In this document: positions 1 through 64,000 of the stretch, one piece after another | Layout: every line of letters starts with the position of its first letter | How positions within the stretch are numbered: the first letter of the stretch is position 1 | Assembly (NCBI GenBank): GCA_964016885.1 | Contig: OZ024759.1 | Span: forward strand, 35,650,001 to 35,714,000 | From: Eledone cirrhosa | Lineage: Eukaryota | Reading direction: 5' to 3' | Length of the DNA: 64,000 nucleotides | Program-made: the position numbers and the translations under genes | The notes under the pieces: model-generated | The model's database searches: none | What the model was told of the DNA's origin: nothing | Seen by the model: only the letters and a program-made list of their open reading frames with translations

Positions 1-747
1 TCAGTTTAAACAGACAGAGTCTCAGCTCAAATTACTTGCAGTTGGTGTTAGGAAGGGCATCCAGTTGTAGAAACCAAGCTAAAATCAGTTCTGTATGAGC
101 AAGACATGGTCACCTGACCTGGCATTGCCCACAACAGGACAATTTGATCTCAGATCAAATTACTTGTCAGACAAGAGAGTGGGTTTAGTCTGAACTCTTC
201 AATGATGGCTCAACAACAGCATTTGTGTGGTTCACTGTCTTGGAAGTTAAGGCACTGGGACAGTGTTATGTGAGCACCAGATGATGATGAGGGCACCAAC
301 TTGAGTCACACACCACTGTTTGGCAGTGAGATGGAGTTGGTCTAGGGAAGACTTAATCCACATGAAGTTTGACCTGTACGTAGTGTCATCTGAGTTGTGT
401 TGCTAAACTGGGAGATGGTGAAGCCATTATCAACCCAAATAGCCAGAGCAGACTCAGGTTTCACATCAAATATCCAGTCTGATAGATCATACATCTGTCT
501 GATCGATTTTACATCTACTTGATCAATTCTACACTAGTCATTCACTCTGAGATACGCACTACACAAGTCATGTACACACCACACATGCTACATATATATA
601 CACACACACACCATAGGCTATATATACACCACAGAAGTCATACATACATATAATATATACACCACTCCAGCTATATATAAATGACACCAGCCATATATAC
701 TCCACACCAGCCAATATCTATCTATATATATATACATATATCACACC

Positions 748-794
<47 letters not shown>

Positions 795-1067
795 ACAAAG
801 TAAACTGTCTCTCCTCTTCCACCTCTTTACCCCCCCCACCGAGGTCCAGTACCAATAAGTACTTTATTCTCTGTTAATCATATCTAAATATCAATATTTA
901 CACAAGGAGTCAGTTTCACCGGAACCATTGCCAAGTTGGTCAACTTAAACACTTCCCTTTAATCCGATTCCACGCCACCTTGAAACTCATTACATTTGCT
1001 ACATTTTACAGATTATCGAATCTAGGTTTATAGGTATACGTCTGCTTGTGTGTATATATGTATATAA

Positions 1068-1362
1068 CATCATCACCGTTTTACGTCCATTCTTCCATGT
1101 TAGCATGGGTTAGACGAGTTGTCCTGTTGTGGGCAATGCTAGGTCAGGTGACCAGGTCTTACTCACACAAAACTGATTCTGGCTCGATTTCTACAGCTGG
1201 ATGCCCTCCCTAACACCAACCACATTGACAGTGAGTGCTGGGTGCTTTTTGTCATGGCACCCACACGTCTACTTTAGTGCAGACTGGGTGCTTTTTTTAT
1301 TGACACCTACACAACCACATTACAGTGGGAGGGGTGGGGCAATACTGTCTATATGCTTCAGC
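1068..1362 (-). mobile_element. 3'-UTR-only copy of the RTE LINE at 28362-32876
   Basis: Reverse complement of 32574-32870 including the (GAT)n tail; a second fragment lies on + at 41-142. Confidence 0.85.
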
Positions 1363-1803
1363 TTTGGCCTGTGTATATATTTCTCTCTCTCTACCCCCCC
1401 TCCCCTACTGAGATCGCCACAGAAAAACCTTGCTCTGCAGTTATCAGCGCCAATGGGCTTATACCGATCGGTGGACTATAACTTATTCCACTTTCTCATC
1501 GGTTACTTTACATACATATGGCATTGTCCTCTGTCCCAACTTATATCTGTATGTTTACTTCATTTTTTCCTCTTTTCCTTCTTCCTCTCTCTTCACTATC
1601 ACTTCTTTCCCTCATGGCCTTTTGATGGATAAAAGGCTATGGGCGTGCTACAGATCAATGTTCTGTTTTAAACGCTGAAACATCAATGATCTGTAGTAAA
1701 CAGCTGATGAAGGGATACTTTCCTTCTCTTGTTTACGTCCTGTTTACCTTCTAACCCTTCGTTTTCAGTAACCACACAACCTAACTCTTCACCTGTAATT
1801 ATA

Positions 1804-1846
<43 letters not shown>

Positions 1847-2257
1847 TTAGGGGACGAAGCAAGTCAAATAGAACAGACATAAGTTTGGCTGTTTCCCCAC
1901 TCAATGAACAACTAATTTCAAATTATTAAAATTCCAACTCAGCTGATCAGAGTGGACACTTTTGGTACCAACAATATAAGTCCTGTTAATGTATTATTTC
2001 TGCTGCCACTACCACCTCAACCACTGCACCACCCTCAACTACCGCCTCCACCACCCACACCAACCCTCATCTCACCCCATACAACAATAGCTCATCTTTA
2101 CAAGTTGGTAGCCATTCCATCCTATACAGCTTCTATGTCATGTCTCCTCCCCATCCTCCTTCCTGACATGGAGGGAGAGAGAGGAGAAGAAGGGATTATT
2201 TTGGCAACAGCTGAGAACATGTATTACAGCATCAGCTGTAGTGAGGATGACTGAATG

Positions 2258-2948
2258 GACACCACCACCACTACCACCACCACCACTCCACACCATCACT
2301 GCTACCACCACCACTCCACACCATCACTGCTACCAGCACCACCACCACCACTCCACACCATCACTGCTACCACCACCACCACCACCACCACCACTACTAG
2401 CACCACCACCACCACTCCACACCATCACTGCTACCACCACCACCACTCCACACCATCACTGCTACCAGCACCACCACTGCTACTAGCACCACCACCACCA
2501 CTCCACACCATCACTGCTACCAGCACCACCACTGCTACCACCACCACCACTCCACACCATCACTGCTACCACCACCACTCCACACCATCACTGCTACCAG
2601 CACCACCACTGCTACTAGCACCACCACCACCACTCCACACCATCACTGCTACCACCACCACCACTCCACACCATCACTGCTACCAGCACCACCACTGCTA
2701 CTAGCACCACCACCACCACTCCACACCATCACTGCTACCAGCACCACCACCACCACCACTCCACACCATCACTGCTACCAGCACCACCACCACACCATCA
2801 CTGCCACCACCACCACCACTACCAGAAGTGCAATTTCCACCACCACAACTGCGGCAACCCCACCACCACTCCACTGCTACCAGCACCACCACCACCACAC
2901 CATCACTGCCACCACCACAACTGCGGCAACCCCACCACCACTCCACCA
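2258..2948. repeat. Compound (CAC)n minisatellite
   Basis: CCACCA runs interspersed with CTCCACACCATCACTGCTA. Confidence 0.95.
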
Positions 2949-3029
2949 ATATCAGAGAAGAATGCTGAAGAATATATGGATCTTTTGTTCTGTCTGTTCC
3001 ACTGCAGATAACAACTAGACATAATACAT

Positions 3030-3570
3030 TATCTACAGTACTAGAGCTCTCTCTCTCTCTTATACAATACTATATCTCTCTCTCTCTTATACAATACTAT
3101 ATCTCTCTCTCTCTCTTATACAATACTATAGCTCTCTCTCTCTCTTATACAATACTATAGCTCTCTCTCTCTTATACAGTACTATAGCTCCCTCTCTCTT
3201 ATACAGTACTATAGCTCTCTCTCTCTCTCTTATACAGTACTATAGCTCTCTCTCTCTCTCTTATACAATACTATAGCTCTCTCTCTCTCTCTTATACAAT
3301 ACTATAGCTCTCTCTCTCTCTCTTATACAATACTATAGCTCTCTCTCTCTCTCTTATACAATACTATAGCTCTCTCTCTCTCTTATACAGTACTATAGCT
3401 CTCTCTCTCTCTTATACAGTACTATAGCTCTCTCTTATACAGTACTATAGCTCTCTCTCTCTCTCTTATACAGTACTATAGCTCTCTCTCTCTTATACAG
3501 TACTATAGCTCTCTCTCTCTTATACAGTACTATAGCTCTCTCTCTCTCTTATACAGTACTATAGCTCTCT
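3030..3570. repeat. (CT)n-TATACARTACTATAG compound minisatellite
   Basis: Fixed linker separated by variable CT tracts. Confidence 0.95.
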
Positions 3571-5802
3571 TTCTTTCTCTCCCCCCCCACCATCTGTCAC
3601 TCTCTCTAGAAAGACAATGACAGACAATCATCTACTCCTCAACCCCTCCCTCCCTCTCATCAATTCCTTCCTTCCAATATTTCCATCTCATTCATGGATT
3701 GCGCAGACACCGCTGTAGAAAAATGGAAGCAACAAGTCCTCCTAATCTTCATTCCTATTTCATTTATTACATTGTGTGTGTGTGAGTGTCTTATGCATGT
3801 GTGAGTGTGTGTTGTATGTGAGTCTTATGCATGTATTGTGTGTGCGTGTAAGGGTGAGTGAGTGTGTGCGTGTAAGGGTGAGTGAGTGTGTGTAAGGGTG
3901 AGTGAGTGTGTGTGTGTGTGTAAGGGTGAGTGTGTGTGTGTAAGGGTGAGTGAGTGTGTATGGGTGAGTGAGTGAATGGAGAGTATGTGTGTCTTATATT
4001 CATATTTAAATTTTTTCTTTTTTTCACCCCCCCCCCCCCCCCATTATCCATTGTTTTCTCTCCAATATTTTGGCAGACCTACAATGACCTACTACTATAT
4101 TCCTCACTGCTCCATCCTGTCTATATCCTGCTACAATATTAACAAAAACAAACATTACAACCAACCACACATAATCAATGTTTATTTTCTGCGCCTGTCA
4201 ATCTTAGATTTTATTGGGGCCCCGACAGCTGAGCTCCTGCCATTTCAACAGCTATATCCAAAATATTACCCACTCTACCTCCCCAAATATTGAGTACTCT
4301 GGTCTAACTGGTTTTTACTGCATCCATTCTGATATATACATATATGTTTACATGCCAACACAAGAGCAAGAATGAGGGGCTCATTCTACTGACATGGCTT
4401 TAAAGAGGCTGTTTGCTAATTGCAAAGGAATCGAATATTATTATTATTTGAAAAACTCAGACAGATGAGAGAGAGAGAGAAAGAGAAAGAAATAGAGAAA
4501 GAGAGAGAAAGCAAGAACAAGAAAAAATGTTAAGAAATCAAAATTACAATACAAACCCAATAAATCCCCTCCATAGCCAGTATCGCCAGACAAAGTTCAA
4601 ATAGTAGAAACAAAACAAACAATATTTTTTCTTTTATATTTAATTGCTTGTCTTTATACAGAAAACTGTTACAACTGATCCAGAATTTATTTAACAGACA
4701 TACATACCAATAAACAGTTCCTGATTTTTTTTTGTATTCATGAAATTTCTTTTTCTCTGAAATATTCCAGGAATTCCCCTACTCACCCCTCACCAAAGAA
4801 GTAAAAAGGAAATGGTCTCTAATTTCTTAGTTTCTCTCTCTCTATATATATATATTTTTTCTACTGAATTTATCAGATTGAATATTTCCTGATTAAATTA
4901 TTGTAGTTAGTGTTACAGTATGGGCAGTTTAGACACTACTGAAACAGTTGAACAGTATGGTTGAAATATTTTTTCATTTTACATATACATATATATACAT
5001 ATATATAAAGTTATAAAAAATGATGCCAAATTAATCTAAAAAGTTTTATTCACATTTAATGCTTGTGTTGCTCTCTTGTTCCATGTTATGGGCTGGACGG
5101 GACTTTATAAAAAGATCGAACCCACTTTAACAGGAGACAGAGGCCACTAGTATAACTGGTATGAGGATATATTGACGGCTGTGAATGACAGATACCAACA
5201 TTTTACTTCATTGTTTCAGTATGGTCATCTGCAGGCACTAATAAAACTACACTTGATGACCTAAAATAACTCTGAACACATTCAAGTACCACTAGAGTGG
5301 CTTGATATTACTTGCCAGATATTTGGGACCAGACACTAGGGCCAGATACTGGTGGTCAGAGTACTGAAGACTTATGAAGAAAAGGGACAAGAAATGTGTG
5401 GGTTTGACATTGAAAAGGTTCTAGTGTAGTTAAAAGTCAAGAGTGGACAGGTCAACTATTATAGCCGACATAATGTCAAAAGTGGACATGGAAATATAAA
5501 GTCAAAAGTGGACGTTGACATAAAAAGTCAAAGTGGACATTTATAAAAAGATTATTTATGAATAAAAGAGAAGAATATATTCTCATTATAAAATTTTGAA
5601 AATAATTTTTGAAATATTTAATGAAAAAAATGTTAAAAAAAATAAAAAAATTGTAATTAGGGAGACAAATAAGTTTCTTTAATAATGGAGTTGATCTTTT
5701 AGTTTGGATATCGGTAAAAATTAAACAGAATCTGTCTATTGAAATGTAAGATAACTTGTGTATCACAATTTTATTTCATTTTATGCAATATATATATATA
5801 TA

Positions 5803-5976
5803 CAAGTAAAATTCCATTATACCGAATACCATTGTAACAAATTTTTCAGTATAACGAAATTGTTTTCAATCCCAGCCACACACTTGATGTGTTAGGTCGA
5901 TCTCGTTATAAAAAATTTTTCGTTACAACAAATTTTTTTTATACCCCATGAATTTCATTATAACGGAATTTCACTG
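5803..5976. mobile_element. Tigger/pogo-like MITE
   Basis: AGTAAAATTCCATTATA...TATAACGGAATTTCACTG inverted termini within (TA)n. Confidence 0.6.
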
Positions 5977-6221
5977 TGTATATATATATAAAAAAATTAA
6001 ATGGGTTTGACCAGCGAAATTATCACACATTTTACTCATGAAAAGCATTCTAAAAAATATTTCTTTCGCTGCTTATTGGAATAATAACTTATCGTGTAGA
6101 CATTTTGTTGAAGGTTTGGTCCAAATTATCACAACATATGGCGCCATTTTCGAAACAACTGAAACTCATTGAATTTTGTTTTTGTTTGTGTTTGTTAGGA
6201 ATGTAATACTGAAGTAAGGCT

Positions 6222-6455
6222 CAAAAACTAAGGCTCAAATATTCTTAAGCCATCGCTCACCTCATACCTTTGCCAGGATCTGAAGTTGAGCTTTAAAACT
6301 AAAAAACTAAGGCTCAAATATTCTTAAGCCATCGCTCACCTCATACCTTTGGCAGGATCTGAAGTTGAGCTTTAAAACTCAAAAACTAAGGCTCAAATAT
6401 TCCTCAGCCATCGCTCTACTCATACCTTTGGCAGGATCTGAAGTTGAGCTTTAAA
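6222..6455. repeat. ~79-bp tandem repeat x3
   Basis: AAAACTAAGGCTCAAATATTCTTAAGCCATCGCTC...GATCTGAAGTTGAGCTTT. Confidence 0.9.
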
Positions 6456-6708
6456 AAAAAATTCAAATAAATTTCCGTGTAAGCCGAAAGTTATTTGACA
6501 GTCTCTAAGTACCGATATATAGTGAAGCATAATGTTGGTTGAGAAACAACTAACTGCTCGTTTAGTATAGAATATAACTAGATTCCCAATAACTGGTTGT
6601 AAATAGAGAATATCCTACTCATCAGAATCTAGGTTTAAATATTTTGAGTATTTATAAGGCTTCTTTCAAACATGATTTATGGACACTAACACTTTTAAAC
6701 CTCATAAC

Positions 6709-6710
6709 TT

Positions 6711-6755
<45 letters not shown>

Positions 6756-6815
6756 CATATATATATATACATATATATATATACATATATATATATACAT
6801 ATATATATATACATA

Positions 6816-6898
<83 letters not shown>

Positions 6899-7105
6899 AC
6901 ATATATATATATACATATATATATATACATATATATATATACATATATATATATACATATATATATATACATATATATATATACATATATATATATACAT
7001 ATATATATATACATATATATATACATATATATATACATATATATATACATATATATATATACATATATATATACATATATATATATACATATATATATAT
7101 ACATA

Positions 7106-7155
<50 letters not shown>

Positions 7156-7308
7156 CATACATATATACATACATACATACATACATATATACATACATAT
7201 ATACATACATATATACATACATATATACATACATATATACATACATATATATATACATATATATATACATATATATATACATATATATATACATATATAC
7301 ATATATAC

Positions 7309-7358
<50 letters not shown>

Positions 7359-8033
7359 TATACATATATATATATTATACATATATATATATTATACATA
7401 TATATATACATATACATATATATATACATATATATATACATATATATATACATATATATATACATATATATATACATATATATATATACATATATATATA
7501 CATATACATATATATATATATATTTATACATATATATATATATATTTATACATATATATATACATATATATACATATATATACATATATATATATACATA
7601 TATACATATATACATATATATATATATTTATACATATATATACATATATACATATATATATATACATAAATATACATATATACATATACATATATATATA
7701 TATATACATAAATATACATACACATATATATATATACATAAATATACATACACATAAATACATATATATATATACACACATATATAAATACATATATATA
7801 TATACACACATATATAAATACATATATATATATACACACATATATAAATACATATATATATATACACACATATAAATACATATATATATACACATATATA
7901 TATATATAAATACATATATTTATATATATAGACATATATATAAATACATATAGACATATATATATATAGATTTTGAGTTTATTTAACTTTATTTTACATA
8001 TATATACACACATATATAAATACATATATAGAC

Positions 8034-8066
<33 letters not shown>

Positions 8067-8790
8067 TATATAGACATATAAATACATATATATATAGACA
8101 TATAAATACATATATAGACATATATATATATATATATACATACATATATATTTATAAATACAGATATATATACACACATATATATATATATATGTACACA
8201 CATATATATATATATATAATTTCTAACAAAACTCATTTTTTCCTTGTAATTAAATAAGTCAATATTCAGCAAATTATTGAAATTAATCACTATATATGTG
8301 TATATATATGCATGTGTGTATATATAAATATATATATATCACTATATATATAAGGAAGATGTTAGCCCTCATGTCTAGATCCTGATCTTGAATATTGTAA
8401 TGGAATGTTTTGTGTTGATCCCCTCACCCACGCCATCCCTAATTTCATCAATAGTTTTTCAACCAAAATGGATGTAGAATTTAATTTACAGCATGTATGT
8501 GGTGTGTGTGCGTATATATATATATATGCCTATATATATATGCATATACATACATACATATATACACACATATATATATATATATATACATATGCATATA
8601 TACACATATACACATATACATCCATACATACAATATACACATATATATATATACACATACAATATACATATACACATATATATATATACAATATACATAT
8701 ACACATATATATATATATACAATATACATATACACATATATATATATACATACATATATACACACATATATACATATACATACATATCCC
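6709..8790. repeat. Long (TA)n/(TACA)n microsatellite region; similar tracts at 11450-11690, 20225-21515, 55970-56345
   Basis: Direct inspection. Confidence 0.97.
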
Positions 8791-11185
8791 GTTGTTTCAA
8801 CTGATCTAATATTAATACAAGAAATAATTTACAAAAATATATAAATAAAAATTTAAAAAGCCCACATTTTTTTGTTTGTTTTTTACAGCTTCCCCCACAA
8901 TTAAATCTTAAAAATAGATTTAAAAATTAAATTGTGTAACAAAATATTTTACAAGTTCAGTATATTTCAATTGTTTAGTCAGGAAGAAAGAAGAATTAAT
9001 TCTCAAGACATTAAATAGGGTCCTTCAAGACTAGTTAGTGGGAAAAAGGTTAATAACCCTACAAACCTGGTCCCTGAATATTTGTCACCAGGGCCTCCAA
9101 GAGAAATTTTTCATGGCGGTACAAAACCCCTTTAGAGCCTGAAACAGGCAAAGATTTTTCTTAAAATGGATGTTGTATGGTTGCTGGGGGGTTTTCTTAG
9201 TTCTTGAGCCCCGGAACAAAGTATTGACTGGACACCCCTCTCTCATAGGCCCCGTTATCCAAGGGGCCAGGTTTTGGTGTTAGTATGAAACCGGATGACC
9301 GATGATTAAGTAAGTCTAGTACTCAAGGCTGAAAAGGTTTAAAAATTAACAAAAACCAAAACTGGGACAAACCTTTAGATAATATAAATTAGTGGAGAGA
9401 TATGTATTTCAGGTGTTTCCTTCTATATATATATTGTTTAGATGGTGATGTTGATTCATTCATCCATTCCTGATTCACTGATATTACAAAAGATATTTGG
9501 AAGAGAATAATATCACATATTTACAATTCATATTTTTATGTATGCATGTGTGGGTTTGTGTGTGTATATATATGTGTGTGTATATATATATATAAAGTAT
9601 GTATATCCTGGGTCCGTCAATTCATTATTATGAATGTATGTATATATAGTTATGTGTGTATGTTTTTGTGACTATATATATATGTATGTATGTATGTATG
9701 TTTTTATATATGTTTGTATATATATATATGTATGTATATGTATATATATTTGGTTGTTTATACAATATAGCTGTATGAATCAGAAGGTCCCAAGTGAGTG
9801 TAATTCACCATAGTCTCAGGTTCACTCAAGCCCCAGGAGGGGATTTGGGTAAGGGTTAGTGGAAGCCAAAGCCCGTTGGATGGACTGTATTTGTAATTCA
9901 TAAGGCCAATCATGACACATACTGTCATGATGAATCCCCCTGAGAACTATGTTAAGAGTACAGATGTCTGTGGAATGCTCAGCCACTTACACGTTAATTT
10001 CACAAGTAGACTGTTCCATTGATCAAACAGCTGGAACATCTATTCCATTCTGAGTTTCTTTATATGTTTATATATGTATATATATGTATGTATATATGTC
10101 TGTTAAACCACTGGGAGTGAAGGACCCCTAGCCTTTGTCAGGGCATTCTTCTAGGAGAAGGCAACTCAGGAAACTGGGATAACTCTCATATAAAACCTGC
10201 GTGTCAGTAGTTATCAATAATGTTATAGCTACTGTCGCTCAGAGAGTGGGATTGGCTCAGTGCAGTCTTTCCTCACCCACAGGCATTGCACGATAGAATT
10301 AATTAATAATAATTAATAATGTTATATCGTGCAATGGCCATACTCGATAACGAGGGGGCAGCCATCATCGTGCGTGCGTGTGCGTGTCTATGTATGTGTT
10401 TAAACTTTATTCTATTTGATAACATAAAATATAATGTCTTACAATCTATATTGTAATAAATCTAACAAAACAGTAAATAAAAAATACTAACGATAGCCAG
10501 TAATTCATGGAGGAGTCAATTATATCAACCCCAATCTATGACTGGTATTATATTAGATTGACCCCTGTAAGGATGAAAGGCAAAACTAACCTCAGCAGGA
10601 CTTGAACTCAGAATGTAAAGGGTCATATATAAATGACGCAAAGGTTTTTGTCCGACGCTCTACTGATTCAGCCAAATTCACCGCACCCTAATAATAATAA
10701 TAATAATGATAATAATAATAATAATGCTTTCTGATTTAGGCACAAGGCCAGTAATTTGGGGAGAGGGGGGAAAGTCAATTAAATCGACCTCAATGCATTA
10801 CTGGTACTTTATTAGGCAAAACTAATCTTGACAAGTTTTAAACCCAGAATATAAAAGGCCATAACACTATGCCACAAAGCATGTCTGACGCTCTACCAAT
10901 TACTACCACAATAATAATAATAATGGTTTCTGATTTAAACATATGGCCAACAAATTTCAGAAAGGCAAAATCAATTAAATCAATCCCAGTGTATTACTGG
11001 TACTTTATTTTATTGATCCCACAAGGATGAAAGGTAAAGTTAATCTCGGCGAGATTTAAAATCAGAACATAAAGGATTAAACTCTATGCAGCAAAGTATG
11101 GCGTCCAATGCTCTACCGATTCTGCCAATCGCCCTGATACTAATAATAGCATCATTTACATAATCCACCATTCAATCTACAATAC

Positions 11186-11235
11186 TTTATTGTCTAATGT
11201 CGGAAAAATTATTGGAATAAAAAAAAAAAGTGGAG

Positions 11236-11267
<32 letters not shown>

Positions 11268-11281
11268 ACTGTTTTTTTATT
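11186..11281 (-). terminator. Candidate polyadenylation signals
   Basis: AATAAA on the minus strand at 11276-11281 (followed by a long U run) and at 11186-11191; chance hits are common in AT-rich DNA. Confidence 0.3.
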
Positions 11282-11991
11282 TTCTAATCTTTAGAAATGG
11301 TTCCAAATTGGTCCAATTTAGTTTTGTAGATGACCATATATGGACATTGGTGAGTGTGTGTTTAATAGAAATGGCATCAATGGGATGTAGACAGTTCTCT
11401 GTTAAATTGGCACAGCATTGAATGATCTAAGTGAAAACCTGAAACATTTGTGTGTGTATGTATGTGTGCATATATATATATATGTGTGTATGTATATGTG
11501 CATATATATATATGTGTGTGTATGTATATGTGCATATATATATATATGTGTGTATGTATATGTGCATATATATATATGTGTATGTGTGTGTTTATGTGCA
11601 TATATATATATATATATATACATTGTGTGTGTATATATGTATGAATTATATATGTGTGTATATATATATACACATATATGTACATGTGTAAGTGAAAATG
11701 TTTATGCATGTTATGTGTATGTGAGTACAATAAATTTTTTCGTTGATACAAGAGATATCCCCCAAGTATATATTACTGAGAATATATATATATATTATAT
11801 ACACCTATAGATATATATATACACACATTATATGTGTATATAAAACACTCTACAACAACCATCTTCAACAATTATATCTTTGTGTCCAGATGAGTTTGTA
11901 AGAAAAATTGAGTTTTTTTTTTTACTAAAAAAAAACCCAACAACAACCCCTTTCTGAAAAAGTTTGTAAATGTTTCTCTATATTTTTAGTG

Positions 11992-12314
11992 TTATCTATG
12001 TGATGTAGGGGTTTTGGGGCGAAGAGGTGTCTTTGGTGTTGAAGTTTTTGGTGTTGTTGGTAGGCGTCGCGCTGCACCCATCCTCTGTGCAACAGGTGTT
12101 GTACATCGAGATGAGCTCGGTGTGGTACTGTGTGGCCTTGCTGGAGTGGTCGGTGTTGATAATTTCGAGCTGTTATTGAAATTCGGTGTCTTTGGTCGAG
12201 GAGTGTTTCCTGATTGTAGTCCAGGAGATTTCGGTGTCCGGGAAGGTTTCGTGGTGGACAGGCTATGGGAGGAAGTACTCAACCGTTTGCTTCGACTCAG
12301 ATTTCCATTAGAAC
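11992..12314 (-). CDS. MACF1: Terminal coding exon, basic Thr/Pro-rich tail ([12 protein letters not shown]...[13 protein letters not shown])
   Basis: ccag|GT TCT phase-1 acceptor, 323 nt to TAA; GC-richer island in AT-rich DNA. Confidence 0.85.
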
Positions 12315-15300
12315 CTGGATAGATTATTCCATAGAAATTAAAATAAATATTTTTTAAAAACCCGTTTTATTAAAAAAGTCATACAATAAATGGAACAAAA
12401 GTTTGTGAATATTTGAGTCTAATTTGTTGATTAATTAAAAATGAACTTAACGATGGTTGACACTTCTTGAGATATAAGAAGCAATAGCAAGCGATAGAAT
12501 TATTATTTTTTAATTAAAAATTTTTTTTAAATAGTTAAATTACATTAGCTAATTATAATTAGTGAAATATTAAAATGACATTTTTAACTGCTTAACATTA
12601 TTTAGGGCAGCTTAGCTGAGCCAAATTACTTGCAAAATAGCTCTCTCTCTCTCCCTCCCACTCACTCTCTCTCTCTCTCATTTAATCTCTGAAGGTAGTG
12701 AAAGGCTTAAATTAGTATCCGTACATTAATATTTATAGTTAGAAGAAGAATTAATGATATTAACTTATAAATACTACCAGCAATAATAATTGAGTCATTT
12801 AAAACAAATTTAACCCTTTCATTACCATATTTCTAATGAAAGACACTGTCTATGTCATTAACCCTTTCATTACCATATTTCTAATGAAAGACACTGTCTA
12901 TGTCATTAACCCTTTCATTACCATATTTCTAATGAAAGACACTGTCTATGTCATTAACCCTTTCATTACCATATTTCTAATGAAAGACACTGTCTATGTC
13001 ATTAACCCTTTCATTACCATATTTCTAATGAAAGACACTGTCTATGTCATTAACCCTTTCATTACCATATTTCTAATGAAAGACACTGTCTATGTCATTA
13101 ACTCTTTCATTACCATATTTCTAATGAAAGACACTGTCTATGTCATTAACCCTTTCATTACCATATTTCTAATGAAAGACACTGTCTATGTCATTAACCC
13201 TTTCATTACCATATTTCTAATGAAAGACACTGTCTATGTCATTAACCCTTTCATTACCATATTTCTAATGAAAGATACTGTCTATGTCATTAACCCTTTC
13301 ATTACCATATTTCTAATGAAAGACACTGTCTATGTCATTAACCCTTTCATTACCATATTTCTAATGAAAGACACTGTCTATGTCTTTAACCCTTTCATTA
13401 CCATATTTCTAATGAAAGACAGTCTATGTCATTAACCCTTTCATTACCATATATCTAATGAAAGACACTGCCTATGTCTTTAATCCGTCCATTACCATAT
13501 TTCTAATGAAAGACACTGTCTATGCCATTAACCCTTTCATTACTATATTTCTAATGAAAGACACTGTCTATGCCATTAACCCTTTCATTACTATATTTCT
13601 AATGAAAGACACTGTCTATGCCATTAACCCTTTCATTACTATATTTCTAATGAAAGACACTGCCTATGTCATTAACCCTTTCATTACCATATTTCTAATG
13701 AAAGACACTGTCTATGCCATTAACCCTTTCATTACCATATTTCTAATGAAAGACACTGTCTATGTCATTAACCCTTTCATTACCATATTTCTAATGAAAG
13801 ACACTGTCTATGTCATTAACCCTTTCATTACCATATTTCTAATGAAAGACACTGTCTATGCCATTAACCCTTTCATTACTATATTTCTAATGAAAGACAC
13901 TGTCTATGCCATTAACCCTTTCATTACTATATTTCTAATGAAAGACACTGCCTATGATGTTCAATGAATTTTTTAAATAATCAAAAATTTGGCCGGCCTT
14001 TAGTAATATAACTAACTTTCTCATTATTAAGCTGGTGTTTGGGACATAACTTAACAAAGGTTCTTAAAATTATGATGGAAGATGTTTTTAGATAAATATA
14101 AACACTTTCAAACAAACAGTTTTTTTTATCATAGAATTAGGGATGGTTTTAGTTGACCTCTAACAGATACCTAGTTGACCTCTTACACATATAACCAGGT
14201 GACATCAACATATATACCTAGTTGACCTCTAACATATATACCTAGTTGACCTCTAACATATATACCTAGTTGACCTCTAACATATAATATACCTAGTTGA
14301 CCTCTAACATATATACCTCTGACACAAATGTTGACATTTATCAGCTTTATGGTAATGTAACTGAAACTTGCAGGTGTGAGCTAGAATGTCTGTCAGTGCC
14401 TCTCCCCCACTCTCCTTCAGGCAAACACCTTCTCTACTGTCTGTCAGTGCCTCTCCCCCACTCTCCTTCAGGCAAACACCTTCTCTACTGTCTGTCAGTG
14501 CCTCTCCCCCACTCTCCTTCAGGCAAACACCTTCTCTACTGTCTGTCAGTGCCTCTCCCCACTCTCCTTCAGGCAAACACCTTCTCTACTGTCTGTCAGT
14601 GCCTCTCCCCCACTCTCCTTCAGGCAAACACCTTCTCTACTGTCTGTCAGTGCCTCTCCCCACTCTCCTTCAGGCAAACACCTTCTCTACTGTCTGTCAG
14701 TGCCTCTCCCCCACTCTCCTTCAGGCAAACACCTTCTCTACTGTCTGTCAGTGCCTCTCCCCCACTCTCCTTCAGGCAAACACCTTCTCTACCGTCTGTC
14801 AGTGCATCTCCCCCACTCTCCTTCAGGCAAACACCTTCTCTACTGTCTGTCAGTGCATCTCCCCCACTCTCCTTCAGGCAAACACCTTCTCTACTGTCTG
14901 TCAGTGCCTCTCCCCCACTCTCCTTCAGGCAAACACCTTCTCTACTGTCTGTCAGTGCCTCTCCCCCACTCTCCTTCAGGCAAACACCTTCTCTACTGTC
15001 TGTCAGTGCATCTCCCCCACTCTCCTTCAGGCAAACACCTTCTCTACTGTCTGTCAGTGCCTCTCCCCCACTCTCCTTCAGGCAAACACCTTCTCTACTG
15101 TCTGTCAGTGCATCTCCCCCACTCTCCTTCAGGCAAACACCTTCTCTACTGTCTGTCAGTGCCTCTCCCCCACTCTCCTTCAGGCAAACACCTTCTCTAC
15201 CGTCTGTCAGTGCATCTCCCCCACTCTCCTTCAGGCAAACACCTTCTCTACTGTCTGTCAGTGCCTCTCCCCCACTCTCCTTCAGGCAAACACCTTCTCT

Positions 15301-18108
15301 ACTGTCTGTCAGTGCATCTCCCCCACTCTCCTTCAGGCAAACACCTTCTCTACTGTCTGTCAGTGCCTCTCCCCCACTCTCCTTCAGGCAAACACCTTCT
15401 CTACTGTCTGTCAGTGCCTCTCCCCCACTCTCCTTCAGGCAAACACCTTCTCTACTGTCTGTCAGTGCCTCTCCCCCACTCTCCTTCAGGCAAACACCTT
15501 CTCTACTGTCTGTCAGTGCATCTCCCCCACTCTCCTTCAGGCAAACACCTTCTCTACTGTCTGTCAGTGCCTCTCCCCCACTCTCCTTCAGGCAAACACC
15601 TTCTCTACTGTCTGTCAGTGCCTCTCCCCCACTCTCCTTCAGGCAAACACCTTCTCTACTGTCTGTCAGTGCATCTCCCCCACTCTCCTTCAGGCAAACA
15701 CCTTCTCTACTGTCTGTCAGTGCCTCTCCCCCACTCTCCTTCAGGCAAACACCTTCTCTACTGTCTGTCAGTGCCTCTCCCCCACTCTCCTTCAGGCAAA
15801 CACCTTCTCTACTGTCTGTCAGTGCCTCTCCCCCACTCTCCTTCAGGCAAACACCTTCTCTACTGTCTGTCAGTGCATCTCCCCCACTCTCCTTCAGGCA
15901 AACACCTTCTCTACTGTCTGTCAGTGCCTCTCCCCCACTCTCCTTCAGGCAAACACCTTCTCTACTGTCTGTCAGTGCCTCTCCCCCACTCTCCTTCAGG
16001 CAAACACCTTCTCTACTGTCTGTCAGTGCCTCTCCCCCACTCTCCTTCAGGCAAACACCTTCTCTACTGTCTGTCAGTGCCTCTCCCCCACTCTCCTTCA
16101 GGCAAACACCTTCTCTACTGTCTGTCAGTGCCTCTCCCCCACTCTCCTTCAGGCAAACACCTTCTCTACTGTCTGTCAGTGCCTCTCCCCCACTCTCCTT
16201 CAGGCAAACACCTTCTCTACTGTCTGTCAGAGCTGTGGGGAGGCCAGTGCATGGCCCCATTTGCTTATAATAGTGAGAGATGGGGAGAGATGGAGGCAGT
16301 GACAGTGAGAGTTTGGTTCCCTTGTGTTCGGACCTGGTATATATGTTTCAATAGACACACTGTTAAACTTCCAATATAATTAACTAAAATTTACACTTAG
16401 TCTATATTGTTAAAATATTCTAGAACTATCTGTTGAGTCTAACATGTAGTATTTAGTGTTACAATATTCTAGAACTATCTGTTGAGTCTAACATGTAGTA
16501 TTTAGTGTTACAATATTCTAGAACTATCTGTTGAGTCTAACATGTAGTATTTAGTGTTACAATATTCTAGAACTATCTGTTGAGTCTAACATGTAGTATT
16601 TAGTGTTACAATATTCTAGAACTATCTCTATTGAGACTAACGTAGTATTTAATGTTACAATACTCTAGAACTATCTCGAGTCTAACATCTAGTATTTAAT
16701 GTTAAAATATTCTAGAACTATCTCTCGGACGAGATTTAAATGTAAAACTAAAAATAAAATAAAATAAAATAAAATAAAATAAAATAAAATAAAATAAAAT
16801 AAAATAAAATAGAAAATAAAATTTGTCAAATTATTGTTTAATTAAAATATAAATAAAGTTAATTAAAATATAAATAAATTAACATTTCCAATAAAAACAA
16901 CAACCACCATGCACAGAAAAATAAAAAAAAAGAAGAAAACGAAGATGAAATCAAATGCAAGTAGAGAGAAGAAGAGATAGAGAGAAAGAGAAGCAACAAT
17001 GCTGACAATAGCAAGGTGGGGAAGCGGTGTGAAAAATGCTCAGGGAGATGGTGACAAGGCAAAAAACATGCTACCTACCAACGTCGGAAAAGTCAATTAG
17101 AGGACTGCTACCAGCTGCGGACAGATTAATCATAGAAGTACCGACTTTAGAGCGTCTTAATGGAGAACCACAACTGCCTGCTAGAAAATGTTACGAGTCT
17201 CAGGATGTTAGTAGAGAGTAGCGGAGAGGGTGGAGGAGAAAACATTCAAGAATAAGAAAGAATAAAGGAATTTATGAATAATAAAATTCTCAAAATTTTG
17301 GAATATTTGATTAGTGTAATAACATTTTTTAGACAAAAAGAAATTCTATTATAAAGTTCATAGACAATACACAGACACAGGAAACAACTGTAAATACAGT
17401 CAGTTGCTACAAATAGCTTTTTTAAAAAATCTGGGTAAAAAACGTCCCCCGTTAGATGGGGAAAAGTTGCCTGTGGCTGCTATGAGGAATTGTACCCCCA
17501 TATCTTTCAGATATCGGCTAAGTACTCTAGCTATTGAGTATTGAGCTAAGGGACCTTAGCTAAATAGCTACAGCACATGCAACAGCTACTGGCAACTTTC
17601 CCCCCCTCCTAAGAGATCTTTATCCAATTTTCTAAGTTATTTATACCAAATGACTGGATGTATGGCTATTTCTGGTGTCTGAGCATACTTTATCTTCTCT
17701 GAACTTCATAATCTCTCAGTACTTCAGAAGTTTGGAAGCTCAAACTTTGCACACAATGTTTGTTTAAAATTCTACAATGGAAATCTAGAATGGTGGAATT
17801 CGGCATTCATATCCAGGATTCTAAAACTTAAGAATTATAGTATAATAGAATTCTAGGATTAAGAACATTCTAGAATTTTAGAATAATGGAATTCCTTAAT
17901 AATAAAATTCTATTATTCTAAAATTCTCAGAACATTAGAATTACAACATAAAAGAATAACAGAATTCTAAGAATTCCTGAATAAAAGAATTGAAGGATAA
18001 AAGTATTCCCGATTGTTGGAATGGTGAAGAATAATAAAATGTACATGAACTGAAGAATGACGAAGATTGTTGTAAAGAAGGAGGAGGAAAACATCAAAGA
18101 TGGCCACA

Positions 18109-18164
<56 letters not shown>

Positions 18165-19383
18165 ATATCTATGCTAGCGCGGAAAATGGATGTTAAATGA
18201 TGATATATATATATATATATATATATATATTACACACACAGAATTATAAATAGCAACATGGAAGATTAGCTTAACTGGATTAGGATGATACACACAATAT
18301 ATATATGAGAGAGAGAGAGAGAGGAAGATGAAATCCATTCTATATATATATATATGGATGGATATATATATATACTGGGTGGTTAGAGAATTTGATTCGC
18401 AATCGTGAAGTTGTGAGTTCGATTCCAAGACCGGGCGATGCGTTATGTCCTTGGGCAAGACACTTTATTTCACGTTGTTCCTTCTACCTGGAGATGCGAC
18501 CGATAGATAGTATTAGCAATTAGAAAGACTAATGGAAACATTGTTCCTCGGTACGATTTGCCAAAAGTCGACCGACTATATATATATATGTGTGTATGTA
18601 TGCAAAAAGTCAATGAGGAAGGACAACACCGGCAAATGATACAGTACAATGAAGATATATATTAGTTTAACACTTCATATAGTAGGAAAAGAGTCTTAAC
18701 ATCTCAGATGTTAGTCCTTCATCAGAACATAGAAGGAAAGATAAACAGAATAGAAAAATAGATGAGTGCAAGAAGACAAAATAGAGAAAAACTTTTTACA
18801 GGAAGAACATCTCCATATATGTGTGTGTGTGTTTACTGACAATACTTGAAGTAACCAATGACATTTGTTTTTGTAATGCATAAACAAGATGTTACTAAAT
18901 CCACAGAAATATATTTAGAACTAATCTGGAATTAATGTTGTAAAAGTCAAACGGAAAACCTGGAGTCTTTGTAAATGAAGAGGAGGTGCAAAAGGCACTT
19001 AGTTATAGATAAGGTCACAGGTTGTGACAAAAGAACTTTGACAGACTAACTCTTAACATCCTATGCCACATAAAACCACATTAGCAAGACTTTCTTAAAA
19101 AGTACAAAACAGCACTATGACTGCAACAGGTAAGAAATAATGTCTTTACTTTAATATTACAGATTTTCACAACAATCTGTCCATTAGAAAAGATATAAAC
19201 TTTGGAACCAACAAACATGGTTTTAGATCTTTTCTGTAAAATCTAAATAGAAAAGAAAAACAAAAAAATAAACAATCTAGAGATTGGAATTAATGAATTG
19301 AAACATTGTTTCCTTGGTACGATTTGATGAGCTCCATCCCACTTGTTAAGCGAATGAGGTCTGGGATCTTGTCAAACGACATT

Positions 19384-19433
<50 letters not shown>

Positions 19434-20440
19434 CAAATGAAATTTAAAAAAAACAACAAAGAAAATTATAAAAATATAAAGGTGAAACAATGACTAGATG
19501 ATAATTGAAAATGGTGGAAGAATTTGAGAAAAGCTGAGACTACAAAAGGAAGAATATGGCCTGAGTCTATGAGAACCAATGACTTGGATAAATATATAAC
19601 AAATATCACATGAATTAATGAAGCAGTGGATATTTTTAAATTTGCAAATGTGGGAATTTCAAACATAAAAATAACTTCACTAACAGCCATTTGCTATAGA
19701 TAGAAACAAATTAGAAATTTGGTTAAAATATCCTTACAGGCAGCAAAAAAAAAAAATGGCTATTTACACCTATGGAAACATTTTTTTCTTTTCTGTCTAT
19801 AGGGGTATTTTACCAAAATTTCTCAGCTATTATTCATAACGATCGACTGTTGTTACTGCTAGTTTTTGTATTTGGGATTCTCACATTTTCAAATAAATAT
19901 AGAATTAATTAAACAATATGAACCAAGCTGCAGAGAGTCAATATTTAAGTTATAACCAGAAGCTTTGTGCAAAATGTTCAAGAGTTATTCAATTGGTATG
20001 TTATATAAAAATATATATATTTGCTAGAGATTTCTTGGATAAGCTTAAAGCAAGCAATTATTAGAAATAGATAAATAATAATAATTATATATATATATAT
20101 ATTTAGTTATGTAATAAACAACATAAGATAATTATTATGTTGTTTATTACATAACTAATAAGCTCTGTAACCTACATAGAGCACTCTTTTTTTCCTGGAC
20201 CTTTCCGACAGAATTACTTCATTCACACACACACACATATATATATATAAATATATATATTTATATATATATATACGTGTATATATATATATATACACGT
20301 GTATATATATATATATATATATACGTGTATATATATATATATAAAAGTAGGGAGTTTTGAGAAAGAGTATGTTAATTATAGACAATGGTGTTATATATAT
20401 ATATATATGTATATATATATACATATATATATATACATAT

Positions 20441-20471
<31 letters not shown>

Positions 20472-20924
20472 TATAAATTTTCCCTGTTTCACAGGAAAAA
20501 TAGATATTTATTTTTTGAGAGGAGGGGAGGGAAATTTACAATCATTTTCCTTCAGACTGTTGCTGCTGCTGTTGGTGGTGGTGGTGGTGCTGCTGGTGGG
20601 GAGAGAGAGAGGAGGGGGTGGGGGATAAGCAAATCTTTGAAGCAAGAAGAAGTAGTATGTGGTATTAACAAGCAGAATCTCTGGGGTCCCGCAGATCACC
20701 ATAGAGAAAATGTGGAGAGAGAAGAAAAAATATGAAAATAAAGGGATAAAAATGGGGAGAAAATTAAGAGGAGGGGAGAGAGGAGGAGGCAGGTGTCCTG
20801 GATAAGGTTGGAGGTTGTTGAAAAGGGGTTGCTGTAATGGAAGAGGGAGGGTGAGGAAGAGTTGTTTTAACAATCATAATAATGAGGAAAAATATATAAT
20901 ATAATATATACCTATATTTATATC

Positions 20925-20960
<36 letters not shown>

Positions 20961-23337
20961 CATACATATATACACACATTTATATATATACACACATATA
21001 TATATATACACACATATATATATATACACACATATATATATATACACACACACACATGTGTGTATATATATACATGTGTATATATATATGCGTATATATA
21101 TATATGCGTATATATATATATATATATGCGTATATATATATATGCGTATATATATATGTGTGCGTATATATATATGTGTATATATATATGTGTGCGTATA
21201 TATATATGTGTATATATATATGCGTATATATATATATATGCGTATATATATATGTGTATATATATATATGTGCGTATATATATATGTGTATATATATGTG
21301 TATATATATATGCGTATATATATATATATACATACATACATACATTGGATTGACATGTATGAAATTTGTAGAAATTTGTTTTTTCCTACAAATTCCACAC
21401 TTGACGACCCAATAGATATATATATACACACACACACATATATATACACACACACATATATATATACACATACATACATACACATTATATATGTATATAT
21501 ATATGAGTGTGTGTGTGTTCCGTAAATTGTGACATACAAGTCAATTCTAGTCTCGAAAGACAATCAAGTCGCTGGCTTGGAGACAGACTTAACTCCGAGA
21601 TGGACTGGTGTCCTATCCAGGAGTATAGTGTTATCTTTCAGTCACTTACAGCAGTGAAAACTAAATAAGCTCCGACATATTGAGCCCCTGGTCATTAGAC
21701 TTACACTTTATTATATCCGAGTTCAAATCCCGCCGAGGTTTACTTTGCCTTTCATCCTTACGGGGTCGATAAAATAAAGTACCAGTAATGTACTGGGTAA
21801 TTGCTGGCCTTGTGCCTAAAGTAGAAACAATTATATCATATAACCCAATAATATCCTCCTCTATCCCTATGTTTATAGTTGGTGTAACAACCATTGATAC
21901 TACAGTTTTGTCTTCTGCTATATAACTGATATTGTCATCATTTAATGTTCACTTTTCCATGTTAGCATGGGTTGGACGTGTTATTACAGACCAAGTTAGC
22001 ATTTAATCCTTTAATGAACATATTTCTAATGAAATACTCTTTATTTCAGTTTATGAAGAATTTTGAAGGTCTTACTAAAATTATTAATTATTTCATTACT
22101 AAAATAGTACCTTCTTATATAAAATTATGATGGAAGATTTTGATTTAAATTAGAAACCTTTAAAATGGGTGATTTTATTTCATAGAACCAGAGCCGGTCT
22201 TGGCAGGATTGGTAACAAAAGGGTTAATTGGCGTTACCATTCTCTGAGACATCTTGCTCAAATACATCCCAGTTCCAGCACAGTTTCTATAGCTGGATGT
22301 CCTTCTCAACACCAGCCCTTTCACATAATATACTGGGTACATTTTGGCAAGATTTCTACAGCTGGATGTCCTTAATACCAACTCTTTCATACAATATACT
22401 GGGTACATTTTATTCTCGCTCAGCACTGGAGAGAATGTCTTATTCCTGATTAAAACAAGTCCTTTCTACCCTTTTTTGTTTGTTAAATATTCTAAATAGG
22501 TTTTTAAAATTCCAGCTTTAACTGGAATTATTTGCAGTAATTTGCTAGAGTTAAAGTAAACGGTACAATAACAAGACTTAGCAGCTCTTCTACACTTGTT
22601 CTTTTACAATGATAAAAATTCACATATTATACCCCAACCCCTATAAATCGACCCCTAGTTTTGGAGAGATCTTTTCAGGCTTAAAAGCCTAGACTTGTAT
22701 GCTGCAATTTATGGTATGTTACACACTGAAAGAACCAACCAAATCTCAGGATCTTTTTATATTTGAAAAATGAAAAGAGTAACGTTAAAGGACCCATTCT
22801 TTACTTTGAAGCTCCTTTCAATGTCAAATAGAAAAAGATTCTTTAATATGATTGGTTCAATAAATTTTTCCTCAGAATATATAATTGTTTAAACATGTTA
22901 CAATCTACATAGCAAGACAGAAGGGGATGTATATATATATAAATATATGCAAGAGAGTTTGTCCTCAGCGATATTAAACTACCTGTTAAGCTGGAAGAAA
23001 ACCCATCAGATCCTCTCTTTTTATACATTGTTGGATCAGGAGTTTTAGAGCGGAATGCTGCTCTCGTTTGAGAGACTCCATCTGCCAGTACAAATTGCTC
23101 CCGGAGTTCTGTGTTGGTTCGGTTTTTAGCTGCAGAGGCGAATAAGTTAATCAATATCTATAATTTCATATTACTTCAGAGAGATACAAAAATCACCCAT
23201 GAGAAAAAAATGTTTTTTTTTCAGAATGAGGCTTAATTCAGAACGAATTAACTTAAGCCGCGTCCTGAGATTTGAGCCCTGTTTTGAATCGAGCCTCGTT
23301 CTGAATTAAGCCTCGTGATATGAATATTCATATATAC

Positions 23338-23376
<39 letters not shown>

Positions 23377-25698
23377 TTTGGATCAGCAGAAAATGCGCAT
23401 GGTTACATAACCTGAACAGACAAATGCCTTTTTATATCATCAGCCACCTTACAGGCAGTGCAGTTTTGCGCATTAAGGTTGTACTGAACTTGTAATATAG
23501 TTTTTAAAAAGCCTGTACAATGTAAGTTAAAAATAAATGAGTGAAAACTAGAGTAGATTAAGATAAAGCGACAGTTTACACTTTACCTTAAATTTCATAT
23601 TTCGTTACCATATTTCTAACAAAATATCCTACCTACATGTTCCAATTAATTTTAGTTTTTAAAATAATCAAGAATTTGGAGTCGTGCAACTAACTTTCTT
23701 GTTATTAAGCTGGTATTTGGAAGATAACTTAATAAAGGTTCTTACATGAAATTATAATGGAAGTTTTTTAGATCAATATCACTAAAGGCTCATTAGGCCA
23801 GTGTTTACCCCAGTTTCGTGGCATGACTGAGAGTATAAGACCCCACCCTGGACAGGACACCAGTCCATCACAGGGATAAGCCTCCAGCTGTTACTACTGG
23901 TACTCATTTTCAGCTGAGTATACTGGAGCAATGTGAAATGAAGTGTCTTGCTCAAGAACACAACACGCAACCCAGAAATCGAACCCACGACTTTATGATT
24001 GTATGTCCAACACCCTCATCACTAGGCCATGCACTTCCACCAATAAAATCAATAAGGACATGTGGTCAGAATGTCTCAGGAAAGAATCTCTGGACAGATT
24101 TTACAGGCAAAACCAACTGGCAGGAGACCCAGGGGTAGACCCCGAGCAAGATGGTTGGATAACATCCATGAGCTTGGCTGATCTCGCTTGGGGTTCCAGC
24201 TGGATCAGTTGGAGATGGTTGCTTCTGACAGGACCCACTGGAAGGCAGTGTTTGAGGTCTCTGTCCTCCACAACCCTCTCAGATATAAAGGGGCAAAAAA
24301 GAAAAGTTTTCTAGAATAGGACCAGTTAGTGGGACTTTCAGGCAATTTGGTACTAAGAGGGGTGAAGATAGAATCATAAACTGTTGTTTGGTTTTTTATT
24401 CTACTTAAACTTTCAGTTTTCATTCCACTATGTCTGACATTGTTGCTGGCTTTTCTCAAACAATTTTAATAGCATTTCTCTTTCAGGAAATTGTTAATGT
24501 TACATAATTTAGGATTCATAATAATAATAATGATATTATTATTATTTATGAGGCAAAACAAAAATGAAAGATCAAAACAAAAATGAAAAAAAAAAAAAAA
24601 AAAATATCGAAAAGAATTTCTATTTTCATCAAAAGAAATTTTTTTGGATGTTTCGCAATATTAATAAATTATTAATGAAATATGTTTTATAACAATAAAA
24701 TGTTAAAACAAACAGTTTTGTTAATGCCTCAAGGCATAAATAGCTAATTGATTTAGTAGTATCATGTATTACAAAATGAAGACAAAATTAGCTCACTGGT
24801 TACAAAGAAATATATTAATGGTGAGCTGACCAATAGGCAGCATTTGGAATATTGTAACTATATATACCTATAGGAATATAGTCAGAACCCCGACAGCAGA
24901 GCTCAAGCTGTTTCGACAGCTAATCACCCACTCTACTACCCAAAGTATACCCTATGAAAATAATATATTTTATATATTATAAAATACATTTTTTATAGTA
25001 CAAATATATTTTTTATTCCATATTAAAAATACATTTATACTATATAAAATATATTTTCATACCCTGTAAATATATTTTTATTCCATATAAAATATATTTT
25101 TATATGGTACAAATATATTTTTATTCCATATAAAGTATATATTAATGGCATATAAAATATATATTTATAGCATATAAAATATATTTATATGTGGTTAAAA
25201 TATATTTTTACTTCATAATTTTACGTCCGCTTTTCCCTGCTTGCAAGGGTGGGACGGGTCCTATTCAGCACAGCATCTTTCCATATATTTATATATGGTA
25301 CAGATATATTTTTTATTCCATATAAAATATATGTTTATAACATAAAATATTATATTTTTATGAAGTAAATAATTAAAATTGAGCATTATGTCAACTCACA
25401 AAAATTCTTAATCATTTAAATCTGGAAATAAAACCTTTATTATATTAGATCAAGAAGGAAGGACAAACACGAAGAATATCACTAGTACTGTGTTACATAA
25501 GTGTGTTGGATAACTGGGTATTGTGTACATGCAGAAGGTTGGCAAGGTTTACAAATATTTAAGTTAATATAATTGTTATGTTCACCAACATTAATAAATG
25601 CTGTTGCTGTTCTTGTTGCTGATTATTTCACAATCAATACAAGCCATTCATGGATACAAGACTATGCACAATACATGTAAACACACATACACACATAC

Positions 25699-25750
<52 letters not shown>

Positions 25751-25876
25751 ATGATATTAATAAATGGAAACTAATTTATTAATATCATTGATATTACACT
25801 CCAGAAATGCTGTAGAGTGCTTTAAATCTGTTATAAATATATTTGTGGAATTACCAACAAATTAAATATCTCTTTG

Positions 25877-25938
<62 letters not shown>

Positions 25939-28108
25939 CAACAACATATTTAAACACTACTCAAAATGTGTATATACAACTACATAACATGTTTATACAC
26001 AACATACACATACATACATACATCTATATATAGGCACAACTACTAAATACATACACAACTGCACAACACCTAAAACTACACACACAACTTATATTTATAT
26101 CTGATTTGAGCCTCCCCCCCCCATATCTATTTAGAATGGTCAAGAAAACTGATTATATCAACCCCAGTTTTTTACTGGTACTTTTCTTTTTATCGACTTC
26201 AAAAGGAATGTCTGAGGAAAGGGTCAATGGTCATAGTTTACAGGCAAAACTAGGCAACATGAGACCCAGGGGTAGACCCTGAGCAAGGAGGTTAGATAAT
26301 ATCCATGAGGTTGGCTGGTCTCGCTTAAGGATCCAGTTCGATCAAGTGGAGATGGTTGCTTATGACAGGACCTACTGGAAGGAGTGTTTGAGACTCTGCG
26401 CAGAATGGTGTGGTGGTGGGAGGAGGTTCCATGAGGTGGGAACATGTCTAAGGCTGAGAAATTCGGAACGCTCTTTTTACTGGTCTGTGTGTGAATTGAA
26501 CCTACAACCCTCCCTGGAATAAGTGGGGAAAGGAGAAGAAGAAGAAGTAGGAGGGTCGATAAAATAAAGTACCAGTAATGTACTGGGTAATTTGCTGGCC
26601 TTGTGCCAAAAGTAGAAACAATTATTTTAATTTCCTACCTTAACATCAGTATGAGTGGCCAGCTGTGGCTGGTTTGAACAGAAAGAGGTGAGAGAATTTT
26701 GGCCGTATTTGGCCAGTTTAAATACTGAAGGCTTAAGAAAAAACACTAATTCTTTGCCAATTCTCACATTTTATACAGAAGGAATTAACTATTGACAATC
26801 AATTAACTAGCATTGATCAATAATTAACGATGTAACAATTGATTAATAAAGGAGAAATTATTGATTGAGAATTGATTAACGATTTAACAATTGACTATTG
26901 TTAATTTATTGATTAATGATTGAAAAACAGTAGATAAAGAATTTATTAAACATTTATTAGCTATTGATTATAGGTAATTAATTGATTGATTGACAATTGA
27001 CGAGAAAAACTGGGAAAGTTTCAGTACTAAAAACGATTAATTTTGTATGAATTACAAGTAAGCCATGAGCATGGGTTTCATATTCTAACTCAGAGGTTCT
27101 CAAACTTTTTGGGCCACCTCACGGCCCTGTAATATCCTCAGCGCCCACCACCCCTATTTCCAGAGAGACCTGTCTATATGTAAATTGTAGATAATATATA
27201 ACATATAAATTTATTAATTTATATGGAATAAATAATATATATACTATGTATCATATATATTTTTTATTTTACTAGATTTATATATAATTTTTTCTACTTT
27301 TGGCACAAGGCCGCAATTACCCAGTACATTACTGGTACTTTATTTTATCGACCCAGTAAGGATGAAAGGCAAAGTTAACCTCGACGGGATTTGAAAGTCC
27401 GTAAAGGGACGTAACTCTCTGCTGGAAAGCATGGTGTCCGACTCTACAAATACTGGTGCATTATTTGATATTAAATATACTATATCATCTCTACCCACCC
27501 CCAGCGCCCCCTGGACCTTCTCAATGCCCCCGAGGGGGAGGAAGTAGTGCCCAGTTTGAGAAACTGTTCTAACTGAGCGTGACAAGAAAGAAGAAGATAT
27601 ATCTACTACAGCAGAATCTAACAACACTGCAAACTGTCATTCGAGGAAGAAGCTAAGAGGTGAAAATAAGCTAAACTTTCACAAACAAACAAACGAACAA
27701 AGAGACAGACCTTCCGTGCAATTAGGTACAACAATTAGCACTCATGATGCAACAAAGATATTAACACACAGAACATATTGTTGGAATCTTGTCTGGAAAT
27801 AGGACATACCTCGACATGGATCATTCGTTTCCAAGAACTCCTCAAGCGTGACCCATCCTCCACCAACTCTCACCATAACACTACTGTTAAGGAAGCGAAC
27901 CAACTTCAATTTCTGATTCTCACCAAACTAAAACAGAAAAATGGAAATAAGGTTTCATTTGTCAGATTTAATAGTGAAGAATTTACATGGAACATCGCTA
28001 TATATAGTTATATATTGAGTACCCTTCGAACGAAACAGTTCTAGTCTTGTAGAAGCCATTTTTATATCAAATTTATTTTATTAATATATATATATATAAA
28101 ATTTGTTT

Positions 28109-28142
<34 letters not shown>

Positions 28143-28316
28143 AAGGGTAAACAGAAATAACAACACAATCAGTACAGTATATGGAAGGGATACATTAGGT
28201 TAACGCTTGATATAGCAGGAATAGGGTCTTAAAGTTCCCCGAAACTGGATACCAATCTGGAGTACACCTCAACTTCCACCAGGAAATCTTTCGTATCATT
28301 GACATTTTCTTAGCTT

Positions 28317-28365
<49 letters not shown>

Positions 28366-31300
28366 TTTGCCATTCTTCTCTGCTAAAATGTACCACTGAG
28401 CTGATTCAAATTTTCCCAGCCAGCCATCCACCTAATCTACGAAGGTATTTTAGCCTACATATTGTCGTTAATATTATGATGTTCCCTGCTGTATTAGCGT
28501 TAAATTTTCCCTGCTGTATTAGCGATAAATTTTCGAGGGTTTCTCTTAGTAGCTTTTTCATGTCGTTAATATTATGATGTTCCCTGCTGTATTAGCGTTA
28601 AATTTTCCCTGCTGTATTAGCGATAAATTTTCGAGGGTTTCTCTTAGTAGCTTTTTTCATGACGTTATTATTGTTAATTTTACTGATGTAGTATTAACTT
28701 ATTAACTTGGATATTTACCATGCGGTATTCTAATCCTATTGTATCTCTCTCAGTTATTTACCATGCGACCCTCAGTTCCTACCCCCCCCCCCCCTCTATG
28801 CACTTCTTTAAGGCTTACTACCCTGTCTTTAACCTAATTCATTCAATCTGAAAATATTGAAGAGATAAGACACTTTGCCATTCTTCTCTGCTAAAATGTA
28901 CCACTGAGCTGATTCAAATTTTCCCAGCCAGCCATCCACCTAATCTACGAAGGTATTTTAGCCTACATATTGTCGTTAATATTATGATGTTCCCTGCTGT
29001 ATTAGCGTTAAATTTTCGAGGGTTTCTCTTAGTAGCTTTTTCATGTCGTTAATATTATGATGTTCCCTGCTGTATTAGCGTTAAATTTTCCCTGCTGTAT
29101 TAGCGATAAATTTTCGAGGGTTTCTCTTAGTAGCTTTTTTCATGACGTTATTATTGTTAATTTTACTGATGTAGTATTAACTTGGATATTTACCATGCGA
29201 CCCTCAGTTCCTACCTCACAATTTCCCTCCCCCCCACCCCCACACACCACCATAGTCTATTCGACCAATCAAACCTAGCATGCCATTTCCACTGCTGCTG
29301 CTGCTACTACCTGCCTAACTAACTCTCTCCTCCTCTGGCGCATCCCAACACACCCTGCCATTACCCCACCACCACTGTCCTTCTAGCCCTCAATTCTCCC
29401 ACCGTTAGGGATGGATGAGCTGGGAATACACGAGCAACTCTGAATCAATAGATGAAATATGAATCTGCGAGCTACCAAGCACCCACGTGAAGCGCCAACC
29501 CAGAGACCCTCCCCTACGAGTGTCGACAAATGCCCAAAACTCCGAGTTGGTACCATCAATGTAGGCTCAATGAAAGGAAGAGCAGGAGAAATCGTAGAAA
29601 TGCTAGAGCGAAAGGAAGTTGATGTATGCTGTGTGCAAGAGACTAGATGGAGAGGAGGGTCTGCTAGAGTCCTTGTAGGAAAAAGCCAGTGCTACAAATT
29701 TTTCTGGGTGGGAAATGACGATGGGATGGGTGGTGTAGGTATACTATTAGCTGACAAGTGGGTAGATAAAGTAATCTCAGTGTACAGGGTAAATGCAAGA
29801 ATCATTAAACTCAGACTAGTCCTGAATAAGACAATTACCACAATAATATCAGCTTACGCACCCCAATCGGGGCTGCCAGACGAACTTAAGGATAGGTTTT
29901 ACGAGTCCCTAATACACACTACTGCTCTAACAGACGACAAGGACTTCCTAATCATTGCAGGAGATTTTAACGGACACGTAGGTAAACACTGCGACGGCTT
30001 CAATAGAGTACATGGAGGCCATGGAGTTGGCACAAGGAATGAGGAAGGATTCAGACTTCTAGAATTCTGCGACGCCAATGACATGTCGATATGTAACACA
30101 AACTTTAAAAAACCCGACAACCACCTGATCACCTATAGATCAGGGGAGCACTCTAGTCAGTTAGATTTTATCCTCATCAGAGGACGTGACAGATGGACGG
30201 TCGTAAACACAAAAGCCTTCCCTAGTGAGGAATGTACATCCCAACATAGCTTAGTTGTCAGCGACCTCACGGTCAGAACTAGACGAGCCCTGAAACAGAG
30301 GCCAACCTGGAGAAGAAAGATCTGGAAGCTGAAAGTCCCCTCAACCAGTAACAGATTTAAAGATATTTTACTCAACGCCTACGACAGTAAAGAAGAACAG
30401 ATAGAGACATTTAACGTAGAAGAGAACTGGGAGTTCCTAAAAAATAACTTACTAGAGGCGACGGATGAGGTTTGTGGCTGGAGTAAGACCTCAAGCAGGA
30501 GGAGAGTGACTTGGTGGTGGAACAATAAGGTAGATGAAGCAGTCAAGGCCAAGAGACAGGCATGGAAAGAATGGAAGAACGGGGGGAGCAGGGTACATTA
30601 CATAGAGACCAAGAGGGAAGCTAGGCGACAAGTATACTTAGCTAGGAGGGAAGCAGAGGATAGAAAATTCAAGCATGTTTTACAACGTGAGGACCAGAAA
30701 CAGGAGGTATTCAAGATTGCGAGGCAGTGTGTCAGAGATAGTTGTGATGTCATTGGAGAGAAGTGTATCCGGAATGATAAAGGTGAGCTTGCCCTCACAA
30801 GTGCTGAGAAGAAAGATGCATGGAAGAGTCATTATGATAGATTACTAAATGAGGAGAATGCATGGGAAGAAGAGACCCTACCCCACGTAGACCCTATAGA
30901 GGGACCAGCAGTACAAGTCAGCGGCAGCGTAGTAAGTAAGGCAATCAGAGATATGAAGATAGGGAAGGCAACCGGTCCATCGGGTATAGCTGCCGAGATG
31001 CTGAAGGCATCTGGGTCTGTAGGTCACACTATAACCACACGTATCGTTAACCAGGTAATACTAGAGGGGGCCATACCAAAAGATTGGTGCAGTAGCATCA
31101 TTGTCAACTGCTACAAAGGTAAAGGCGATGCACTAGATAGAGGAAACTATAGAGGTATAAAGTTGATGGACCAGGTCATGAAAGTAACAGAAAGAGTTAT
31201 AGCACAGCTGATTAGGGACCGGGTGAATATAGACGAGATGCAATTTGGGTTTGTTCCAGGGAAAGGCACCACTGATGCGCTCTTCCTTGTGAGGCAATTA

Positions 31301-34300
31301 CAGGAAAAGTACCTAGCTAAAAGTAAGCCACTCTACTTGGCATTTGTCGACCTTGAGAAAGCCTTTGACAGAGTTCCACGTGCAGTAATCTGGTGGGCTC
31401 TTAGAAAACTAGGAGTAGATGAATGGCTTGTGAAAGCGGTACAAGCCATGTATAGGGGAGCAGTCAGCAAAGTTAGGATTGGCAATGAGTATAGCGAGGA
31501 ATTTAGCGTACAGGTTGGGGTCCACCAGGGCTCTGTTCTTAGCCCTCTCCTGTTCATCATAGTCCTGCAGGCAATAACGGAGGAGTTTAAGACCGGATGC
31601 CCATGGGAACTCCTGTATGCTGATGACCTCGCACTCATAGCTGAATCTATGGTAGAACTAGAGAATAAATTCCAAACCTGGAAGCAGGGACTAGAGAGAA
31701 AGGGCCTCAAAGTCAACATGACAAAGACTAAGGTCCTTATAAGTAGACGAGAAAACAGAACCCAGATCCCCTCAGGGAAATGGCCTTGCTCAGTATGTAG
31801 GAAAGGTGTAGGTAGGAACTCCATTCTTTGCCCCAAATGCAAACAATGGGTACACAAGAGATGTAGCGGGATCTCAGGAAGCTTAATTAAGAATGTAGGA
31901 TTCACATGCAGCAGCTGTGCTGAAACAGCAAGCAAACAGCCACAGGAAACAAGTACCACCAATCTCTGGGAGGGCCCTGTAGAAACAGTAGACAGCTTCT
32001 GCTACCTAGGTGACCGAATTAGCAACGGAGGTGGGTGCTCAGAAAGTACAATAACTAGGGTAAGAACGGGATGGAAGAAGTTTAGGGAACTACTACCACT
32101 GCTAGCTGCAAAAGGCTTCTCCCTCAGAATGAAAGGCAGACTGTATGATGCGTGTATCCGAACAGCGATGTTGCATGGTAGTGAGACCTGGGCGCTGAAG
32201 GTGGAAGACCTACGTAGATTAGAGAGAAACGAAGCCTGCATGCTCCGATGGATGTGTAACAGTAATATACGTGAACGACAAAGCATAAATGAATTGAGAG
32301 AGAGACTGAGCATAAGAGGAATCAAATGCTGCGTGCAGGAGAGGCGGTTACGCTGGTATGGACATGTGATGCGTATGAAGGATGACAGCTGCATAAAAAG
32401 GTGCAGAGCACTAGAAGTTGATGGAAACCGCGGAGTGGGGAGACCCAAGATGACTTGGGATGAGGTGATAAAAGCCGACCTTACCCAACTACACCTCTCA
32501 AAGTCAATGACACACGACCGTGACTTCTGGCGTCACGCAGTAATACAGGGTACCCGACCTCCCATGGGTACATGCTGAAGCATATAAACAATATGCCCCC
32601 CCCCCCCCCACCGCAAGGTGGTCGTGGAGGTGCCACGGCAAAAAAGCACCCAGCCCACACTGTAAAGTGGACGTGTAGGCGCCACGAAAAAGCACCCAGC
32701 ACTCACTGTAAATGAGGTTGGTGTTAGGAAGGGCATCCAGCTGTAGAAATCAAGCCAGATCAGTTCCTGTATGAGCAAGGCATGGTCAGCCGACCAGACA
32801 CTGCCCACAACAGGACAACCCGTCTAACCCATGCTAGCGTGGAAGAACGGACGTAAAACGGTGATGATGATGATGATATATATTCGAAATATGTACTTCT
32901 GCGTTCACAGATTGATTTTTTTTAGTTTCAGAAGATCCCATTAAGGGTGAAAGCACCAATTCTTTGCTTAAACCTTAATCTGTTATTTTAATAAATAGAT
33001 ATATATCATAGGCGTGTGAAGGCGTGTGGCTGAGTGGTTAGAGAATTGGATTCGCAATCGTAAGGTTGTGAGTTTGATTCCTGGACCAGGCGACGCGTTA
33101 TGTCCTTGAGCAAGACACTTTATTTCACGTTGCTCCTTCTACCTGGAGTTGCGACCGATAGATAGTATTAGCAATTGGAAAGACCAACGGAAACATTGTT
33201 CCCTCGGTCCGATTTGACGAAAGTCGATCGTTCCTATAATATATTATAATCATCATCCTTTAACATCTATCTTCCACGCTAGCATAGGTTACATGAGAAT
33301 TGTCCCACTTGAGGCAAGATTAGTCAGGTGACTGTGTCTTGCTCGTATAGGACTATCTGGCAGGTTTTCTATGGCTTAATGCCCTTCCTAACACCAACCA
33401 CATTTACAGTGGACTGGGAATTTTTTACCGTGTTACCTACACGACCACATTACAGCGTGGACTGTGTGTTTTGTTGTGTCACACCTACACGGCCACATTA
33501 CAGCGTGGACTGTGTGTTTTGTTGTGTCACACCTACACGGCCACATTACAGCGTGGACTGTGTGTTTTGTTGTGTCACACCTACACAGCCACATTACAGC
33601 GTGGACTGTGTGTTTTGTTGTGTCACACCTACACAGCCACATTACAGCGTGGACTGTGTGTTTTGTTGTGTCACACCTACACAGCCACATTACAGCGTGG
33701 ACTGTGTGTTTTGTTGTGTCACACCTACACGGCCACATTACAGCGTGGACTGTGTGTTTTGTTGTGTCACACCTACACAGCCACATTACAGCGTGGACTG
33801 TGTGTTTTGTTGTGTCACACCTACACAGCCACATTACAGCGTGGACTGTGTGTTTTGTTGTGTCACACCTACACGACCACATTACAGTGTGGACTGAGTT
33901 TTTTTGTTGTGACACCTACACGATCTCATTAGTTTGGACTGGATGTTATGGTACCAACATAACTTTATAGAGAACGGGGTAGTGTTAGTGGGAGGATGGG
34001 GTGTATATTTAATGGTGTTAAGAGGTGCCTACTGACTGTAGGTTTCGCTTTGTACATAGGCAAGGTGGGTCTTCTGTATTACTGCTTGGCACTAAAGATC
34101 TCGGTCCAGTGACATTGTCTTAGAGAGGTGCAAGTGTGTAAGGTCGGAATTTATCAAATCGTCCCAGGTTTTTCTGGGTCTACCTACTCCATATATATAT
34201 ATTACAGTTATATATATATATATATATTACAGTTAGATATATATATATTACAGTTAGATATATATATATATTACAGTTATATATATATATATATATTACA

Positions 34301-37300
34301 GTTAGATATATATATATTACAGTTAGATATATATATATTACAGTTAGATATATATATATTACAGTTAGATATATATATATTACAGTTAGATGTTATATAA
34401 AGGAGAACATCTTCTGTAAAACTGAAACTTACACTATATTGTCCGTCCTGGATTTTTTCTGCTTTGAATTGATGTCGACATTGGCACTGAGACAGCTGGC
34501 GTTCTACTTCGTCATGAATCATCTCCGAATCTGTCGCCTGACGCTTACCAGTCTTCAAACGAGCAGGTTTCTGTCAAATAAAAGTGATATCCATGAGTAT
34601 TATTAATTAATCAGGTTTGGGGACTGTTTAACCCTTTAGCATTTAAACCGGCCATATCCGGCCAGAATTCTCTCATCTCTTTCTGTTCAAACCAGCCATA
34701 ACCAGCCACTCATACTTATGTGAAGAGCATTGGGCTTGCAATCGAAAGGTTGTGAGTTCAATTCTCGGACCGAGTGATGTGTTGTTTCCTTGAGCAAGAC
34801 ACTTTATTTCACGTTACTCCAGTTTACTCAGCTGTAGAAATGAGATGATAGGACTGAGGCCCCTATCATTAAATTACCCAAGACACCTCCAATAAGATAT
34901 ACCTTGGAGGAGGCCAGCTAAACCTGCAAAGGTGTTACACACACTCATGCTAAGGTATTGTTCTCAAAATAAACAACATCAAAATCTCATAGATTCAATA
35001 TTATGTGAGGTAAAACCTTTACCACAAAAATACTATAGAATTTATAGAGTAAATTAAATGGTAAAGAGTGGAAATCATACAGAAAATTGATAATTTACAA
35101 AAAGTCTCTAACATAATATTGTACAATATTATTTGGTTAAATAATTCACTATGTAGCCACATGGTTTCAGGTTTAGTCCCCACTTTGGGGTACTTTAGGC
35201 AAATGTCTTCTACCAAAGTCTCAAGATGACCAGTACCTTATGAGAGGAATTTGGTGGACAGATACCCCAAAAACCCATTATATATATATATATATAATTC
35301 TCTCTTTCCCTTACCACTAGGCCACATGTCTATATATAGACACTACTGTCATCAATTTATACATTCACATATCTATACATTCACTATAGTTATCAATATA
35401 TACACCCACACAGTTATACATACATTCACTATAATAAATTCTGACTATTACTAATACCACCACTACCATGACCTCTACTGCTATTACAACTACTATACTA
35501 CTATATCATGATATCCATCTATCTAGGGCAGGTAAAATTCCCGAGATCCATGGACGAGTTCTCTCCAGCGGTCTCTGTCCCTCATTATCGCTGCCATGTC
35601 CTGCGTCTCCAACAGACCAGTGTCTGTCCTTAGGGCATCAACATATGTTAACCTTGGTCTTTCTCTTCCAGTGTGTCCATGCAGGGGCTCCCACAGGAGC
35701 ACTGAGTGCAGTGTCAACTCTGGATGTCGGTGAGCATGTCCAGCTAACCTCAGTCTCCTCTGTTCTACTCTCGAGCTGACCTTTGGGAGGCTCCCGTACA
35801 GCTCTGAGTTCTTCATCCTCAGTGTATACTGATTAATGTTCAGAGCTATCCTCAGCATTCTCGTGTAGCACCCATCCACCATCTGAGTGAGTTTCTTGGT
35901 CAGTGTCCAAGTCTCAGACCCGTACAGCAGCACAGACTCCACTACAGCAACGATGAGACGGATCTTCAGGTCTTTACATTCACTATAGCTATCAATATAT
36001 ACACCCACACAATTATACACACATTCACTATAGCTATCAATATATACACCCACACAATTATACACACATTCACTATAGCTATCAATATATACACCCACAC
36101 AATTATACACACATTCACGAAAGCTATTAATATATACACCCACACAATTATACACACATTCACTATAGCTATCAATATATACACCCACACAATTATACAC
36201 ACATTCACTATAGCTATCAATATATACACCCAGACATCTTTAAATAGGCTCTTACATGTCTATCTGGTTTTAAAGCAGCAATAAAGTTCCTGTAGATTAT
36301 TCTTCCAGTGTGGTTTTGGTCGAAAATATCAAACACAGCATTCAATTCTGTTTTGTTGGTGGGGAATTCTGCAAAATAAATATGAGACATTTTATTATAT
36401 TACATAGAATTATATGAGAAGATGATACGAGCAAAACCAACCAACAGGAGACCCAGGGGTAGACCCACCCCAAGCAAGATGGTTGGATACCATCCATGAG
36501 CTTGGCTGGTCTCGCTTGGGAATCCAGCCAGATCAGTTGGAAGCAGATGCTTCTGACAGGACCCACTGGAAGGAGTTTCGATTTACGAATATTTCTGGTG
36601 ATGGAGGCCCCTCAAGAAGGAATCAAGTTCATGAACCGAGATTCAACTGTCCTTGTAATTTGAAAACAATTAGACATTTAAAATTTCAATCAAATGTTTT
36701 TTATTTTAACCCTTTTAGCTTTATATTTACAGTTGTATAGTCACGGTAAAGGTTTTATCTTACATAATATCGAGTCTCCGAGATTTCAATGATGTTATTG
36801 TTTATTTTAAGAACAATATCTTAACATCAGTATGAGCTGCTGGTTATGGCCGGTTTCAAAAAGGGGAAAAAATTCTGGCCAGATACAGTCGATTTATATG
36901 TTAAAGGGTTAAACATTTGTTACCAAAATGTTTTAAATTAAAATTATTAAACTGTCGGAATCTTTAGAGAATATTTAAAATTATCTCTCAAAATTAAAAA
37001 TAACATTACTTACTGGTTTGTATCATTCCTTCTACAAATTCTTTACGAGTTAAAGCTCCATCGCAGTCTTTGTCTTGCCGCCTGAAGAAGTCTGTGATGC
37101 GAAGTTTCTTTTCTTGAATCCAGTTCAAATACCGTTGCCGCCAAAGATCAAAGTTAAAGCTCTTTAAACTCTCCAGCTAAACAAACAGATATTTCAACAT
37201 AAATATTATTTACACAACCATCATCATCATCGATATCAACATCATCATCACCACTATCATTATAATCATTATCACCATCATCATCCTAACCATTATTATT

Positions 37301-40300
37301 ATGTCTGAGTTCAAATCCCGCTGAGGTTAACTTTCCCTTTCATCCTTACGGGGTCGATAAAATAAAGTACCAGTAATGTACTGCGTAATTGCTGGCTTTG
37401 TGCCAAAAGTAGAAACTATTATCACCACATCATCCCCATCTGTTTTCCCAAATAGCAATGGTTAGCCAAGTCAGCCCTTATTTGGGGTCACTGATCTAAA
37501 GAATGCACAAGAGAGGTTGGCATGTCCTTGACAACAACTGAACACTTCTCTTGGCTCTTTCTTTGCTCTGGTTTCTTAACAAAAGACAGAAGAAACCATG
37601 TCTTTAGCTCCAGAAACAAGGAAAGATAATTACTGATGAACAACCAAGGGACATAATTACATAATTCAATGAGAGTTTTAAGGTTCTTTTTGTTCCTCAG
37701 TTAGAGCAAGAGTTAGCAAGCTTCCTGTTCAGTGTTTTTTTTCTTTTCTTTTAGGCAATGTTTAACGCTTAGATGCCCCTATCTGGCGTTAGCCCTTTTA
37801 ATGGCCTCTTAAAACATGCAGGGATACAGTGTGTTTACTGTAAACCTGAAATATAAAATGCTTAAAAAGCTCAAGACTCACCTCCATTAAATTGTCCAAC
37901 GCATCCTGTAATTTCTTCTTGCGGTCTACAGACATACGCCACACTGCTCTCCATTTGTTCTGTAGAGCAATCACTCGAGGATTGTGTCCATCTATTTCAT
38001 TTAATCTCCAATTACTAAAACACAGAGCAGACATCTTGTTAACATATTTGTTAGGGAAATCTACATCAAATTCCTCTTATACCCAGTTTTTCTCACAGCT
38101 CATCCATACATACTAACATCACATGTCCATACAAGCATAGTCTTCTCTCTTCCACACTACATCTGATTCCTCTTATATCCAGCTTTTCTCATAGCTAATT
38201 CATGCTTTGTCGTTCACATCCAATGCAGTTATACTGACTTCACTTCTCTCAAACTTTTGTCTTTTCTACGGCATGTGGCCTAGTGGTGAAAGAGTTGGAT
38301 TCAGTCATGAGGTTGTGAGTTTGATTCCTTAGTAGTTAGAAAGTTGCATTCACAATTGTGAGGTTGTGAGTTTCATTCCTGAGCCAGGCAATTAATTGTG
38401 TCCTTGAGCAAGATGCTTTGTTTCACATTGCTCCTTCTGCCAGGAGTTACGACCAGTAGATAGAATTAGCAATTGGAAAGACCAATGGACACATTATTTC
38501 CTTGGTCTGATCTGACAAGTTCCACCCCACATGGAGACATTTATGTAAGACTTTCAGAATACAGGTCAATTGCAAATATTTAAGCAAGTCTTTGAGAATG
38601 GTAAAACCATAAAGAAATCTAATTACCTTCCATAATGCCGTCCTTGAGATAGTTTTGATTCACTTGACACTATTTTGGTCAGCCGGTCAGCATCAGCATT
38701 CTTGCTTGTAATATCTTCATGAAGTTCCTACAACAGAAATAGAGACCATATTTCATATTTTACAGGCCACCAGACAATGTGAAGGTGCATGGCTTAGTGG
38801 TTAGAACATTGGGCTTGCAATCGAAAGGTTGTGAGTTCAATTCTCGGACCGGGTGATGTGTTGTTTCCTTGAGCAAGACACTTTATTTCACGTTGCTCCA
38901 GTTTACTCAGCTGTAGAAATGAGATGATAGGACTGGGGTCCCTATCATTAAATCACCGAAGACACCAACGAGATGCAACCATGTAGGAGGCCAGCTAAAC
39001 CTGCAGAGGTGTGAGCTGTCACACACACAGACAATGATCTTGAACCAGTCTAAATTTTATCAAAGTTCCTACAACAGAGTTCTTCAGTTCAAACTGCAGA
39101 AATCATTCAAATGGGGGGCTTAATTCCATAGTGAAACACATACCTGGAGTTTCTTTTAACATTTACATTACACTATATTTACTATTATATTTTCACGGTA
39201 AAAGCTTACATACTGATCTCTCATAATATCGAATCTATGAGATTTTGATGTTATTTATTTTGAGTACAATACCTTAACATCAGTATGAGCAGCCAGATAC
39301 AACCAGTTTGAATAGAAAGAGATGAGAGAATTCTGGCCGGATATGGCCAGTTTAAATGCTAAAGGGTTAAACAAGGTCTTTACAAAAATATACTTGGAGT
39401 CTGTTTAACAACGTGACTACACTAACAACAACAACAACATACCTGGTGTTCTTTTAATAAGGCCTCTACTACTCTAATATCCTCTGGAGTTGGATCTTTC
39501 TCTTTAGTTGCCAATAACACTTGACAGTCAGTTAACCAGGCCAATAATTCTTCTAACAAAGCAGCGTTTCCCTGAATACTCTTTAGTGCATCTTGCAGTC
39601 GTTGTGCTCGCGAGTGAGATCGTTGCATTAACTGAAATTAAAACAATAAGGAATGACATTAACCCTTTCATTACCATATTTCTAATGAAAGACACTGTCT
39701 CTGTCATTAACCCTTTCATTACCATATTTCTAATGAAAGACACTGTCTATGTCATTAACCATTTTGTTACCATATTTCTAATGAAAGACACTGTCTATGT
39801 CATTAACCCTTTCATTACCATATTTCTAATGAAAGACACTGTCTATCTCATTAACCCTTTCATTACCATATTTCTAATGAAAGACACTGTCTCTGTCATT
39901 AACCCTTTCATTACTATATTTCCAATGAAAGACACTGTCTATCTCATTAACCCTTTCATTACCATATTTCCATGAAAGACACTGTCTATGTCATTAACCC
40001 TTTCATTACCATATTTCTAATGAAAGACACTGTCTATGTCATTAACCCTTTCATTACCATATTTCTAATGAAAGACACTACCTATGAGTTTTAAGTAAGT
40101 TTTAAAATAATCAAGAATTCAGACAGATTTAATAAAATGATTTTCTCATTAAGTTGGTGTTTGGAACACAACACAACAAAGGTTCCCCCTAATACTCTGA
40201 CATATGTATGTATAAATGCATCATTTAATAAAAATAGTAGTTTCTACTATAGGCACAAGGGCAGCAATCTGAAGGGGAGGGGAAAGTTGAATAAATTGAC

Positions 40301-40801
40301 TCCAGCGTGTTACTGGTACTTTATTTTATCAACCTTGTCAGGATGAAAAGCAAGGCTAAGATGAGTGGGATTTAAACTCAGAAAGTAAAGGGCCATAACT
40401 TAATGCCACAAAGCATATCTGATACTCTACAGATACTGCCAATCTACCAAATAATAATTGTTTCTACTTTAGGCACAAGGCCAGCAATTACCCCAGTACA
40501 TTACTGGTACTTTATTTTATCGACCCCGTAAGGATGAAAGGCAAAGTTAATAATACTTACTTGATCCCATCGTGTCTGGGTGATTGTAAGGTAATATTTA
40601 ACAAATCTAATAGCGTTTGGGTGACAATGTTTTAAAATTCTTTCAGCAAGTGTTTTGATTTTGTCAACTGTGTCTTGATGGTTGCGAAGTCGTTCTTGGA
40701 ATTTCTGAATAAAAAGAAAAAAAAAGAATGTATGTATGTATCAGTGTGTGGGCATGTGTGTGTGTGTCAGTATGTCTGTGTAAATATGTCAGTGTGTGTA
40801 T

Positions 40802-40838
<37 letters not shown>

Positions 40839-43800
40839 AATGTGTGTATCACAATATGGCTAACTGAATGAGTTGGTGTTAAACCCAACGTAATGTCACT
40901 GTTGTAACTGATTATATATATATGTAAAAGATAAACAGAAATAACAACACAATCGGTACAGTATATGGAAGGGATATATTAGGTTAACGCTTGATATAGC
41001 AGGAAGAGGGTCTTAACGTTTCGGACGCTAGTCCTTCATCAGAAGAAAGGACATCGGTTTGGAAGTGGTATATCCTCATCATGAATTTAGTGATGTTGAG
41101 AAAGGATGGTGGTAGTAACAATTGTGTTGGGATGGTGGGTAGTGGTGTTGGGATGGGGGTAGTGGTGTTGGGATGGTGGGTAGTGGTGTTGGGATGGGGG
41201 GTAGTGGTGTTGGGATGGGGGGTAGTGGTGTTGGGATGGGGGGTAGTGGTGTTGGGATGGTGGGTAGTGGTGTTGGGATGGGGGGTAGTGGTGTTGGGAT
41301 GGGGGGTAGTGGTGTTGGGATGGGGGGTAGTGGTGTTGGGATGGGAGTAGTGATGTTGGGATGGGGGTAGTGGTGTTGGGATGGGGGGTAGTGGTGTTGG
41401 GATGGGGGGTAGTGGTGTTTGATGGGGTGGTGGGGGTAGTGGTGTTTGATGGGGTGGGGTGGTGGGGGTAGTAGTGTTGGGAAGGGGGGGGGGGGTTAGT
41501 ATTAGCTGTGATAGGTATTGGGAGGGGTGGTGGTGGTGGTAGTCAACTTACTTCATGCCGTTCAATAAGGTGAATTATAGAAAGTTCCTCATCTGGAAGA
41601 GGTCGGAATTTTAATTCAGATTCTACAGTGGGAAGAAATTCTCTCATCACTTGGACCACATCTTGGAACTCCTCAGCCTGTTAAATAGAATAGAAATAGA
41701 AATAAAGGTAAGATGAGTTAAGCTCAATACACTTTTTTTATTCTTTGTTCTTCAGGAACATTAAAACACCTGTAGCGAGGTATAAATAAATAATAATTGT
41801 TTCTACTTTTGGCACAAGGCCAGCATTATCCCAGTGCATTACTGGTACTTTATTTTATCGACCCCGTAAGGATGAAAAGCAAAGTTAACCTCGGCGGGAT
41901 TTGAACTCAGGCCAAGACCAGGTATACAGATACTATTAAATCCAAATTTAGAGTACTTCAACAAAAATATCTAACAAAGAATTTTACCACATATGGTAAT
42001 ATTTATTTTCAATTCTTATTGTTGATCGACTTTCATCAAATTGGACCGAGGAAACAATGTTTCCGTTGGTCTTTCCAACTGCTAATACTATCTTTCGGTC
42101 GCAACTCCAGGTAGAAGGAGCAACGTGAAATAAAGTGTCTTGCTCAAGGACATAATAACATCTCCCGGTCCAGGAATCGAACTGACAACCTCACGATTGC
42201 AAATCCAGTTCTCTAACCAATCAGCTACATGCCTTCACAAATATGGTAATAAATGATATATTTACCAAAGTCAAAGCCTCCTTTAGTCGAGCTTCTCGAC
42301 TTTCACTCAAGAGATTTATTCTGCTCCATAGAATAACAAGATCCTCAATATGTTGAGCAGGAATACTTCCAGCAGACTTCAACGCCTCCAAAGTCTGTTC
42401 TCGGACTTCAAGTTCTTGTTGCACTGACTGAAAATTAGAAAATACAAAAATAGAAAATAAACCTGGTAAGGATGAAAGCAAAGTTAACTTCAACAAGATT
42501 TGAATTCAGAACATAAAGGGTCATAACACTGTGCCATAAAGCACGTTTCCTGATGCTTTACTGATTACTGCCAAACCATTTAATTGTTTCTACTTTTGGC
42601 ACAAGGCCAGCAATTATCCCAGTGTATTACTGGTACTTTATTCTATCGACCCCGTAAGGATGAAAGGCAAAGTTAACCTCGGTGGGATTTGAACTCAGAC
42701 CCTAAAGGGCCGTAACTTTATGCTGCAAAGCATGGCATCCGACCCTCCACTGATACTGCCAATCACCGCCATTTAATCCACTTAATAATCAAATAATTTA
42801 TAACTTTTAGTAAATTACTCCAAATTTTTCATTAATTAAATGAAATACAAAGTATGCCACTGTAAATATGGTAATAAACGTATTATCTAATTAACTCCTT
42901 AGCATTTAAACTGACCATATCCGGCCAGAATTCTTTCACCTCTTTCTGTTCAAACTGGCTTTAACTGGCCACTCATACTGATGTTAAGGTATTGTTCTCG
43001 AAATAAATACTTTCAAAATCTCATAGATTCGATATTATGTGAAATAATTATGTGAGGTAAAGCCTTTACCATGAAAATACAATAGTATATATAGAGTAAT
43101 GTAAATGTTAAAGGGTTTAAACCCTTTAACATTTATTTTACTCTATATCTACTATTGTATTTTCATGGTAAAGGCTTTACCTCGCATAATATCGAATCTA
43201 TGAGATTTTGAAAGTATTTATTTTGAGAACAATACCTTAACATCAGTATGAGTGGCCAGTTACAGCCAGTTTCAACAGAAAGAGGTAGAGAATTCTGGCC
43301 GGTTTCGGCTGGTTTGAACATTAAAGGGTTAAATATAGCAACTAACCTTGTGTTGTTCTATCAAGAGGTTCACAGTGTCATAATCTCCAAGTATACATTC
43401 ATCTTTAGACAATGTAGCTTCTGCTTTACTTAGCCATTCTTGTAAGGAATTTAATGCATCAGATACGCGTCCAGAGGTGAGCAACGCTTCATCAAGTTTG
43501 TTTTGACTAAAATATAAAAGAATAAACAATATTTAATCCTCTTAAAACCAAATTACCTGAAACCACCCTTGGTTTTATGATGCAAAATTATTTATTAGAA
43601 AAAATTCTCAACCTTTGTTTTTTAAGAGGAAGAAATTTATTTGTTTTGAATCATCATCATCAGCCATCTTCCATGGGTTGGATGGGTTTGTCCCAATTGA
43701 AGCAAGATTGGTCGGGTGACCGTGTCTCGCTCATACATAAATTTATACCATACCAAACCACCTAAAACAGACCCTAGTTCTATGATACAAAACTCTCAAT

Positions 43801-46800
43801 TTTTATCTAAAATCTCCCATCATAAGTTTATGTAAGAACCTTTGTTAAGTTATGTTCCAGACATTAGCTTAATCCTTTCCATACCAAACCATCCCTGGTT
43901 GCATGAGGAAACACCCAGTCCATGCCATAAATATGATACAACACTGATGATGTGTAATGTAGTTGGGTCACCTGGATGTGGGTGACTATGTTGTAAGACC
44001 TTCCACCATAATACGGCCCATTCCTGATTCAGTCGATCTCTGATAACCATCAGGGGCCAGCCCTGAATGTTTAAACAGTAACAGATTGAACCAGAAGCAG
44101 TCATCTTTACAGTATGTAATTACAATATTTACATCTCTCCAATATTTCTATCAACTTGATCTCTGATAGTCATCAGATATATCCTTCCTGAATATATAAA
44201 TAGTAACAGATTGGACACGACCTACAACCTTTGATTAGCTAAACTTATGTTAATACCACTCTTATCCACAAGGTGGGGAGGAGGGAAAGGAAGTATATAA
44301 AGCCAGATTATCATATGTACTTGAATATAAGCTACCCACCTGCTATTTTATGTCTGAGAAATGGGCAAAAATCTAAACCAGTGATGGGCAACCTGCAGCC
44401 CGCAAAGCTTTTTGAATGGCTCGCCTAAGTCACCTAAGGGAAATCTTTCTGATTTTTTTACCCCAACTTTTCAGTCGTAATTTATCTTTCAATCATTTTT
44501 ACGATCGAGGAAAACATGTAGGAATTCTGAAGAAACAAATCAAAACAACCAGAGTTACCGTTCTTTTTTTTTTAATGTGGGCACGAATGTAAATTAGCGC
44601 TTGTGGCCCGTCTGATGATGAGCCATATCTCATGTGGCCTGCTTCTCGAAAAAGGTTACCCATGCCTGATTTAAGCCTTATTTATGTAGAATTTGAAGTT
44701 GGTTAAAAATTGTCAAAATATGTACATATTTAAATATAACAGTGCCTCTCTTCCTATGTGACCCTAATCATGTACTTATTTAAATATAACAGTGCCTCTC
44801 TTCCTATGTGACCCTAATCATGTACTTATTTAAATATAACAGTGCCTCTCTTCCTATGTGACCCTAATCATGTATTTATTTAAATATAACAGTGCCCCTC
44901 TTCCTATGTGACCCTAATCATGTATTTATTTAAATATAACAGTGCCTCTCTTCCTATGTGACCCTAATCAATGGTTACTCCAGCATGTGGTTAGAATGTC
45001 TCAGGAAAGACTCACTGGACAGATTTAACAGGTAAAACCAACCAGCAGGTAGACCCCGAGCAAGATGGTTTGATAACATCCATGAGCTTGGCTTGTCTCA
45101 CTTGGGGATCTAGCCGGATCAGTTGGAGAAGGTTGCTTCTGAGAGGACCTACTGGAGGGAGTGTGTAAGGACTGCCCCTCACGACCCTCTCAGGAATAAA
45201 TGGAAGAAGAAGAAGAAAAAAGAAGGTTACTCCAGCATTGGGAATTCTAGATCTAATCTAGATGACATCTACATGTAGGTAGGGCTGCTCAAAAAGGTCT
45301 GACCTAGGGCTACAAAATAACAACAGTTCATAAAACTGAAACATATTTCATATTCTCTCCCTTCCCTCACCTCTATACCCCCCCCCCCCACCTCTATGTC
45401 CCCCACCCCGCACTATACAACTAAGTCAACCCATCAGACAAGTTCTAATTACATCCTTGCAATATTTATTTAACTAATCCCTTGATGAAAATCCTTATTT
45501 GTTGTTATGACTACAGCAATCTCTGTTGGTGGTGTTGGTGGTAGTGTTGTTGGTGGTGGTGGTGTTGTTGGTGGTGGTGGGAGTGTTGTTGGTGGTGGTG
45601 GGAGTGTTGTTGGTGGTGGTGGTAGTGTTGTTGGTGGTGGTAGTGTTGTTGGTGGTGGTGGTAGTGTTGTTGGTGGTGGTGGTGTTGTTGGTGGTGGTGG
45701 TGGTGTTGGTGGTGGTGGTAGTGTTGTTGGTGGTGGTGGTGTTGTTGTTGTTGGTGGTGGTGGTAGTGTTGTTGGTGGTGGTGGTGTTGGTGGTGGTGGT
45801 AGTGTTGTTGGTGGTGGTGGTAGTGTTGTTGGTGGTAGTGTTGTTGGTGGTGGTGGTTGTGGTGGTGGTTGTGTTGGTTGTGGTGGTGGTTATGTTGTTG
45901 GTGGTGGTGGTTGTGTTGTTGGTGGTGGTGGTTGTGTTGTTGGTGGTGGTTGTGGTGGTGGTTGTGGTGGTGGTGGTGGTTGTGTTGGTGGTGGTGGTGG
46001 TAGTGTTGTTGGTGGTGGTGGTGGTAGTGTTGTTGGTGGTGGTTGTGTTGTTGGTGGTAGTGTTGTTGGTGGTGGTGGTTGTGTTGTTGGTGGTGGTTGT
46101 GTTGTTGGTGGTGGTGGTTGTGGTGGTGGTTGTGTTGTTGGTGGTGGTTGTGTTGTTGGTGGTGGTTGTGGTGGTGGTTGTGGTGGTGGTGGTTGTGTTG
46201 TTGGTGGTGGTTGTGTTGTTGGTGATGGTTGTGTTGTTGGTGGTGGTGGTTGTGGTGGTGGTTGTGTTGTTGGTGGTGGTTGTGTTGTTGGTGGTGGTGG
46301 TGGTGGTTGTGTTGTTGGTGGTGGTGGTTGTGTTGTGGTGGTTGTGTTGTGGTGTTGGTAGTGTTGTTGGTGGTGGTGAGGAATAAACTTTACTAAACTG
46401 CCACATCAGAAGGACTCCAGTGGTAGTTAATTAATCAGGACTCCAGTGTGGAGTGGTTTGTGGAGTGGAGGTTAGTGTGGAGTGGAGGTTAGTGTGAAGG
46501 CAGGAGAGAGATGTGTGAAGGCAGGAGAGAGATGTGTGATGAGGGATGAGTTTTATTGGTACTTCTCACATCTACTTAACTGCTGAAGTGGAGCCTCAGT
46601 CCACCTAGCTGTAAGTAGGTACCACCACCAGTCAGCCTCAGTCCACCTAGCTGTAAGTAGGTACCACCACCAGTCAGCCTCAGTCCACCTAGCTTTGTCG
46701 GAGTATGTGTAGAAGTTGGTTTAAATGATAGTGTGTGTGTCTTGGTGTGTATGTAACTATGTGTATGTAACTATGTGTATGTAACTATGTGCATGTGTGT

Positions 46801-49657
46801 GTGTAGCAGTGGGTATGTGTGTAGAAGTTGTTTTAAGTGATAGTATATGTATGTGTGTGTGTGTGTGTAGCAGTATGGAGTAGGTGAGGAGTGTGTGTGT
46901 GTTGACATTCCATTGAACATGTCATTGGAGGTATGAGAAAGAAATTACATTCACTTAAAACTACACACACACATCTCCACATCTCCACAAACACACACCA
47001 CACACACACATCCACACATCTCCACACACACATCTCCACTCGGACACAGCTCCACACGTTATAATTAGTTATTTCAATGAGCTGGTAAGAGAGATGAGGC
47101 TAAAGGCAGTCACTGAAATGTGCTAGAAATAGCAGCCACATCACCCTAAACTTACACAATGAATGCAGTCATTAAAATAAGAGGGTACATTTAATAGAGT
47201 AGTCCTTAATACATTATGTCGGGAATAAAAGAGACAGGGTAGCCACGGCTGGAATGTCCTTGATCATAGAGTCTACTCCATGGTCATGGCTGGCCTAGGG
47301 TTAAACAAGAAAACTGCCAACTGGACAATATAGTGGATACCTGTATTATGTTTGGGGTAATTAATTTAAAGAAAACAGGATGGTCACGACTGGAACGTCG
47401 TTTAATGAGAGCTGCACGAACAGAGGTAACCTAGAGCTAAATAACAACAACCACGACACATTCTGTAATGTAACCCTAGATATACTTATGTTTGTAGACT
47501 GGAATTAGTCCTTAAATTAGCTCGATCAGGACTGACCTAGGGCTAAACAACAACGAGGGGGTACACTTTATATAATGTAGTCCTAGGTATACTATGTCTG
47601 GGAGGGAGACAGTGGATAAAAGACAGGATGGTCACTGTCATAACTGACCTAGGGCTAAACAACACATTATATAATGTACTCCTAGATATACTATGTCTGG
47701 GAGGGGAGACACAGTGATGGTCAAAGACAGGATGATCACTGTCAGAACTGACCGAGGGCTACCAACACATTATATAATGTACTCCTAGATATACTATGTC
47801 TGGAACAACAACAAAATAAACAAAACAAATGGCTAAAAAAGATAGGATGGTCGCAGTCGGTTCCGGTTGATTAAAGCTGGCCTAAGGTATACAATGTCTG
47901 GGAGGGACAGGATGGTCATTGTTGGAACGCCTTTGATTAAAGCTTACCCAGGGCTAAACAACAAAACTGTAAAATATGTTTCTATACAGGTAAATATAAC
48001 TACATAACCACACAAGAACATTTCTTTAACGAGAGAATGAACAGGTAAAAAGTAACAGGTATGAACTAAAGTACGTAGACATTAGAAAGGTGAAGAAGAA
48101 AAGTTGTATAGTTAGTTATTACACCTGTTAACTAGAAACAGGTCACCTGTAATGACACATCGCCATTTTTAACTGGTTTTTGCTTTTAACTTTGTTTTTA
48201 AGATTTGTTTTCGTTTATTTTTTACCTGAGAAAAGTTTAATGACCAAAATATTTCATTTTTTTCTTTCTTCGTTTAACTTCACGTGGAATAAAATATGGA
48301 ATTTGATAATTAAATATTTTAAAGGTAAAAAAGAAACAGGTGGGAAATAATCTCGATAGTTTAATATTCACCTGTAGCGGGTTTTTATTATGAAGTTTGA
48401 TGTGGGTCATAAAATTAAAGGTAAGGTGAATAAATATACGTGTGTGTGTGTATGTGTAACGCCCTACGGTCGAGTTTAAACTATTTCGTTTTCGTCAGAT
48501 AAAATAGGGAGACATGATATGAAGGTTAAAAAACACTTGTGAATAGTGCAGTTTTAAATCAACATAATAAAATACATGGAACTCTTTTAACCATCTTTTG
48601 ATCTTATATTATTTATACTCCAGTCCTACAAACTGTAGAGTGCTACTTATCCGATATCTGCATTGCTTTATTGTACTACAATAAAACTCACCTCCTATAT
48701 ATATATATATATATATTATATATACATGTGGAAGCTTAGTAAAATCGAAGCTTTGGCTGTGGGCAAGCAAAGTCGATCTACTATATGAATGAGTTAGCAA
48801 AGCACTCAATAAGGGTAGGTCCTTACAGTAACAACATACGTTTAAATAGCTTGACAAATTGAACATTGTGGTAGGCAAACCCTAACACAATACCAGAGCA
48901 ACGAAAGAACTAACAGGTTAGATAAATATATATATCTTTAATGTCTTTTTCGTTTTAATGGCTAAACTAAAGAAATAAAATCGTTACCTATAACTTGTGT
49001 CGACATTTGGCCAAACTAGAAACTCGTAATCTGAAAGGTTGTTTGGAGAGTGGTAATTGCTGCTGTCGTCCATAACTTTACTGCCCCCGAGAGATTTGTA
49101 AAGCGGCAACAACAATGTCACACACTCTCTCTCTCTCCCTCACACACACACACACACTCTCTCTGTCTGTCTAATGACAGCCTACCTCTCTAGTGACAAG
49201 CTACATACCTATCTATCTATTCACCTCTCTCTCATGACAGCCTACCTACATACCAATCTATCTGTCCCCCCCCCTCTCTTCAGTGACAGCCTACATACCC
49301 CCCCCCCTCTCTCTTCAGTGACAGCCTATCTATCCACCCCTCTCACCTCCATACCTGTACATAACTGAAAGGTAGGCGCTGGAGAAATGTCACTCACCCG
49401 TTCACACACACACACACACTATCTCTCTTACACACATACTATATCTCTCTTACACACACACACACACACTATCTCTCTTACACACACACACACTATCTCT
49501 CTTACACACACACACATACTATATCTCTCTTACACACACACTATATCTCTCTTACACACACACCTGCCTCCACCAAGCTAGAGAAGAACTTGACAAGAAT
49601 TATTTACACTAAAAACTTGTGTTGTTGTAGTTGTAGTCTTTTGGTAGTACAACTAAA

Positions 49658-49708
<51 letters not shown>

Positions 49709-51626
49709 TTTCCACTGTTTAAAAGGAACTCAATACACGTGAAAGTGTGACGTCTGAACGAGTATCCTATACACCCAACTAACTAACTTACACTACGCCC
49801 CTGGGCCCCAGCAACCGACAGGATGAAGAATACATTGCCCCAGGGGATGGCGAGGGTGTCATGCTGGAACACAACAGCCACTCCACCTCGTAGGGGGTGG
49901 GGCTGCACCTGCAGGCGACCCACTAGGAGTTCATTTGAAATTGTTAAAAGTCAACAAGAGGAGGCGAAATGGGGGTCAGAAAACACAAAACCCACCCCAC
50001 GGCCCACAACAAGGGACTCTGGAGCTTCTACCTTTTTAATAATTATTGAGATACACCCACACAGCATTGCCTGTCTAGTCCTGGGTCACTCCTAACAGGT
50101 CTTTGTATGTATGTGTGGGGGTGTATATATATATGTGTGTGTGTTGTTTACTCCTAGACCAGTCCTCACTCAGATTTTTCTATCTCTATTCTATGTATAT
50201 GTGGATGATGATATATATGTTGTTTAGCCCAAGGTCAATCCTGACTCAGCAAATCTTTCTATGCTTATTGATATGTAATTGTTGTGGTTTAGCCCTGTCT
50301 ATAGTATATATCTAGCTGTGGTTTAGCCCCATATTAGCTCTGTCTATAGTATATATCTAGCTGTGGTTTAGCCCTGTCTATAGTATATATCTAGCTGTGG
50401 TTTAGCCCTGTCTATAGTATATATCTAGCTGTGGTTTAGCCCTGTCTATAGTATATATCTAGCTGTGGTTTAGCCCCATATTAGCTCTGTCTATAGTATA
50501 TATCTAGCTGTGATTTAGCCCTGTCTATAGTATATATCTAGCTGTGATTTAGCCCTGTCTATAGTATATATCTAGCTGTGGTTTAGCCCCATATTAGCTC
50601 TGTCTATAGTATATATCTAGCTGTGATTTAGCCCTGTCTATAGTATATATCTAGCTGTGGTTTAGCCCTGTCTATAGTATATATCTAGCTGTGATTTAGC
50701 CCTGTCTATAGTATATATCTAGCTGTGGTTTAGCCCTGTCTATAGTATATATCTAGCTGTGATTTAGCCCTGTCTATAGTATATATCTAGCTGTGGTTTA
50801 GCCCTGTCTATAGTATATATCCAGCTGTGGTTTAGCCCTGTCTATAGTATATATCCAGCTGTGATTTAGCCCAGTGTTAGCCCTGTCTATAGTTAGTATA
50901 TATCTAGTTGTGGTTTAGCCCCATGTTAGCCCTGGCTGTTATTTCTAGCGAGTCTGTCGACCACATAGAGGTTCTCTGGTCCATGTAGTGGCTTTGTTAT
51001 TAGTGAGGTCCTCACCAGGTGTGTTAATATTCAGACAGCAACAGGTGAGAGGGGGTAGTGAGAGAGAGAGTGAGACACAAGAGAGAGAGAGCGTGTAAGA
51101 AAGCAATGTATAAGAGGGAGAGAGGAATGAAGATGGGTGGTGTGAACTGTGTAGGGGAGAGAGAGAAGGGTAGGAAAAGGAGAGAGAGGGAGAGAGAGAA
51201 GATGTGTGGTGTGGAAGAGAGAGAGAGGTGAGAGAGAGAGAGAGAGGGAGAGAGAGAAGATGTGTGGTGTGGAAGAGAGAGAGAGGTGAGAGAGAGAGAG
51301 AGAGGTGAGAGAGAGTGAGTGTGTTTGAGAGAGAGAGAGAGAGAGTGAGTGTGTTTGAGAGAGAGAGAGTGAGTGTGTTTGAGAGAGAGAGAGTGAGAGT
51401 GTGTTTGAGCAAATGACAGGTGGTTAAAATGTTTATAGAAAGGGTGCAGGGATTTAGAAAAAAACAAAAACATTTCTCAGTAATACACAGGAACACACAC
51501 ACGTGTGTATATACACACACACACACACACAGGGTGTCCCTCAAAAATGTATACAAACTTTTATTACCTGTACAGGCGATATTTATTAGAATGCTGTTTG
51601 AAGTGTATATATATTTTTCAGGACAC

Positions 51627-51692
<66 letters not shown>

Positions 51693-54600
51693 CATGTGTG
51701 TGTGTGTGTGTGTATGTTGGACAGTAGTACTACCATATATGGTAAATTGTGTCACAATAACTGACTGACTTTCTCTAGATTAAATAGAGAAAGTAAACAA
51801 CTATATATGTGTGTATGTAAATATATATATATAGATACACACACATATACATACACACACGCATATACATACCTATACACACACACACACACACACGTCA
51901 TGTTTGATGACAGATCTTGTCTGTCAGCTTTCTAAGCAGCAGATAAACTAGTTTATAGTTTAAAATCATCTCATTTGGAAGGTGTAGTTGATGATTCTAG
52001 AAGATCTGAGGGGTGAGGGTTTAAGTTCCTGCCTATGAATGACAATGTGTGTATGTGTGTGTGCGTGACAATGTGTGTATGTGAGAGAGAGTGTGTGTGT
52101 GTGCGTGACAGTGTGTGCAGGAGTGTGTGTGTGTGTAAGTGACAGAGAGTCAGTACAACTGTGAATAGAGTGCAAATGAAATTTTTGAAGGCGTTGATAT
52201 TTAAAATATTTAAACATAACAGTTATCTCTCTCCCACATATTTATTATAGATTGTAGAAATATGACTAACAGCCGAGACACAATCATCAACATAAACGGT
52301 GGGTAGAATGCCCTAACTTTCTGCAATATAAACAGTGGGTAGAATGCCATAACTTTCTGCAATAAAGACACACCACAAACAGTTACAGCTTTATAGTTTA
52401 ACCTCTCTTTCTCCTCTACCCTTTATTGTCATACACAAAAAAAAATAAAATAGTGAAATATACAGAAAAAAAAAAGAAATTGCGCTCATGTTTTAGAAGT
52501 CAACTTGCCATATGCATAAGCCTCACTGAGGAGATTTTATAAAATTGAAACATGTCTTGTTCACCCAGTTTGGCTCATAAACAATGACCACTCCCACTAC
52601 ATTGTTTTAAATTTTCCTAAAAGATTTGGATCAGCTGAAGCTATAAGAGTTCTCTCCCTTACTGACCTGCTTCTCATCACCAGGACACCCCTTAACTTTC
52701 CTCTCTTACAGTCTCTTCACTCCTGCCCTATGTGTGTGTGTGCGTATACGTGTGTGCGAGTGTATGTGTGTATATATATATGTGCGAGTGTATGTGTGTA
52801 TCTGTGTGCGTGAGTGAATGTGTGTATCTATGTGTGCAAGTGTGTGTGTGTATATATGTGCGCGTGTATGTGTGTATATATGTGCAAGTATGTATGTGTG
52901 TATCTGTGTGTGCGAGTGTATGTGTGTATATATCCCTATGTGCTCTCTGTGTACAAAAAGCCTAAGAAAACCACTCCTCATTTAACATAGCCTAGCCGAT
53001 ATATCCTTCCCTCCTCCCCAAACAACTAAACGACAGCGTAATCTAGTGTGAGACTAATTGGTTTGTACACAACAATTGCACATTGTTATAAATTACAACT
53101 GGTTTATCAGGTACGAAGCCTATTAATATGCAATATATTCTGTTGAAAATATTCTTACCATTTCAATTACAGATTCATTAACAAAAACCAAACACCACCA
53201 CCTCAACTTTTTAATAATACATAATAAAACAATATAAAAACAATACATGATATAATTAAACATATACAATACACACAGTATAAGTTTTACTTTATTCAAG
53301 ATTCACATTCCTGGTCGTGGCGTTTGTTGTTGTTGTCTTGTTTATGAATATTCATAAGCTATTGTGTGTTTTAAACATCCACTGTGCAGAATTGCAGAAT
53401 ATATTTCTCTATTGTGAATTGTTATAATGAAATAAAGTATGTTAATGATAACAAGAACAATGATTTAAATGGTAACGATGAGTAAATTAATTAAGGAAAG
53501 AATCTTAACTCTCCAAAGACACTCGCAGATTTCTTTGAGTGAAAATAAAATACGGAAACAAAGGCCAAAATATTTGTTAGAAAAAAAAAACATTTGTTAG
53601 AAGTATATATTAATAGTAACATGAAAAGTGATTACATTTTTAGCGATAAGTTAATTAATTTGGGGAAAAACTTAACTGACCAAAAACTGTAATAGATTCT
53701 TCTGTTGATGGAAACAAACAAAAATATATATCGAAATATTTGTTAAAAAAAGCCATTAATTTATTGGAGACAGAACTTGTGAAAAACTAACAAATATTGT
53801 CAATAAGATATTAAACAGTATAAGAAAGACTTCGGAATCTAATCAATATAATTCTGATATCAGTAAGTTGGTAGCTTGATGAGAGCATGGTATGGTAGGG
53901 TATAACAAAGCTGGACCTTTTCACTTAACCCTTTAACTACAAACCCACCCAAACCAGTTCTGGTTCTATGAAAAAGTCCCCCATTTTAAAGGTTCCCAAT
54001 TTAAATTAGGTTACTATCTTACTAATGAAATAATAAATAATTTTAGGAAATCCCTCAAAATTCTTCATTAATGTAAAATAGAATCTATTTCATTCGAAAT
54101 GTAGCTTCAGCCTATGACATAACTACATGCTATGATATGTCCTATGACTTAGCTTCATCTTATGACATGTCTTATGAGACAGCTTCATAAACAAATCTTA
54201 CCTTTTTGAGACGACAGATCGAACAACGTTCCATTTGTTCTTCAGTTGATCTAACATGGCCTGGAGAATATCTCGGTCCTGGTCATTCTTTGTACATCGG
54301 TCTTTAAGATTTCGGCCAAGTCTTGTTGTGGAATAATAGAGGGAATGTTTAGCTGCCAGTTGGTGTTGGAAGAGCTGATGGAAACAAGGGGGAAAAAATA
54401 ACCCAAAATATAGAGTTAGAATACCAGGAAAAAGGGAACCAAATTGGTGTTTAGAGAACTTCTAAAATAAAGAAGAAATGTAAATATCTGGTTGACTTAA
54501 GCAGCACTGGGAAAATTTGAAAAATTCGAAATGCGGTCCTCCCAACATAGATTACTATAATAATAGTTGAGCATTATAAATAACAGAAGGTAGTCATTGG

Positions 54601-56009
54601 TAGTGGGTCGGACGCCATGCTTTGCAGCATAGAGTTACGGCCTTTTACGTTCCGAGTTCAAATCCTGCTGAGGTTAACTTTGCCTTTCATCCTTCATGCT
54701 TACAGGGTCGATAAAATAAAATACCAGTAATGCACTGGGGTAATTGCTGGCCTTGTGTCAAAAGTTAAAACAATTATAAATAACAGTTGAAAAAAAAAAA
54801 AAAGAAATCAGATAAACACTCCCTTATCATAAAGATGTTTTTTTCTTGGTTGCTCCAAGTAAGGCAATAAAGCCACTAAAATATAAGGGGTTACTGAGAA
54901 GGGAGAAAGACAAGACAGAGGGAACATAACCCCAAGTAAGGTAATAAAGCCACTAAAATATAAGGGGTTACTGAGAAGGAAGAAGGACAAGACAGAGGGA
55001 ACATAGTCCCTAGTAAGGCAATAAAGTCACTAAAATATAAGGGGTTACTGAGAAGGGAGAAGGACAAGACAGGGGGAACATAGTCCCTAGTAAGGCAATA
55101 AAGTCACTAAAATATAAGGGGTTACTGAGAAGGGAGAAGGACAAGACAGAGGGAACATAGTCCCTAGTAAGGCAATAAAGCCACTAAAATATAAGGGGTT
55201 ACTGAGAAGGGAGAAGGACAAGACAGAGAGAATGTCTCAGCAAAGAATCATTGAACAGATTTTACGGACAAAACCAACAGGTAGGAGACCCAGGTGTAGA
55301 CTGTGCAAGATGGTTGGATAACATCCATGAGCTTGGCTGGTCACACTTGGGGATCCAGCCAGATCAGTTGGAGTCAGTTGCTTCTGACAGGACATTCTGG
55401 AAGGAGTGTTTGAGGACTCTGCCCCCACGACACTCTCAGGAATAAGTGGGTGAAGACGAAGAGAAGAAGAGAACTAACTGTCTATTAGTAATGATACTAT
55501 AAATATTTTAATTATAACCATTTTTAGATATGTTTTATTAATTCATAACATCCTTACAGGGTGTTATGAATTAATAAAATATGGAATTATAGAGAATCTT
55601 AGTGATTGACATAACATAATAGGATGTTAAATGAAAAATTGAAAGATTAACATAAGAAAAGAAACTCTAAAAAAATCTGTTGAGTTTGTCGTGAGAAACA
55701 TACAGAAGGAGATTATTGTATTGATAATATTATTGATTGCTTATTGAACATAAAGCTGGAAAAGTTTTATTTAAATCTATTAATACCGACATACTATGAT
55801 GTGGTATGGAAGTTGGTTGTGTGTGTGTTTGTATGTGTATATGTGCTTGTGTATGTCTGTATGTCTGCGTGTATATTTGTGCATGTGTGTGTGTATTTGT
55901 GTACGTGTATCATCATTATCATCATCATCTTCGTTTAACGTCCATTTTCCACGCTAGCATGGGTTAGACGGTATGTGTGTGTATGTCTGTGTGTGTGTAT
56001 ATCTGTATG

Positions 56010-56040
<31 letters not shown>

Positions 56041-56061
56041 GTATGTATGTGTGTGTATATC

Positions 56062-56122
<61 letters not shown>

Positions 56123-56552
56123 CTATGTATGTATGTGTGTCTGTGTGTATATCTGTATGTATGTATGTATGTATGTGTGTGTATATCTGTATGTATGTGT
56201 GTATATATCTATGTATGTATGTATGTATGTGTGTGTATATCTGTGTGTGTGTGTGTATATATCTATGTATGTATGTATGTATGTATGTATGTATGTATGT
56301 ATGTATGTATGTATGTGTGTGTGTGTGTGTATATCTATGTATGTGTGTTAAGTATCTTATTTTATCAACCCTGTAAGGAAGAAAGGCAAAGCTGACCTCG
56401 GGATTTAAACCCAGAACGTAAAGGGCCATAACTCCATGCCATACAGCATGGTGTCTGACACTTGACTGATACTGCCAAATAATAATAATAAATGCTGCAC
56501 ACATCTCAAGAACACAATAATAATAATAATATTGTTGATGATGATGATGACA

Positions 56553-56584
<32 letters not shown>

Positions 56585-59039
56585 GGTTTCTTTAATTAGT
56601 TGTGAGTGCAAGAGATGATCAGGACAGATGTGCAGATGAGTGAGAGTGAGAGTGTAAGACATGAACAAGGCATCATGACATTCCTAGACAGACATTTCAA
56701 AAATGCAATATATCAAGTGGAAAAAAAAAAGATATTAGAATATCTCGAGTGTGACTATGGACTCACTGGAGTGTGACTTTACTACACTCAACATTGAGTG
56801 ATTGATCCGCTGGAGTGTGACAGACATATTGACATTACTACACTCAACATTGAGTGATGGCTTAACTGGAGTGCGACATTGCTGCACGCAACATTGAGTG
56901 ATGGCTTAACTGGAGTGCGACATTGCTGCATTCAACATTGAGTGATGGCTTAACTGGAGTGCGACATTGCTGCCACTCAACATTGAGTGATGGCTTAACT
57001 GGAGTGCGACATTGCTGCGCTCAACATTGAGTGATGGCTTAACTGGAGTGCGACATTGCTGCACTCAACATTGAGTGATGGCTTAACTGGACTGTGACAT
57101 TGCTGCACTCAACATTGAGCGATGGCTTAACTGGAGTGCGACATTGCTGCACTCAACATTGAGTGATGGCTTAACTGGAGTGTGACATTGCTGCACTGCC
57201 CTCTGGCTCTCCCTCGCAACTGACTTCACCTCCTCCAGGCTCCACAATATCCACTAGGCCCAATCCTTCCTCCCCAGGATGGCATCCCTCTGGAACTCCC
57301 TCCTTGCACATGTCATTCTCAAAGACCTGGACATGTAACAATTTAAACAGAACATCAACAACATTGATCTTTCCAGACCTACCAGATATCAATCTCTCTA
57401 GCCTCAGAGGGCCTGTAATGACTCAGAGGGCCTGTAATGACCAGGGGCACTGTCCTTTGCCTCACACCCGTCTAGAGGATACAATACCACCTATTCTAAA
57501 CCCTTTTGATACCATTTTAAAGGGTTTCTACTACACCTTTTGATACTGACCAACCCCAAATAGCCTCTATGATACAAAACCACCCATTTTAAAGGGTTTC
57601 TATCAACACACACAAACAGGGTCTGGTGGAGGGAGCTGGTTTAGTCGCCGACCACCCAACCCTGAAGCAGGTTGTACTGGGGCACATGATACCAGTAACA
57701 AGCATTAGAAATAGGGCAACAAATGATATATGCAGTGTTTTTCATTAGAAATACAGCAACAAAAGGATTAATCTCCATTCTTCATGTGTAATCAGTCTAA
57801 ATATATAGTCTTTCTGTGAATAACCAAATAAATCAAGTTCCAAGAAAACAAAACCAATGACATCAAAAGCAGAGGAACCAGAAAAAGCAACAAATACAAA
57901 TATAAATATGTGACATAAACCCACAAGAGTAAACCCACATGCAGATGGGTTTAATCAAATAATAAGTAACCCTCTTTAAGACATCTAAACAGTAAATGTG
58001 CAGGAGTTTGCATGTGCTACATGTATACTGAGAACATAATGCAGAGAGTTGGTGTCATGCGGGTTTCTAGAAATATAAATGCTGGGTTTTTTTTTCTTTT
58101 TCACATAATGGTTTCTAATTAAGGCACAAGGCCAGTAATTTTGGGAGAGAGAGAGGGGGGGGGGGGGGGAGTGTCGATTAACCCTTTAGCATTTAAACCG
58201 GTCAGAATTCTCTCACCTCTTTCTGTTCAAACTGGCTGTAACTGGCCACGCATACTTATGTTAAGGTATTGTTCTCAAAGTAGATATCAAAATCTCAAAT
58301 TCGATATCATATGAGATATGTGAGGTAAAGCCTCTACGGTAAAAATACAATAGTATATATAGAGTAATGTAAATGGTAAAGGGTTAAATCGACCCCAGTG
58401 ATTTACTGGTACTTTATTTTATCGACCTCAAAAGGATGAAAGGTAAAGTTAACCGTGGCAGGATTTGAACTCAGAAGTAAAGGGCCGTAACTCCATGCCA
58501 CAAAGCATGGCGTCGCCACTATACTGGGTTTCTAATTTAGGCACAAGTCCAACAGATTTTCTTGGGGGAGAGAGGAAAGTTAATTAAACTGACCTCAGTG
58601 TATTACTGGTACTTTATTTTATCGACCCTGTAAGGATGAAAGGCAAAGTTAACCTCGGTGGGATTTGAACTCGGGCCATAAAGGGAGGTAACTATGCTGC
58701 AAAGCATGGCGTCAGACCCTCTACCAATACTGCCAATAATAATAAGGATTTCTACTTCAGGAACAAGGCCAACAATTTTGGCAGGGTTGGGGGTGGGGGG
58801 TATATCGACCTCAATACTCCACTGGAAGGACGAAAAGTAAAGTTGGCCATGGAGGGATTTGAAACCAGAATATAGAAGGACGTGGATGAAATACTGCAAG
58901 GTATTTCATCTTATGTACTGCCTTGAGGAGAAGAAAGAGAAGAAGAAAGAGAAGAAAAAGAAAAGAAAGAGAAGAAAGAAAAAGAAAAAGAAGAAAGAGA
59001 AAAAGAAAAGGAGGAAAAAGAAGAAATAGTAAGAATTAA

Positions 59040-59074
<35 letters not shown>

Positions 59075-59183
59075 AAATAATAATAATGAGAAATTGGATG
59101 AAATACTCTAAATGCAAAATTAAGATAAGAAAAAAAAAGACATTGATATAATAAGCAGTACTGACAACATGCTAAAATAGTAT

Positions 59184-59220
<37 letters not shown>

Positions 59221-59585
59221 ATATATATATATATGTGTATATATATATGTATTTTATACCTTGACACGGAGTAACTGGCTAATGTGGGTTTCCATGTCGA
59301 CTGGGTTGGGCTGGACATCAAAGAGATAAGCGGCAATAACAAGACGATAAAATGAGAGATGAAGAACATGAAGAGAAATGAGGAGAAATGAGGAGAAAAT
59401 GGAGGAAGTGGGTTGCAGGTAGGGTTGGGGGAGGGTTCGGTTAGAGGAGAGACACAGAGAAGATAAGAGAGAAAAGAGAAGATAACAGGAGATTAGATAA
59501 GCTTGAATGGGTGAAGAAATAAGAGAAGGAAGGGAAATAATAAACAATAAAGACTGGCATGTAGTTTAATAATTAATAAATTACT

Positions 59586-59641
<56 letters not shown>

Positions 59642-61111
59642 TTGTGTATGGCTCTGAACATTAATCAGTATACACTGAGGATGAAGAACTCAGAGCTGTA
59701 TGGGAGCCTCCCAAAAGTCAGCTCAAAAGTGACACAGAGGAGACTGAGGTTAGCTGGACATGCTCACCAACATTCAGAGTTGACACTGCACTCAGTGCTC
59801 CTGTGGGAGCCCTTGCATGGACACACAGGAAGAGGAAAACCGAGATTAACATATGTTGATGCCCTCAGGACAGACACTGGTCTGTTGGAGACGCAGGACA
59901 TGGCAGCAACAATGAGGGACAGAGACTGCTGGATCTCGGGAATTTAACCTGCCCTAGATATATATATATATATAATATACACATACATATATAGATATAC
60001 ACATATACATATATAGATATATATATAAATAAAATTTGATTTGGTGCTCCGACATAACAATATACTTATGAATGTACTTATATTTAATGATATACGGGAT
60101 GTTAATGAAAAACATTTGAAGGCCTTTCACTAAAAATGTTTAAAGATGTGACAATAGCCACATACTTAGCCTCAGCAAAAGCAGGGGGAGGTAATCGATG
60201 ATGACATCATTTCTCACTTGTTAGTGTTTATCAACATTACATATGTCCCTGTTATTCCTGAAGCTTAAGTAAGCTAGAATCTTATAGATCTCTGCTGATG
60301 TTTATGAGCTGATGAAACTCATTTGCATGTCTGTGTTTCTAGACTAAACTTTAGTTAGTGATATATTTTAGGGATCTAACTGTATTTCTAGACTAAACTT
60401 TAGTTAGTGATATATTTTAGGGATCTAACTGTATTTCTAGACTAAACTTTAGTTTGTGATATATTTTAGGGATCTAACTGTATTTCTAGAAAAAAACTAT
60501 GTGGGTAGGGGGGAGGGGGGGGACTAATAGTTAATTAGGAAAGAAAAGTATTTCAATGAGCAATAATGAAAGTTGTTAAAATTTAGATGGAATTAACGAT
60601 GATGTTAATTAATGGAAAGAAGAAAGTTTTTAATAATTAAAAATTAATTAGTAGTAAAATGTTTAATTTTCTTAATTTACCTTCAATTCTTCCATTTCGT
60701 CTTTCATTTTAGTAACTTGTGAGAGAGACGGATTTTGAATTTGTGGTGTAAGGAATGTCGTCAGCATCTCTTCACTGGTATCCAACCAATCACAAAGATC
60801 CTTCCAAGATTCTTCAAACTAAAACAAACAAAAAATGACAAACAATTATATAAACTAGCTGACCTCATGGAAATTCAATATACACACATACACACATATA
60901 TATATATATATATATATCTGCTGGGCACACAAGCAATAGGACTTGTGTTTTTTTCCCCTCCAGTGACATATCAAACATATCGGATATCATCTGAGGATAT
61001 CGTTCTCATAACAACAGCAAATGAATGAAGGACATCTCTATTGCATGGGGAACCGTGGAAATAATTATAATGATTAAATGATATATGTAACCTCAGCATC
61101 TTATTTTGTCA

Positions 61112-61147
<36 letters not shown>

Positions 61148-63772
61148 TATGTAATAAACAACATAAGACAATTATTCCATTTACCAAAGTTTTCACGAAG
61201 ACAGACGAGCTCGACACAGACGTCTGAAATCGTTCATCAGAATGAAATTTTATTACATCCACTTCAAATAAAATTTCATTCTGATGAGCGATTTCAGACG
61301 TCTTTGTCGAGCTCGTCTGTCTTTGTGAAACCTTTGGTAAATGGAATAATTGTCTTATGTTGCTTATTACATAAAAAAAATATATATATATATACACAGC
61401 TTCTATTGCAGTACTCTACAGACATGTGTACTCTTAATAGAATTCTCAGAGAGATTCATGTATGACAGTATGTGACACAGCTGGCCCTTTCAATTGCAGG
61501 TACAGACTATGTAAAGGTCATATATTTTAACCCTTTACCTTTTACATTACTCTATATATACTATTGTATTGTATTTTCACAGTAAAGGCTTTACCTCACA
61601 TAATATCTTACATAACATTGAATCTATGATATTTTGATATTTATTTTAAGAACAATACCTTAACATAAGTATAAGTGGCCAGTTACAGGCAGTTTGAACA
61701 GAAAGAGGTGAGAGAGTTCTGGCCGGATATGGCCAGTTTAAATGGGTAGAATTAAAGGGGTAGAATTCCTATGTTTTTAGTTAAATCTTTTGACTTACTC
61801 GTCTGTCCTCATGGTAAGATTGTTGTAAGAGGCGTTCTCTCTCATCAGTTCTTCGCAAAAGTTTCTTCCATCGTAACCTTATCCCGACCAGCAGGTTTTT
61901 GATGTAAATAGTGTCTTGTTTACGACCAAAGTATTTCAGATATGTTCCAGTACGATCTAACTTCTGCATCCATTCTGTGTATGACTGAACATCTTTCTTG
62001 AAGTCCTGGAAATGGAAGAATATTTTAGGATCTTTTTCATTAGAAATATGGTAATGAAAGGGTTAATGACATAGACAGTGTCTTTCATTAGAAATATGGT
62101 AATGAAAGGGTTAATGACATAGACAGTGTCTTTCATTAGAAATATGGTAATGAAAGGGTTAATGACATAGACAGTGTCTTTCATTAGAAATATGGTAATG
62201 AAAGGGTTAATGACATAGACAGTGTCTTTCATTAGAAATATGGTAATGAAAGGGTTACTTACAGCATGTTCCTTAATCTGTTCACAGACTTTCTCTACTA
62301 TTTTACTGGGGAACTTAAATCCTCGTATCAAGGTTTCAGCAGAATTTAACCAATCTGTGAATTTCTTTAAGGTTGTGTGGAATTCTTCAACGTGCACCAA
62401 ATGTTCTTTCATTTTGTCCTGGAATGGAATAAAGATGGCATCACAACAGTGAGGACAGTGTGGGTAGAGAGGACAATGATGGCCTGCACTACTAAAAAAA
62501 TTAAGGCAATTATGAAATTAGGTGTGCCATTCAGAAAGCCAAACGGGCCTCATGGAGCGCGCAGGCCAGTTTGCCCATGACTGACCTCAGCCTTGCACCT
62601 TCATGTATGTATGTGTGTGTGTGTGTGTGACACCGATGCAGGTTTAGCTGGCCTCTTCCAAGGTATATCTCGTTGGAGGTGTCTTGGGTGATTTAATGGT
62701 AGGGATCCCAGTCCTATCATCTCATTTCTACAGCTGAGTAAACTGGAGCAACATGAAATAAAGTGTCTTGCTCAAGGAAACAACACATCACCCGGTTCGA
62801 GAATTGAATTCACAACCTTTCGATTGCAAGCCCAATGCTCTAACCACTAAGCCTTCACACCTTCATGTATATTATAAGATATCTCTCTAAAATACTTACC
62901 CTCCGTCTAAGAGTTCTGTTCTTCGTTTCATACCACCTTTCTCGTAACTTCTTAAGTTTTTCACTCAACTGGAAGATGTTTTCTGGTTGACACCGGTCCA
63001 TCATGTCCTGACCATTTATTTGCAAAGACTTCACAAAATCTTCCTTTATTTCTAGTTCTTCGCATCGTTTCTAATAAAATTAATGAAAAACAAAATGATA
63101 TATGCAAAAAAAAAAAAACATCCACTCTTACCATTCTTTTCCACATGAAACCACATTAGCAAGATATTCTTGAAAAGTAAAATACACCTTTGTGATTGCA
63201 TCACATTAAATATTAAAGTCTTTACTCTAATACTGCAAATTTTTACAACAATCTCTCCATTAGTAAAGTTATTATAAACATTTAAATTAACAAAGCACAT
63301 GAAACCACATTAGCAAGATATTCTTGAAGAGTATAAAACAACACTATGACTGCATCATTTAAAAAATTAAAGTCTTTACTTTAACACTTTAGCATTTACA
63401 TTACACTATATATACTATTGTGCTTTTGCGATGAAGGCTTTCTCTCACATAATATTGAATCTATGAGAATTTGATATTTATTTTGAGAACAATACCTTAA
63501 CATCAGTACGAGTGGCCAGTTACAGCCAGTTTAAACAGAAAGAGGTGAGGGAATTTTGGCCGAATATGGCCAGTTTAAATGCTAAAGGATTAAATATAAT
63601 TTGATTTTATAAATTGTACATATAATTTGAAAAGTAAACTTACCATGAAATTTTCCAGTTGAACTCGTGCTGTTTCAGGAAGGGCACCGAACGGAGGCTG
63701 GGATTTTAATTCCATGCGAAGGTCGGTGATCCAGTGAAGCATATCGTCAACGTCACCAGAGAATTTCTTCAC
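11992..63772 (-). CDS. MACF1: Spectraplakin (MACF1/dystonin/short stop orthologue), 3' part: 20 spliced exons, 1030 aa; gene continues beyond the right edge
   Basis: Manual splicing: all introns GT-AG with matching phases; exon total 3093 nt ending in a stop. Motifs: spectrin repeats ([25 protein letters not shown]), EF-hand ([13 protein letters not shown]), GAR (CQC...VMVRVGGGW...NDPCR). The symbol denotes the family; invertebrates typically have a single orthologue. Confidence 0.93.
12810..13955 (+). repeat. 48-bp minisatellite, ~24 copies (terminus of a TTAA-CCCTTT element)
   Basis: Unit TTAACCCTTTCATTACCATATTTCTAATGAAAGACACTGTCTATGTCA. Confidence 0.97.
14387..16230. repeat. 51-bp minisatellite, ~36 near-identical copies
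   Basis: Unit TGTCTGTCAGTGCCTCTCCCCCACTCTCCTTCAGGCAAACACCTTCTCTAC. Confidence 0.98.
16414..16725. repeat. 50-bp tandem repeat (~6 copies) followed by (TAAAA)n
   Basis: AATATTCTAGAACTATCTGTTGAGTCTAACATGTAGTATTTAGTGTTAC. Confidence 0.9.
17079..17180 (-). CDS. MACF1: Probable tail exon ([34 protein letters not shown])
   Basis: ttttctag|CAG acceptor, G|gtagg donor, 102 nt, phase 1-1, no stop, S/G/R-rich; could be a cassette exon. Confidence 0.7.
22983..23129 (-). CDS. MACF1: Spectraplakin exon after GAR ([21 protein letters not shown]...SSSLT)
   Basis: gcag|CT AAA acceptor, G|gtagt donor, 147 nt, phase 1-1; RTNxELRE motif. Confidence 0.92.
27091..27566. mobile_element. hAT-type MITE with a nested SINE
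   Basis: TIRs CAGAGGTTCTCAAACT / AGTTTGAGAAACTG; perfect 8-bp TSD TTCTAACT at 27083-27090 and 27567-27574. Confidence 0.88.
27810..27927 (-). CDS. MACF1: Spectraplakin exon, GAR domain C-half ([39 protein letters not shown])
   Basis: ttag|TTT acceptor, G|gtatg donor, 118 nt, phase 0-1; GAS2 signature. Confidence 0.96.
28362..32876 (+). mobile_element. Near full-length RTE-clade LINE, antisense in the GAR intron
   Basis: Duplicated 5' region, single long ORF, 3' UTR ending in a (GAT)n tail, inserted at a (TA)n tract. Confidence 0.92.
29459..32578 (+). CDS. LINE ORF: AP endonuclease + reverse transcriptase + C4HC3 (PHD-like) finger, 1039 aa, uninterrupted
   Basis: APE motifs [25 protein letters not shown]; RT motifs [30 protein letters not shown]; C-terminal GSETW and RLRWYGHV. 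Confidence 0.96.
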   Translation: MNLRATKHPREAPTQRPSPTSVDKCPKLRVGTINVGSMKGRAGEIVEMLERKEVDVCCVQETRWRGGSARVLVGKSQCYKFFWVGNDDGMGGVGILLADKWVDKVISVYRVNARIIKLRLVLNKTITTIISAYAPQSGLPDELKDRFYESLIHTTALTDDKDFLIIAGDFNGHVGKHCDGFNRVHGGHGVGTRNEEGFRLLEFCDANDMSICNTNFKKPDNHLITYRSGEHSSQLDFILIRGRDRWTVVNTKAFPSEECTSQHSLVVSDLTVRTRRALKQRPTWRRKIWKLKVPSTSNRFKDILLNAYDSKEEQIETFNVEENWEFLKNNLLEATDEVCGWSKTSSRRRVTWWWNNKVDEAVKAKRQAWKEWKNGGSRVHYIETKREARRQVYLARREAEDRKFKHVLQREDQKQEVFKIARQCVRDSCDVIGEKCIRNDKGELALTSAEKKDAWKSHYDRLLNEENAWEEETLPHVDPIEGPAVQVSGSVVSKAIRDMKIGKATGPSGIAAEMLKASGSVGHTITTRIVNQVILEGAIPKDWCSSIIVNCYKGKGDALDRGNYRGIKLMDQVMKVTERVIAQLIRDRVNIDEMQFGFVPGKGTTDALFLVRQLQEKYLAKSKPLYLAFVDLEKAFDRVPRAVIWWALRKLGVDEWLVKAVQAMYRGAVSKVRIGNEYSEEFSVQVGVHQGSVLSPLLFIIVLQAITEEFKTGCPWELLYADDLALIAESMVELENKFQTWKQGLERKGLKVNMTKTKVLISRRENRTQIPSGKWPCSVCRKGVGRNSILCPKCKQWVHKRCSGISGSLIKNVGFTCSSCAETASKQPQETSTTNLWEGPVETVDSFCYLGDRISNGGGCSESTITRVRTGWKKFRELLPLLAAKGFSLRMKGRLYDACIRTAMLHGSETWALKVEDLRRLERNEACMLRWMCNSNIRERQSINELRERLSIRGIKCCVQERRLRWYGHVMRMKDDSCIKRCRALEVDGNRGVGRPKMTWDEVIKADLTQLHLSKSMTHDRDFWRHAVIQGTRPPMGTC
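33016..33235 (+). mobile_element. tRNA-derived CORE-like SINE; other copies near 18377(+), 23783(-), 34720(+), 38270(+), 38779(+), 42022(-), 62630(-)
   Basis: A-box TGGCTGAGTGG, B-box GAGTTTGATTCC, then TCCTTGAGCAAGACACTT core. Confidence 0.8.
33250..33950 (-). mobile_element. Diverged RTE 3'-UTR copy with an internal 48-bp VNTR (~10 units, 33433-33920)
   Basis: catcatc tail, gcccttcctaacaccaacc motif, tandem ACACCTACACRGCCACATTACAGCGTGGACTGTGTGTTTTGTTGTGTC. Confidence 0.75.
34433..34570 (-). CDS. MACF1: Spectraplakin exon, GAR domain N-half ([23 protein letters not shown]...GQYS)
   Basis: acag|AAA acceptor, AGT|gtaag donor, 138 nt; CxC zinc ligands. Confidence 0.94.
35520..35970 (-). mobile_element. 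5'-truncated LINE of a second RTE-type family (RT C-terminus)
   Basis: [15 protein letters not shown]...[12 protein letters not shown]...RPRLTYVD. Confidence 0.88.
35975..36231. repeat. 57-bp tandem repeat x4.5 abutting a LINE fragment
   Basis: ACATTCACTATAGCTATCAATATATACACCCACACAATTATACAC unit; related single copy at 35377-35432. Confidence 0.9.
36256..36368 (-). CDS. MACF1: Spectraplakin exon, EF-hand 2 ([38 protein letters not shown])
   Basis: gcag|AA TTC acceptor, CAT|gtaag donor, 113 nt, phase 1-0. Confidence 0.93.
37014..37176 (-). CDS. MACF1: Spectraplakin exon, EF-hand 1 ([13 protein letters not shown]...[19 protein letters not shown])
   Basis: ttag|CTG acceptor, A|gtaag donor, 163 nt, phase 0-1; canonical DxDxDGx5E loop. 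Confidence 0.95.
37882..38014 (-). CDS. MACF1: Spectraplakin exon, end of last spectrin repeat ([15 protein letters not shown]...[10 protein letters not shown])
   Basis: ttag|T AAT acceptor, GAG|gtgag donor, 133 nt, phase 2-0. Confidence 0.93.
38627..38727 (-). CDS. MACF1: Spectraplakin exon ([18 protein letters not shown]...RHYG)
   Basis: gtag|GAA acceptor, AG|gtaat donor, 101 nt, phase 0-2. Confidence 0.88.
39443..39631 (-). CDS. MACF1: Spectraplakin exon (LMQRS...LLEELLAWL...LLKEHQ)
   Basis: tcag|TTA acceptor, CAG|gtatg donor, 189 nt. Confidence 0.93.
39659..40085 (+). repeat. Same 48-bp minisatellite, ~9 copies
   Basis: Same unit as 12810-13955. Confidence 0.95.
40561..40704 (-). CDS. 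MACF1: Spectraplakin exon (KFQERL...[10 protein letters not shown]...TRWDQ)
   Basis: tcag|AAA acceptor, CAA|gtaag donor, 144 nt; CHP motif typical of this repeat. Confidence 0.93.
41011..41046 (-). ncRNA. Minimal hammerhead-like motif in a Penelope-type fragment (40921-41050)
   Basis: TCTT-CTGATGAA-GGAC TAGC GTCC-GAAACGTT-AAGA; related fragments at 18640-18730 (GAAA mutated) and 28138-28235. Confidence 0.45.
41125..41495 (+). repeat. G-rich 21-bp tandem repeat
   Basis: (GGTAGTGGTGTTGGGATGGGG)n. Confidence 0.92.
41552..41677 (-). CDS. MACF1: Spectraplakin exon (AEEFQDVV...[10 protein letters not shown]...IERHE)
   Basis: acag|GCT acceptor, GAA|gtaag donor, 126 nt. Confidence 0.92.
42266..42427 (-). 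CDS. MACF1: Spectraplakin exon ([10 protein letters not shown]...LWSRIN...RLKEALTL)
   Basis: tcag|TCA acceptor, TTG|gtaaa donor, 162 nt. Confidence 0.92.
42583..42765 (-). mobile_element. MetaSINE-like tRNA SINE; many copies, e.g. 10500-11130, 21715, 27290, 37303, 40245-40550, 41795, 54595, 56350, 58110-58900
   Basis: Shared core GCCTTTCATCCTTACGGGGTCGATAAAATAAAGTACCAG with a B-box upstream. Confidence 0.75.
43347..43506 (-). CDS. MACF1: Spectraplakin exon ([13 protein letters not shown]...LQEWL...LIEQHK)
   Basis: ttag|T CAA acceptor, AAG|gttag donor, 160 nt, phase 2-0. Confidence 0.93.
44379..44668. mobile_element. hAT (Charlie/SPIN-like) MITE
   Basis: TIRs CAGTGATGGGCAACCT / AGGTTACCCATGCCTG; degenerate 8-bp TSD ATCTAAAC / ATTTAAGC. 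Confidence 0.75.
44728..44970. repeat. 50-bp tandem repeat x5
   Basis: ATTTAAATATAACAGTGCCTCTCTTCCTATGTGACCCTAATCATGTAYTT. Confidence 0.92.
45524..46378. repeat. (GGT/TGT)n trinucleotide low-complexity tract
   Basis: Direct inspection. Confidence 0.96.
47986..48375. promoter_or_regulatory. Homotypic cluster of eight ACAGGT/ACCTGT motifs, including four CAGGTG E2-boxes
   Basis: Sites at 47986, 48041, 48055, 48123, 48138, 48145, 48336, 48370 in non-repetitive DNA. Confidence 0.5.
48988..49073 (-). CDS. Candidate alternative first coding exon ([28 protein letters not shown])
   Basis: gttATGG start, 28 codons + AG|gtaac phase-2 donor matching the acceptor at 43506; unique non-repetitive sequence. 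Confidence 0.62.
50283..50932. repeat. 35-bp minisatellite with periodic ~48-bp variant units
   Basis: TAGCCCTGTCTATAGTATATATCTAGCTGTGRTT. Confidence 0.93.
51530..51630. mobile_element. Tc1/mariner-type MITE
   Basis: CAGGGTGTCC...GGACACCCTG termini flanked by (CA)n and (TG)n. Confidence 0.7.
54202..54374 (-). CDS. MACF1: Spectraplakin exon ([25 protein letters not shown]...[14 protein letters not shown])
   Basis: tcag|CTC acceptor, AG|gtaag donor, 173 nt, phase 0-2. Confidence 0.92.
54857..55230. repeat. ~79-81-bp tandem repeat x4.7
   Basis: AGTAAGGCAATAAAGYCACTAAAATATAAGGGGTTACTGAGAAGGGAGAAGGACAAGACAG... Confidence 0.92.
55231..55470 (+). mobile_element. ~230-bp LINE-3'-end element of a third family; other copies at 24070-24290, 26207-26400, 36407-36576, 44995-45225
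   Basis: Encodes [27 protein letters not shown]-type RT tail followed by (GAA)n. Confidence 0.8.
56745..57197. repeat. ~44-bp tandem repeat, ~9 copies
   Basis: CACTCAACATTGAGTGATGGCTTAACTGGAGTGCGACATTGCTG, with an internal CACTCAA/TTGAGTG hairpin. Confidence 0.92.
58178..58387 (+). mobile_element. piggyBac-like MITE (~210 bp); other copies at 34628(+), 36706(-), 39155(-), 42891(+), 43119(-), 61527(-), 63381(-), partial 26633(-)
   Basis: TTAA-CCCTTTAGCATTT...AAATGGTAAAGGG-TTAA termini. Confidence 0.8.
59260..59369 (-). CDS. Weaker candidate alternative first exon
   Basis: AAG|gtata donor; ATG at 59295 gives a phase-0 frame and ATG at 59369 a phase-2 frame. Confidence 0.3.
59645..59960 (+). 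mobile_element. Shorter copy of the same LINE family as 35520-35970
   Basis: [25 protein letters not shown]...[10 protein letters not shown], near-identical DNA. Confidence 0.88.
60681..60818 (-). CDS. MACF1: Spectraplakin exon ([17 protein letters not shown]...EMEELK)
   Basis: ttag|TTT acceptor, AAG|gtaaa donor, 138 nt. Confidence 0.9.
61145..61375. mobile_element. Palindromic Penelope-like element with ~110-bp arms and a 12-nt loop
   Basis: Arms are reverse complements with 5 mismatches; flanked by (TA)n; contains hammerhead cores. Confidence 0.75.
61273..61347 (+). ncRNA. Type I hammerhead ribozyme-like motif
   Basis: ATTTCATT-CTGATGA-G(stem II)T-GAAA-CC TTT GG-TA-AATGGAAT: 8-bp stem I, intact core, GUA cleavage triplet. 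Confidence 0.6.
61799..62005 (-). CDS. MACF1: Spectraplakin exon (DFKKDV...[16 protein letters not shown]...HEDRR)
   Basis: ccag|GAC acceptor, CGA|gtaag donor, 207 nt; characteristic MACF1/DST/Shot segment. Confidence 0.94.
62033..62257 (-). repeat. Same 48-bp minisatellite, ~4.7 copies, filling most of a 257-nt intron
   Basis: Reverse complement of the same unit. Confidence 0.95.
62263..62418 (-). CDS. MACF1: Spectraplakin exon (DKMKEHL...FTDWLNSAE...IKEHA)
   Basis: ccag|GAC acceptor, GCT|gtaag donor, 156 nt. Confidence 0.92.
62900..63070 (-). CDS. MACF1: Spectraplakin exon ([12 protein letters not shown]...[16 protein letters not shown])
   Basis: ttag|AAA acceptor, AGG|gtaag donor, 171 nt open frame, spectrin helix-C Trp. 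Confidence 0.9.
63644..63772 (-). CDS. MACF1: Spectraplakin exon, spectrin repeat ([18 protein letters not shown]...QLENFM)
   Basis: aag|GTG acceptor, ATG|gtaag donor, 129 nt, phase 0-0. Confidence 0.88.
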
Positions 63773-63900
63773 CTTTAAATAGAACAGTGGCATGCATAAT
63801 TAATTAATTAACCCAAGGAGTGGATATCATTAAGAGAATCATATATACATACATATATATATATATGGTCCGTATTTGATACAGCCTTATAGTTACTCCT

Positions 63901-64000
<100 letters not shown>

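Follow-up and report, generated by a model that had tools for sequence, protein, structure and literature searches.

An alternative first exon inside the longest intron of an Eledone cirrhosa spectraplakin gene was analysed and, in our judgement, it is very probably real, spliced and conserved, yielding a short isoform. The gene lies on the minus strand of the window, by which the whole analysed DNA stretch of 64 kb is meant. Taken as a whole, the evidence is probably best explained by a first exon from which an 84-kDa, C-terminal-only protein, a predicted stabiliser of the microtubule shaft, is made. The features of the exon, its surroundings and the exons it is joined to are presented in Table 1.

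Table 1. Positions of the features discussed, numbered within the window.
Feature	Position	Strand	Basis
Last long-form exon before the shared part, phase-2 donor	54202..54374	-	Homologue alignment, X2 record 16
GA/GT microsatellite-rich stretch, probable location of the start site	49112..49260	-	Sequence; contains in-frame stop 49142-49140
Likely 5' UTR of the first exon, including the unused weak AG before 49080	49074..49111	-	X2 record 13
Alternative first exon, coding part: ATG, acidic leader of 28 codons, AG, phase-2 donor	48988..49073	-	Sequence, tblastn, end of X2 record 13
High-copy genomic repeat, about 50 nt into the intron past the donor, outside the exon	48800..48935	.	Own-genome search
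First shared exon: remnant helix of the preceding repeat and start of spectrin repeat 1 of 3	43347..43506	-	X2 record 9, homologues, model
Spectrin exons 1-3 of six	42427-42266, 41677-41552, 40704-40561	-	Exon model, Pfam
Spectrin exons 4-6 of six	39631-39443, 38727-38627, 38014-37882	-	Exon model, Pfam
EF-hand pair exons	37176-37014, 36368-36256 (36256..37176)	-	Pfam, structure match
GAR exons	34570-34433, 27927-27810 (27810..34570)	-	C488, C490, D541, C543 of the model
147-nt phase 1-1 tail exon	22983..23129	-	Absent from P0001, P0003
Tail exons	17180-17079, 12314-11992 (stop) (11992..17180)	-	Basic S/T/R/P tail without SxIP

Position and sequence of the exon

The host intron (54201-43507; 10,695 nt) was the longest of the 20 introns measured in the window. 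Both flanking exons are of phase 2, the upstream one ending at 54202 and the downstream one beginning at 43506. The leader starts with the minus-strand ATG at 49073-49071, runs for 28 codons with a net charge of -5 and is followed by AG/gtaacg after 48988. A 186-nt stretch around the exon was single-copy in the species' own 3.0-Gb genome. For the repeat at 48800..48935, 39 listed matches besides the self-match were obtained with 90-96% identity (40 of 2446 candidates were scored). The sequence-only reading, made earlier from the letters of this DNA, had placed a unique sequence with a phase-2 donor in the longest intron and had spliced it to 14 downstream exons, and all of this was confirmed. 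By exon borders and frame the donor at 48988 fits the exon at 43506, and the 86 coding nucleotides with the 14 exons give 2205 nt, corresponding to 734 aa and 83.8 kDa, with no internal stop and with GT-AG borders at every intron.

By its sequence alone the exon is not above chance and its donor is weak. With a crude matrix built from 20 of the gene's own donors, the donor after 48988 scored 1.6 versus 5.2-11.6 for those 20 real donors, and of the 120 rival phase-2 GT donors in the same intron that follow an open ATG, 41 scored equally high or higher. The search of the leader against Pfam gave 0 families, and the protein search with the 50-aa open frame around it returned 2 candidates, none with E <= 1.

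Transcript contigs at the junction

The words of the exon were found in two sequencing runs, X1 and X2, which belong to one study and whose library type is not on record. On 43300-54450, the X1 contigs were intronic and resembled genomic DNA; the three relevant X2 contigs (records 13, 16 and 9) tracked exons. Letters 21-144 of record 13 (172 nt) were placed on 49111-48988, with 28 letters left past the donor. Record 16 (7592 nt) covered 54376-54202 and likewise had 28 letters left past the donor, and record 9 (1549 nt) began at 43508. A remainder of 28 letters is expected on each path, because the graph was built of 31-mers and the donors at 48988 and 54202 have only the terminal AG in common. 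The exons from 43506 to 27810 total 1547 nt which, together with the shared AG, equals the 1549 nt of record 9. The three numbers fit the joining of both donors, 48988 and 54202, to the acceptor at 43506. The 48988-to-43506 junction predicted by the sequence-only reading was supported in that record 13 stops exactly at the donor with the expected extra letters; in E. cirrhosa the join rests on contig arithmetic in one sample, the 28-letter overhang being below the 31-letter bar for bridging. The bins 49252-50739 were covered in X1 and without cover in X2, a gap which proves nothing. At 52226-52719, two low-depth intronic X2 contigs (2.3 and 3) were observed without any sign of splicing.

The exon is most likely a first exon, as had been proposed. 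Record 13 continued unbroken for 31 nt past 49080, and the homologues P0001, P0003 and P0013 start at the matching Met. Both observations disfavour the alternative that had been offered alongside, a cassette exon of 93 nt or a little more within the long mRNA, which would add about 31 residues between two spectrin repeats. The geometry of such a cassette is possible: its phases are 2-2, the frame is open from 49080 and up to 49139, and in-frame AGs are present within the GA repeat. However, the pyrimidine fraction of the 49080 acceptor was 0.47, the lowest of the 21 determined (0.53-0.94 for the 20 real acceptors), and the corresponding 54202-to-49080 junction was not seen in record 16, which is unbranched at the 54202 donor and has the same 28 leftover letters as record 13. 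Since contigs drop rare variants, a cassette might exist as a minor form, but altogether it is very improbable.

The first 20 letters of record 13 were unplaced on the genome, which would agree with a transcript start located elsewhere, either in an upstream non-coding exon or in a (trans-spliced) leader, with the promoter not adjacent to the exon. An upstream non-coding exon would leave the protein unchanged. Against a distant start, no AG acceptor was found at 49113-49112 or within 25 nt downstream, and the 20 letters would fall on the edge of the GA/GT microsatellite, where alignment probably skips repeats, as with X1 record 5 at another microsatellite. A distant start is rated as improbable.

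Conservation of the leader

With the first shared exon as query, 12 proteins were obtained. The leaders of P0001 (682 aa) and P0003 (676 aa) were 60% and 68% identical, respectively, to the window leader from the Met to the last codon of the exon, and in the comparison with these two none of the 2000 shuffles reached the score. By tblastn, residues 1-30 of P0001 and 1-27 of P0003 mapped onto 49073-48990. The core DY[EQ]FLVWPNVD[ST]SY is conserved in all three leaders, and in P0001/P0013 (both 682 aa) and P0003 the homologous leader runs straight into QNKLDEA of the shared exon. Conservation of the peptide in relatives, a check named by the sequence-only reading, was found in P0001 and P0003 together with the same junction. 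P0001/P0013 and P0003 were each derived from a single contig of 2634-3004 nt. Because in the window this coding sequence extends over 37 kb, P0001 and P0003 appear to be spliced transcripts. They are likely from other coleoids, and the tree places them next to the octopus pair as its sister (SH-aLRT 100). The leader was not found in any named octopus protein; P0002, P0017 and P0018 of O. bimaculoides all have the long junction. It is due to the conservation of the leader and to the X2 contig border at the donor that the exon rises above chance.

Domain content of the predicted 734-aa protein

The domain content predicted earlier, about three spectrin repeats, EF-hands, GAR and tail with neither an actin-binding nor a plakin domain, was upheld by Pfam and the model. 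The six exons within 37882..42427 complete three spectrin repeats. With P0003 as a proxy, three spectrin repeats, an EF-hand pair and a Pfam GAS2 domain (E 6e-30) were detected, and the protein matched the MACF1 EF-hand and GAR structures 5VE9 and 5X57. In the predicted structure (mean pLDDT 71.9), residues 1-28 (pLDDT < 50) and the tail are disordered, and the predicted fold opens with a short helix ahead of repeat 1, which would place the cut near a repeat boundary. The window model contains CQC at 488 and DPC at 541, which we take to be the zinc site of the GAR. The tail comprises 189 residues with a net charge of +24. No [ST]x[IL]P (SxIP) motif was found in the 734-aa model, where derived motifs or unseen 3' exons are possible; after the GAR the motif was present in 3 of the 28 proteins scanned. 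The plakin domain is not in the short isoform, the plakin exons being located 85-115 kb upstream of the first exon, and no CH1-CH2 actin-binding domain was detected in the short-isoform model or the homologues.

The tail exon 22983-23129 is likely optional, and its omission would result in a 685-aa form. It was missing in P0001, P0003, P0005, P0006 and P0024 and present in some other homologues. The donor preceding it is the end point of X2 record 9, a sign of branching. In the 6.5-kb GAR intron (window ~29400-33000), long minus-strand open frames resembled, by eye, an antisense retroelement.

The host gene

As judged from the profile searches and the tree, the host gene is a second mollusc-annelid paralogue and not the orthologue of Shot/MACF1, which is the gene on contig C7. 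In the own genome, CH, plakin SH3 and GAS2 matches were found in order on C7 at 22.26-22.39 Mb, and another GAS2 match on C20, the contig of the window, fell inside the window. The C7 gene has the same phase-2 intron, with a length of < 1 kb. The canonical spectraplakin with CH1-CH2, plakin, rod, EF-hands and GAR occupies G000:C7:22,217,000-22,387,000 (L009-L024, L065-L069); it has several very large plectin-repeat exons and falls together with chordates, arthropods and a snail protein.

Upstream of the window, the C20 gene contains spectrin repeats, a plectin-repeat exon and plakin exons, and it reaches to at least C20:35,815,588. P0030 (SH3_10, plectin, spectrin, GAS2) was colinear in tblastn along C20 through the plakin domain, rod, EF-hands and GAR, and on this colinearity they are taken as parts of one gene. 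With the actin-binding-domain profile made of 13 proteins, matches with E <= 1.7e-7 were obtained to six exons of C7, and the best E over the 464 kb searched on C20, a region with one 200-N gap, was 0.75. No CH domain was found within 400 kb upstream, and Pfam was run on 16 of the 111 candidate upstream ORFs. On the upstream side, the region ends at a BCCIP gene of the same strand (C20:36,024,335). The host gene is probably without any actin-binding domain. The sequence-only reading had contrasted the short isoform with a full-length actin-binding form of the same gene, which is probably wrong given this result and the location of the canonical gene on C7. Repeats dominated an ORF-against-ORF comparison of C7 and C20, for which the profile search was substituted. 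The upstream neighbours L056, L058 and L062 gave Pfam matches to BCCIP, Nup84/107 and p24/GOLD.

A quick, midpoint-rooted tree was made of 23 rows over the C7 core of 536 residues, with long branches left out. The window gene was placed in a group of 12 mollusc, annelid and unnamed rows with an SH-aLRT of 100, and C7, the snail P0036, chordates, arthropods and a nematode fell outside it. The window core was 94% identical to its nearest named protein, from Octopus bimaculoides; its identity was 324/511 with Capitella versus 216/505 (43%) with C7. In P0124 (Intoshia linei), a long branch, the exon before the junction was closer to the second paralogue than to the canonical gene.

A 51-nt exon of the long form, 59260-59310, is another optional one: P0002 and P0017 have it, P0018 does not. 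The O. bimaculoides models P0002 and P0017 have their start at G000:C20:35,739,180-35,739,410 (L027), past the plectin-repeat exon, and their short N-terminus is unrelated; the models may be split, or this may be a further internal start. Seven near-identical CH-domain matches, six of them with one internal stop, were observed at G000:C18:5.3-9.8 Mb.

Short forms in other molluscs and an annelid

Of the 27 second-paralogue proteins holding the junction, 15 begin with a short unique leader and 12 have the upstream exon; length filters (94-2000 and 375-1194 aa) were applied in the protein searches, and short forms are enriched for that reason. One leader is common to Pomacea, Babylonia and Nucella entries (P0008, P0024, P0025; score 118, 0/2000 shuffles). 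P0008, a sequencing-run contig with this leader, and P0016, which has the long junction, are identical in 712/712 downstream residues, which indicates that one gene makes both forms. In Physella, another leader is found in three RefSeq isoforms, and a further isoform has the long junction. The snail leaders are unlike the cephalopod leader at the same junction, and no significant likeness of the latter to gastropod, bivalve or annelid leaders was detected (best 65/2000 shuffles). A single origin of the leader is therefore not claimed, and the trait common across the clades, going by the sequences compared, is the junction and not the leader peptide.

The differences between the leaders would also agree with short forms outside cephalopods being annotation artefacts or independent inventions, the trait then being restricted to cephalopods. 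In addition, the entries of Lottia, Capitella, Sinanodonta and Nucella, and one of Pomacea, carry the label 'hypothetical', and the leaders of Lottia, Sinanodonta and Capitella may be gene-prediction splits at the long intron. Nevertheless, the leader common to P0008, P0024 and P0025, the origin of P0008 from a sequencing run with P0016 as its long-junction sister, and the Physella set of leader and long-junction isoforms argue against a cephalopod-only trait, which we consider unlikely. It is possible, although we hold it with some doubt, that the actin-free mollusc-annelid gene has had an internal promoter at this one intron since before the phyla split; its product would be a natural mini-spectraplakin, a MAP-like microtubule stabiliser that is directed by a swappable leader and that in neogastropods has turned into a gene of its own.

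In Babylonia and Nucella (P0024, P0025, P0029), the first shared exon begins with an eroded version of the remnant helix. Such erosion would be expected without long-form splicing, and a mini-only gene is possible in the neogastropods. No short unique leader was found in canonical spectraplakins among the 43 other rows, which are mostly long cluster representatives and do not constitute a fair test.

Discussion

Transcription of the short form would be started by an internal promoter near 49130-49250. The GAR and tail of the resulting protein would bind the microtubule lattice and stabilise the shaft, with no actin binding and no plus-end tracking. Fold-back inhibition would not take place, the actin-binding domain and the long rod being missing, and the protein would always be open. 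A docking role is likely for the conserved aromatic leader, a disordered segment which may stand in for the plakin and plectin-repeat anchors used by the long form. In this manner the gene would switch between a long linker of junctions or filaments to microtubules and a small MAP-like stabiliser.

The shaft-binding mechanism, to which we give moderate confidence, is borrowed from fly and mammalian domains that are 42-43% identical over the core. According to the available text of a study on these proteins (10.1101/122010), the GAR and tail jointly confer strong shaft localisation and microtubule stabilisation, SxIP is required for EB1 recruitment, and auto-inhibition requires the actin-binding domain and the rod. 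The same text reports that in fly tendon cells the GAR and tail are required and the actin-binding, plakin, EF-hand and SxIP parts are dispensable (10.1101/122010). The domain set of the short form is nearly the set required there.

Of the two roles suggested by the sequence-only reading, the microtubule-only binder is better supported than a dominant-negative of the gene's own actin-microtubule linker, because the own long form probably lacks an actin-binding domain. A broader version of the second role is that the short form acts mainly as a competitor or trans-regulator, occupying the lattice or binding to partners of either the long form or the C7 spectraplakin; in one variant its EF-GAR part could engage the C7 actin-binding domain. 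In the accessible parts of the sources, the EF-hand and GAR of fly Shot fold onto the actin-binding domain (10.1101/122010) and ELMO is bound by the last spectrin repeat of MACF1 (PMC8012552), and C7 does encode both CH domains. However, with an own long form seemingly devoid of the actin-binding domain there would be no cis actin link to break, the conserved leader suggests a positive targeting role, and the contigs of some relatives carry the short form without a branch to the long form. Trans-regulation as the main role is thus quite unlikely, and shaft binding is the preferred reading.

To our knowledge, the C-terminal fragments of spectraplakins have so far been laboratory constructs. A natural, conserved 84-kDa form would mean that the microtubule-binding end serves an independent function. 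The short form is small enough for cloning, expression, knockout and structure solution, and it offers a direct test of the question raised by tendon cells, where Shot acts via GAR and tail without actin linkage. Given the second paralogue, the label MACF1 or dystonin on a mollusc gene often does not denote orthology to MACF1/dystonin.

In the available text of two reviews, invertebrates are ascribed one spectraplakin gene, with fly and worm named (PMC8012552, PMC3352950). The literature covered, with few subscription papers in it, contained no description of a C-terminal-only spectraplakin isoform or of a second lophotrochozoan gene and no discussion of the Physella and Babylonia models. What is new here is the conserved mini-spectraplakin and the second paralogue; the short snail models were already in automatic annotation. 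These models, Physella acuta XP_059145967/970/971 and Babylonia areolata XP_076458945/946 ('MACF1 isoforms 6/7-like'), belong to the same paralogue and have a unique leader at the same junction, but the leader is unrelated to that of the window.

In the order of spectrin repeats, EF-hand pair, GAR and basic tail, the short form is like Drosophila Shot, vertebrate MACF1 and dystonin. In contrast to these, it has no SxIP and is encoded by a separate paralogue with 43% identity to the C7 core. The MACF1 isoforms, as far as described in the text available, are of ~600-800 kDa and all have the plakin domain (PMC8012552, PMC4914211), whereas the short form of 84 kDa is without it. In MACF1c, MACF1-4 and the Shot D-type, alternative starts drop actin binding and keep the microtubule-binding end, as is the case here. 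These isoforms retain most of the giant protein, according to the accessible parts of the papers (PMC3352950, PMC4914211, 10.1101/122010), whereas only the last three repeats are kept in the short form.

Short C-terminal isoforms without CH domains are produced from internal promoters in dystrophin (Dp71/Dp140/Dp260) and nesprin-1-alpha2, as outlined in the available text (PMC7372313, PMC3981789, PMC4924313). The present exon resembles first exons of the Dp71 type: it is unique and joins the shared 3' exons in frame. The C-termini of the Dp71-type and nesprin short isoforms anchor to membranes, whereas the end retained here is the predicted microtubule-binding GAR and tail. The GAS2-like proteins are, like the short form, small GAR-bearing microtubule binders; in them, by the accessible part of the source, the GAR is paired with a CH domain (PMC9145010), while in the short form it is accompanied by spectrin repeats and EF-hands and no CH.
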